Shown in pieces: positions 1 to 64,000 of a stretch of 64,000 nt of DNA. Origin of the DNA: Octopus bimaculoides (Eukaryota); contig NC_068983.1 in the NCBI RefSeq assembly GCF_001194135.2, positions 122,651,257 to 122,715,256 on the forward strand, in the 5' to 3' direction. A program made the position numbers and the translations under genes. A model generated the notes under the pieces. It made no database searches and was not told the DNA's origin. It was given only the letters and a program-made list of their open reading frames with translations. Each line of letters begins with the position of its first letter. Positions within the stretch are counted from its first letter, which is position 1.

Positions 1-130
1 TGTAGAAACTCTGCCAAATTAGATTGGAGCCTGGTGTTGCCATCCGGTTTCACCAGTCCTCAGTCAAATCGTCCAACCCATGCTAGCATGGAAAGCGGAC
101 GTTAAACGATGATGATGATGATGATGATGA
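1..130 (+). mobile_element. RTE-type LINE 3' end with (GAT)n tail
   Basis: tgtagaaactctgcc...catgctagcatggaaagcggacgttaaac(gat)n. The same terminus ends the RT-bearing fragments at 2700-3697 and 34236-34822. Confidence 0.8.
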
Positions 131-473
131 TTTGTATAATTTTATCCAGTTTCTTTAAAAACTCTTTTGCAGAACTGAGTCCCAGTTATTACATACCCTG
201 CCATTAAAACTGACAGTTTATAGCTTGTATCTTATTTTAATATCTGATTTTACGCAAACCTAAATTCCAATGTAATTTTTAAAAAGTGCTAAAAGGTAGA
301 AATGGTTAACCAACACATTCTATATAACATTACACCTGAGCAAACATTATTTACATTGAGAATACTGGTGTTCCAGTACAGCCTCAGCTGTAATGGTGAA
401 AACAAACTAAAGAACTAAACTTGCAGAAAAATTTAAACTTGTACAATAAAGAAGTCAAAAGTTAATAACTTAC

Positions 474-534
474 TGCTGCCATCATTTTCTAGAACTGTTG
501 CATATACATTCACTTGTGCCTTTGGAAATTTATG
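474..534 (-). CDS. EXOSC6: Exosome complex component MTR3, coding exon 5 (gene continues left of the window)
   Basis: ttttcag acceptor, HKFPKAQVNVYATVLENDGS plus 1 nt, GTAAGT donor. Matches the RNase PH motif FPK.Q..V...VLENDGS. Confidence 0.92.
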
Positions 535-630
535 CTGAAAAATAAATAGTTCATATACTAATAAAACAGTAGAGATGACATGTGGAAGGAGATAGGTTAA
601 GGGGGTGGGGTGGCACATCACTTGCTAGTT

Positions 631-1010
631 GTTGTTGTTGGCACTCCATCACTTACGTCGTCGAGGGTTCCAGTTAACGGAACAGCCTGCTCGTGAAATT
701 AATGTGCAAGTGGCTGAGCACTCCACAGACACGTGTACCTTTAATGTAGTTCTCGGGGATATTCAGCGTGACACAGTGTGACAAGGTTGACTCTTTGAAT
801 TACAGGCACAACAGAAACAGGAAGTAAGAGTGAGAGAAAGTTGTGGTGAAAGAGTACAGCAGGGTTCGCCACCATCCCCTGCCGGAGCCTCATGAAGCTT
901 TAGGTGTTTTTCGCTCAATAAACACTCACAACGCCCGGTCTGGGAATCGAAACTGCGATCCTATGACTGCGAGTCCGCTGCCCTAACCACTGGGCCATTG
1001 CGCCTCCACT
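631..1010 (-). mobile_element. tRNA-derived SINE (family A), full length with TSD
   Basis: Minus-strand head has A-box-like TGGCCCAGTGG and B-box-like GTTTCGATTCC. Flanked by the direct repeat cttgctagtt(g) at 621 and 1011. Near-identical copy at 49815-50196. Confidence 0.85.
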
Positions 1011-2699
1011 CTTGCTAGTTGAAAGTGGCAGGAACTGGTAATAAAATATGAAACAAAGGATAGATATACTATTTTAATGATTAAAAGTTTGCCAATCAGT
1101 TGGACTATGTTATCATTTTACATCCATTTTTCCATGCTGGTATGGATTCATGGATCTTTCCACTTGTCATAGTCTTTTGTTATCTAACAAACAAAAGAGC
1201 AAAAAAGGAAAACTGTTTATCTTTGTTGTTGTTGTGTATGACAGGTTTATTTGGCAGGATTTCTAGTATGGCTACATGCCCTTCCTATCACCAACAATTT
1301 TACATCATGTTCTGGTTTATTTTATCATGCCATTAACACTAGAAAGGTTGCTAGCAGCAGTTTTTAATAAGACTAGATGAGTTACTTGTACTGTGGCATG
1401 TAGAGTTCTATAACATTTGTGTGTTTAGCAGCTACTTCAACCTTGGTATGCAAGCAGTCCACTAATGTTGGATGATGCTTGCCTTGTCCAGAACTAAGTA
1501 GTTTCTGGCTCTGAAAAAACTTTAGACTTTGGAGATGCAGTTTTTCCAGTGTTACAAATATGGAGCCTCTATCTCTATGTGAAAGAAGTAGAGTGTCTAA
1601 GACCTAGCATTTGTAAAGTTTATGAAAAGCTTAGGTATGAGTTTTTCAAGAGTTACAAGGTTAGAGCACCGTGTGTTTTAAAATTAGTCAGGAAAAGAAA
1701 GGGAGCACCTATGACTATTAGAAATGAATGGCGACAAAGAAGCTAGGAAGTGTGTCTTGGGGGTTTGCTAGACTGTATGGGGGGGAAAGAGGAAATAGGA
1801 GAGGTAGGTAACCTCTGTAAAGAGTGGGTAGGGCTGAAAGGTGGATCAATATGGGAGTGGGAGCTGTATGATTTGGGGAATGTAGAGGGAATCTAGCAGC
1901 AGGATAGGAACAATGATACAGTTGATAGAGGGATGAGAGATATGCTTTGGTAGGCTGCAGAAGCAGGGTAAAGAAAGAGATGACATAATGTATGAGAAGA
2001 GATAATTTAGGGGTCTGAGTGAGAGGGGGGGATAACCACTGTAATACGTGGATGCAGAGAACAATATTAATGGATGAAGAATGGCTAACATATGAAATGG
2101 TTCTGCATAGCAAGAAAGAAAAGTGGTATCAGAAGGGAGGAAGAGTTGTAGTAGGTAGGAGATTGAGTGAGCTACCTATATATATATAAGTTGTGTAAAT
2201 ATTTAGAGATGTTAAGTAGCAATGGTAAGAAGACAATAGATCTATAGTGTAAATTGACTAAACTTCCAGATCTTTCATTCTGCATATGACTCTTTATTAG
2301 ATAAAATTGTCAGTTGTTTGCAAAAATTTGCCACTGAATTGAAATGTACCACAACAAACTGTACTAGACGTAATATTTCTTAAGATCACTGACAATTGCT
2401 ATCACTGTGAAAGCTTCATAACTTGTTGCTGCATATATATAACCATGTTTATAGCTGCCACACACACACACACGACTCACTCACCCACTTCAAGGGCAAC
2501 AACTCCTTTTAACCTTGCAGCGAGACAATCCAATGATTTATGCCAGCACAGAAAAATGGCTAATCGGATTATGATGATGATGATATTTAATATAAATGCA
2601 TATAGGACCCCATATTGGAAAAAAAATGAGCATTAATATGTGTGAGAATCAAACCCACACCTCTTATTTTTGTGATAAACACCGAAAATATACTCCATC

Positions 2700-3697
2700 A
2701 ACTGCCAGTGGGGTAAGCCACAGGTAGTAGATAGCTTCCGTTATCTAGGTTACCAAGTTAGTAGAGGAGGTGGATGCTCTGAGAGCATAGCTGTGAGAAT
2801 AAGGAAAGGCTGGGCCAAGTTCAGAGGGCTTCTACCTATGCTGGTAACAAAGGGCCTCTCCCTCAGAGTGAAAAGCAGTGAAACATAGGCTGTGACAGCT
2901 GAGGATATGTGTAGGCTTGAGATAAATGAAGCCAGTATACTTTGCTGGATGTGCAATGTCAGTGTGCATGTATGACAGAGTGTAAGCATCTTGAGAGAAA
3001 AGTTGGGTATAAGAGGCATCAGATGTAGCATGCAAGAGAGATGACTGTACTGATATGGTCATGTGATGCATATGGACAAAGACAGCTGTGTAAAGAAGTG
3101 CCAATCTTTAAACTGTGGAGGGAACCTGTGGTAGAGGTAGACCCAGGAAGACATGAGAAGAGGTGGTGAAGCATGATCTTCCAACTTTGGGCCTTATGGA
3201 GGCAATGACTAGTGACCAAGACCTTTGGTAATATGCTGTGCTTGAGAAGACCTGTCAAACCAAGTGAAATCATAGTCATGGCTGATGCTGGTGTCATGTA
3301 ACTGGCACCCGTACTGGTGGCACATAAAAAGCACCTTTTGAGCATTGGGCTTCATGGAGGCAAGGTGACTGATGCTGGTGACATGTGAAAAGCACCTTTT
3401 GAGTGTTGGGCTTCATGGAGGCAATGACAAATGATCGAGACCTTTGGCATTATGCCATGCTTGAGAAGACCCATCAAGCCAAGTAAAATCAGTCATGGCA
3501 GATACTGGTGTCATGCAAATGGTACCAGTGATGGTGACACATAAAAGCACCTATTACACTTTTGGAGTGGTTGGCATTAGGAAGGACATCTAGCTGTAGA
3601 AGCCCAAATCAGTCTGGTACAGCCTTCCAACTTGCCAGCCCTGGTCAAACCATCCAACCATGGCAGCATGGACAACAGATATTAAATGATGATGATG
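2700..3697 (+). mobile_element. RTE LINE 3' fragment (RT C-terminal region plus 3' UTR with internal duplication)
   Basis: Degenerate GWAKFRGLLPML and GTCGRGRPRKT motifs, ending in a (GAT)n tail. The 3' UTR segment near 3190-3350 recurs near 3410-3560. Confidence 0.8.
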
Positions 3698-4260
3698 AAC
3701 CAGAGTCCATGTAAAATTTTGTTGTTAAAACTTATATAAATTAGTTTGTGTTACAAAATTTGAATCCAGAGAAGGATTGTTAAATTAAATACTCAGTAAT
3801 TACTTTTCCTCTAAGAGTCCACTCCCCTGCAAATATGATTTTTCTGTTTTTCAGTAATTATGTAATAAGATGGCATCCAACACACATACTGTCTACAATA
3901 AGGAGTTAATACCAAAATCAAAAGCTGTGAATTAGTGTGTTTAACATAAATCTTCTGAATCACTTTCTAATGAATTAGTTGCACTAACAATATATTGATC
4001 AAAATTAACAGTTTTTCATGTTTTAATCTTTTGACAACTTCAAGAGAAGTAGATGGCAGAATTAATGGAGTGCCAAATAAAATGCCTTAAATTTAGAAAG
4101 GTTCTTTAGCACATTCTGAATTCAATACTTTGGGGTTAATGAAGACAAATACTGCTGGTATATTAGAATATGATTCAATTCACCATACTTCTACCCTTTA
4201 AATATTTCATTTGAAACCATATAAAATAATCAACATTTTAATATACAGTATATTAATTAC

Positions 4261-4435
4261 CAAACAAACTGCTGGTTCAAGTGCCTCAAGTAATTGTATA
4301 GAGTAATCTTTTTCTTGACTATCAGGTTGATGTTGTCGGCGAAGTTTGCATGAGAATGTAGCAAACTTTAACTCACATGTCAGTTGACCTTTCATACTAA
4401 ATTCCTCTCGGCGTGTAACTTCCCGTGGCCCATAA
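4261..4435 (-). CDS. EXOSC6: Exosome complex component MTR3, coding exon 4
   Basis: tttcag acceptor, YGPREVTRREEFSMKGQLTCELKFATFSCKLRRQHQPDSQEKDYSIQLLEALEPAVCL, GTAATT donor. RNase PH domain with the MTR3-type EALEPAV motif. Confidence 0.93.
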
Positions 4436-4538
4436 CTGAAAGGGATTAAGAGAATATCAGGTAAATTAGTTACATTTATATCAGAATACAGATGTAAACC
4501 CACTACACCCTAAAAAAAAATTAAAACGTTTCTTAGCT

Positions 4539-4830
4539 TTAACCCTTTAGCATTCCGATTATTCTGTCAGATGTAATGCTTATTTATTCACATTGCTTTG
4601 AATTAATTCTGCATTAAATTATAGCGCTGAGTTTACAATGATGTGATTGCTTATTTTTAGAATGTCATTGTAGGGTAGATGTGAGAGGCTGGATCTGGCC
4701 AGTTTGAACATGAGACAGGTAGAATATTTTGGCCAGAATTCATTTATTGACACAAAAGAATGAAAGGCATAGTCAACATTGGATGGGTTTGAACTCAGAA
4801 TGCTGAGAGCTGGAACAAATATCACAACCC
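4539..4830. mobile_element. TTAA-CCCTTT-type MITE end joined to a SINE fragment
   Basis: Starts ttaa|ccctttagcattc, a terminus like the MITE at 49432. The 3' part resembles the family-B SINE (gaatgaaaggc...tttgaactcagaa). Confidence 0.45.
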
Positions 4831-5039
4831 AGCTAAATTACCATTTAATTTTTCAACATAATGTACATAAAGGAAAAACAAGAAACTATTGACTTACTAT
4901 AGAAGCATCAACAAACTTCAAACAATTTTTGCTATTAATATAATACGAGGAACATATTTTCAAATTTACCTCAATTCCAACTTTTTAACTTCAATTTTCA
5001 TTTACCTTTCACTGATTGATAAATTCAGTTTTGTAAAAT

Positions 5040-6160
5040 ATGGAAAACTTTTTAGCTAGGGTAGTTGAGTTGCAAAAACAGCAACAAGGACTGCAGCAGC
5101 AAATGTTACAACTAATGAAGTTGATAACCAAACCAGAGAATACATTTTTGCCTGACTATGTAGCAAATTCCATAAGCAAATTCAAATATGACCCTGAAGA
5201 AGGAGTAACCTTCAAAGCTTACTTTCGAAGATTTGAACAAACTTTTGAAAAAGAATGTCAGGATTGGACAGTCAAAATGAAAATGCCTCTAGTTTTAAGA
5301 AAACTAGCGACAGCAGTGCATGATGAGAAGTATAGTAACTTCATTTTGCCAAAAATGTATCTGACATTTCACTGACACAGTTGACATTTTGTGCAAAATG
5401 TTTAGTGAAAAGAGCTCAGTTTTATACTAGATGGAAATGTTTAAATATATAAAAGAGCGAAGATGAAGACTTCACTGCTAACACAGGCAAAGTCAACAGA
5501 GAATGTGAGAGATTTAGGCTGGATATGCTTACTCCACATTCTTTCAAGTGTTTGATTGTTGCACAAGGATTGACAGATAAAAGGGATGCAGAAATCCGAA
5601 TGAAAATTCTAGCAAAACTGAAAATGAAGCAGGATTTGACATTGCAGAAACTGTTGAAAGAGTGTGACATGATAGTAAAATTAAGGCATGACACAGAAGA
5701 AATTCAATGGTAAGAGAGTTTCCACAAAAAAGTCGGAAGACAAAGTGTTGCAGGTAAAACAGAAAAAATATCGGGACGTAAACCCATGTATGGTATGTGG
5801 TGGGATACACCTGAAAAAATTGTCCGTATAACAAAGCGAAGTGCTTTTGCTGTGGGTTTACAGGACATATAAAATCACACTGCAAAACTAGAATGATAAT
5901 GGAACAAACAAGAAGAAATAGTTTGTCAGTAGGAAAAGTTATTATACAACAAACAAAATTCGTGAATGTGAGAACTGAAATCACTAGTGTCAGAATGCAA
6001 TTAGACATGGGAAGTGACATTACAATCATAAACGAGAAAACACAAGAACAAATGGGTAAACCAAAATTATGTAGTCCAAACAAAATAGCGTATGATGTTA
6101 CAGGAAGAAAATTACATTTCACAGGTGAATGCATTTGTAATATAAGGTTTAAAGGTTGAA
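5040..6160 (+). mobile_element. Degenerate Ty3/Gypsy-type gag-protease fragment in EXOSC6 intron 3, antisense to the gene
   Basis: FKYDPEEGVTFKAYFRRFE gag-like segment, Cys/His knuckles (CMVCGGIH, CFCCGFTGHIKSHC) and a decayed aspartic protease motif LDMGSDITII. Contains stops and frameshifts. Confidence 0.8.
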
Positions 6161-6283
6161 CCAAAAAGGTGAACTCATATATATATATATATATATATAT
6201 ATANNNNNNNNNNCTATTTAGGTGATGATTTTTTAAGTTAGCTTACCAATTATTTTTGTTGGTAGTTAATTTATAATATATTG

Positions 6284-6324
<41 letters not shown>

Positions 6325-7127
6325 CACACACATATATACATATATTTATTCCAGCCTGAATATTGGCTAATAGCTTATTTTACATGGTGATACAATATTC
6401 AGCTAGAAAACTCAACAAATTCTTGGAAATTTGTAGAACCATTCAACCTTGATGCACATTAAAAATGATTTTATAAAACTCAAACTTCATTGGAAATTAA
6501 AATTCAAAAGCAAATTTTCCTAATTTAAATTTTCATATAAATTTCTCTCCTCTCATAAAGTATATTTTGAAAATCTTAGTGCAAAGAGAGTATTCATCAA
6601 GAACAAAAAAGAATGGTTGGAGGGATCCAAAATCAAATTCTTCTCTGAATATAAATAATGTAACTTGTCAAAGATATATAGAAACAATTGAGTATGTTTC
6701 TGCCACCTCTGTTAAAACATTGTATCACATCCATAGACACGTTACCTTCTGTAAACCTTAGTAACTGAAATTTTGAAATGTAAATCTTTTCAATATAAAT
6801 GTAAATCTTTTCAACCGATGAATTTATATTTCATAATTATTGACGCAATAATTTGTACTTACTTGACAATAAAGAAAGTAAACAGGAAAAGTTTTAATGG
6901 TTGTGGGATGACCTTAACAAAAATTGTTGGAATAGTTTTTAGTGTTTTATAGTTCTGAAACTGAATCATCTCAAAATAAGAGTAAATATTCTTTTTTATT
7001 TTGTAGTACATTGCTTTAAATTCTTGCATGAGTAGTTCCTACACTATTATTAACACTGTTGTGAAAAATTGGTAACAAAAAAGGTCTTAATAAAAATAAA
7101 CAAGTTTCCTGTAGAACAGTAACTTAC

Positions 7128-7206
7128 ACAGCACAGATAACTTTGGTTTTGTTCAGTTCAATGTAAGCAGATCCTTTGGCTTGACTGACTACTCCAGCAC
7201 GTAAAA
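7128..7206 (-). CDS. EXOSC6: Exosome complex component MTR3, coding exon 3
   Basis: ttttcag acceptor, (F)LRAGVVSQAKGSAYIELNKTKVICA(V), GTAAGT donor. Contains the RNase PH family GSAYIE...TKV motif. Confidence 0.93.
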
Positions 7207-7559
7207 CTGAAAAATGAAAATAAATATAGTCAGTATAATAGTAAGTAGAAATTGTATCTACACCATTTTATTTATTAACAGGTATTATATAAACTAGTTT
7301 AACCGGAAGGAGAATTTATATATGAGACAATGATATATTAAATGGTAAATCATATTTTACAAGTATTGTATTACATTTGGAGTTTTAGATTGCCATACAG
7401 TTCATTTGTTTCCTTTTTCATTTATATTGATTTTCTTATATTTATTTCTGTAAAATATTTCAGAAAATTTAAAATGCATCTTTCCAAAGTTTAGACATCA
7501 GTTAATTTTCTTTGCACTAGGTTAACCAAAATGTCTGTGGGACCATTATTAAATATGTG

Positions 7560-8462
7560 AAGAAGTCCAGTGTCAGCAAAATTGAAAATTGTGTAAAGAA
7601 AGAAAAACTTAAAGAGGAATAGAACACAAAGAAACATCATGAAAGGAGGAAAAAATGTACAAACAGTTTGTAAGAGATATGAATGCCAAGACAGATACAG
7701 AAGATTAGAGACTATAGATGAGGAGTGACCTGAAAATAGAGACAGAAGCACTTATACGCACAACACGAGAACAAGCGTTAAGGACTAACTCTGTGAAGTG
7801 CAGAATCAACAACACTACTGAAAGTGACAAATGCAGACTGTGTGGTGAGAGGGGTGAAACGGTATGGTACATTATTAACTTTCCCAAAATTGGCACACTG
7901 TGACTACAAAAGATGACATGCCAATGTGGCAAGAATGATCCATTGGAAGCTCTGTGGAAATCACGGCCTACAAAGTACAAAGATGTGCTATGAGCAAACC
8001 CCAGAAGGAGTCACTGAGAATGAAGATTGCAAAATCATGTGGGATGCAATCATTCAGTGCAATCACCTGACCAGACATTGTGGTGAATAAAAAAAGAAAG
8101 AACTTGCACAATAATCGACATAACATGTCCCGGTGACAACATGATCAAAAAGAAAAAAAAACTAAACAATTACGATTTGTAGTGGAAATACGAAGGTTGT
8201 CGGTCAATGAGGAGAGTAGACATGATACCAATAGTAATTGGCACACTTGGAAGTATCAGCACTCAACAACCAACATGGCTCAAAAAGATTGGTACAAATG
8301 TAAAGATAGAACACCTACAAAAATCAGCATTACTTGAAAGTGCAAGAATTCTTCAGAGGGTTCTTGAAGCATGACCAGTAAACCATGCTGGCTGTGGACA
8401 GCTGACACTTTCTATAATACACAGCAAAATAAGCTGAGAGTTTTCATCAAATAATAATAATG
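7560..8462 (+). mobile_element. 3' fragment of an RLE-type (R4/Dong-like) non-LTR retrotransposon
   Basis: CRLCGERGETVWYII, DYKR*HANVARMIHWKLC (decayed RHD motif) and C-terminal IPIVIGTLGS...LQKSALLESARILQRVLEA*. Ends in (AAT)n. Confidence 0.75.
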
Positions 8463-9114
8463 CTTTCTTTGGATCTTGCAGCTACCTGCAGTAGAGGACC
8501 TTAACAGTTAAATTCCACAGTACAATTAATTCTCAAAATATCTTGTTCCAACTAGTTGGTGTCTGTAAATTTGAAAATTCACTACACATATTTATATTCT
8601 GAAAATACCGATGAATTCTGTATTTCCTAACATTATTTATGTCAACACAGTATTGCTATTTTGAGTTATAACATGATCTAAACCCATTAACATTATTTGA
8701 AATGACCTGATTCTTGTTCTAAATCTTTTTTGAATCAGAAATCCTTTCTTTCAAATATCATTAGCTCCTGGTGTACAGTGAAATATATATGACAAGCTCA
8801 CAGAATTTCCTGTTCCATTCAGTTGCAATTATTACCAGAAATAAAACACATTTCAATAATACTTAAGTTTTAGGGTTAATATTTACATTTTTACAATAGA
8901 ACAAGTAATGATGGAGACAGATCTTACAAAGCAGTCTTCCTTCAAAACTATCCACAATACTCTAAATCATTTCCACACATCTTCATCATCAGCAGCATTT
9001 AATATCTGCTTTCCATGCTGGCATATTGCCAATTCCAATACTGCCAATTCTGTATGAACTGATTTAAATATATGTTGCAGACATGCAGGAACTAATCAGA
9101 CCAATAATACTTAC

Positions 9115-9172
9115 ATGTAGGTCGCATTTGATTGAAAAGCCTGGAGTCCCATCTTCTTTGGTTTTCATCAAG
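9115..9172 (-). CDS. EXOSC6: Exosome complex component MTR3, coding exon 2
   Basis: tttttaag acceptor, LDENQRRWDSRLFNQMRPT plus 1 nt, GTAAGT donor. Phase is consistent with both neighbouring exons. Confidence 0.88.
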
Positions 9173-10730
9173 CTTAAAAAACAAATAAGTAATTATAGTT
9201 GATATAATGAATCAATGAGGCAAAGAAATAGATGCAGAAATGGAATAAAATGGGGAAGTTATAGATGGATAGAGAGTGAACTGGGCTGAGACAATACTCT
9301 GCTAGGCAAAATTGAAAACTTCAACATGGAGAACTGAGAAAAAACAAATAAATAAAAACAGGTGTAACAAAAGGGATTCAAGAAATTTGAAAACAAAGTG
9401 AAATAGAAGTTGCAACATGTGAAAATGAAGCCTTAACAAGTTATATGAGGAACCTGGTTGGAGGAATGAGAAAAGTTGTGAAATAAAGAAGAAAAGAGAA
9501 GGATAGTACAAGATTGAGGGACTTAAGTAATTCCATCCTAAAATAGAAACTTCAACAATAGACTTGAAAATTCTTGCAAAGTTGAAAGATATGACAGTTC
9601 AAACACATACACAGGGATATAGAAATATAAAAGTATGGATAGAAGAGTATCCAATGACATCAGAAATATGTGTATGTATAGTGAGGGGGTTATTAAGGAA
9701 CAAATTATGTACAAGAAGCATATGGAGCTGAATTGAGAGACATTTAAAATGGGTGTGTGATTGTGTGTGCATCATTACTTTCCAACATCCACTTTCCATA
9801 CTTACAAGGGTCAGCTGAAATTTAAGGCAAAATATCTGTGGCCAGCCGCCCTTCCTGCCACTAACATTCATCTGTTTCCAAATAAGGTATTTTTTACTTA
9901 TAGCTGGATGTCTTCATGTAAGATTGGAAACAAACAACATAGCTTGTATGATGATGACAATTGTTTTACAATTACATACAATGTCAAGACAAGAAGACAT
10001 GAACACATACACATATGTGTGTGTGTGTTTGTGTAGGTGAATGTATATATATGTAGTGTAGATAACACAGATAACATAAATGTGGTATAGATAACACAGA
10101 ATAGTGCTCAAATAGATGAGAATTTAAACTCAAACTTCTTCATCAAGAGATAGCATCTTTGCATCAAAAGTTGGATATAAGAACAATCTTTATTGAGCAG
10201 TTACAGAGGTAGAAAGGCAGATAAACACTGACAGGCTTACATCAATCAAGTTTTCTAATTTAACAAAAACGTGGAGACGGGGCTCCAACCAACACATCGC
10301 ATTTTCAAAATTTCATTTCTCCCCATCCCTTCATTTTTCACTTTTTCCGGAATTTTTTTTTTTTTTTTTACGAAATACGTAGAAAAATACGAAGATAACG
10401 ATTCCGAAAAAAAATTTCAATTTTTCATAAGAAAAAAAAAAGGAAAGAATATAATACCCTCAGGCCTTCAAGCCGGCTATCCACATGCTCGAAATAACAG
10501 CCAAATCTCACAAAACTGCAATAACATATTCGTCTTTAATTATGATTATATTGTCTGATAAAACTATTGTATGTCTTTTTACTAAATATGTGGTATAATT
10601 TCTCTAACGAAGTTTGCCAATTACATGTACGATACAGTATAGATAATTTTAAAATTTAAAGCAAAATATATTGAAATAAACGACGGAGGAGTATTTTAAA
10701 TGGATGCAACAAAACAGAGATAAAACTTAC

Positions 10731-10817
10731 TAAAGCCCGTGTTTCAATGTTTTTACAGTATGAATAAGGAGTATTTGATGTTTCAGGACCCGAAATACGT
10801 TTGCTGTCGGTCGGCAT
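10731..10817 (-). CDS. EXOSC6: Exosome complex component MTR3, coding exon 1
   Basis: ATG at 10817, MPTDSKRISGPETSNTPYSYCKNIETRAL, then a GTAAGT donor (phase 0). Matches the MP.D.RRI.GPE N-terminus of MTR3. Confidence 0.9.
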
Positions 10818-11302
10818 ATTGCACGTGTTGTAATCACTAATTTGTTTTCAATATCAGAGAGTTCCGTAAATAAAATTAAATGTTATTCTGAAAATACGAA
10901 ACAGGATTCAACAGAAATCAATTTATTTCCATATATTTTGTATTTTTTAAAAATAATTTTTCTAATTTAAAATTATTATTGGAAACATTGCTGTTGCTCT
11001 TTAATGAATATTTTATTTCATTATTGAAACTACATTTACGAAGATTGCCTACATTTAACATTTGATATTTACAATGCTGAATTTAATGTCTCGTATATTT
11101 GGACGGATTTGAAGTGAAAGTAATTTGGAAAGGACTGGATGAGCGTATCTTGTTTGATTTTTTTTTTTATAAAATCAATTGGGGCAGTCAGTAAATAAAG
11201 AAAATATCTTTATATATTTCTATCAATAAAACAAAAGAAAAATTTGGGATCGCAAAAAGTCAATAATGCCTCGTGTGGTTTAATTTGTCCTAAATATCTA
11301 AA
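10818..11302. promoter_or_regulatory. Probable bidirectional promoter between EXOSC6 and a plus-strand gene
   Basis: About 480 bp between two divergent ATGs, inside a visibly CpG-rich zone (about 10270-12400) in otherwise CpG-poor DNA. Confidence 0.45.
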
Positions 11303-14300
11303 ATGAATTATATACTAAAAGGATATTTATCTCCCCCTAAATGTGGGTGTTGTGTTAGAATATTGCGCTACTCGGCGGAGGTAAAGAATACGCACACCAA
11401 CCGTTTTTGGCGTAACCCTACGAGAAGACTGTACGAAAAGCTACGTGACCGCGGTGGTGACAGACGCGGAACGTAGTCAATCATATAACTTGTTTTATTT
11501 TGACACGCGCATTGCGTTATACTTTTCTTTCCGTTTCCGACTCGAAACTGTTTACAGATTACAGCTATTCACGAACCTAGGTTCGTGGGGAGCGCTTCGC
11601 ACTTCGATGGTTGTGAAGCAACCATCTCACGAAGTTGCGCTCATGAGGAGCTCTTCGCGCTCCGATCGTTATAAAAAGAACACTCGTGTTTATATCTCTG
11701 ATGAGTAATAACCGCCGGATCTTCCAAATCACGTGATTTCACCCTTCCTTAGACTTGTCAATAACAGAGATCCTGCTGGGATGTAACAGTATTTCCCCCA
11801 TCAATGCCCTTACATATAATAAAACGCAATGAGTCTCTCGTCGGTTACGCTGGAAAAAGAAAAGTAAAACAACAAACGGAGTGAGAGTGAATTAAAAATC
11901 AGAGAGACTGAATGCGGGTGAACAGTAGTAAAAGGTTTTCCACTGTGGCGATCTTACGGTACGAGTCCTAAATATCGGCCTTTTCCGTAAAAAGTGTCTT
12001 CGGCGATCTTTACCAAAGATCGGNNNNNNNNNNATATCGGCCTTTTCCGTAAAAAGTGTCTTCGGCGATCTTTACCAAAGATCGGCCTTTTCCGTAACAC
12101 CCGCACGATCTTCTCTACGGGGTTACGGTTACAGTTTTAGTGTCAGGGTTAGGGTTAGTGTTTAGGGAGTTACGGTTACGGTTAGGGACGGAATTCCCTA
12201 ACCCAAACCCTAAAACTCAAATCCTAAGCCTAACCCTAACCCTAAACCCTTGAAAATAAATCGCGCTCTCTGTATGTCTTTCGCTTTTATGACGTTGTTT
12301 CCCTGTTTCTCTCCAACACTTTTTACGGAAAAGGCCGATATTTGGGACTCGTACCGTAAGATCGCCTCCACTGTTGTAAAGTAACTGGTATTTAAAAATA
12401 AAACTGCAAATTTTTATTGTTGTAGCGGGGTAGATGTGATGTGCCATATCAGTTCGATATGAGGTAGCCCACTACCGATTGAAAATGTAATGCTTGAAGG
12501 TTCTCGCATCAAAGAAACCAAGGAACATCGAAGAATCAACACCAAGAAGGAAGAAATATTATTTACATATGTTTATTTGTTTGCCCGACAGGTAGTTAAA
12601 GAGACAGTAGCAATTCTAGTGATAGTGACAACAAGAACAGCTCGCTGGTTAATAGTTGATAGTGAAGAAAAAGGTTGTCTGTCAGTAGAGAATGAAAGGG
12701 TAAGGAATGTATGGTGCTGACTAGAAAGGAAGAAAGGATAACGGTGGCATCGCCTTTCTTGCAGCCGAAAGCTTCTCTTCACATGTTGAGCGAAGGGTAA
12801 AGAGAAGTGCTGCTATTAAAAACTAACTTCCTTTTCCCAAGCTAAGATTCGAAACCAAATCTAAGGATTCTCGCTCGCCTGATTCATCACTGACCAAACA
12901 GACGTGAAAAACATTTTTTTATCCTGTCAAAAATTGATAGATGGTTTCCCTTCGACCTTTGACCTCTGCCATGTCATTTAAGGTTCAAGTGGACAGGAGG
13001 CGACTTACATAGGTAGGAATTTCTCCTGTAGTATGTCTATCCTTCTAGTTGTCATGACCATTGTAAATACAGCAATCTGTCAAGGGATGAGTTAGACAGA
13101 GAAACAGCTAGAGGTAAGACGGCCAGCTAGTAACTTTGCCAGTTAAGCAGGCAACACTGATCCAGATATTCAACATGAATGACCCAACACAGTAGCAGTC
13201 GCAGAACATAAACAGACACTACCGAATGACCAACGCACACACAGGCACAAAGCATGTCCGGTTCTACCTTATTATATTGACACAGTATCTACCCTGTTAA
13301 TTTCTTCTTGGCCAGCTCGAAAATAAAGTTGGTAACGTAGTTAGATTTTTGGTATATACAAGTAAATGCAAGTGTCATTTAAATAAATTATTTAAACTAC
13401 AATCCGATGTTTTCCCATTGTTTTATTTTGATGTCCATATGCCTACTTCATCTGCTACCTCAACATCTTTTGCTACACCTTTCCCACTACATCGTAAATT
13501 GTATTTAGTTTGTCTGTTTCACGTACACACAAACATACCAATATGTATATACATACATGCATACACACACACATATAAATATGAATATAGAATGGTAGTA
13601 CAACAATGCACCAATATTTACTGGAAATAGCAGTCGATAATATACAACACTGCAATAATAATTTGGTTAAAAAGAGACGATGAGCGATAGCTAGAGAAAT
13701 ATTGAGCTTTGTTTTTAATAACCAGTTGATCTAGCAAGCGGGGCCTCATATCAGTGAGGGGGACCGGTGTGCATTGATGCTGTTGAAAGGTAGACCCCGA
13801 AACGGCGCGCATTCTCTCCTGATGACCCCATACACTTGCTGGCTTCCGGTATGCGGAATTCTCGACTGGTAGCACTTGCATGTGCGAGTTGTTTGCAAGA
13901 CATACTGGCAAAGATATGAGCAGGAGGCGAACATAAGAAATTTCATCTTACCTGTAGGAAGTACATCAAATAAATGTCCAACCCAGATGTGGATAATCTA
14001 GGTTTCAAACTCTTCAAGATATGTTTGTTAACGTAAACTTGATTAGTTCTACTCAGCTAAATTTACCGAAACAAAATTTCATGCTTGCTTGAATGCCTAG
14101 CCGCTAACAGAAGTAAGAACAGTAAAAAAATTTTCAAAGAAAAAAATTTAAATAGTGCAATATAAGAGTATTGTTTTCCAGTCAAATAAAGCAACATACA
14201 GTGAAAGTATAAATATAGATATAGAATGGTGGTACAACAATGCATCAATATTTACTGGAAATAGCTTTCGATAATAAAGCTTCACTGTGGTATATGTTGG

Positions 14301-15115
14301 CAAAGATGTGTGTGGGTGGCGAACATAAGAAATCTCATCTTACCTGTAGGAGGAACATCAGATAAATGTCCAACCCAGATATGGATAATCTAGGACTTAG
14401 GTTTCAAACTCTTCAAGATGCGTTTGTCAACATAAATTTGATTAGTTCTCCTCAGCTAGATTTACCATAACAAAATTTCAAATGTTGCCATATCAATGCC
14501 AGTATACTCACTTGAACACCTAGCCACAAACAAAAACAAGAACAGTGAAAAAGTTTACAAAGAAAAGATTTTAAATAGTGCAATACAAGAGTATTGTTTT
14601 CCAGTAAAATAAAGCATCATACGGTTAAAGTATAAATATAAATATAGAATGGTGGTACAACAATGCACCGATATTTACTGGAAATAGCAGTCGATAATAT
14701 ATGACTAGGTCCTAGATTAGCCACATCTGAGTTGGACGTTTATTGGATGTTCTTCCTACAGGTAAGATGAAATTTCTTATGCTTGCCGTCCGCACACATC
14801 TTTGCCAGTATATATACAGTAAAGCTTTATTATAGCGTCGTATATTATTGACTGCTATTTCCAGTAAATATTGGTGCATTGTTGTACCACCATTCTATAT
14901 TTATATTTATACTTTAACTGTATGGTGCTTTATTTCACTGGAAAATGATACTCTTGTATTGCACTATTTAAAAGTTTTTCTTTGACAACTTTTTCACTGT
15001 TCTCTCTTCTGTTAGCTGTTAGGCATTCAAGCGAGTATACTGGCTTTGATGTGGCAACATTTGAAATTTTGCTTCCGTAAATCTATTTGAGGAAAACAAT
15101 ACTCTTGTATTGCAC

Positions 15116-15151
<36 letters not shown>

Positions 15152-18100
15152 TAGTATTATAACCCAATTTCATTCTTGTCTACTCAGGCTATGTTTTAAA
15201 GATGAGGAATTTTGCCCTAGAGGCCACGCCTTTCAATTGAGCAAACTCAAAGTTGCCATGCAAACTCTGCAGCACTTTTGACATAGGTGTGCAAATTTTC
15301 AGCTTAATCCAACCACATTTATTAACACTTTTGCCTGCACAACTGCTTGTGAGACAATGTCCGCCTGTTTCACAAATATATAGTAGATATACTAGCAGAT
15401 ATACCTGGTGTTGCCTGTGTCACATGGAATTGAAGAATTACTTTCCTTTTATATTTTCTCTAATGAACTGGAATACCTATGATTTGAATTTCACCAAAAT
15501 TTGAGATTAAGAATTTTAATGGGGGTTCTTTCCCTCTTTACACACCCTAACACAAATTCTAATCATGACATATTTATCCCATACTACTCATCTTTATGCC
15601 CAGATTCCAAAATCCAAATCTTATAAAACTCATTTAAAGGTTTTTACTCTGTATAATGATAAGTAGATAAGTAATTTAAACTCCAAATAAGTCACTTATC
15701 ATAGAAAGTTTAATAGAAAGGCATAGTTATGTTTGAATTAAGATATGAATTGACAGTTATAAGTAATATCATGTATGGTGTGTATTAAAAAAAAAAAAAT
15801 TTTGTGTGAGAATGAAATAAAAGCTAGAGTATGTGATAATATTTAGTAGGCTGCTAGAATGCAATGAGAAAAAGAGTTATAAATATTTCAATAGCTATAT
15901 ATAATGGAAATTTTGTTAGTTTGAGAACTTATATTCTTATTTTCAAATAACCAGTAGCTGCCTCAGTTTTAGTTTATACACAACTAGACTCAACAATATT
16001 CTTGAGTATGCTCGCAATTTTTCATGAGCTTAAAAAATATTTGTATCCGAATTTGTTATCTACTTTCTCCTTCATGAAGTCTTCTGAAGTAATAATAATT
16101 CCTGTTGTATATTACTTGCACTGAGGAGAACAGTGATATGTAATTAATTTAATTTAATCAAATTAATTTTAATTATTCTACCATGTTATTTACAGGTTAA
16201 TATCGCTGTTCAAAACGATCGTATGCATGTATTAAAATTCTTCTAAATTTTAACATCTCTTCATTTTTTAACATACTTGTTGAGTCTCTATGTGACGAGA
16301 AAAATTATGTGTGTATGAACGCTGTGAGGCACGAACTTGAAAGTAGGGACGAAGTAGTTCGCGTGTTTGCTCGGCGATAGCCAAGGAAGAAAAGGATTAT
16401 TGACCGGAAGCATGTGACCATGCCGGTGTAAGGGGAAGAGAGAGAGAGAGTGGTAGAGGGAGAAACAAAGGGAGGAAGTAGAAGAATAGGTGAGCAACGA
16501 GAGGAAAAGAGAAAGAGAGGAAGTAGGAGGGGGAAAAAGGGATACGTAGTAGTAACAGAGGAAGAACGAGAGGGGTAAAGCGAGATACGTAGTAGTAAAG
16601 AGGAAGAACGAGAGGGGGGAAAATGATAGAGGAAGAGAAAGAGATAGAGTAGCGTCGGAAAATATGAAGTTACNNNNNNNNNNNNNNNNNNNNNNNNNNN
16701 NNNNNNNNNNNNNNNNNNNNNNNNNNNNNNNNNNNNNNNNNNNNNNNNNNNNNNNNNNNNNNNNNNNNNNNNNNNNNNNNNNNNNNNNNNNNNNNNNNNN
16801 NNNNNNNNNNNNNNNNNNNNNNNNNNNNNNNNNNNNNNNNNNNNNNNNNNNNNNNNNNNNNNNNNNNNNNNNNNNNNNNNNNNNNNNNNNNNNNNNNNNN
16901 NNNNNNNNNNNNNNNNNNNNNNNNNNNNNNNNNNNNNNNNNNNNNNNNNNNNNNNNNNNNNNNNNNNNNNNNNNNNNNNNNNNNNNNNNNNNNNNNNNNN
17001 NNNNNNNNNNNNNNNNNNNNNNNNNNNNNNNNNNNNNNNNNNNNNNNNNNNNNNNNNNNNNNNNNNNNNNNNNNNNNNNNNNNNNNNNNNNNNNNNNNNN
17101 NNNNNNNNNNNNNNNNNNNNNNNNNNNNNNNNNNNNNNNNNNNNNNNNNNNNNNNNNNNNNNNNNNNNNNNNNNNNNNNNNNNNNNNNNNNNNNNNNNGA
17201 GCGAAAAAAAAAGAAAAGAGGATACTTCAAGCAAGCTGGCCATGAACTTCCAGCCATTGTTCCTGTCTACCGCCATGTTTGGATGCCTCACGTGCTGAGA
17301 AAGAAACTTACCAGTTCACCCGCCATTTTCTGACGCCTTCTTAAACAAGAAAAAAAAATCTTTTTTTTTTTCAGCAGACTGCAACACAGGTTTAGCGACT
17401 AAAAACAAAAAAAAATTTTTCTCATTGCTGCACACAGTACACAAAGAAAAAAAATCAAGAAATTTTGTTAAGTAAATTTTTCTTTCACACACACGTTACG
17501 GTTCCTGCAACACTTTGTCGGTTCTTTGGTCCTTTCTTTTACCTCCGTAAAGGAAAAAAAAAAATGAGTCTTCACCACTTACCAGTGTACTCTGGTGACG
17601 TTACGCTTTGGTTCACACAGTTGGACGCCTATTTTTCGACCCATGTGGTGCCTCACCAACAGCAACTAAGTCTATTGTACTGTGGGATACCTGCCCCTCT
17701 TGCACGCTCAGTGAAAGATCTTATCACTGACCCACATCCAGATGCGACTTATGTGTCCATTAAATCTGAGGTTTTCCGACGGAGCACCCAATCCGCCAGC
17801 AGTTAATTCCAGACGCTGATGCAGGATGAGCACTTGATAGACAGGATGCCATCTAAGTTTCTTCGTCGTTTGCATGAACTCAGCGACACACCGTTAGAGG
17901 ACAATTCTCTGCTCAGAAAATTATTTTTCTCTCGGCTGAGGCCGAATATTCGATCCATACAGGTCACAGCAGTTGACTCGAATTGGCTCGACCAGTTAGC
18001 CACCATGGCGGACAAGATTATAGAGTTCACTGTGCAGTCAGCATCATACCTGTTCAGACACCGTAGTAGCTTCCTCTACTACCACTAAGTCATCTCTCTC

Positions 18101-21100
18101 GTCACATGACGACATTTTGGAGAGAGTCAATGCATTAGCACGTTGCATGGACACATTGTGACAGGAACACGCCAGCTCTCGTCATCCTCACAGCAGAAGC
18201 CGTTCTAAGTCACGGTCATCTAGGTCTACTCCAACGGTTTCCAATCTCTGCTGGTACCATGCCACATTCAAGGACAAAGCCTGTTGTTGCATCCAACCCT
18301 GTTTGTTCAAGTTGTCGGGAAACTAATTACAGAAGATTTGAGCACGTCAGATTCTTCCTGCAAATTTTCACCTTATTGTGCATTCTTTGTAAAGGATCGT
18401 GTGTCTAACGAATCGTTCATGGTTGACACCAGATCCAGCTTTTCTATTTGGCCTTTGCGTTTTACTTCAGACAAGCCAAAGCAATTTGCTATCATCCTGC
18501 ACGCGGTGAATTTATCCCCGATAAAAACTTATGGTCAGGTCTTATTACACCTAGATCTCAACCTTCGAAGGGATTGTAGGTGGGTTTTTGTTGTAGCAGA
18601 TCTACCATATCCCATTCTGGGCACGGACTTCTTAAACCACTTTCACTTATTAGTAGATGTCAGGCGACAGAGACTTGTGGACGGTTCTACGTCTTTGTTT
18701 ATACCTACTCGGATTACTACTAATGATGATTTCAACCTGTCATTTTTTGTTGCCACTGCTGGTGACCAGTTCCACTTCCTTTTGGCTTCTTTTCCAGAGC
18801 TGGTGGATCTGACTTTCAAATCACACACTCGACTCGCCATTATATCACTACTTCTGGACCACCGGGTTTTTTTTTCACGTCCATGGAGACTCGCTCCTGA
18901 TCGGCTCAAAAAGGCTTGATCTAAGTTTGAACATATGCTTCAACTCAGCCTTATTCGCCCCTCCACCAGCTCTTGGGCATCTCCTCTACATTTGGCGCAG
19001 AAAGGGGATTCATACTTTCACCCGGTGGGGGATTACAGACGTTTAAATGCAGTCACTGTTACTGATCGCTATCCTATAAGGAATCTCCAAGATTTTTCTT
19101 CAAACTTGTACCTTTTTTCCAAGGTTGACCTCATCCGAGCTTACCATCAAATTCCAATGAACACTGATGACATTTCCAAAACTGCCGTTACCACTCGCTT
19201 TGGAAGTTTCGAGTTCCTGTTTATGAGCTTCGGCTTGCGGAATGCAATGAGCACATTCCAGAGGTTTGTCAATGAAGTTGTCTGTGGACTTGACTTTGTG
19301 TTTACTTATGTCGATAATTTGCTCATAGCTAGTGACACGCGTGAAAACCATCTCCAACACTTATCTCAACCTTTTTAGCGTCTTCGCACCTACAATGTGC
19401 GAATCAACCCTGATAAGTGTGTTTTCGGACAGGCCTCTCTGGAACTCCTAGGTCATTATATCAACTCTAATGGTATCTGACCTCTCTCCTCCAAAGTCGA
19501 TGCAATTCAACGCATCTCACCTCCCACTTCTCTACACCAATTGTGTCACTTCTTGGGAATCGTCAACTTCTATAGGAGATTTATACATAACTGTGCAGAC
19601 AAGTTACTTCCATTGACTCAACTACTGAAAGCAAATACAAAAAAAAAATGCTTCTATCACTCTATCTGCCAAGGCATTATCTTCTTTTGAGTCAGTCGAG
19701 AAGGAAATAGCTTCTGTTCCCTCGCTTGCACATCTGGCTCCTGATGCTTGTCTCTCTTTAACAGTTGATGCAGCGGGTTCTGCGGTTGGTGCTGTTTTGC
19801 AACATACCGTCGACAATCAAACTCAGCCTTTTATCTCGTCAATTACAGCCAGCTGAGCATCGTTACAGTACGTTTGATCGTGAACTCTTAGCAATCTACC
19901 TGTCGATTCGTCACTTTCAACATCAACTCGAGGGCTGGGATTTCGTGGTTTGTACTGATCACAAGCCTCTTACGTTTGTTCTGTCATCTAAATCAGATAA
20001 ACACTCGCCTCATGCTTTTCGTCACCTGGACCACATTTCCCATTTCACGAGTGACATTTGGCATATACCTGGAACAGAGAACGTGCCTGCTGACATACTC
20101 TCTCGTCTCCCTGTATGTTCTCTTTCAACTCCTGCTGCAATCGATTTAACTGCCCTTGCGCAGGATCAGCCAGCTCTGGACACATTTGATCTGACTTCCA
20201 CCAAGCTGTCCTGTTGCAAGTTTGCCTATTTTCCACTTCCGTCTGCTGAAGGCACAACTCTTTGTGACACAGCTACTGGTTCTCCCAGACCGTTTGTACC
20301 TGCGACCCACCAGTGTTCTGTTTTCGATGCCTTGCATTCACTGTCACATCCTGGCATCGCTGCCTCGGTGAAGCTTATTACGGCTCAGTTTTTCTGGCCT
20401 CATATGCACCATATGATCACCGCTTGGGCACATTCTTGTGTGAAATGCCAGCATTCTAAAATCCACAGGCATATTCGCGCTCCTCTTGGATAGTTTTCTC
20501 CACCAGAGACTCGCTTTCACCATGTCCACATTGATCTGGTGGGACCATGGCCCGTCAGTTGCGGGTTCTCTTACATATTCACATGCGTCGATCATTTCTC
20601 TCGTTGGCCAGAAACCATTCCAATAGTGGACATTTCCGCTGAGTCAGTCGCTCGAGCTTTCGTTTCTAACTGGATTACTCGCTTTGGTGTCCCAGCTAAA
20701 ATAACCACTGATCGTGGATGCCAGTTCGAAGCTTCCTTATTTTGTGAATTGTCGCGAATCTTAGGCATTCATCACATTCATATGACCAACTACCATCCAG
20801 CTTTTCACAGTCAACTGAAGGCTTCTCTATGTGCCACTCCTGATCCACAGTCTTGGACAGAATTCCTGCCTATCATTCTTCTTGGTTGTTGCACTGCTGT
20901 TAAAACAGACTTAGGTTTCTCCTCTGCTGAACTCCTTTACGGTACCATCCTGGCACTCCCTGGTACAATGGTGGCGCCAAACAATTCCTTGCGTTCTGGT
21001 CCAACGTTGTATGTCACCATACTTTGCTTGTATTTCTCAAGTCTTCTCCCCATGCATCCGCCTGACCAGTCTATTCCCTCTCACATCGCACTGGAATTAA

Positions 21101-24100
21101 CAAATGGACTCATGTTTTTGTTCAGGATGATTCTGTCAAGGGACCTCTCATTTCTCCTTATAAGGGATCATTTCATGTGCTATCATGCACACCCAAAACT
21201 TTTAGTCTTAACATCAATGGTCGGGCAGAGATCATGTCGGTTGACAGACTTAAAAGGTCATTTATATGGCACCTGCAACGACCACGACTATGATGCACAG
21301 GTGCCACTGACATAACACTGGCATGGACACTATTATGATTTCACTTGGCCTGATGAGTCTTCTCATGCTCAGCATATCACCAGAGCTCTCAGTCACTTTC
21401 ATCACCCCTGTGAGGCTCAACATTCGAAGATCATGTTTCACTACCTTGTCCCATGTCTTCCTGGGTCTACCTCTACCACAGGTTCCGTCCACTGTTAGAG
21501 TTCAGCACTTCTTTACACAGCTGTCCTCATCCATATGCATCACATGACCATACCAACACAGTCATCTCTCTTGCACACCATATCTAATGCCTCTTATTTC
21601 TTTATTGTTCACAAGGGGCTAAACATAGAGGGGACAAACAAGGGGATTAAGTCGATTACATCGACCCAGTGCGTAACTGGTACTTATTTAATCGACCCCG
21701 AAAGGATGAAAGGCAAAGTTGACCTCGGCAGAATTTGAACTCAGAACGTAACAGCAGACGGAATAGTGCTAAGCATTTCGCCCGGCGTACTATCGTTTCT
21801 GCCAGCTCACCACCTTCATCAAATGCCTCTTATGCCCAGCTTTTGTTTCAAGACACCTACACTTTGTCGAACATGCAAACTGACATTGCACATTCAGCAA
21901 AGCGTACTAGCTTCATTTCTTTCAAGCCTACGCATGTCCTCGATGGTCGCAGCCCATGTTTCACTGCTATGTAGCATAACTGTTCACACACAGGCATCAT
22001 ACGATCTACCTTTCACTCTAAGAGAGAGGCCCATCAATATCAACAGAGGTAGGAGCTTTCTGAACTTTGCCCAGCCTATTCTTATTCTTGCATTCTCAGA
22101 GCATTCATCTGCACCACTGACTTGATAACCTAAGATAATGGAAGCTATTAACTACCTCTAGCTTACCCACTTGGCATTTGATGGAGTATATTTTCTGTAC
22201 ATTTGTGGCATTTATTCTACCTGTGCACCTTCCACACACAAAAACTGTTTTCCCTGTTAACCTTCCTCTGATATAGCTGCACCTCTTTTTTTTCATAGCT
22301 TACATCAGGTACACATCCAGATCAAGCAGGATTCTGGTTTGTTGTACACAGTTTACAAATCAACTAAATAAATTTTCTCCAGTTTAATATCAGACAAGTG
22401 TAGAGCTGAGATTACTCTATTACTACTCAGGGTAACTTTGTCTAATCATATAAAGTAACATGTATGACAAGTGTCACTTTACTTGCTGGGATCATTCCAT
22501 TTTGTTTTTTTAGTAATGAAAAGTACATTTTTCAGTTTTGTTTGTCTCATGTTGCTGACCTCATTCACACACATGTATTTTCAATTATAAATTTTAAGTG
22601 ATAATCACAAGTAGAGCATAAAAGTTTGTCAGTTGACTTGGATCTTGTGGGGGTGGTTATATAACACCATTTATGTTTTTCTTAAATTTAGGTTTGAATT
22701 TGTTGATGTTATAGGATTTACTTAAGAAATTAGGCAGATTTACTTTTCCACCTACACATCTCTGACAAAATTTTTTTTACTTTGTTAATTCTTTTATTTG
22801 TTTTCCTTGATATCTATACTGAAATGACTTGAGTGAATTTATGCCTTTACAATAATATAACCATTACAACATATTCTCTTCTCTGATAATTTAAAAAAAA
22901 TCATGCCTCGATTAGGAATAGGTACTTTTTTTTTTTTTACTTTTTTTTCATTTTACTTTCACTAAAATAGTTTTCTTTCTACCAGTAATTTATCAACTTT
23001 CCATTTTGTTCGTTTTTCCTGATCTGTAGTTTTTAATTTGCCTTTGACCATAAGTTTTGTTGTATTGTGATTATTTTAAGGTGTGATGATATTTGTTTAA
23101 TATGTGCAGTGCTTTCTTTTTCTCTTTTTCGTTGTTGAAGGTGTAGTGAGATCTTGAATCAAACCTAAAATTATCAGTTGCCTGGTCCATGCCATGCATA
23201 GACCACATTTTTATCATGCAGCATGTCCTGACTATTAACCAATTAACTTGCAACAACATCATGCCATATCATGGATATTATATGCAATGTCCTTGAATTT
23301 TCTGCACTATTCTCAGTATGAAATCAAATTCATGCCAATAATAACTGCAGAGGTTTGAGAGCCACCAGAGAACACACATCTTCACCTCTTGCTTAGCAAC
23401 ACCAAGTTTTCCTTTGCTGAAACCAGCTAGAAATGAAAGGAATTCTTCATAGTTTCAGACGAACTTTACCCTGTTTCTCAAGCTTCACTAATTATTACCA
23501 TGTGTAGATCTAACACTGAAGCTTGAAAATTTATCTTGCTACATTATCACCAGCAACCATTTGAAATCTATATTCAGTTGCTCTCCTGTTCAATAACTCT
23601 TTCAATAAAAATATACTATTATGTCTGTCTGATCATTATAATATAACACTCAGCCAAAATAGCAACTATTAACAACACATGAGTGAACCTCTGAATATAG
23701 TGACAAATGTACATTTTACTGTATGACAATGGAGATATGATTTGGCATGACCATAATCAAGGATGTTTTCAAGGTTTTGGTTCATTGAATCATTTCATAT
23801 ATGATGTGAGGTATCTAGCTTGCATGTAGATGACACTTGGATTTGGAAAGTTATGGAGGAAGAAAAGTAATATCAATGGCATAAAAGTAGGTGTTGTTGA
23901 AAATGACAGCAATAAAATATTTGAAGTATGGGTGTTAGTGAATAGGTGTAACTCACTTTCTTTTTTTTTTCATGCTAGATACTGCATCAATTCCTCAAAT
24001 TCCACCACTGGTGACAATTCATCAAATTGAACCGGTATTGGCATCACCTCTATTTTATCTTCAAATTGTTCTTTTAATTTCTCTGCTTTGGAGTTTTCAT

Positions 24101-27100
24101 TAAACTCGTTCAATTAGGGTAATTCCACCCTAATTGCAGATATTATTTTTGTAATCTTCTTCTCAATTTCAACACTTTTTAAATATTTTATCATATTCCA
24201 TATGTTTCCCCTTCTGTAATCCTTCCTGTCTTCCATTATTGGTCTTCTCCGATGTTACTAGTATTGGTACCTCTTTCTTCTCTGTAGCTTTTTCAAATGA
24301 GGCTGCTGGCATCTCCCGTCTTTTTTTCTTTCGCTTCAGCAATTTCACTTTCTCCTCTGCGCTGGTTTCCCTTGGTGTTGCTGATCTCTCACACTGAGCC
24401 TCCTTTGCATTTTCTTTTCCCTTCTTTAGTGGACTTTTTGGTGGTGAGTCCATGTTTCCTTCTCTCTTCTTCTTTCTCTTCACCACCATAAACTGCTCCT
24501 GCACATTTTCTGTATTCTTTTCACATCCTGGGTTTTGCTCTTCGACGTTTTGTTCCTTCTCCTCGCCCTGCTGCTCCTGTTCCATGACATCCTCTTCATG
24601 TTTCTGGGGACACTTTGCCTTCATGTCTCCCCGTACTCCACACTGGTAGCATATTGGAGGTTTTCCCTCCATCACCACTCTTAATCTCACTTCCTCAGGT
24701 AATACGACCTCCCCTGCAATTTTGTGAAAATCCTGCAAACTGACCTGGACCGCCACCTCCAGGCCGTATCCCCAACAGTTTACCTTAGTCGTTCTTGTTA
24801 CTTTTAATACTTTAACTTCTTCCATGTTATAGAGGATGTCTGCCACCAGCCATACCCCATCAATCTCCGGGGGTACTCTACCAAACTTTACTCTAGCCAC
24901 ACGTTTGCCACAGTAAGTAGGCAGTAGTACCCACTCTGATGACCTTAACACCACAGTGGAGTGGTTTATCGCGTCCTGTTCATTCGCAAACCTAACCTCC
25001 ACTGTGCTGTACTTTTTCCCTCTGGTATAGAAAGTCGTGAGGTTTTTTACCTCCCTCAGACACTCTCTCAATGTTTCCACCGTAGCAATTTCAATTTTCA
25101 TTGCCGTGGACAGCGTTCTATATACTACTGTCTGCTTGGTTACATTCGCTGTCGTATCTTGCGGCGGGGTCAACCTTAGGCTGGTANNNNNNNNNNNNNN
25201 NNNNNNNNNNNNNNNNNNNNNNNNNNNNNNNNNNNNNNNNNNNNNNNNNNNNNNNNNNNNNNNNNNNNNNNNNNNNNNNNNNNNNNNNNNNNNNNNNNNN
25301 NNNNNNNNNNNNNNNNNNNNNNNNNNNNNNNNNNNNNNNNNNNNNNNNNNNNNNNNNNNNNNNNNNNNNNNNNNNNNNNNNNNNNNNNNNNNNNNNNNNN
25401 NNNNNNNNNNNNNNNNNNNNNNNNNNNNNNNNNNNNNNNNNNNNNNNNNNNNNNNNNNNNNNNNNNNNNNNNNNNNNNNNNNNNNNNNNNNNNNNNNNNN
25501 NNNNNNNNNNNNNNNNNNNNNNNNNNNNNNNNNNNNNNNNNNNNNNNNNNNNNNNNNNNNNNNNNNNNNNNNNNNNNNNNNNNNNNNNNNNNNNNNNNNN
25601 NNNNNNNNNNNNNNNNNNNNNNNNNNNNNNNNNNNNNNNNNNNNNNNNNNNNNNNNNNNNNNNNNNNNNNNNNNNNNNNNNNNNNNNNNNNNNNNNNNNN
25701 NNNNNNNNNNNNNNNNNNNNNNNNNNNNNNNNNNNNNNNNNNNNNNNNNNNNNNNNNNNNNNNNNNCGCTTTTACCTTACGATTATAAACTTTTTAAACA
25801 AATGTTCAGACAGGATTTACTTATTTTATTTTCGTTTTTTTAACCAAAAAGTTCAACCAAATGTTTTTCATACACTTTCTAATTGCTTTCTATTTTTCTT
25901 TTTTCCTCCTCTGGCAGGGTCATTTTTATATTTAACCCTTCTTTCTTTATCATACCATAATATTTGATTATCTTTTCCTCATTCTACTCCATCATCAGCA
26001 CACGTGGGCCTCTGCATAACTTTGCATTTTTCAATTGTTTCACTACCTCCCAACAATGGCGACTTCGCTTAAAAACTCGGCTAGAGTCCTTCCAAAAACA
26101 ACAAAAGAAAGCGGCTTGGTAGCTGTCGATGCCTATCTGCCTTTGTAAACATATAATAATTCAAGTGAAATACATTCACTGATTTCAAAAATAGAAATAA
26201 GACATTTCGAAATCTCTCAGAGAGAGTTATACAGTAGCAGCACAATAAAGTGATAGTATGTTGTCAACTTAATTCGACAGTCCCATGAAAGGGAAGAATG
26301 CTACTGCTATTTAGACTTAGGAAACACCGTTTCCTGTTGGCCTTGACACATTTCCTGGGTCCTTATGTTTACAAAGGGGAGATAAGCACCTCCACCCAGC
26401 ATCCAGAGACTAGTTTCAGAGTCATTGCTCATCATCAGTCTGGTGTAGCTTGGCTTGCTAGCTGAATTCTTTATTCTAAACACAGGGCCCAAACACAGTG
26501 GAGACTTACACAGACATGCGGGAACAAAAAACACATGAAAGGATGAATGTGAAATGAAATTAATTACAATGAAAATGAGACAGACATCTCGGCCCCGCTC
26601 CGGGATGAAACCGTGATTTCCTTTTCTTTTTAACCTTAATTTTAAATAATAATTTCCAGCCCCGCTCCGAGGCGAAAATGCGACTTACTTTTTTCGTTTC
26701 CCCTAACATTTTAAAGAAAATGTTTTAACGAATGTTCATTCAATAGTTACAGAATTTACTTATCGGACGTGTTTTTGCTTCGCTGNNNNNNNNNNNNNNN
26801 NNNNNNNNNNNNNNNNNNNNNNNNNNNNNNNNNNNNNNNNNNNNNNNNNNNNNNNNNNNNNNNNNNNNNNNNNNNNNNNNNNNNNNNNNNNNNNNNNNNN
26901 NNNNNNNNNNNNNNNNNNNNNNNNNNNNNNNNNNNNNNNNNNNNNNNNNNNNNNNNNNNNNNNNNNNNNNNNNNNNNNNNNNNNNNNNNNNNNNNNNNNN
27001 NNNNNNNNNNNNNNNNNNAAGCTGACCCCGTTAGAGGAGGAAAAGGCGAAAATGGAAATTTAGGTGGTGAAATATAAATCGTTTTCAAGGTAAAATAAAA

Positions 27101-30100
27101 GAATAGAGAGTGCAACGAAGGAGGATGTGGAGGAGTGTTGGAAGGAACTGAAAGAAGATGTGTCGTTTTTTACAAGACATACGCGTCTGTAGAGATCACA
27201 TTTGTATCGGAGGAGGCAGCAAGGAAATACGCCAATAAGACGTTAACTGGAGGAAATTGGAAAAACAGATTCACAGGCGCATAAACACAGACACGGAAGC
27301 GTAAAAGATAACATAAAGTTGCAGAAACCAAAAAGCACAGAACCTGAAAGCATAGACACACAGACGTAACATGCAAACTTACAGTCACACAAACATGCAG
27401 ACAAATAAACACACAGACATGCAATCGCATGGTCATCTCGCTCCCGCTCTGAAACCGTGAATTCCTTTCTCCTTTAAAACTTTACTTTTTAAGTAACAAT
27501 TTCCAGCATCGCTCCGAGACGAAACCGCGACTCCCCTTTTCGTTTTCACCTTACAATTTTAAAGAAAACGTTTTAAACAAATGAATTTTTTATTACCTAC
27601 ATGGGGCGAACACAGAGGGGACATACACAGACATGCGGGAACAAAAAAAACATGAAAGGATGAATGCAAAATGAAATTGATTACAATGAAAATGAGACGG
27701 CTATCTCGGACCTGCTCTGAGACGAAACCGTGATCTTTTCCTTTCAATCTTACATTCCAAAAAACGTTTTTAGGATTGCCTTTCAATGATTACTGGATTT
27801 ACGTTTTTTTTTCCTTATTTTTCCAACAAAAAAATTAACCAAATATTCTTTGTACAGTCTTTAAAACAAATCAAAACTTAACACTTTAACTTCTCTTTTA
27901 TCTGCACATAATCCAACACCGAGGCACGAGGTTCAATATCCACCTCCGACCCCAGAGGATTCACGCAATTTTGAAATTCTTTTAACTTTTAGGTGTCCTA
28001 TATTTGTGTGTTCTATGTTTTCCTGTGATTGTCCGTCTATGCTTCTCTGTGTCTGTGTATCTGTGTGTTTGTTTGAGTGTAATTCTGCATGTTGCGTCTG
28101 TGTCTTTAGGTTTCTGTGATTCTGAGATATCTTGTATCTGTTTGTCTATATTTCTCTGTGTTTGTATGTGTATGTGTGTCTGTGGGTTTGAATGTTTATG
28201 TACTTGTAAGTCCTTCACTGGTGATCCTACTGGTGAACCTTCCCCGTTTCTCGTCGCAGGTTGGATTATCTCTTCCAACGCTTTGTATTTCTTCTAATCC
28301 ACTATCGTTGGTAACTTTCTCCTCTCTCATTTTCTTGCTTTCACCTCCGCAAATCCACCGTCTTGTTCTTTTATCTGTTTCTGCTGTTTCTCCACCAATA
28401 TATTCTCCTGAATACTCTTCTCTACCATTTCCACTGCTGCTCTAGAACATCTCTTTCTTAAGTGCCCTCTTTCACCAGATTCGTAACACTTTGGGGTCTC
28501 CCCTCCAACATTATCTCCAGCTTTCCTTCATTTCGTAGCTCTAAAGTTTCAGGTATTTCGTTGTAATATTTCTGGCTCGCTGCACAAATTACCCTCTAAT
28601 CCGTAGCCCCACAACTTCACTTGTCGGGTCCGGCTTACCATGCCCATCTTTACCTCTTCGCTGTTTCCTTTCTTATCTCTGAAACAAATTGCGGCTATTA
28701 TCCACTCTAGTTCTATCCACGGTGGTGTTCTTCCCACCCTAATTGTGACGATTCATTTATCCAAACGGTTTGGCAACAATGTCCATTTCTCTCCCTTATT
28801 TATTTTCTTGGCGGTCTTTTCTGCCTCCTCCTCGAATACAAAGGTCACCACTATAGACGCATATATTTTTCCTCTCGTAAAGAACGCTATGTTGTCTCCT
28901 ATCTGTCTTTCCAAAATTTCTTCTATTTCTTCCTGCGGCGCATTTTCAATTCTCCTGTTTTATTTGAAAATGTTCTGAATATTAGCGTCTTCTTTTCCAT
29001 TTTCAGTTTTTCCTCCTCTGGCAGGGTGAGTTTTATATTTGACCCTTCCTTCTCTACCATATTAATATATTTCACTATCAGTTCTTTATTGCACTGCAAC
29101 ATTTGTTTCAGCACACTTGGGTCCAGGTGAACTCGACCTCCTATAGCTTTTGCATAACTTCTAATTTTATACAATTATTCACAATCACCAAACAATGGTA
29201 GGTTCGTCCAAAAAGCCGCAGCGAAGCTAAAAAAAAACGATTTCTTTATTACCCACAAGGTGCTAAACACAGATGGGACAATGCACACATGCGGGGACAA
29301 TCAACACATGAAAGAATGGAATAGTGGAATTATACAACGAAGATGGAATGGCCACCTCGGCCCCGCTCTGGAATGGTTACGTTATTTCAGTTATTTCAAC
29401 ACTTCTTTTCAAAATAAAACTCTAATTACCATTTTATATAGTTCTTAATTTCCTCATTTCCCCCACTGGAGCACCGGGTTCGAAATTCGCCTCGGACCCC
29501 AGTCAGTTTATATGTGATGGGAAAACCTCTATTTAACTTTCTATACTTATATTTTTCCGTCAAAATCCATCTCGTCTTCTTATCGTAACCGTCCGAGAGG
29601 TTCACTTTAACAATGTCTTTCATTCTAGTTATTTTCCTTTCTATTTTTTGTGTCGACCGATATGTTATCAAATATATTCTGTTCCTGTGGACCTCTTGCG
29701 TCTGTATGTCCTTTTTTGTTTTTGTGACTCTGTATTATCATGTGTGTGTTCTTCTATATTTCTTTACGACTGCATGTCTGTGTGTTTATTTGTCTGCGGG
29801 TCTGCATGTTACGTCTGTGTGTCTGTGCTTTTTGGTTTCTGCAACTCTATGTTATCTTTTACGCTTTCGTGTCTGTGTGTTTATGCGCTGTGAATCTGTT
29901 TGTCCAATTTCCTCCAGTTAACGTCTTATTGGCGTATTTCCTTGCTGCCTCCTCCGATACAAATATGATCTCCACAGACGCGTATGTCTTGTAAAAAACG
30001 ACACATCTTCTTTCAGTTCCTTCCAACACTCCTCCACATCCTCCTTCGTTGCGCTCTCTATTCTTTTATTTTACCTTGAAAACGATTTATATTTCACCAC

Positions 30101-33100
30101 TTTAATTTCCATTTTCGCCTTTTCCTCTTCTAATGGGGTCAACTTTACGTTTGGCCCTTCTTTCTGTACCATCTCTAGATATTTTCCAAATTTCTTGGCC
30201 ATGTCTTCATCCTAGTGCATTTCGTATTGCTTCAGCAGGCCTGGGACGACGGAAGCCCGACGCCACGTCGCTGCTGCATGTCTTCATTTTCTCCATCTCA
30301 GCAACGTCCACCAAACAACGGTGGAGTTATACTTAAAAGCTACTGCAAAGCAGCACAAAACGCCTAAAAAAAACTCAAAAAAAAACCGCAGCGAAGCAAA
30401 AACACGTCCGATAAGTAAATTCTGTAACTATTGAATGAACATTCGTTAAAACATTTTCTTTAAAATGTAAGGGGGAAAGGAAAAAGTAAGTCGCGTTTTC
30501 GTCTCGGAGTGGGGCTGGAAATTATTATTTAAAATTAAAGTTGAAAAGAAAAGGAAATCACGGTTTCATCCCAGAGCGGGGCCGAGATGTCCGTTTCATT
30601 GTAATTAATTTCATTTCACATTCATCCTTTCATGTGTTTTTTGTTCCCGCATGTCTGTGTAAGTCTCTACTGTGTTTGGGCCCTGTGTCTAGAATAAAGA
30701 ATTCAGCTTGCAAGCCAAGCTACACCAGACTGATGATGAGCAATGACTCTGAAACTAGTCTTTGGATGCTGGGTGGAGGTGCTTATCTCCCCTTTGTAAA
30801 TATAAGGACCCAGGAAATGTGTCAAGGCCAACAGGAAACGATGTTTCCTAAGGCTAAATAGCAGTAGCATTCTTCCCTTTCATGGTGCTACTACCGTATA
30901 AATCTCTCTGAGAGATTTCGAAATGTATTATTTCTATTTTTGAAATCAGTGAATGTATTTCACTTGAATTATTATATGTTTACAAAGGCAGATAGGCATC
31001 GACAGCTACCAAGCCGCTTTTTTGTTGTTTTTGGAAGGACTCTAGCCGAGTTTTTAAGCGAAGCCGCCATTGTTGGGAGGTTGTGAAACAATTGAAAAAT
31101 GAAAAGTTATGCAGAGGTCCACGTATGCTGAAGACGGAGATGACGGAGTGGAATGAGGAAAAGATAACCAAATATTATGGTATGATAAAGAAAGAAGGGT
31201 TAAATATAAAAATGACCCTGCCAGAGGAGGAAAAAAGAAAAATAGAAAACAAGACGGTCATGTTCAGAACAACATTTTCGAATGTAAATAGGAGAATAGA
31301 ACACGCGCTGCAGGAAGAGATAGAGGAAATGTTGGAGGAACACATAGGAGAACGGATAACATTCTTCACAAGAGGAAGGAAATATGTGACCATAGTAGTA
31401 ACCTTTGTATCAGAAGAGGAGGCGAAAAAATCTGACAACATGATGTTACAGGGCAAAATCCTTCCGTCGATAGACCCAGAATAGGTAATAGCCGCAACTT
31501 TTAATTCAGAGCTGAGGAAGAATGGAGAAGACCTGAGGATTGGAATGATAAGCCGAATACAACAAGTGAAATGTTGGGGCTATGGTATAGAAATAATCTG
31601 TGCAGTGAGCCCGGAATATTACGACGAAATGGCAGAAACTTTGGAATTACCAAATGTAGAAAAGCTCTAAATAATGTTGGAGTGGAGACCCCCAAAGTGT
31701 TACGGATGTGGTGAAGAGGGCACCTGAGAAGGAAATGCCCTAGAGCAGCAGTGGAAATGGTAGAGGAGAGTGTTCAGGAAGTTATAATGGTAGAAAACAG
31801 AGCATGACTGGAATTTTGTGGAGGTGAAACCCAGGGAAAGAGAGAGAAGTAAGTCACCGACGACAGTGGAATTTTAGAAGTGTAAAGTAATCGATGAGGA
31901 AACCCAACCCACGACGAGAAACAGAGAAAATTTACCAGTAAAGGACTTACAAGTACAGAGTCATTCAGACCAGAAACAAGACAACCCAGAATTGCAGAAA
32001 CCTAGACATAGACACACAGATAAAACACGTAGAATTACAGTCAAACGAACAGCAGAGATTTAGAGACAAAAAGAGACACCATGATAAACACAAACAAAAA
32101 GAAAAATTATACTGAGATATAGGACACCCCAACTTAAAAGATTGCAAAATTGAAAGACATTGTGAGGGACTGAACCCACTGAGGCTGGAGGTGGATGTTG
32201 AACCTCGCACCTCGGTGGTGAATTATTTGGACGAAAAGAAGTGGTAAGTCGTAATTTAATTAGAAAGTGTGTGAAAAACATTTGGTTGAACTTTTTGGTT
32301 TAAAAAAGGAAAAGAAAATAAGTAAATCCTGTATGAACATTTGTTTAAAAAGTTTATAATTGTAAGGTAAAAGGGAAGTCATGGCTAGAAATTGTTATGT
32401 AAAATGTAACGGTTTAAAGAAAAAGGAATCCATGGTTTCATCTCGCAGTGGGAGCGAGATGGCCGTCTCATTTGCAGTGTAGTTTTATTCATTTCACATT
32501 TATCCTTTCATGTGTTTTTTGTTCCCGCATGTCTGTGCATGTCCCCTTTGCGTTTAGGCCTTGTGCCAGTGATAAAAAATCAAGTTAGCAACTACGCCTT
32601 TTCTGTTCGATTTAATCATTTTTTTTTATCCCCGTGAGTTACATTGTTGATATTTGTTGAGGGTCTCCTGTAAGGGTGAACCTAATTGTTCAACCTAATT
32701 GTTGAGCTATTGAATTGTTCATTGCAGTTGTTTTACCTGTTATATTGTTTTCTTCGCCATTTATGGGTGAAGTTGTAAGAAAAGAAACTATGGAAAGTGA
32801 ACCAGTCGGCAACTATACTGCAGCAACGGGAAGAAGCTTGGATCTTTCTGGTTTGACGGCCAACATTTTTTTATGTCGTGTTTTTGGTACCGAAACACTT
32901 TCAAACTTCGAATACTTGTATATTTTGTGTTACAGAACAGATAAAAAATTTTGTATTCGAAGTTATTTCATGTAAAAAATTGTCGTATTTCGGTAATTTC
33001 AACCAATCGCTGACGTCTATTGAGGTGAAAACAATTACGCCGTGGAATGTAAACAACGGTGTTACGGGATTTTTTCCCTTGAATAAAATTAGTGCCGTTG

Positions 33101-34820
33101 TTTGTCAACAAAAACTATCCGTTGTCAACAACAACTATCAGCNNNNNNNNNNNNNNNNNNNNNNNNNNNNNNNNNNNNNNNNNNNNNNNNNNNNNNNNNN
33201 NNNNNNNNNNNNNNNNNNNNNNNNNNNNNNNNNNNNNNNNNNNNNNNNNNNNNNNNNNNNNNNNNNNNNNNNNNNNNNNNNNNNNNNNNNNNNNNNNNNN
33301 NNNNNNNNNNNNNNNNNNNNNNNNNNNNNNNNNNNNNNNNNNNNNNNNNNNNNNNNNNNNNNNNNNNNNNNNNNNNNNNNNNNNNNNNNNNNNNNNNNNN
33401 NNNNNNNNNNNNNNNNNNNNNNNNNNNNNNNNNNNNNNNNNNNNNNNNNNNNNNNNNNNNNNNNNNNNNNNNNNNNNNNNNNNNNNNNNNNNNNNNNNNN
33501 NNNNNNNNNNNNNNNNNNNNNNNNNNNNNNNNNNNNNNNNNNNNNNNNNNNNNNNNNNNNNNNNNNNNNNNNNNNNNNNNNNNNNNNNNNNNNNNNNNNN
33601 NNNNNNNNNNNNNNNNNNNNNNNNNNNNNNNNNNNNNNNNNNNNNNNNNNNNNNNNNNNNNNNNNNNNNNNNNNNNNNNNNNNNNNNNNNNNNNNNNNNN
33701 NNNNNNNNNNNNNNNNNNNNNNNNNNNNNNNNNNNNNNNNNNNNNNNNNNNNNNNNNNNNNNNNNNNNNNNNNNNNNNNNNNNNNNNNNNNNNNNNNNNN
33801 NNNNNNNNNNNNNNNNNNNNNNNNNNNNNNNNNNNNNNNNNNNNNNNNNNNNNNNTTCGCGAGTGAACAGGACGAGATAAACCACTCCACTGTGGTGTTA
33901 AGGTCATCAGAGTGGGTACTACTGCCTACTTACTGTGGCAAACGTGTGGCTAGAGTAAGGTTTGGTAGAGTACCCCCGGAGATTGATGGGGTATGGCTGG
34001 TGGCAGACATCCTCTATAACATGGAAGTTAAAGTATTAAAAGTAACAAGAACGACTAAGGTAAACTGTTGGGGATATGGCCTGGAGGTGGCGGTCCAAGT
34101 CAGTTTGCAGGATTTTCACAAAATTGCAGGGGAGGTCGTATTACCTGAGAAAGTGAGATTAAGAGTGGTGGTGGAGGGAAAACCTCCAATATGCTACTAG
34201 TGTGGAGTACGGGGATACATGAAGGCAAATAATCCATCAGGAATCACTGCAGAGATGCTCAAAATATCTGGCCCTGTACAGGGACGCTGTCAGTAAGGTG
34301 AGGGTTGGCAACGTGTACAGTGAAGAATTCCGGGTAGAGTTAGGGGTCCACCAAGGTTCAGTCCTCAGCCCCCTCCTATTTATCATAGTCCTCCAGGCAA
34401 TAACACAGAAATGCAAGACAGGATGCCCCTGGGAGCTCCTCTATGCTGATGACCTTGCCCTAATTGCTGAGTCACTATCAGAACTAGGGGAGAAGCTTCA
34501 GGTGTAGAAGCAAGGATTAGAATTGAAGGGCTTTCGAGTCAACCTAGCTAAAACCAAAGTCCTAATAAGTAGGAAGGTAGACAAAACACAAACCCCTTCA
34601 GGTAGATGGCCCTGCTCGATCTGTAGAAAAGGTGTAGGTAGAAACTCCATAAGTTGTACTCTATGGACAAGTGGTTGGCGTTTGGAAGGGCATCCAGCTG
34701 TAGAAACTCTGCCGGATCAGATTGTAGCCTGGTGCAGCCATCTGGATCGCCAGTCCTCAGTCAAATAGTCCAACCCATGTTAGTATAGAAAGTGGACGTT
34801 GAACGATGATGATGATGATG

Positions 34821-34864
<44 letters not shown>

Positions 34865-37800
34865 GTTCACATCTGTATACATACACACACACACACACAT
34901 GCAGTTTTCTAAATACAATATGAATATTCTTAATTTATAAGGTTGCTTATGAAGGTAGAGAGATTTTCACAATTGTTTTCAATTTGCTTTACCCTTTCAA
35001 AAGTAATTCCTCTTTTTAATTAGTTTGTAATATTATATTTTTCAGAGTGGAAAAATTATTTTAACTGTAGTTACAACTCTATCACAATTTTTAAATATTG
35101 TAATCATTACATTAGAATTTCTGAAATATCAATTTGTATTTATTTGCTAAAACAAAACTTTTTGCCATTTTCCTACATTGTTTCTTCTTTTATTTCTCAT
35201 TTTCAGCACTGTTTTTTCCTTTTAATTTTTTCTTTCAAGAGAGATTAAAGTTTGTTTTTGTTATTCTAAGTTTAATGGTAAATACATATGTTTTGGTAAA
35301 TAACCTTTTAGTGCTATGATCTTGTTTATTTCTTTTCAACTAGACCATGCCAATACTAAAGAGTAAAATAGTTTCCCAAAAGTCAAATATTGCTAAGTAG
35401 ATGTGGCAGCTTGAGTCTAGAAAACAAGTACAATGTGGGACACTTGCCACAATTGTTATCTGTATGACAACTACTGTCATAAAAATATAGTAACATATGT
35501 GAAGCAGCCCTCCAATAAATCTTCTCTTTCACTTTAAGAAAATACCATGGTTTTCTGTCTGACTTTGTTTAGCTATTTCTAAATGTCAATTTCATGTCAA
35601 GACCAATATTTTACAATAGTCCATTTGATCATTGAGATACATGCTTCTTTCTTTCTCTTGTGGTGAAAAGTATGTGTACTCTTAAAGAAAAGGCAGTGGA
35701 AATAAAATGTATATATATATATATCAAACAATAAGCAACACGGATTTCAAAAGTGATTGCAGTACGCACGTTTCATGCTACTTCAATTTATTTAAGTAAT
35801 GTGAGCATTACCTTAAATGCAATATGAAGAGCAATCTTCAGCTGCACGAAAAATGCAGAAAAAAGACATATTACAAATGTGGCAACATATTAAAACCAAA
35901 TGGGAGAGAGCATACATAAAATCCAAATGTGAGGAAGGATATATAAGTCCATCTTGACATAGCAGGGTCTATCAGGCTAGTAATTGATTCTAGACAAAAG
36001 TTTTAACTGTCTCAGAATTCTATTGTTTCTTATCTAGTGGTGATAGCAAAGGGACAATTACTTCTAAAGAGAGGGAAGGTGTAAGCAGTATGCATGGATA
36101 AGGCTATAAAAGTAATATATATATATATATATATATATATAACATAGGATTAACTGGAAATAATGTTTATAGAAATGAATTATAGTCAATGCTTTTACTA
36201 TTTTGTTTAATTTGATACATAAACTTGGACATTATACAGTTTTTTCTGCAATCATAAAATGAAGATTAGATATGGGGAAAATCTAAGGGTAAACATAGGC
36301 AAGAAATATCAAAATTACTGGCTTAATGTGTTCAAGTTATGTATGACAATGAGGAGCACGCGCGCGTGCACACACACACACACACACACACACACGTGTT
36401 TTAAGAAGCTCAGAGTAGCATAAGTAGATGTGCTGTTAACATAATCTCATCTATTTGGTTAATGGCTGATCCTTTGGGTATAAAATTCTTCTGATTTTGA
36501 AGCAAAGAAATACTCAATATCATTTTTAATTTCTTTGCAGTTGATAAACTCTTTTCCCTCAAAATAAGGCTGAAAACTTCCCTATTTAGTGTCATAATCT
36601 TCTCCTGAATGATTTAAGTATTTAGTTTTTCATTATCATGTAAGAGCAACATGCCTATAATGGCTACTTTTCCTGCAAAGTTTTGTATATTTCTTCAAAT
36701 TGATAAGAATATTCTTCACATTAATTGTTACATTTTGGTTTAATATGTCATGATAGATTACACCCTTTATATCCCACCAAGCACAGAGTATAACTTTTTC
36801 TTGGGTGTAGTCCTGGTCTAGGGATAGTTTCTTCTTTTTCAATGGGTGCTAAACATTGTCATTTTCCTTGGATATGATTATAGTGAGCCCACTTTTTATC
36901 ACTTATGATGATTCAATACAGGAAAGATTTAGTAACAAATCTACTCTTGAATGATGAACAGGAGGCAACACTTTGATTAAGCTGAGAAGCAGTCCAATAA
37001 TGTGAGACACACTGACCATGTTTAGACCTCTAGTTCATGAAAGTGTTTTATAATCAAAGTGTGACTTGAATTAAACTGTTTTGTTACATCCCATGGTTCA
37101 CAAGTTCATTATAGACAGAACTTGGTCATCCAGGTTGAGGGGAAACTATGAAAGAAAAGTTTTCCAAAACTGGCCAAACCATTGTTGGCAAGTCTGTATA
37201 CTTAAAGCTTCATTTCTATAAACAGGATAAATATTTTATGGCACTTCCATCGGCTAGGAGCTCTTTTTGAATTCATACAACATTGCTGTATCTGACATTG
37301 ATCTAATCTAAACTCATTTAAAAAAGGGAAACTAATACTAATTTAACCACTCTGGTATAAAATAATCTGCAAAGGAAGAAAAACATTAGAATGTAAAAAT
37401 TAATGCATATTCTACTGTAAGTATCAAAAAGATTATGTCATTAATGCAATAAGACTTTGTTTCCAATCTAAAACACACACACACATATTATGTATACACA
37501 CTATTGTTTATATGATGGCCTGTCTTATATATTGTGTTATTATTATTGCCGCATGCACGCACACACTGACACACAGTTGACTACCCTAAATAAACTTGCT
37601 CTTTATATGTATCTAACGCTTGTCTCTCTCTTTCCTTGCTGGTACTTCCTTGCATCTCCCATGCAAGCCCTCTTATATTATATCACATGTTTTGTAGTGA
37701 CCGTGCGACTTGTTAAAAGGAGCCTGTTCCCGTTCGTCACCATCTCCTTTGGTTCGCACAGTCATTCTCTACACAATAAATAGCAACAGGAGTGATATAG

Positions 37801-40383
37801 ATAATGAGACTGTAATTGATTGTACCAAGCCATAGAGGAATGGTAACAGTAGACCTGACAAAGGGAAACAATCCTGAAAAACTCCTTCATGGGCATTGAA
37901 AGGGGAAGTTGAACCACTAGAAGGAACAGTAAGAAAATGAACATTAGTAGGGGCATTGGAAATTATATGGAAATTAGGGAAAAAGGTTTAGAACAGCTCC
38001 CTAGAGAAGTCAACAATGCAATAATTAATAGAAATAGGCAAACTAGTTTTTGCAACTGTGCAAGAAATAAAATCTGTCCATTAGATTCTAAATGTAAAAC
38101 CAGGAACAGTGTCTACAGATTTAAAGTTACCTCAGAGGGTTGGGAATACTTTTATATTGGTGTTAGCTCTCTTTTTTTCAACTGAAGACTCACTAATCAC
38201 CTGAATTTGTTTAGGGATAGGGAAAAAATAAATAGTACATAGGCGTAGGAGTGGCTGTGTGGTAAGTAGCTTGCTTACCAACCACATGGTTCCGGATTCA
38301 GTCCCACTGCGTGGCACCTTGGGCAAGTGTCTTCTACTATAGCCTCGGGCCGACCAAAGCCTTGTGAGTGGATTTAGTAGATGGAAACTGAAAGAAGCCC
38401 GTCGTATATATGTATATATATATATATATNNNNNNNNNNNNNNNNNNNNNNNNNNNNNNNNNNNNNNNNNNNNNNNNNNNNNNNNNNNNNNNNNNNNNNN
38501 NNNNNNNNNNNNNNNNNNNNNNNNNNNNNNNNNNNNNNNNNNNNNNNNNNNNNNNNNNNNNNNNNNTATATATATATATATATATATATATATGCATGTA
38601 TGTATGTGTGTGTCTGTGTTTGTCCCTCCCAACATCGCTTGACAACCGATGCTGGTGTGTTTATGCCCCCGTAACTTAGCGGTTTGGCAAAAGAGACTGA
38701 TAGAATAAGTACTAGGCTTCCAAAGAATAAGTCCTGGGGTCGATTTGCTCGACTAAAGGTGGTGCTCCAGCATGGCCACAGTCAAATGACTGAAATAAGT
38801 AAAAGAGTAAAAGAGTACAAGCCTAAGTAAAGTAATTTGGTCATTTAAAGACAAAAGCAAGAGCTATTCGAGCGATTGGGAACTAATTAGTCCTGCTAAG
38901 CTGTATAGAATAGGAGGAAAGAGATGTAACATCTACGTAGAGGAGCTTTACCAAATGCTTACTTCAAAATACACATTAATAAACATCAGACAAGAACAAT
39001 CACTGAAATGTCTATACACATGCAAATAGACTTTTAAACAATATAAATGAATACATTACACAATGCATAATACTAATAAAGTAGGGAGCAATCCCCCCAA
39101 ATTTAATTTAAACAAATAAAAATACTTCTAGGCAAACACTGCACACTGAACAAAAGGTAGCACACACAACTTTAAGACATACTAAAAGCATTACAAAAAC
39201 AACAACCCCAACCTTGACCTATTTTAAGATCAAGCTCCAACCTCCGTCAACAACAGTGGTGAGCTCTAGGTCAGGTTCTTGTAACTATAAATAGCAATAC
39301 CCCTACCTTCTATGGAATACTAACTAATGAAAACTTTCAATCAGTTCACTTCAAAAAAGACCAAATGGACGGACTCTGATGAAACTGCACTGACAATATT
39401 GCAAGGCTGCATCAGCAACAATCTGCAGTCACAGCATTGGAAGCATGTGTTGGTCATTGTAATGTGCTGTATATAACTGTAAAATATAGATAGTAGATGT
39501 ACACGTCTCCTTATTCCATATTATTATTATTATTATTATTATTATACACTCTAAGGAACCTTTACAGTCCTGAGTAGGACACATGGAATTACCCGATGGG
39601 AGAATTCAACAGTGACTAACAAATCATTGTAGACACTGGCATTAGATACTGACTGTTGTGGTTAGGTGGCATCTGGAACCAAACAGAGAGCTAACACGGT
39701 ATCTGCTTGGATAATATATCCCCCCCCCCACACACACACACGGTTTCCATGGTAAACTTGACAGTTTGCATAAAAGGAAAAGAAAACAGTATTCCATTCA
39801 AAACTAAACTTTTTTAAAAAGTCAAAAAATATAACTAGATTATGGCTGGGAAATAACAGTTTACTCAAAGTAACCACCCTCAACTTCTATCATGGCCTCA
39901 AGATAGCTCTGCAATCAGACACATTAACTCCTCAATGTGATTCTGAAAAGATCTTCAAACATTTCCTTGATCAAGGCCCCCAGTTCAGCCTTGGTCTTGC
40001 AGGCAGAGTGAGTTGTGTCTTTTTCACCTACACCCCACACAGTAATCCATGGGATTACAAATTGGGGGAATTAAGAGGCTAGAAATTGGGGCCGGTGAAG
40101 TTGTAGAAAATCTCCAGCAATTACTTAAACAGTCAATGATGTAGCAAAAAACTGGTGAGGTGTGTATAAATTAGCTATTTGCAAAGGAGGCAGACTTCAT
40201 AGCAAATATTAATTTGCACATCCAACTTAACTTGGATGTTTTGTTTTGAATGCTGTAAGCTGCAATAATTGTTATGAGAAATCATTTCAGATAAATGTTG
40301 AATGCACATATTATATTGGCAGACATATATGTATATACACCGGTACACACAAGCATGCATGTAAACACACACACATGCGTGCG

Positions 40384-40422
<39 letters not shown>

Positions 40423-43400
40423 TGCAATATGTGTGAGATAAATGTTTGCAAAACCTTTGAGCATTGCAGCTGAGAAGGTTGGCAAAAATATGTAAGGTGA
40501 AGTCAATAAGCAAAAAGAAAAGATATATTATTATCTTTCATTGGTTGTTTAATGATCCTATATCCTTATCAAATAAAAGAGAGAAAAATCAGAATGAGAG
40601 AAATGTGTTGTTATTTGAAATATAATAGGATCAATAAAAAGAAACCTATGTAAGATAATACAATATCTTACATATTTTGCCCAACACCTGTCTTGCATTG
40701 CTGAAAGGATTTTTCAAATATTTATCTCATATATATGTATCTGTGCACGTGCGTGTGTGTGAGCACCATTGACCTTTTCGATCACCACTCAATACTCTTC
40801 TATATTTTGTCCCTTGAATCACTCACATATCTGTATATAACCCATAGCACTGTTACTCATGTTCCATTCATTAATACCTTTTTGTCACTTGCTTTCTGGG
40901 ATAATGGCCCTTTAATTAATCTCTCAATCACCTCTCCTTTGCTAAATTTTTTCTATCCTTGTTTTTCATGTAACTAAGGATGGTAGTAGATTTCTACTGT
41001 TTGTTGGGCATTGCTTCCACTCTGTGTAACTATGGATGCCAATGCACCTACTCTTACCCTTTTCCTACCACTCCTTTGTGATGCTCACTAGTACAGAACT
41101 CTACTTTCCATTCCCCATGCCATACATACCTCATCATCATAATCATCTAACATCCACCTTCCATGATGGCATGGGTTTAAGGGTTTGATAAGAGCTGGCC
41201 TGGCAGGAACCTGTTTTGCAAGGTTTTTACGGCTAGATGCCTTTCGTAATACCAACCACCTAGCAGAGTGGACTTAGTGCTTTTTACGTGGCAAAAGCAC
41301 AAGTGAGGTCAGTTTTGGCATGGTTTTTACAGCTGGATGCCCTTCCAAATGCCAACCACTTTACAGTGTAGACTGGATCAGCACTGGCAGGGTCACCAAG
41401 TAACTTGCGAGACAAAAATCCTTTGAGAAGGGAGGGGACATTGGAGGAGGTGATCTTGTATCAAATGATGAAAGGTTATGGTGAAACAGAAATAGGTGTC
41501 TTGCTGTAGAGGAGGTGCATGGTTACTCAGCCAGAGAGAGAGAGAGAGAGAGAGGACAGAAACAAGTGTACTGCTGTAAAGGAGATACAGCATGAGGGAA
41601 GAGCAAGAGGAGAGAGAGAGAGAGTGGAAGACAGTCAGAGTGCAAGAGAGAACAGGATAGAGATAGTGACAAAGTGCCAGGCATACTCACAAGGGCTGGG
41701 GATTAGAATATAAATGGGATGGTCAAGTAAAAGAAGGAGATAGATGGTGGCAAGTGCCAGGGCATACTCTTGAGGTATGGAGGTCATAATATAAGTGGCA
41801 GGATATTGCCAAAAAGCATGAGTAAAGAGTAGGGGAGGGGGATGTAGTGAGTGGTGAAAACCTGGGTACATAGTGGATAGCAGTGATACAGTGAACAAGG
41901 CTGTGGGGACAGGATTGGGAAGTGAGAAGTAAGCATGGTGCATGAAAGAGATGTGAGGAAGAGAAGAGATGTAGTTTAGTTTGTTGGGGTATGTGAAAAG
42001 TGTTCTTGTATGCGTGGGTGGAACACACAGCACTTCTAGATCTCAGTTTCGCTGACTTGGTCGGATCTTCTCAAGAACCTCATATTATCAGACATCTCAG
42101 TCCATTGTCATTTCCTCTGTGAGGCCCAACATCCTGAGATCAGTCTTTACCACTTCATCCCATGTCTTTCTAATACACAGTATTCCCATCACTCATCTCC
42201 CCTCATATCTCCCTCCAATCAACCATGCTTTTCACTTTGTAAAGAGGCTGTTGAGCAAGCAGATGTAGAGTTAATTTAATTGTACTGAAGACATGGTTAC
42301 TTCTCTGCTGCTGGTATCATGAGTAGTGCTGGTATCATGCATCCAGTACACACTGTAAAGTGTTAGGTTTGTGGGACTCTTTAGACTTGTTGAGGACATG
42401 ACATCTCTAGTGCTGGTGCAACAAAAAAGCAAAACAAAACATCCAGTTCACTCTGTAAAGTGGCTGATGTTAGGAAGGGCACCCAGCCATTGTAAGTGTG
42501 TGTGTATGTACTTGTAAGATCTTTCTTTTATTTGTTCCAGTCATTAGACTGTAGCCATACTGAGGCACCACCATAAAGAATTTAAGTCAAACAAATCAAC
42601 CCCAGGACTTATTATTATTTTGTAAACCCTAGTACTTATTCTATTGTTCTCTTTTGCTAGACTGCTAAGTTATGAGGATGTAAACACACCAACACCGGTT
42701 GTCAAGCAGTGGTGGGAGACAAACACATACACAAATCCATACACAAGGCTTTGGTCAGCCTGAGGCTGTAGTAGAGGATACTTGCCCAAGGTGCAGTGCA
42801 GTGCAGTGAGATTGAACTCAGAACCATATAGTTAGGAAGCAAACTTCTTACCATATAGCCACATTTGCACATATAACTTATAAAAACTTATCCCATTCAA
42901 GCTAACAGTTTATTTATCTATCTGTATTCATAGGAAAATGAAAGGAGTAACAAGTAAGGCTTTATATTTTAAATAACACCCAGTGTTATAAGTGGCTTAT
43001 GACATCAAGTACCAGGTCTCTGAAGAGTTTTCTTTCAGAAATTCATAGGAAAGAAAATGGAGGTGAGTAGGTTGAACTTAATTGTTTTGTTCAGAATTGC
43101 AATCTTGTGGCAAATGGCATGGGATTTTTGTCTTACAATAGCATTTGCAGAACCTTGGACCATCTCTAAGCAATAACACTCATTGCAGAAATGTTCATGT
43201 AATTATTGAACATTTCTTCATTTCTTGGCCTCCAAACATTTTGAGAATACCGTACTGTTTTGAAGGTACCATACTGTTTTTGTCAATTGTCTTTTGATGA
43301 ACAAAATAACATGGACTCAACTTTTAAATGTGCTTTCTACTACTGTTATTACAATCTATTCTTCTAAAAACAAAATATTTTTATATATAAGTTTGTGAAA

Positions 43401-44346
43401 AAATATTGCTAATGAATTATATTTTCCATTGCAGCACATTTATATTGCATTTCATTGTCATTCTTCAGACCCAGGTCATCCCTTGTTGAGCACACCTATG
43501 ACAATATTTCACTATAATCATCCTATCTTTTATTTATGGCATATTTAAGATGATAGGACATGTGAGATTGTGGCTTTGATTCCTGAACTAGGTGGTGTGT
43601 TGTATTCTTGAGCAAAACACTTGATTTCACATTGTTCCATGATCAATTCAACATCTGATGTGTGGCACACTGTTTAGCTGAATTGGCAATATTGATTTAA
43701 TGGAGAGCATGTGCTAATGTATAGCACAAACATTTATTTGATCACTATAAAAAAATCCTCTGGACAGGTTGTTCAGCAAGAAATGGCAGAACCCTCCTCT
43801 ATCATCTATGAAAGGAGAGCCCAAGATTTAAGGTGACAGGATATGATTTGAGAGAAATTTTGACTGTTATTTCTAGCATCTCATATGACTACATAAAGAC
43901 TCAGTTATTTTCATTTTCTCTTTAGTTCACTACTATATATCCCATCCTAAGAAAAAAGAATGTCCTTGTCAAAAAAATAATAAAAAATCACGTTTTGTAA
44001 TAACTGACTTCAATAGTTAATGAGATACCAGAACAGAGATTGAAACAATCAATCAAACCAGTAAAGTAAACAGACATTTAATTATTTGGTACTTGGATAT
44101 GTTGAATGTAGAGAATGTTGATTGCTGTTGAGAAAAATAATGACAAAAATATGAAGCAGACCTGTCTGTCTTTATAAAGAAAAATGAAATCAAAGGGAAA
44201 GAAGAGAATAATCAAAACTGATCAAATATTGGTTTCAAATTTTGGCACAAATCCAGTGCTTACTCACTTCAGGTCAGATATGACCAAGCAAATTTTGATA
44301 AAAAATATTAATTTTATATCCTTCTCATCACTTATTTCAAACACAG

Positions 44347-44385
<39 letters not shown>

Positions 44386-46027
44386 ATATATATATATATG
44401 TATATATGTATATATGTATATATGTAATTCAAAGGAATTCCAAATCTGTTTTTTATGTTTTATTTATATTCTTATAATATTAATGTAGGATGTAGAATAT
44501 ATAATATATTCAGTAAAATGAAATGAAGTATTGATTGTCATTGAATAAATGAAATATTGAATATTAAATATTAACTATTGAATATTAAGGGACTAGTATA
44601 TTCTCATGCATTTTAGCAGTCTTCAAGGTCTCATGCTGTAATATATATATATAACATTATATTATAATTTGAGTGAGATTTGCATGTTATTTTTGGCAGT
44701 TAAAGTGACCATATATAGATTTCTCCATCTACATGTTTACTGTGTGATTTTCATAGGTGTGGAGTGTTGATAGGTGATGAAATATACTTAGTAAGTAGCA
44801 AACAATGGTGCTATCTAACCAAAACTAATGAATGAATCAACCATCCAATGTTCATGGATTTACTTTAGAATTTATTCAAATAATAAGACTGAGTTAAACT
44901 CGTTGATACATTATGTTATATCTTCTACATATTGGGATCTTTTCTGGGAATGACAGGTGTACCATACTTGTAATAAATAAGAAAATGGTGAAGTCACAAA
45001 GTTAGTTAACAATGAGTTAAAATCAGTGAAGGGATATTGAGATCTGTCACAGGATTATGAATTGAAACAAGAAAATATACAGCTGAAAATAATACAAGGG
45101 ACAGAACAAGGTCTTAGAAATGAAATGAACAGATGAAAATGAATATAGAATTATTCTGAAGCCTTCTTTCAATGGCTGACATATGAATATGATGAAAGGA
45201 TTAATAATATTATAGGACGTGTAATTGAAAGATTATGCAAAAAATTGTTGGATATGTAGTTACAGATGTTCTGGCAGTTAAAGTGACTGTATATGGGCCT
45301 CTCCATCTACATATTTACTTACCTTTATAAAAGAAATAATGGCACAAAATGCTTAACCAGAGTTTGAGTGGTACAGGTTGTGATTCTCTGTAATGTCTTG
45401 CTGGCCACTTTTTAAAATCCATTTTTTAAGGGTATTTAACTGATTTTCTAAGTTGTTTCCACAGCTATTAAACTTTCAAGATTTACTTCAGATGAAAGAG
45501 CTCTATGAGAAGAATCTAATAGGGGAAATCTTGTAAAAAAAATATAAGCTATAAAAAAAGTTGTGATGAAAAAAAAAGGCAATCATTTTTAGAAATCAAA
45601 ATATTTTTCTCTTTTTAAGAGGAAAATACTATTTGAATGCAAATAAAAGAGTTTATCAAGATGAATATTTTGGAGAAAAGCCTGTCTAAAAGCATAAAAG
45701 ATTTATGATTTTTTGTGATGTTATATTTGTTTTTATTATTCTGTTCATGTATTAAAATATGTACTTATTAAAAACATATTAAAATAAAAAACTTCACTCA
45801 TTAAAAAAAAATTAATTATTAATTATTTAATTAGGATATAACATTATTTTAAAATAAAAACTGTTTAAAAATATATTTATTTGTAACAGATATGCTGCAG
45901 TTAATCCTTTGTTACCTTCAGGTGCTTTCAATAATATTTGTATTTTAAAAAATATTGAGAAGAGTATCATTTTTTCAATTAGGTATAATTAATTATAATA
46001 ATAGAATCATTGCCTGGACAAAAGTAG
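11303..46027 (+). CDS. Candidate micro-exon gene of unknown product, about 125-135 aa
   Basis: Phase-consistent GT-AG exon chain: 11303-11380, 16196-16220, 35344-35362, 40629-40649, 42934-42953, 43039-43062, 43926-43996, 45465-45532, 45890-45921, with the last exon starting at 45983 or 46005. It gives MNYILKGYLSPPKCGCCVRILRYSAEVNIAVQNDHHANTKEINKKKPMKMKGVTKIHRKENGVHYYISHPKKKECPCQKNNKKSRFLLNFQDLLQMKELYEKNLIGEILYAAVNPLLPS... Exons were picked by eye, no homologue was recognised, and exons may be missing in gaps. Confidence 0.4.
11947..12366. mobile_element. Foldback MITE-like element with about 50-bp TIRs and internal inverted telomere-like repeats
   Basis: TIR ggcgatcttacggtacgagtccYaaatatcggccttttccgtaaaaagtgt at 11947-11997 and, reversed, at 12316-12366. 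Interior reads degenerate (GGGTTA)n, a hairpin, then (TAACCC)n. Confidence 0.75.
13992..14062 (-). pseudogene. Inactivated hammerhead copy
   Basis: Paralogue of 14381-14468 with core CUGAGUA and a 7-nt deletion removing the GUC cleavage triplet. Confidence 0.7.
14381..14468 (-). ncRNA. Type I hammerhead ribozyme (intact core)
   Basis: Minus strand reads auggua-aaucuag CUGAGGA gaacu...aguuu GAAAC cuaa GUC / cuagauu-auccau. Stem I has 7 bp plus 4 bp, stem II is gaacu/aguuu, stem III is short. Predicted cleavage between 14394 and 14393. Confidence 0.85.
16291..16673 (+). mobile_element. Probable 5' LTR of the downstream Gypsy element (runs into a gap)
   Basis: Abrupt start at TGTGACG and purine-rich with an internal roughly 42-bp duplication (16541-16625). 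Lies directly upstream of the gag leader across the gap. No second LTR is visible. Confidence 0.5.
17199..21290 (+). mobile_element. Degenerate Ty3/Gypsy LTR retrotransposon internal region (gag, protease, RT, RNase H, integrase)
   Basis: gag LWFTQLDAYF (from about 17563), protease FMVDTRSSFSIWP...PILGTDFL, RT PSTSSWASPLHL...GDYRRLNA...FSKVDLIRAYHQIP...YVDN, RNase H YSTFDRELLAIYL...TDHKPL...ENVPADILSR, integrase H..SHPG...CVKCQ and TTDRGCQFE. Multiple stops and frameshifts. Confidence 0.93.
21290..22300 (-). mobile_element. RTE LINE fragment truncating the Gypsy element and itself interrupted by a SINE
   Basis: Minus-strand GTCGRGRPRKTWDKVVKHDL and KCQVGKLEVVNSFHYL, homologous to 2700-3697. 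Confidence 0.8.
21593..21815 (-). mobile_element. tRNA-derived SINE (family B)
   Basis: Head ggtgagctggcagaaacg...gagttcaaattc (A/B-box-like). Same family as 57649 and 61997. Confidence 0.85.
23100..24050 (-). pseudogene. Heavily decayed piggyBac-like transposase remnant
   Basis: Fragments TGEQLNIDF and SMHGMDQATDNFRFDSRS resemble the piggyBac GE.L.IDE and MGGVD..DQ...Y...R.S motifs. Many stops; recognised from memory. Confidence 0.4.
24169..25173 (-). CDS. Open L1/Tx1-type ORF1-like protein (RRM-like region, Zn knuckle, charged tail), 334 aa; copy A
   Basis: TRGKKYSTVEVRFANE, ARVKFGRVPPEI and VVMEGKPPICYQCGVRGDMKAKC (CCHC with H to D). No ORF2 is adjacent. Confidence 0.75.
   Translation of the reverse strand: MTPPQDTTANVTKQTVVYRTLSTAMKIEIATVETLRECLREVKNLTTFYTRGKKYSTVEVRFANEQDAINHSTVVLRSSEWVLLPTYCGKRVARVKFGRVPPEIDGVWLVADILYNMEEVKVLKVTRTTKVNCWGYGLEVAVQVSLQDFHKIAGEVVLPEEVRLRVVMEGKPPICYQCGVRGDMKAKCPQKHEEDVMEQEQQGEEKEQNVEEQNPGCEKNTENVQEQFMVVKRKKKREGNMDSPPKSPLKKGKENAKEAQCERSATPRETSAEEKVKLLKRKKKRREMPAASFEKATEKKEVPILVTSEKTNNGRQEGLQKGKHMEYDKIFKKC
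26398..26450 (-). ncRNA. Minimal type I hammerhead ribozyme
   Basis: agc-uaca-ccaga CUGAUGA u-gag-caauga-cuc-u GAAAC ua GUC / ucugg-au-gcu. Stem I has a perfect 5 bp plus 3 bp, and stem III is the palindrome ACUAGU. Confidence 0.75.
27380..29235 (-). mobile_element. ORF1-only L1/Tx1-like unit B (frameshifted ORF1 plus long 3' UTR)
   Basis: ORF1 at about 29174-28250 with FFTRGKIYASIVVTF, KLWGYGLE and CYESGERGHLRKRC. The 3' UTR has gaaaccgtga sub-repeats and an AATAAA-bearing end near 27590. Confidence 0.7.
29236..30400 (-). mobile_element. Internally deleted ORF1-only unit D (mirror copy at about 26770-27427, plus strand)
   Basis: 5' UTR (cttcgctgcgg...), ORF1 N-terminal part (SVEIIFVSEEAARKY) and a 3' UTR ending gtaataaagaaatc at about 29238. 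Confidence 0.65.
30718..30770 (+). ncRNA. Minimal type I hammerhead ribozyme (mirror of 26398-26450)
   Basis: Same fold, with one G-U pair in stem I (ccaga/uuugg). Predicted cleavage after 30760. Confidence 0.75.
31000..32582 (+). mobile_element. ORF1-only L1/Tx1-like unit C (mirror, deleted copy at 25768-26130)
   Basis: ORF 31083-31484 (FFTRGRKYVTIVVTFVSEEEA), then frameshifted KCWGYG and CYGCGEEGHLRRKC. The 3' UTR ends gtgataaaaaatc near 32580. Confidence 0.7.
33857..34230 (+). pseudogene. Inverted near-identical partial copy of ORF1-A
   Basis: Matches the reverse complement of about 24620-24990. It has CAG to TAG at 34198-34200 and is cut by an RTE at about 34232. Confidence 0.85.
34236..34822 (+). 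mobile_element. Internally deleted RTE LINE (RT core plus 3' end)
   Basis: GVHQGSVLSPLLF...LLYADDLALIA...VNLAKTKV, then a jump to the RTE 3' terminus and a (GAT)n tail. Confidence 0.9.
34823..34900. repeat. (CA)n microsatellite
   Basis: Visible directly. Other (TA)n, (CA)n and (GA)n tracts lie at about 6175, 6285, 15118, 36105, 36360, 40380, 44350, 48440 and 54030. Confidence 0.95.
35758..35846 (-). ncRNA. Type I hammerhead ribozyme with long stem II
   Basis: ugcag CUGAAGA u-ugcucuuca...auuuaagguaaug-cuca-cauuacuuaaau...ugaaguagca-u GAAAC gugc GUA / cugca. Predicted cleavage between 35763 and 35762. Confidence 0.75.
36410..37100 (-). pseudogene. Mariner transposase remnant
   Basis: Frameshifted motifs IISDKKWAHY (cf. 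ITGDEKW), KVILCAWWDIKGVIY, LLHDN and EYFFASKSEEFY. Confidence 0.8.
37790..39480 (+). mobile_element. Penelope-like element 3' remnant (GIY-YIG endonuclease), split by a SINE
   Basis: CNCARNKICPLDSKCKTRNSVYRFKVTSEGWEYFYIG (37937-38185) and, after the SINE, WELISPAKLYRIGGKRCNIYVEE. A decayed hammerhead-like motif lies at 39372-39455. Confidence 0.7.
38222..38818 (+). mobile_element. tRNA-derived CORE-like SINE (family C) with internal (TA)n
   Basis: Head ggagtggctgtgtggtaag...ggattcagtccc and CORE-like gtggcaccttgggcaagt. Other copies at 56638-57020, 42545-42870 and 59600-59780. Confidence 0.8.
41130..41480 (-). mobile_element. RTE-type 3' end fragment
   Basis: (ATC)n tail on the plus strand followed by the reverse complement of the RTE terminal motifs (gctggatgcccttcc, cactttacagtg). 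Confidence 0.6.
42545..42870 (-). mobile_element. Family C SINE, degraded
   Basis: Reverse-complement homology to 38222-38818. Confidence 0.65.
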
Positions 46028-46627
46028 ACTAGAATGAAAAATGTGGGTGCAGAATCCTAGAATATACCCAAGTATTGAACTGGGAAAAATACAGAACAAG
46101 CAATAATTAAGCCTTGAAAAGTGCAGGACAAGAAAGACAAGAAAAACATAAAAATATTGCTACTAAAGTTAAACTTTAAAAACTAAAATAGTAATAAATG
46201 CCATTTTATATTTTTTATTTTTATTTAAAAGTTTAAATTAAAATACTCAAAAAGCTATTTATTTTCAATTTTAGTGAAAAGACTAATTGCTTGCAAGTTT
46301 ATACATTAAAAAATTGATATCAGAAATTTATGCATTTAAAAAATCACATTATTGCAATTTAAGTAAAATTGACAACTATAAACCCTAAGTTTTTTTTAAA
46401 TAGTTAGGGAGTCATTTCTACATTTTGCACTCAATTTGATCATTAGCCTTCATTTTTTAAAAATATTTTTCTAACTGTAAAAAGAAAATACCTTGTTATG
46501 TACTTTAAAGAAATTAATTCTTTTGTTTTCTCCTATTTTGTACTCTTGAATTACATGTATTCTATATGCAATTTAAAATGCTTGGATAAGTTTTGTTAAG
46601 AGAACAAAATGAAATTGAAAAAAATAA

Positions 46628-48050
46628 TCTATATATATAAAAGAGAGATTCTGTCTGTTTGTTTGTTTGTCCAGCGAAATGAAAGTACTTGGTTCAGGGG
46701 AAGCTAAGAATGGGTAAATTACCTATCTAAATGAACTGTATTATATAATTGCCATTACTGTATTGTAAATAAAATAACACAATACAACTCATTTATTATT
46801 GTTATATAATCAACAAACAGAAGTTTGTGTATAAAATCCATCTTTTTTTCTACTTTAATTATTACATGTTCTTCTCTTATAAAATATGCACATACAGAAG
46901 AAGTAAATTTAAATCTGTAGTTGTAGTCTCACCCTGATTCAAATTCGAAACTGAATCTTTCAATTTTCCTTGGGCTTACGGCCTATTCAAATGTCAAAAG
47001 AAACTGTGACAAATGGATCTTCCACTTGACCTATGGCCTTCTCAGTGCCATTGCACAGTTACCTGCATTCCGTAAAGCTATTCTTCTATATGATATAGCT
47101 ACTTTTCTAGCTTTATTCACGTTGAAACTGAATCTTTCAATTCTCCTTCTTTAGAATATGTAGAGAGAATCTGACAGTGAAGCAACATGCACACAGACAC
47201 AATTTCACAGGGAAACGAAAAACATTGACACACCAACAAAAAGACAATTCACATCAACAACATGCATTCCCACTCACAGACCTGCTTCATTTTCACTACC
47301 GACTGCTTCAGTTAAACTTCTCTATCACACAACACCTTGCCTTGCATTCCGGTGATACAACATCAGAATTTCAGCACTAACACTGACAGGACACAACATT
47401 TGTAATTTCATTAGACTATTACTTACTGATATTCCTAATAAAAAAAAATGTCTTCTAAAAAAAGAGTGTCAAAAAAACGAATACCAAACGAACGCACGAT
47501 ATGCAGCAGAAAACAAAGATGAGACACGTGCATGGCTTGCAGGTCATCAAGAAAGAAAGAAAGCTTGACATGCATCTGAAACCAAACATCAAAGAAATGC
47601 ATGACTTGCAGTTGATCATCTTCAAACGAAGACCAAAGAAAACGAAGATCAAAGAAATGCATGATGTGCAGATAACCAACAAAGAATGGCAGCTTGACAT
47701 GCAGCAGAAAACAAAGACAAAAGAAATGCATGACTTGCAGATGATCATCTTCAAAGAGCATCGTATCGTATGCAAAAAACAACTCAAGAATACCCCTGAT
47801 AATACACAAAGCAGAAATTTTCAATTGGTGATAAATTCTAATGGAAGGTCCTCAGTTGAGCATTCACGGTGTTTCAATGCACCAGAGACTAATGAAGTTG
47901 CTATAATTTTTGCAGGTGAACAAACTGGAAATTAGGATATAGTGTAGAGATTGTTCCATTCAATAGGTAAGTGATACACACAGCTCCTATGATACTCTAC
48001 ACTACCTGTTGCTTTCTTCCATATTTGAGCATGGCTGATCCCAGTACCAC
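46628..48050 (+). mobile_element. Helitron 5' fragment with decayed RepHel N-terminus
   Basis: A|TCTATATATATAAAA...gtctgtttgtttgtttgtcc is a Helitron-type 5' end. Also present are repeated KRNA(R/*)LADD units and FNAPETNEVAIIFAGEQTGN*DIV (cf. the YNAP..NEVA...G.....RDIV motif of Helitron Rep). Confidence 0.75.
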
Positions 48051-48258
48051 CTGACTGGCTCTCATGCTAGAGGCACGTAAAAGCACCCACTACACTCTTG
48101 GAGCGGTTGGCGTTAAGAAGGGCATCCACCTGTAGAAACTTTGCCAGATCAGATTTGAGACTAATGCAGCCTTCTGGCTCACCAGCCCTCGGTCAAACCG
48201 TCCAACCCATGCGAGCATGGAAAGCGGACATTAAACGATGATGAAGATGATGATGATA
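48050..48258 (+). mobile_element. RTE LINE 3' end
   Basis: Homologous to 1-130, with a (GAT)n tail. Confidence 0.8.
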
Positions 48259-48885
48259 TCACTTATACATTGTGAGACTAATAACCTGGTGAAGCACTCA
48301 ATATACATATGCTTCAGAACAAAGTGCTAGTTGAGTACAGAGTGGTAATAAGAAAATGAAATGACAAAGGAGTAAACAACTGTAAGCTAATGGAGGTTAA
48401 TAAGATAATTGTTTATTCTTTTGTTGTCTCATTTTCTTAAACACACACACGTGTGTGTGTGTATGTGTATACATACATATATGTGTGTGTGTGGGGGTGT
48501 ATATATATATATATATATATATATATNNNNNNNNNNATATATATATACATATATGTATACATACATATATATATATATATATATATTGATGTAAATAAAC
48601 AAATAAAACTACTTGGGTTAGATATACAAAATATGCATACACGTATTTATGTAAATAGAGAGAAAGCAAAGACTGAAAATTTTCAGATGATGAACATTCA
48701 TGTATAAATATATAGATATTTATATATTAACAGAGCAAACTTTTGCAGAGTATCAAGACACAAAATATAGGGGAAAAGCTATAGTGTTAAAGGTCTAACA
48801 ACTGTTTCCGTGGGCTTGGCAACTTTATAATGTTGGTAGATGTATTTCACAAAAATATATCTGGATAATTTTCGGTGTTTAGCAA

Positions 48886-51800
48886 TCAATATTCTTTCTC
48901 TATTGGATTCCAAGTTAATTTCCTAATTTGATAAGTTTCAATTTTAAAACAATGATATCTGAAATGGGGTAAAATTAGTATATGTACACACACACACACA
49001 CATATATACATGGCTTGGTTTTTACAGCTGGATGCCCTTTCTATCACAAACCACTTTACAGGTTATAGTGGGTGAAATTTCTTGTGGCCCCAAGACTAGA
49101 GATATTGAAAAAATGTCCTTGGCAAGACATGACTAAAGGGTCCTTGCAACCCTATGTTTTCTCTTCTCATTTGTCAACCACTTTACAGTGTGTACTTGGT
49201 GTATTTTTCATAGCAACAGTACTAAAGAGGATGTTTTGCTTACCAATTATTGTAGAAAGAGTGCAGCAGGTGACTGAGTGTCACCTTGGCACTAGGAGTC
49301 TATATGAACTTTTCTGAGAAGCCCTGCTCCAATCAATACATATAAATAAAAAAAAACATTTAACTATACTGAATATTGATATCAGGTAGCAAAGTTAACC
49401 TCAAAATAGTTGAAATGCTATAACACTTTAACCCTTTCGTTACTGTATTTATTTTGAGATGCTTTGTGTTTCTTTCAATTAATTTTAAATACAACAATGA
49501 ATTTAGTAAAATAACTTATTTGTCATTAAGTTAGCGTTAGGGGCATAAATTGTGACTAAGGTTTGGTGGAAGATTTTAATTCAAAACTTATGAAAACAAG
49601 ACATTTGTACTACAGAGCCAAAGGCGGTTTCAGCCGGGTTAGTAATGAAAGGGTTAAAGAGATGATGGTGTATTAAATATCTATATCATTTAACAGAGTA
49701 CAACCACTTGGTTGCAGTGTTTTGTACCTTGGAATACTTATAACATCTACTTCCTATATTTTGCAAAATAGCTAGAGAGGATTAGGTAGCTACATTAAAA
49801 GTTATAGTAAACATTGTTGGCACTCCATCGCTTACGACGTCAAGGGTTCCAGTTGATCCGATCAACGGAACAGCCTGCTTGTGAAATTAATGTGCAAGTG
49901 GCTGAGCACTCCACAGACACGTGTACCCTTAACGTAGTTCTCGGGGATATTCAGTGTGACACAGTGTGACAAGGCTGGCCCTTTGAATTACAGGTACAAC
50001 AGAAACAGGAAGAAAGAGTGAGAGAAAGTTGTGGTGGAAGAGTACAGCAGGGTTCGCCACCATTCCCTGCCGGAGCCTCGTGGAGCTTTAGGTGTTTTCG
50101 CTCAATAAACACTCACAACGCCCGGTCTGGGAATCGAAACCGCGATCCTATGACTGCGAGTCCACTGCCCTAACCACTGGGCCATTGCACCTCCACTATA
50201 GTAAACATAAATATGACCAAAAGGGCTAAGCATTCATATTCTCCTCTCCAATGAAATCCTCATTACCTTTTTCTGTAGTAAAACACCAGAATCTAAGAAA
50301 ATCAGTATTATTTGCCTTTGGTACAAATTAATTGAAATAATTCAAACTATGAAATACTTTTCATACCAAGAAAAGAAGAGAAATCTAACACTTCACACTA
50401 AAATTTCCACAAGTAAAAAAAGAAATGTCAACCTTCTTAAGCTGAATGATGGAGGAGGATGTAAACCTGTAGCGCAGTAGTGATCAGGTTAAATGAGAAC
50501 TATCCTATTTCACCAAAGTGCAAGTGACTCTATCTCCACTAAGTGAATAGTCTGTTATTTCATCTTTATTTTAGGGATGTGATGGTGGTGGGAAATATAA
50601 TTTTTTATGTTTATATATTACATATTTCATATATACTTTAAAAATGTCTTGGTGGTATCCTCTCATCATTACCTTTCAGAGTACACTTCTTTTGTACTGT
50701 ATTGTAATATCCTCTTTTTGTAGGGACAATAGTCTTTTTTACAATAGTAGCTTTATGGTAACTCATATCCACTTTTAATATCAATAAAACAAGGAGTTGC
50801 ATTTGTTTTGTTACAGTGTTCTAATTATTCATTTAATTGCATTTTGGATTCAGAGTCAGATGTTATAGGTGTTACTTTCTGTCTTTTCATTTTTAACTCT
50901 TTAGTTAATTTATATTACTGGAGGAAGGGTCTTTCATAACAATTTTTTTTTTTTTTTTTGAAGAGGTGAATTACTTTGATTACCTTACAATTGTTTTAAA
51001 GAAATTTTGTAGTTTCTTAATGTATTGGTGGATGAAAAGCAAAATTGTTGGGTGAAGGCTGAACTGTTAAGTGAGATACAAAAGTGCACTTAGGGACAAT
51101 CTAAAGAGTCCTGTGGTGAAAGCATTAGCCATGACAGGTCTTGACACTGATTGAATTGGTATATGACATTCCTCAGAATCAGCCTGTAAAAAGGACATTA
51201 AATCGCTCCTTCCCCAACGTCCACCTGGTTACTCAAAGCAGTACTCTGGAAAGTACTAACAATTTTTTCTGTTTTCCAAGCCAGAGGTACAGGGAAATTC
51301 AAACTCCATTTAAATAGGCAGAAGTGTATCATACAACTTCAAAGATGGTGATTGGTGATTGCAAATGGTGATAGATGTATCAGTTTACTACCACTAAATT
51401 GTCTTGGACTCAATGTGTCTTTCAGTGTAGACCATTCAATGATGATCAATTGGGTGCAGGTCAATGCACCTGAAATCCCAAAACTGACAAGTGAGATATA
51501 AGAAGTTTTATGAGGATGACTGAAGTGCAATTCAACACCTTTCAGATCTAAAGATGGAACAAAACTAAGAAAAACAACTGTAAATAATTGATGGAAAGAA
51601 TATCTCTGAAAGCCTGCTTAATCATGACTTAGCAACCAACAAAAGTTCTCTGGGCAACAGTGCATGAAGGCCAATGATGAACAACTGAGCTGCTCCACCT
51701 TAATTGTAGAAATCAAACCTCAATGTATTCACTAAGAAGAAAAATAAATAAAAAGTATAAAATAAAAAATAAATAGGCACTTGGATCTCATAAGATTCTA

Positions 51801-54031
51801 ATAGAGATATACAGTATTAATAAAAAGAATGCTAATTTTCATGCAAAAAGAGAAACAAGTTGGTATCAGAAATACAACCATTATTATCATACTCAAGATG
51901 GGAGACAAAATCAGATTGTGGCAACTACAAAGGAATTTCGCTTTTGTCAATAGCTGAAAAAATTGTGACTAGAGTCCTACTAAACAGACTCATTCCACTA
52001 TTGAAGACACACCTCTCCAGATCTTAATCAGGTTATACACCTCTCAGAGGCACTAATTGTATGATGTGAGCAACACAAACCACTATGCCTGGCTTTCTGT
52101 GACCTCAAGGCATTTGATTTTGTAAATTCTGAAACTCAGTGTGAAGGGGTAGCCAATCTTGGTTGCTCACAAAAATTCAGTCAAGCATGAGAACATGAAA
52201 GCCAGAGTGAAGTGTTAGTTTTCCAAACAAAACATAGGACAGGGATGCATAATTATTTTTATGCTTTTTTCCTTCTTCCCCTTTGTTATGTTCAAACTCT
52301 CTCTATGGACAATTCTATACCTGGTGTCTAGATCTCATCCTGCATAGATGGTGAGCTATTCAACTCTGGCAGAGTCTTAGCCAGAACAAAGATTGCAACT
52401 ATATTAGTTATTTAGATGATGCCACAGTTTGAACAATTTCAGCAGAACAATAACTGACATATTTGGGGGTATGAATCTAACTCTCAACATAAGTAATACA
52501 AAGGTCTTGCATCAAAAAGCATTCAATAAACAAGAAGGCTGTCTGACCAATAGGGACATTTACACAGTGAAAAATTGTAAAGAATATATATCTATGAGTG
52601 GGTGCTGAAAAGTTCTTGGCTTTGGGTAAAAGGAAATACAGGGGGATCAGTTAATTATGATTTTATGCAACATATTCCCTCTCTCAGATTCACACACTTA
52701 TTGCAGTGGTCCTTCAGTTTTTCTAAGCCCTGTAAAAGAACTTGGAAGGTTGGGCCTCCAGCCAGACCTTTCATGATGCTCCTAAAGCTAGGAACTTTAC
52801 AACACCCACTTGTAGTTAGTCACTCAGAGAATGCAGAAATTGATAGGGAGATCACACACCACTTAAAATGTGCTAATGCAAATTTTGATATCTGAGAAGA
52901 TGGTCATATGAAGATCATGCTCTGAGACAACTAAACAACCAAGTTTATGTTAATAAGGCAGCTGTATGCACTCTGAAACTTGGACAAGTAAAAGATGACT
53001 ATGGGAATATACCCACAGTAATGTCTGAGGAAAATCATGCACATCCATAGACAAAACAGATAGAGGAATATCTATAGGCCTTGACAAAAGAAATACCTCC
53101 TTCCCTGAAACTATGATTACATGACATTAGCTTCAACAGGCTGGTTATGTCATACAAATGGCAATCTACTGATTGCCCAGACTATTGTTTTGTTCCTAGC
53201 TGAATGAAAAGCAAGTGTACACTGAGAGGACAATAGAAGCAATTCAAACATACTTAAAAGAAATATGAAAAAGTATGGATTCAATGTGTACAAGTGGGAA
53301 TCATTGATAAATAACCAATATAACTAGAGATAGGTCTATTATAATACAACCCAACATATTGACACAGCATGTACTGAATCTTACCAATAAATGAGAGAAC
53401 AGAAAGCAATATGAAATAACCAACACTTCTATGAAACAAGAAAAGCCTGACTTGTGATTGGACTTGTGAATCTTGCATTGGCCTATGTAGTCACATGTTC
53501 ATCTACAGAAGTTAAATCTGGTGGACAGTCCTCCTTGACATCAAGAAACTACCATTGAGGAGACACTGACTTTTAGTTGTAACTATATGCTAGTAACTCT
53601 TTTGAGAATGTCACACAAAACCATTTTCCATTCTCTTAAATGTGCAGCTTTGTAATAATCTTTGTCTACAAAAGGCCTTGTCAGTTTTTGTTTGTTGGTT
53701 TTATGGTTAACAATGGAAGGATATAATATACTGAGTCAAAAGTGGGAGTGAGAAAATAAAGTATAGGCTGAAGGAAGAGGTGAGTGCTGTAAAATGTTTT
53801 CATATACACACACTGACATAAATACATACACACACACACGCAAGAACTTGTATTAAGCTAGTGGGGCAGTGAACTATAATCTGCTGCTTCATTAATTACA
53901 TCTAGGCTGCCAACTTTATTGGATATATGTAATGTTGCATATAAAAATTCTTTGTTTTCTTTATCAGTATTAGAAAAGAGAACAAACGTCTTACTTTTTC
54001 AGTGCTTCAAATAAATCAATGTTTTATATAC

Positions 54032-54063
<32 letters not shown>

Positions 54064-54246
54064 AAAGAGAGTAAAAAAAATGAAAGTTTCCTCAGATTAG
54101 ATATTTCAACTATTAAATATTTTCACCTTCCTAAATGAATCATACCACAGAGAATAATATTATCTCATACAATCTCACAATATAACTTACATGAGTAATT
54201 GCTTCAAAGGAAAGCAGGAATGACAAATAAGTGTTTACCTGACCAT
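48886..54246 (-). CDS. Candidate small secreted peptide gene (58 aa, micro-exons)
   Basis: Coding segments 54246-54239, 53428-53385, 50292-50267, 49753-49728 and 48958-48886 give MVRSVGYFILLSVLSFIDSGVLLQKKEVDVISIPRYHCFKIETYQIRKLTWNPIEKEY*. Donors are CAG/GTAAAC, TTG/GTAAGA, AAG/GTAATG and AAG/GTACAA. The N-terminus is hydrophobic and signal-peptide-like. The last two exons are less certain. Confidence 0.4.
49432..49653. mobile_element. piggyBac-type MITE (222 bp)
   Basis: TTAA target duplication (49428-49431 and 49654-49657) and TIR CCCTTTCGTTAC / GTAATGAAAGGG. Confidence 0.8.
49815..50196 (-). mobile_element. Family A SINE, full length with 12-bp TSD
   Basis: TSD tatagtaaacat at 49803 and 50197. 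Near-identical to 631-1010. Confidence 0.88.
51400..53300 (+). mobile_element. Old degraded RTE/BovB-like LINE ORF2
   Basis: Scattered motifs RSKDGTKL, KGDKIRLWQLQRNF (cf. KGD....NYRGI), GQGCII and LDDAT across many frameshifts. Confidence 0.55.
52593..52890. mobile_element. Mariner-type MITE or end fragment nested in the LINE
   Basis: Begins TA|TGAGTGGGTGCTGAAAAGTTCTTGGCT, a mariner-like TIR. The partner TIR is not seen. Confidence 0.55.
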
Positions 54247-56637
54247 TGAAGAAAGCAAGAAAATTTGCTGGTACCATATTTATTCTAAAGTCACAGTGCA
54301 TAGCTCTTACTGCAAGCTGTGTCATGGAACTACAATTTTTGCATCATTAAATGGTTATCTGTTCCTTCATTACAACAGGTGATATCTAAAAACATGACTC
54401 TCTCACCATACTGTATATCAAGATTAGATTATTCCTGTTTTATAGAGGGTAGGGTTTGATTTGAGGAAGATTTAGCTTCTGTTTCTGAAGGGTTGAGGGA
54501 TCACATAGATTAGTGATAGGGAACCTTTTCAGTAGCAAAGCAAATTGAAAGTGCTTACATGTTAAAAAATGAATTTTTAATCTAATAAATTCATAGGTAT
54601 GCAACTTTAATTTAATTGTTTGGATATAAAACATAAATTTTTTTGCTGAGTTAGAGATTTCATATTTGATTGTGGAAAGAATTTCACTTGTGGGGGAAAA
54701 ATCACCCTGGCATGGGGGATCCTTTGTTAGCTGGTACCCTTAATGTGGGTGGTGGTTGTGGTTGTGATGTTGAAAGGGGTGTCCTGTCAGCCTGATTACT
54801 AAAGACACATCAGCCATTACCATTCTGGTTTTTTTCATGACATAGTGAACACAGAACCATGGTTTCTAAGATGATAAACTGTGAGCTGAGGAAGATTTTG
54901 CTATTATTTTTAGTAGAATGGGTAACCATGTAGAAGCTCCTTTGTTAGTTCATGTACTTAGGGCATGTATACTAACATAACTACGTTTCGATCCCTTTGT
55001 GAACTATATATATTTTTTCAATTTAGGTAGTTTCTTTCAACTATAAAATTGCAGCAAATTGCATTGTATGAACAGACTAAGCAGGGAATGAAACTTTTAT
55101 AGTTGAAGGCCCATGATAAAGCCAACATTAGCAGCATATTTTCAAGGACTCCTTGAGTTATAACTGAAACAATAAGATGATTATTTCTAATACAAGTACA
55201 AAGCCAGAAATTTGGTGAGAGAGATTGGTGAGAGTAATTGAATAAATCGATTTACTTACTTTACTGGTACTTTTTTTGAACCCAGAAGGTAGGATACAAT
55301 GATGACTTTGGGTTAGAACAAACATCAAAAGGTATTTTGTCCAATTCTCAGATGATTCAGCTTATCTAATAAGTATATAAAGTTAGAAATACTACATAAA
55401 TGATAAATAAGTATAAAGAAAACATATGTTACATAATTCAAGGGATGAGTAGGAATAGATAGGACTAGTCTGGAAATGAAATGATATAATTGAGTATATT
55501 GACAGATTATATAATTTATAAATTCATCAAAAACTTTAGGAGTGTCTTTTTTTTAAGTGAATTATATCTTAATTTAGGAAAGGTATTGTGATTGTGCATG
55601 AGTCTTGTGAATGTTTTATTGTGATACACATTCCTGATATTTAGTATTATTAGAGTTACCTCATCAGCCTGGAGCCAATCGGAATTTAAGCAGAACACCA
55701 AGGTAAAAATTACTGGATGATTTAATTTGTGCAAGTGTATACATGTCTGGAAACTTTAAACTTGAGGGCTACTACAGAGAGAACCAATATATCCAGAACT
55801 GTATTTTGCTTTTTCTTTTACTTACAAATAGTTTCAAAGCTCTTAAATAAATGTGTAACTTTACAAGAATAATAATCCTGTATAATGGTTCTTGACCTTT
55901 ATTCTTCTCCAGATGACTTAAAGGTGGTGACAATCAAACTGTACACATCTTCAAATGTAAACAATTTAATTCCATCTATTACATTACTGAAATGGACGTT
56001 GTAGATTTTCTAATTATTTTCCAAGTTATTATTTTACTAGCAAAACATCTTTGCATGTTAAGTCTTGAATCTTATCAAAAGACAGTACAATTAACATCTG
56101 CAATATAATCTTGAGACTACATAGCTTTTCCAAAAGTTATTATATATATGTTTCTCTTCTTGTTTTAAAGTTTAAAGAGTTCTCTAAAATAAAAACTCAA
56201 TTCCTCAGCATCTTTGATCCTTGCTCTCTGCTCATTTAGGTCACTTTTAACTCGTATAGGTTTCTTAGTTTGTAATACAGTAAAATACTCTAATGTTGCA
56301 GTACCTTAAACTTCATTCTCACATCTGTGCCTTGTTAACTTTCATATCATTTTAGTTTAATCAAGAAATAAGAATATAATAAAAGTACTTGAAATAGAGA
56401 TTAATATCACAATATCAAGCAGGTAAAAATGCAATCACCACTTTCTACTTCTTATGCATTTTCAGTTTGAATTATAGAAATTAAAACTGAACTCCTCAAA
56501 CTATTGATAGTGTTCTTTTTTAGTCAAAGATTTACTTCTAACATTAATCTTACTATAACCAACTATAGAGGCATGGTATGTATATCTATAAAACCTTTCA
56601 ATCATTTCCTCCTCATTGTATCTCATATTACACAGAA

Positions 56638-57020
56638 AGGGTGCAGGTGTGGCTGTGTGGTAAGAAGCTTGCTTCCCAACCACTTGGTTCCGGGTTCAGT
56701 CCCACTGTGTGGCACCTTGGGCAAGTGTCTTCTACTATAGCCTTGGGCCAACGAAAGTCTTGTGAGTGAAAGAAGCCTGTCATATATATATGTATATATT
56801 TATGTTTGCGTTTGTGTCTATGTTTGTCCCTCTCACCTTCACTTGACAACTGAAGTAGGTGTGTTTACATTCCTGTAGCTTAGTGATTTGGCAAAAAGAG
56901 ACTAATAGAATAAGCACCAGGCTTACAAAGAATAAGTCCAGGAGTCAATTTCTTCGACTAAAAGGTGGTGCTCCAACATGGCCGCAATCAAATGACTGAA
57001 ACAAGAAAAAGAATAAAAGA
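56638..57020 (+). mobile_element. Family C SINE
   Basis: Homologous to 38222-38818. Confidence 0.8.
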
Positions 57021-57648
57021 AAGCACACCTACATTCAACCTCTTGCTCAAATCATATCTCCTCCAGTTCAGTGCATGGCACTAAAATATGTTTCACCAGT
57101 TCAAAATAACTAAATAATACACACCTAATCTTCTAATTGACACCCCTCTGAAACTAATTATCTTCATTTTCTTCTGCTTACAACAAAAACGTACATTATC
57201 TCATTCTGTTGCAAAAATTGCAAATAAGTCCAACTTCCTGACTTATCCTCTGTTTTCATCAGCTCCCCCCCTCACTCTCTGCCAAGTATTGATACTGATG
57301 CAAGTATTCAGGAGTTCTTTAATATTTCATGATTTTTCTGCATTGCTCAACAATTCAATGTGTGTCTAGCTTACTGTGGTAAATTTTGTAACTGAATATG
57401 TAATATGACAAATTATTCATAAAACTTGTGAAATGATATCACCTTATGATAACAATGAATAGCAAAATAAAAACACAACTTCACTCTCTCCTTTCTTCAG
57501 TCCCTGTGAGTACAAGAGTCAGGAGTGATACACATAGCCAATTGAATCTAATCTTGCATTAACTTACTCCATCTTTTACTTAGCTACCCAGGGATCAATC
57601 TCATTCTTTAAGTTCCATTAGTTTAACTAGAATATTCACCTACTCTTA

Positions 57649-57882
57649 TTTCTTTATTGCCCACAAGGAGCTAAACGTAGAGGGGACAAACAAAGACAGA
57701 CAGAGGGATTAAGTCGATTACATCAACCCCAGTGCGTAAATGGTACTTAATTTATCGACCCCGAAAGGATAAAAGGCAAAGTCGACCTCAGCGGAATTTG
57801 AACTCAGAATGTAGTGGCAGACGAAATACCGCTAAGCATTTCGCCCGGCGTGCTAACATTTCTGTCAGCTCACCGCCTACTC
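57649..57882 (-). mobile_element. Family B SINE with 14-bp TSD
   Basis: TSD ttcacctactctta at 57635 and 57883. Confidence 0.88.
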
Positions 57883-57914
57883 TTCACCTACTCTTAGTGT
57901 ATAGTATACTCTGA

Positions 57915-58240
57915 GTGAAGACACATGGCTTAGTTGCTAGGGTATTCAGCTCACAATCGTATGGTCATGAGTTTGATTCCTGGCAGTGCATTGTGTTCTT
58001 GGGCAAGGCACTTTATTTCATATTGCTCCAGTTCATTCAGCTAGCAAAAATGAGTAGTGCCTATATTTCAAAGGGCCAGCCTTGTCACATTCTGTATGAT
58101 GCTGAACCTCCCTAAGAACTGCATTATGGGTACATGTGTCTGCAGAGTGCTCAGTCACTTGCACATTAATTTCATGAACAGGCTATTCTGTTGATTGGAT
58201 CAACTGCAACAATTGTTGTCATAACTGACAGAGTGCCAGT
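57915..58240 (+). mobile_element. SINE with CORE-like 5' half and family-A 3' half
   Basis: tRNA-like head and tgtgttcttgggcaaggcac, followed by the same 3' module as 631-1010 (cttgtcaca...gtgctcag.cacttgcacattaatttca). Confidence 0.7.
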
Positions 58241-58721
58241 CAGTTAAATATACTCTGAATTATTCCATATAATTAATGTGTTTTATTAAAATAAAAGGCT
58301 AGTGAATTTTATTATTAATTGAAGGTTGTCAAAATATTACTAATAAAAATTACTCCATACCTACTACATATTACCCCATTTGAAAATAACAGCAAATTAG
58401 AGACTGTTCTCTTTATGGATATAGTGATTAAATATTAAAACATTTGAAGTTTATTGTGGCTGAAGCAAAATTTGACTAACGCAAACTTGAAGCACTTTAG
58501 TTTATGAAATTAGGTGATATGTGACTTGACAAAATAAGTTTAGACATATACCAGTTTAGAACAATGGTTATAAAAACACTAATAACTGTGGCAGTAGTGT
58601 CAATGGTAATGGTGGTGGTGGTGGTGGTGGTGAAGGTAACGATGGCATTGGTAATTCTGATTTTAATTTCTTTTATAGGTTTAAGCAGTGGAAGCTGTCA
58701 TGATAAAATAGATATTAGTAG

Positions 58722-58817
58722 TAACCTTACCATTATAATCATTATAACCTTACCATTATAATCATTATAACCTTACCATTATAATCATTATAACCTTACC
58801 ATTATAATCATTATAAC
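58722..58817. repeat. Perfect 23-bp minisatellite, about 4.2 copies
   Basis: Unit taaccttaccattataatcatta starts at 58722, 58745, 58768 and 58791. Confidence 0.95.
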
Positions 58818-60507
58818 TAAAGTGTTCTGTTTCAAATAGATTGTTTAGAATTATATTTTGCTGACATAGTTTTCTTACATCATCGTCATTTTAATATCTA
58901 CATATCCATGCTTGCATGGTCAGACAAGATTCATTGAGACAGATTTCTATAATTGGATGTTCTTATCTCCAACCCTCACCTGTTTTCAAATAAGCTAATA
59001 TTTCCCCCCAGTTTGGACATGTTTTCTCAGGAGATTGCAAACAAACAATACCACATGTATAGTGGTGATGTTTACTGACAATTATAACACAATGTCAAGA
59101 CGTGGAGACAGATCACATATACACATCCATGAAAATACATAAATACGCATGCACACATAAAAAATATGTAATCATACACAGACACACAGGCACATACACA
59201 GACAGATAGACAGACACACACATACACACACACAAGATCAGAACAAAACTGGAGACTTGGTTGTAACAAAGATTCTTTTATCACACTTGTGAAACATGAG
59301 TAAAGATTAAGTAATTTATGATGTAATAATAAAGAAGTTTAGTTACGACTGAATCTTCTGTTTTATTCTGATTTTGGATATACATGTCTATTCAAATGTA
59401 TATAATAATACTGAACAAGAACCAGAGAACAAACGATATTTAAACCTGATTGAAAGTAGGATGTATATGGATGTAAATAGAATTGTAAGCAAAGGTTAAC
59501 TGTTATGCTATCTCATTTGAATTAGCAACTTTTCAATACATACATATACAAATGTATATGTGTGTGTATGTGTAGTTGTGTGTGTATGTACACACACACA
59601 CAGAGACACACTCATAACAGTCTTCTTTTCAGTTTCCGCATACTAAATTCACTTGCAAGGCTATGGTTGGTAGGCTCAAGGCTAGAATAGAAAACACTTG
59701 TACAGAGTGGCACATAGTGGAACTGAACCTGAAGCCACATGTCTGAATATAGTTATTAACCATAAAGCCATGTCTGAACATAGTTATTGAAATTTTTTTT
59801 ATCATAGAAATGGCATAGCAAAATGGGATATGATACATATTTTGGGGTTTCCTCTTTCTGATTACCATATCACAAATATTCTTTTTTCTATACATTTCAC
59901 TAGTAGTCTTGAAATACTGCAAAAACTAGATTAGGTAGTATGTATAAGTCAAAATATATTTTAATCTTATAAATTCATTTTTTGTCTATGATATTAAAAT
60001 AGGAACACACAGAAAAAGCTTAATGTTAATGATATTGAATATAATAGTCAGTAACATGTGTTAAAAAAGTGTGAAAGGGTCTAAAATATTCAATATACAT
60101 AATCACATTTTTCTGGAATATGAATTCTTAAAACAACATAAGTATAACAACAGCCTTTCATTCATACACTTTCCTCTTCTTTCTCACCACCACCACCACA
60201 ATACCATTATGAAAATGACAACAACTATGACAACAATGATGACAACAAGCACTTCCACTATCACCCAAGTTGCTACCATCACCAAACCAGAAAGAACTGT
60301 TAAAAGTGTAATTATGTCATGTGACTGTCTGAACCATATTTAAAATTTTACCTACCTTCAACAGTATCCATATGCAATGTACTAATATACAGAAAGTTCT
60401 TTGTTATCTAGATATCACCGAATGCTGTTGTGTATGTGAAAGTAGTTTAATGTTGAAGTTGACAGACATGACACTTATGCTTATGACGAGTTACTATTTA
60501 TATATTA

Positions 60508-61264
60508 CTGTATATACTCAACTATAAAACACCCTTGTCTATAAGACACACCCTCGACTTACAAGTTTCAAATTGAGAATTTTATCATTTACCCGACTAT
60601 AAGTTGCAGTGACTTTTTTTATGCTGGAGAGCAAAGTTAGATTGGAGAGCCTGCAATTTGATGATGTTTATTGTGACAGCAAGTCCATTTGTGCATAGTT
60701 TAGTCACCCAGTCTCTCAAAATAGTCTCTATCTCCTCATTGGGACTCATTCCTATCCTAATTTTCTTTAATGATATGATGTCAATAGATTTCATTTTCTC
60801 CTCTTTTCAATACCAATCCCTGAGACCCAAATTCTCTTTCTGCAGTTCGATTCAAATGCGACTTTGCATATTCAACAACTTTCAGCTTGAAAGTGATACC
60901 ATATGAATTCCTCTATCTTTTCATGTTAACAAATAACATGGCATCGAATTAAAGAAAGACAGGTACAGTACAAAAACGAACAAGCATTAAACCCACTTTT
61001 TAAATATTAATTGTTTATTTCATACCAACAGAAGTAAAGAAATATATAAAGAAATATCTAAAGATTGTCTTTCATGTACTCCTTGGCTTTGGAATTAGTG
61101 ATTTGGGTTTTTTCAGTTATTCCAAGTGTTGGAACTTCAGACGTGGCTTGTACCTAGAAAATTTCTGAAGATTTTTTTATAGGACGTGCTTATAAGTCAC
61201 ACCTCCAACTTTAGGTGAAAATAGCAGGGGAAAAAAAGTGTAACTTATAGCCAAGTACATATGG
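60508..61264 (-). mobile_element. Deleted pogo/Tigger-like DNA transposon
   Basis: TA TSDs and imperfect TIRs (ctgtatatactcaactataa / ttatagccaagtacatatgg). Minus-strand CENP-B-type HTH remnant EEIETILRDWVTKLCTNGLAVTINIIKLQAL. Confidence 0.75.
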
Positions 61265-61996
61265 TAGTTCATCTTGCCTTTGTATTCAAAGTTTCAAAAT
61301 TTATAGAAGTTATACATTATTTTATAATACTATTTCCCTTTGGTTAGTTCTATGCAAAACTGGCCTTAAGCCAATTGGACTGATTGCTCCCAATCAGGCC
61401 TCATGCCCAAGGGGGCCCTGTTCTCAAGGAGGCCACATCCTATACTGTGACATTTCATGAAGGTGGTCTCCCTGAAGTTTAAAAAAATCTATATAAAAAT
61501 GCTCTTTAAAAAAAAGAAAACACTTTCTACACTTTAGTAACACAAGATACCAAAAGATAAATGCATTCATCCAAAATTGCTTGGGTCAGCCTTTCTTATA
61601 TTTTTAGTGTAAAGTCAGTTGTATGTATGCATATGTGAATGTCAGGTATGTAGTCACGGCAGGGCTATAGCATGCTTAGCCCCACCTCCCCAGTTAGAAT
61701 TTCAGCCCCACCAGTTTGAGAATTTGTGTTATTAACTCTTGGAAGAATGCAGAATATACAAAACACCTCAGCCTGTATTGTTCATAGACAGTTGAAAACA
61801 ATACTTTTAACAAAAAAGAAAAAATTATTCATGTCCTTTCTGTGAACACTTTTATCAAATTTTAGACAATTTAAGACAACAGTTTGCTTTCATTATCTTC
61901 ATAAGATCTGAGGTCGCTAAAGAGGCAATAGATCATTTCCTTTGATTTAGGGGTATGTGAAAACATGTGGGTAATTACAAATGAATGCATGTGTGT

Positions 61997-62229
61997 TATT
62001 TCTTTACTACCCATAAGGGGCTACACACAGAGGGGACAAACAAGGACAGACAAACGGATTAAGTCGATTATATCGACCCCAGTGCGTAACTGGTACTTAT
62101 TTAATTGACCCTGAAAGGATGAAAGGCAAAGTCGACCTCGGCGGAATTTGAACTCAGAACGTAGCGGCAGACGAAATACCGCTAAGCATTTCGCCTGGTG
62201 TGCTAACGTTTCTGCCAGCTCACTGCCTT
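61997..62229 (-). mobile_element. Family B SINE with 18-bp TSD
   Basis: TSD aaatgaatgcatgtgtgt at 61979 and 62230. Confidence 0.88.
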
Positions 62230-62589
62230 AAATGAATGCATGTGTGTGCATGTGTGTGTGTGCGCATGCTCGTATGTACTATAGAACTGGTCAGTACTGA
62301 AAACAATGCCATCTTAATTCCCTTTGGAGAAAGAAACTGGAGAAAATTTATGTGTGTCAGTGTGTCTCTGTGCAAAGTTTCTAGGAGAGGTTTAATTTGA
62401 GACTCATTCTTGTTGGTGTTTGTGTTTCATAAATCCTAGAACTACATCAGCAAATGATTTGATGCTGTCATGGATATTGTGCCACAACACTTCAGGCATT
62501 CCTCTATTTCTGCAAGCTTTGAATTTAAATGTATTTAAAAATTTTTTGTCGTTTCTAGATTTTTTAAAGAAGTAACGTTTATTCTCAGT

Positions 62590-63235
62590 TGTAAACTGGA
62601 TTTCAGTGGCCTCTTTCCATATGGTTTAACAAAACCATATGAAAACTTTGCAAAAGAGACACAAGACATAGATCTCAGACAAAAACTCACCAATGTCCAG
62701 ATTCCTATACATCTCCTCCAGAAAACTATGCAGAAAACTGCATGAGATGAAAAATTTGGTAAACAAAAAAAAGCCCAAGAATTGAAACAGGCTGCTAACG
62801 TTTACAACTTGAGAACACTGTATAACATTCTGAAAAATGTGTCTGGCACCCAAAAAGGTAGTACAGAATCTATTCTCTCTAATGATAGAACAAAACCCTT
62901 AAGTAGGAAAGATGAAATTCTGAAAAGATGGGCTGAACACTTTAAATCTGTATAAATCATGAATCCACTATGATGCTGATGTAATCAACAAACTCCCCAG
63001 TGATCTATAATTGAAGAACTAGTGGAACGTCTTTTCTTGGAAGAGATAAGAACTGCTATCAAAAAACTTTCCAATAGTAAAGCTCTTGGACAAGACAATA
63101 TTCCCACAGAGGTGTACAAGCATGGTAGCAGACAACTTGTAAGTAAGCTATGCAATTGAGCAGTTCAAAGATGCATCTACAATGCACTTGTACAAAAACA
63201 AAGGGAAGAAGAGTGTATGTGATAATCCCCTTATC
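62590..63235 (+). mobile_element. RTE/BovB-like LINE ORF2 fragment
   Basis: Frameshifted KDEILKRWAEHF, AIKKLSNSKALGQDNIPTEVYKHG and FKDASTMHLYKNKGKKSVCDN. Confidence 0.75.
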
Positions 63236-64000
63236 CAATAGAAGAATAAAGATAATCAAAAAGAATGGAGAAATGTGTTATTATTGGCAAGCTGTTCAAG
63301 TGTAATTTATTTTATTGATACCTGTTGGATTAAAGGTAAAACTGACTTTTGTGGGATTTGAACTCAGAATACAGAGGGACATAACTAAATAAAACAAAGC
63401 ATTTAGTCTAATACTGTAATTTGGGCAGAATTTTTGGAACAACAGTCCTTCGAAGTTCCATACATCATGGAAAAGGAAAAGTGAGGTGGGCAGGTTTCCT
63501 TCATTTTGTTTTTAATCTCTTTTTGTTTCATACAATGGAAAATTTCCTCAAATGTTGTGTCTTTCACATCCCACCCCTCACCTCTGTGCCCTTTTTACCT
63601 TCCGTATCATTTAGGAAATATCTATTCTGATTCATTCTGCCAGCTTCAGTTCCACAGAGTTTATTATTTCTACCTCAGCTGGACCCAAACTTACCAATTA
63701 CATGACTTGCCCACTACATGTACAGTTTTACCTCTACATCTCAGACAGGAGGTGGGGAGGGGGGGGGCACACGACCAGGTGATTAATTTGTTCACATCAT
63801 AATTCTGACATGTTAGTGTTGAGTTCAATCCAACTCCATCACACCTTGAGCAAGAATCTTTTAGCCTAGTTTTGGCTTGATTTTTTTTGTTTTGTTTTTT
63901 GTTTTATCTTCTACCCGTGTTGGGTCTGAAAGAAGGGACAGTGCCTATGCCCTTCACAGACCATCTAGATGAGTGAGGTTAATGATTAATGCCATTGATG

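What the first reader, a model, noticed from the sequence alone, without database searches (positions are those of the whole stretch)
13560..15120. Hammerhead-bearing 400-bp tandem repeat: candidate cephalopod retrozyme (circular RNA replicon)
Seen directly: monomers of about 393-407 bp in tandem, with a fully foldable type I hammerhead at 14381-14468 and a broken one a monomer away. Established: metazoan non-LTR retrozymes are non-coding tandem repeats of a few hundred bp with one type I hammerhead per monomer, yielding monomeric and circular RNAs, and Penelope pLTRs carry similar hammerheads. Inference: this is a retrozyme or non-autonomous Penelope derivative. No RT is encoded here.
Basis: partly seen in the sequence, partly recalled or inferred. 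Interest (0 to 1): 0.85.

Follow-up and report, generated by a model that had tools for sequence, protein, structure and literature searches.

The report
Decayed hammerhead-bearing 400-bp repeat (retrozyme-type)
A short non-coding repeat of about 400 bp, probably in an octopus genome, carries one intact and two broken copies of a self-cutting hammerhead RNA motif and looks like an old, dead insertion of a known kind of parasitic element (a Penelope-dependent "retrozyme"), so it is real but fairly ordinary.

Summary
The repeat spans 13574-15119. It holds two direct ~400-bp monomers, an 85-bp partial third monomer behind a 245-bp foreign insert, and one inverted monomer joined head-to-head at ~14705. 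Microsatellites lie on both sides. The copies are 85-88% identical.

The minus strand of 14387-14462 folds as a complete type I hammerhead, cleaving at 14394/14393. It is the only descriptor hit in the window, with 0.017 expected by chance. It matches Rfam Hammerhead_1 at 28.4 bits, below the gathering score of 34. The other two copies carry core mutations (G8U plus a 7-nt deletion; C3U plus truncation). Majority rule over the three copies gives an intact ancestral core.

Low GC, no ORFs with a Pfam match, no RT or GIY-YIG nearby, tandem-plus-inverted architecture and microsatellite flanks all fit a non-LTR retrozyme, now regarded as a non-autonomous Penelope-like element.

The locus cannot release monomers today. 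No other copies could be retrieved, so copy number, stem covariation and circular RNA are untested. Octopus origin is supported by a 96%-identical repeat in Octopus sinensis. Verdict: new member of a known kind, modest interest.

The parts
13549..13575 (.). Left-flank degenerate (ATAC/CA/TA) microsatellite abutting the 3' end of the left arm
   Evidence: TRF row 13549-13575. The only similarity between the two flanks is microsatellite sequence.
13574..13658 (-). Partial monomer (segment A only). It is the outer, 3' end of the left arm and stops at ...TATTTATA.
   Evidence: 96% identical to 14631-14701 and 92% complementary to 14827-14911.
13659..13901 (.). Unrelated 245-bp insert replacing about 15 nt of the B-to-A linker. 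Origin unknown.
   Evidence: GC 47% against 32-34% in the repeat, and unique in the window. No Rfam match, no Pfam match for its 97-aa ORF, and an unexceptional fold.
13902..14297 (-). Monomer copy 1 (396 bp). It lacks a 24-nt stretch that copies 2 and 3 have.
   Evidence: blastn 81% over 402 columns to copy 2; 87.8% identity excluding gaps; alignment A1.
13981..14064 (-). Broken hammerhead of copy 1. It reads CUGAGUA (G8->U at 14051) and has a 7-nt deletion that removes helix III 3' half and the cleavage site (GAAACCUAG|AUUAUCC).
   Evidence: Alignment A1 columns 365-470. No RF00163 match at E<=10 in a 131-nt search.
14298..14705 (-). Monomer copy 2 (408 bp). Its 5' end in the sense orientation meets the inverted copy at ~14705.
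14381..14468 (-). Intact type I hammerhead. Core CUGAGGA is at 14455-14449. Helix II is 14448-14406 (5 bp at the base, then an imperfect extension, 43 nt in all). GAAA is at 14405-14402. Helix III is A-U and C-G with loop CUAA. C17 is 14394 and cleavage falls at 14394|14393. Helix I is 7 bp plus an outer 4-5 bp.
   Evidence: RF00163 at 28.4 bits, E=1.6e-5. Unique descriptor hit. Helices I and II appear in the MFE fold.
14705..15119 (+). Inverted monomer copy 3, sense on the plus strand. It begins 7-8 nt upstream of the cleavage-site position (..CUAGGUC|CUAGAUUAGCC).
   Evidence: Inverted repeats I1-I5, 85-92% complementary; alignment A1.
15080..15097 (+). Hammerhead 5' half of copy 3. It reads AAUCUAU-UUGAGGA-AAAC (C3->U at 15087) and then breaks off.
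   Evidence: Alignment A1 columns 380-400; sequence.
15091..15119 (+). 29-nt duplicate of part of segment D, joined to the hammerhead 5' half at GGA(A/G)AAC microhomology. It forms the outer, 3' end of the right arm and stops at ...GCACTATT.
   Evidence: D5 and I7 (100% complementary to 14574-14602); blastn.
15119..15150 (.). Right-flank (TA)16 microsatellite
   Evidence: TRF row 15119-15150, 100% matches.

Best explanation
This is an old, inactivated insertion of a non-coding, hammerhead-bearing short tandem element of the metazoan non-LTR retrozyme type. Such elements are now regarded as non-autonomous derivatives of Penelope-like elements (PLEs). The host is probably an octopus.

Family-level mechanism, taken from the literature and inferred here: tandem monomers are transcribed on the hammerhead-sense strand. 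The type I hammerhead in each monomer self-cleaves. In this family it probably did so as a dimer, because the helix III octamer was probably the palindrome ACCUAGGU. Cleavage releases ~400-nt monomers with 5'-OH and 2',3'-cyclic phosphate ends. A host RtcB-type ligase can circularise them. A PLE reverse transcriptase/GIY-YIG endonuclease supplied in trans copies multimeric or circular RNA into new sites.

At this locus the layout suggests that priming occurred on both strands of a break in a TA-rich microsatellite. The two arms have their 3' ends facing outward against microsatellite sequence, and their 5' ends meet head-to-head at ~14705.

Shown here: the repeat layout, the intact motif, the two mutated paralogues, the absence of coding capacity, and the flanks. 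Inferred: self-cleavage, circular RNA, PLE dependence and the two-strand priming. Today the locus could at most be cut once, at 14394/14393. It cannot release a monomer.
For: - Hammerhead: it is the only hit of a helix I/II/III plus core descriptor on both strands of 64 kb. The chance expectation is 0.017 per window, and 0 of 300 simulations reached the observed helix lengths.
- Rfam: RF00163 gives 28.4 bits, E=1.6e-5 for 131 nt across all 4227 families. Rescaled, that is about 0.008 for the whole window. The paralogous site in copy 1 scores nothing.
- Ancestral core: the three copies agree by majority on every core position. C3 reads C,C,U and G8 reads U,G,G.
- Helix III: copy 2 has ACCUAAGU and copy 3 has ACUAGGU, so the ancestor was plausibly the perfect palindrome ACCUAGGU. 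Its self-duplex is -11.4 kcal/mol against -0.2 for the present copy 2 sequence. This is the dimer-type helix III described for metazoan type I hammerheads (PMC4209133).
- Monomer: 396-408 bp, GC 32-34%. No ORF over 97 aa and no Pfam domain in the array, and none in the ORFs of at least 60 aa between 6.5 and 16.7 kb that were scanned. This matches the published definition: 150-450 bp tandem repeats, low GC, type I hammerhead, and 350-390 bp in mussel (PMC7229834).
- Architecture: a tandem plus an inverted copy abutting its upstream end, with microsatellite flanks and no discernible target-site duplication. This matches the PLE insertion structure (PMC8557442). A purified PLE protein cleaves and extends both DNA strands (PMC11167929).
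- Link to PLEs: retrozymes are phylogenetically tied to PLE pLTRs (preprint 10.64898/2026.07.22.740005).
- Host: Penelope-like elements are present in octopus genomes (PMC13282606). The window shares a 96%-identical repeat with Octopus sinensis.
Against: - The Rfam score is below the curated gathering score (28.4 against 34). The match was invisible in the whole-window and 2.8-kb scans.
- The usually conserved G10.1-C11.1 pair is a G-U wobble here, and helix II is unusually long (43 nt).
- There is no covariation evidence. Only 2-3 copies exist, with a single one-sided change (C->U, keeping a G-U pair) in helix I.
- No further copy was found anywhere: none in the other 62 kb of the window, none in viral or metagenome collections, none by a peptide-profile search, and none in 59 kb of octopus-like DNA. 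No cephalopod genome could be searched at the DNA level.
- The monomer RNA is not more structured than shuffles (z = -1.0 and -0.6).
- The 5' end of the inverted copy lies 7-8 nt upstream of the cleavage site, not at it.
- No PLE partner has been identified.
Confidence: 0.65

Rival explanations
1. The repeat is an ordinary local tandem or inverted duplication, or an unrelated unclassified repeat, and the hammerhead-like fold is a chance match with no ribozyme history.
For: The Rfam score is below the gathering score. The G10.1-U11.1 wobble and the 43-nt helix II are atypical. There is no covariation. No other copies were found. The monomer fold is unexceptional. Head-to-head junctions with microhomology can also arise from replication template switching.
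Against: A complete core plus three helices is expected only 0.017 times per window, and 0 of 300 simulations reached the observed helix lengths. The motif sits exactly once per monomer of a ~400-bp low-GC tandem unit, which is the known context of type I hammerheads. Majority rule over the copies gives an intact core, and helix III is a near-palindrome as in known dimer-type motifs. Both flanks are microsatellites, as for PLE insertions.
Confidence: 0.15
2. The units are pLTR-only remnants of an autonomous Penelope-like element, for example extremely 5'-truncated or internally deleted copies. On this view they are not a dedicated non-autonomous retrozyme family with its own circular-RNA cycle.
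For: PLE pLTRs carry type I hammerheads. PLE insertions are partial tandems with an inverted 5'-truncated copy and microsatellite targets. Retrozyme monomers are homologous to pLTRs. Penelope elements expanded in octopus. A PLE hammerhead was dispensable for insertion in vitro, and no cleaved RNA ends were seen.
Against: More than two full head-to-tail periods of the same 400-bp unit occur with no ORF remnant between them. No RT or GIY-YIG signal appears in the array, nor in the ORFs of at least 60 aa scanned between 6.5 and 16.7 kb. A pLTR-ORF-pLTR element would not give that pattern without repeated precise deletions. The hammerhead has a canonical 7-bp helix I and a 2-bp helix III, rather than the minimal PLE form with a short helix I and no helix III.
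Confidence: 0.15
3. The locus is a currently active retrozyme that is transcribed, self-processed and circularised into a ~400-nt RNA replicon. This is the stronger form of the first reader's idea.
For: One hammerhead is formally intact, with all core positions and three helices.
Against: Releasing a monomer needs two cleavage sites, and the neighbouring sites are destroyed: G8U plus deletion, and C3U plus truncation. The copies are 12-15% diverged. Helix III has lost its dimer potential. The criterion of Li et al., a hammerhead in every repeat, is not met.
Confidence: 0.05

Closest known systems
Metazoan non-LTR retrozymes (Cervera & de la Pena 2020, PMC7229834), e.g. the ~350-390-bp repeats of the mussel Mytilus galloprovincialis
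   Same: Non-coding tandem monomers of 150-450 bp. Low GC. One type I hammerhead per monomer. A 2-bp helix III with a tetraloop, described there as the invertebrate form. A mollusc host. No LTR, PBS or PPT.
   Different: Only two direct units, a partial unit and one inverted unit at this locus. One of three ribozymes is intact. Helix II is much longer (43 nt) and has a G-U closing pair. Expression, circularity and genomic copy number are unknown. No sequence comparison with mussel elements was possible.
Penelope-like element pLTR hammerheads and PLE insertion architecture (Cervera & de la Pena 2014 PMC4209133; Craig et al. 2021 PMC8557442; Frangieh et al. 2024 PMC11167929)
   Same: A type I hammerhead with a palindromic helix III region. 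Enlarged helix II. A partial tandem with an inverted copy abutting the upstream end. Microsatellite targets ((TA)n and similar) that obscure target-site duplications. Both target strands can be cleaved and extended.
   Different: No RT/GIY-YIG ORF in or near the array. The whole 400-bp unit is repeated, not pLTR-ORF-pLTR. Helix I is a full 7 bp and helix III is present, unlike the minimal PLE motif. The two outer ends lie 57 nt apart in monomer coordinates, against the 30-40-bp 'tail' described for PLEs, so equivalence is not shown.
Newt satellite 2 and Schistosoma Sm-alpha hammerheads (the seed of Rfam RF00163)
   Same: The same core and type I topology. A palindromic helix III segment that favours cleavage as a dimer in multimeric transcripts. 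A satellite-like ~330-bp repeat context.
   Different: The score against RF00163 is below the gathering score. A 29-nt hairpin is inserted in loop 2. The present copy has one mismatch in the palindrome.

Membership tests
Hammerhead ribozyme, type I (Rfam RF00163) | Catalytic core C3-U4-G5-A6-N7-G8-A9, G12-A13-A14, A15.1-U16.1, and H17 at the cleavage site | tested here: met
   Copy 2, minus strand: CUGAGGA 14455-14449, GAAA 14405-14402, U16.1 at 14395, C17 at 14394. Not met in copy 1 (G8U, deletion) or in copy 3 (C3U, truncated).
Hammerhead ribozyme, type I (Rfam RF00163) | Three helices around the core, with helix I open and helices II and III closed by loops | tested here: met
   Helix I is 7 bp plus an outer 4-5 bp. 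Helix II is 5 bp plus an extension. Helix III is 2 bp with loop CUAA.
Hammerhead ribozyme, type I (Rfam RF00163) | Score at or above the curated gathering score (34 bits) | tested here: not met
   28.4 bits. Nothing was reported at the gathering threshold for the window. The shortfall comes largely from the 29-nt insertion in loop 2 and one mismatch in helix III.
Hammerhead ribozyme, type I (Rfam RF00163) | Conserved G10.1-C11.1 pair closing helix II | tested here: not met
   G10.1 (14448) pairs with U11.1 (14406) as a wobble. Copy 1 has the same pair.
Hammerhead ribozyme, type I (Rfam RF00163) | Compensatory changes in the helices among related copies | tested here: inconclusive
   Only 2-3 copies are available. 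There is one one-sided change in helix I (C-G to U-G) and no double change.
Hammerhead ribozyme, type I (Rfam RF00163) | Site-specific self-cleavage | not testable with these tools
   This needs in vitro transcription of the minus strand of 14340-14500, as a monomer and as a dimer.
Non-LTR (metazoan) retrozyme | Head-to-tail tandem monomers of roughly 150-450 bp | tested here: met
   Two full direct monomers of 396 and 408 bp, a partial third, and one inverted monomer. TRF did not call the array.
Non-LTR (metazoan) retrozyme | A type I hammerhead in each monomer (Li et al. require this of all repeats for an 'active' element) | tested here: not met
   Each monomer has the motif position, but only copy 2 is intact. 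This is met only for the inferred ancestor.
Non-LTR (metazoan) retrozyme | Non-coding, low GC (<45-50%), no LTR/PBS/PPT | tested here: met
   GC 32-34%. The longest ORF is 97 aa and has no Pfam match.
Non-LTR (metazoan) retrozyme | Multi-copy and dispersed in the genome | not testable with these tools
   No cephalopod genome could be searched at the DNA level. There was no copy elsewhere in the window, in viral or metagenome collections, by peptide profile, or in 59 kb of related DNA.
Non-LTR (metazoan) retrozyme | Expressed as monomeric linear and circular RNA | not testable with these tools
   No transcriptome data were available.
Penelope-like element (autonomous) | ORF encoding a telomerase-like RT and a GIY-YIG endonuclease | tested here: not met
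   No Pfam domain in the array ORFs, nor in the ORFs of at least 60 aa scanned between 6.5 and 16.7 kb (a few ORFs over the telomere-like repeats, over the repeat itself and at 16400-16669 were not scanned). The nearest RT, at 18935-19378, belongs to an LTR retrotransposon with RNase H and integrase.
Penelope-like element (insertion signature) | Partial tandem with an inverted copy adjacent to the upstream end, and a microsatellite target | tested here: met
   The tandem runs on the minus strand from 14705 to 13574. The inverted copy at 14705-15119 abuts its upstream end. The flanks are (ATAC/CA)n at 13549-13575 and (TA)16 at 15119-15150. The definition is from PMC8557442.
Penelope-like element (insertion signature) | A 30-40-bp 'tail' extension at one end | tested here: inconclusive
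   The two outer ends differ by 57 nt in monomer coordinates, and the right end carries a discontinuous 29-nt piece. Equivalence to the PLE tail cannot be shown from one locus.

The most novel reading that the evidence does not exclude
This is a relic of a previously undescribed octopus retrozyme family with an unusually extended helix II. Its intact members elsewhere in the genome still make ~400-nt circular RNAs. The head-to-head, microsatellite-flanked layout is a fossil record of PLE-type priming on both target strands from a multimeric or circular retrozyme RNA. That would be direct structural evidence that the PLE machinery mobilises retrozymes.
Probability: 0.3. Interest if true: 0.5.

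Novelty: new member of a known kind. Interest (0 to 1): 0.3.

Why it matters
If the family is confirmed genome-wide, it would extend non-LTR retrozymes to cephalopods. I found no report of retrozymes or hammerheads in cephalopods in the searchable literature. It would also add a hammerhead variant with a long helix II. The insertion architecture could give mechanistic support to the recent phylogenetic proposal that animal retrozymes are mobilised by Penelope-like elements. As a single decayed locus, it mainly serves as a seed sequence for that genome-wide search.

Tried and rejected
- Tandem Repeats Finder called no ~400-bp array. The tandem was shown by the repeat finder, blastn and alignment instead.
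- Rfam scans of the whole window at gathering threshold and of 2.8 kb at E<=10 reported no hammerhead. Only a 131-nt search with laxer filters showed RF00163.
- Searches for relatives all failed. An 18-mer in viral contigs gave 0 hits. A 20-mer in JGI metagenomes gave 4 loci that match only the 20-mer, so they are chance hits. A profile of the peptide translated from segment B found no candidates among 5.8 billion proteins.
- The source genome appears absent from the protein collections. An exact look-up of a window ORF found nothing. The 334-aa ORF has no homologue.
- 38 kb of an unnamed ENA assembly and 21 kb of Octopus sinensis contain no copy of the repeat and no hammerhead.
- I tested whether the 245-bp insert hides a second hammerhead, because it has CUGAUGA at 13819-13825 and GAAAC at 13799-13803. 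The order and spacing fit no topology, and neither the descriptor nor the cmscan search hit it.
- I tested whether the monomer RNA is unusually structured, as a viroid-like rod would be. It is not.
- I looked for a target-site duplication. Only microsatellite similarity exists between the flanks.
I replaced it with concatenated ORFs.
Full report
**What is in the sequence.** A repeat family occupies window 13574-15119 and occurs nowhere else in the 64 kb (blastn of the monomer). I dissected it with the repeat finder and a four-way alignment (A1). On the plus strand the layout is:

- a degenerate (ATAC/CA)n microsatellite at 13549-13575;
- an 85-bp partial monomer at 13574-13658;
- a 245-bp unrelated insert at 13659-13901;
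- monomer copy 1 at 13902-14297;
- monomer copy 2 at 14298-14705;
- a head-to-head junction at about 14705;
- an inverted monomer, copy 3, at 14705-15119;
- (TA)16 at 15119-15150.

Start-to-start spacings are 392, 399 and 423 bp depending on the segment. Copy 1 lacks 7 nt and 24 nt that copy 2 has. The copies are 84.5-87.8% identical pairwise excluding gaps, and their GC is 32-34%. Tandem Repeats Finder did not report a ~400-bp period. So "tandem" here means two full direct units and a fragment, not a long array.

**The hammerhead.** The minus strand of copy 2 reads, 5' to 3': AAUCUAG / CUGAGGA / GAACU...AGUUU (43 nt) / GAAA / C-CUAA-G / U / C^ / CUAGAUU.

- All invariant core positions are present: C3 14455, U4, G5, A6, G8 14450, A9 14449, G12-A14 14405-14403, A15.1 14402, U16.1 14395 and C17 14394.
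- Helix I is 7 bp and continues after a 2x2 internal loop to 14468/14381.
- Helix II has 5 bp at its base and an imperfect extension.
- Helix III is 2 bp with a CUAA loop.
- Helices I and II appear in the unconstrained minimum-free-energy fold.

Rfam's Hammerhead_1 model (RF00163) matches 14388-14461 on the minus strand end to end with 28.4 bits. The E-value is 1.6e-5 for the 131-nt stretch against all 4227 families. That is below the curated gathering score of 34, and the match was filtered out in the whole-window and 2.8-kb scans. By simple rescaling the E-value is about 0.008 for the whole window across all families.

I wrote an independent descriptor: core, helix I >=4, helix II >=3 and helix III >=2. 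It finds this site and no other on either strand. First-order Markov simulations of the window give 0.017 hits per window, and none of 300 reached helix I >=7 with helix II >=5. A still looser descriptor finds nothing else in the window or in 67 kb of other fetched DNA. The motif is therefore beyond chance at the scale of the window.

Departures from the canonical motif are a G10.1-U11.1 wobble in place of the conserved G-C pair, and a 29-nt hairpin inserted in loop 2.

**The paralogous sites.**

- Copy 1 has CUGAGUA (G8 to U, at 14051). It also has a 7-nt deletion that removes the 3' half of helix III and the cleavage site. A 131-nt Rfam search of that region gives no hammerhead match at E<=10, which serves as an internal control.
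- Copy 3 carries the 3' part (..CUAGGUC/CUAGAUUAGCC, from 14705) at its beginning. It carries the 5' part (AAUCUAU-UUGAGGA-AAAC, 15080-15097, C3 to U) at its end. There it jumps at GGA(A/G)AAC microhomology into a 29-nt piece of another part of the monomer (15091-15119).

Majority rule across the three copies gives an intact ancestral core. The helix III octamer is ACCUAAGU in copy 2 and ACUAGGU in copy 3. A plausible ancestor is the perfect palindrome ACCUAGGU. Its self-duplex is -11.4 kcal/mol, against -0.2 for today's copy 2. A palindromic helix III that lets two ribozymes in a multimeric transcript pair is the signature of metazoan type I hammerheads (PMC4209133). With only two witnesses at the deciding position, this ancestral state is an inference.

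There is no covariation evidence. The only helix change is one-sided: C-G to U-G in helix I.

**Surroundings and coding capacity.**

- The longest ORF in the array is 97 aa. It lies mostly in the foreign insert and has no Pfam match.
- The ORFs of at least 60 aa that were scanned between 6.5 and 16.7 kb have no Pfam match either. A few ORFs in that span were left out of the scan: those over the telomere-like repeats, those over the repeat itself, and one at 16400-16669.
- No RT or GIY-YIG endonuclease was found next to the array.
- The nearest reverse transcriptase, at 18935-19378, belongs to a degenerate LTR retrotransposon with RNase H and integrase.
- The monomer RNA is not more stable than shuffled controls (z = -1.0 sense, -0.6 antisense).

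**Host.** The best named homologue of the neighbouring LTR element is from Octopus sinensis, but at only 56% identity. Window 38241-38429 is more informative: it is 95.8% identical over 189 bp to an Octopus sinensis chromosome. The window therefore comes from an octopus or a close relative.

**Interpretation.** Metazoan non-LTR retrozymes are defined as non-coding, low-GC tandem repeats of 150-450 bp with one type I hammerhead per monomer. They yield monomeric linear and circular RNAs, and the mussel family has a 350-390-bp unit (PMC7229834). A 2026 preprint ties them phylogenetically to the pLTRs of Penelope-like elements (10.64898/2026.07.22.740005).

PLE insertions are typically partial tandems with an inverted copy abutting the upstream end. 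They favour microsatellite targets that hide target-site duplications (PMC8557442). A purified PLE protein cleaves and extends both strands of its target (PMC11167929).

The locus fits this picture. In the hammerhead-sense orientation the tandem runs from 14705 down to 13574, and the inverted copy runs from 14705 up to 15119. The two 5' ends therefore meet in the middle, and the two 3' ends face microsatellite DNA. The only similarity between the flanks is the microsatellite itself.

The most likely explanation (about 0.65) is an old retrozyme-type insertion made by PLE machinery and since decayed. Penelope-like elements are known in octopus genomes (PMC13282606).

**What the locus can do now.** With one intact site, a minus-strand transcript could be cut once at most. 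No monomer can be released, so this locus is not a circular-RNA source. The surviving ribozyme has a weak helix III and a wobble at 10.1-11.1, so even single cleavage is uncertain. I would put detectable in vitro activity at roughly even odds.

**Rivals.**

1. A chance motif in an unrelated duplication (0.15). The sub-threshold Rfam score and the lack of other copies favour it. The chance statistics, the once-per-monomer position, the ancestral core and the near-palindromic helix III count against it.
2. pLTR-only remnants of an autonomous PLE (0.15). This is hard to separate from the retrozyme reading without the genome's PLE library. More than two clean 400-bp periods with no ORF remnant argue against it.
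3. A currently active replicon (0.05). The two dead ribozymes contradict it.

**Limits.** No cephalopod genome or transcriptome could be searched at the DNA level. Scans of viral contigs and metagenome contigs, a peptide-profile search and 59 kb of fetched octopus-like DNA gave no further copy. Copy number, covariation, the PLE partner, expression and circularity therefore remain untested.

Three things remain unexplained: the 245-bp insert, the internal jump at the right end, and the 7-8-nt offset of the inverted copy's start from the cleavage site.

**Verdict.** The class assignment is probably right. The element is a decayed new member of a known kind, not an active or categorically new system. 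Interest is modest (0.3).

Noticed in passing
window 11947-12366: A foldback-like structure. Its 51-nt terminal inverted repeats are 98% complementary (11947-11997 and 12316-12366). They enclose head-to-head degenerate telomere-type arrays, (TTAGGG)n at 12116-12188 and (CCCTAA)n at 12195-12250, centred on GGAATTCC. A 62-nt direct duplication also spans an N gap at 11972-12085.
   Followed up: partly
window 13659-13901: A 245-bp insert inside the repeat array. GC is 47% against 32-34%. It is unique in the window, has no Rfam or Pfam match and folds unexceptionally. It contains CUGAUGA (13819-13825) and GAAAC (13799-13803), but in an order and spacing that fit no hammerhead topology.
   Followed up: yes
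window 17465-21315 (+): A degenerate LTR-retrotransposon gag-pol: DUF7041, RVT_1, RNase H, integrase zinc finger and integrase core, split over several frames. The closest relatives (69-74% identity) are in an unnamed ENA assembly, ERZ21867824. The best named hit is Octopus sinensis LOC115220280 at 56%.
   Followed up: partly
window 24169-25173 (-), 31083-31484 (+), 33880-34200 (+): A 334-aa ORF with a CCHC-type zinc knuckle and two paralogous fragments nearby. It has no Pfam match and no homologue at E<=1e-5 among 5.8 billion proteins. It may be the gag-like ORF of an unannotated, lineage-specific retroelement.
   Followed up: partly
window 38241-38826 and 56640-57017: An interspersed repeat shared with Octopus sinensis chromosome CM016874.1 (L007 2753-3176). 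Identity is 95.8% over 189 bp, 87% over 263 bp and 76% over 414 bp. This is the best clue to the organism.
   Followed up: partly
window 7718-7900 and 8183-8371 (+): Short ORF pieces that by eye resemble the C-terminal zinc-finger and tail region of non-LTR (LINE) ORF2 proteins (CRLCGE..ETVWY and IPIVIGTLG...LQKSALLESARILQRVLE). Pfam gave no match.
   Followed up: no
window 16516-16623: A 43-nt purine-rich tandem repeat of 2.6 copies, next to an assembly gap at 16670-17245.
   Followed up: no
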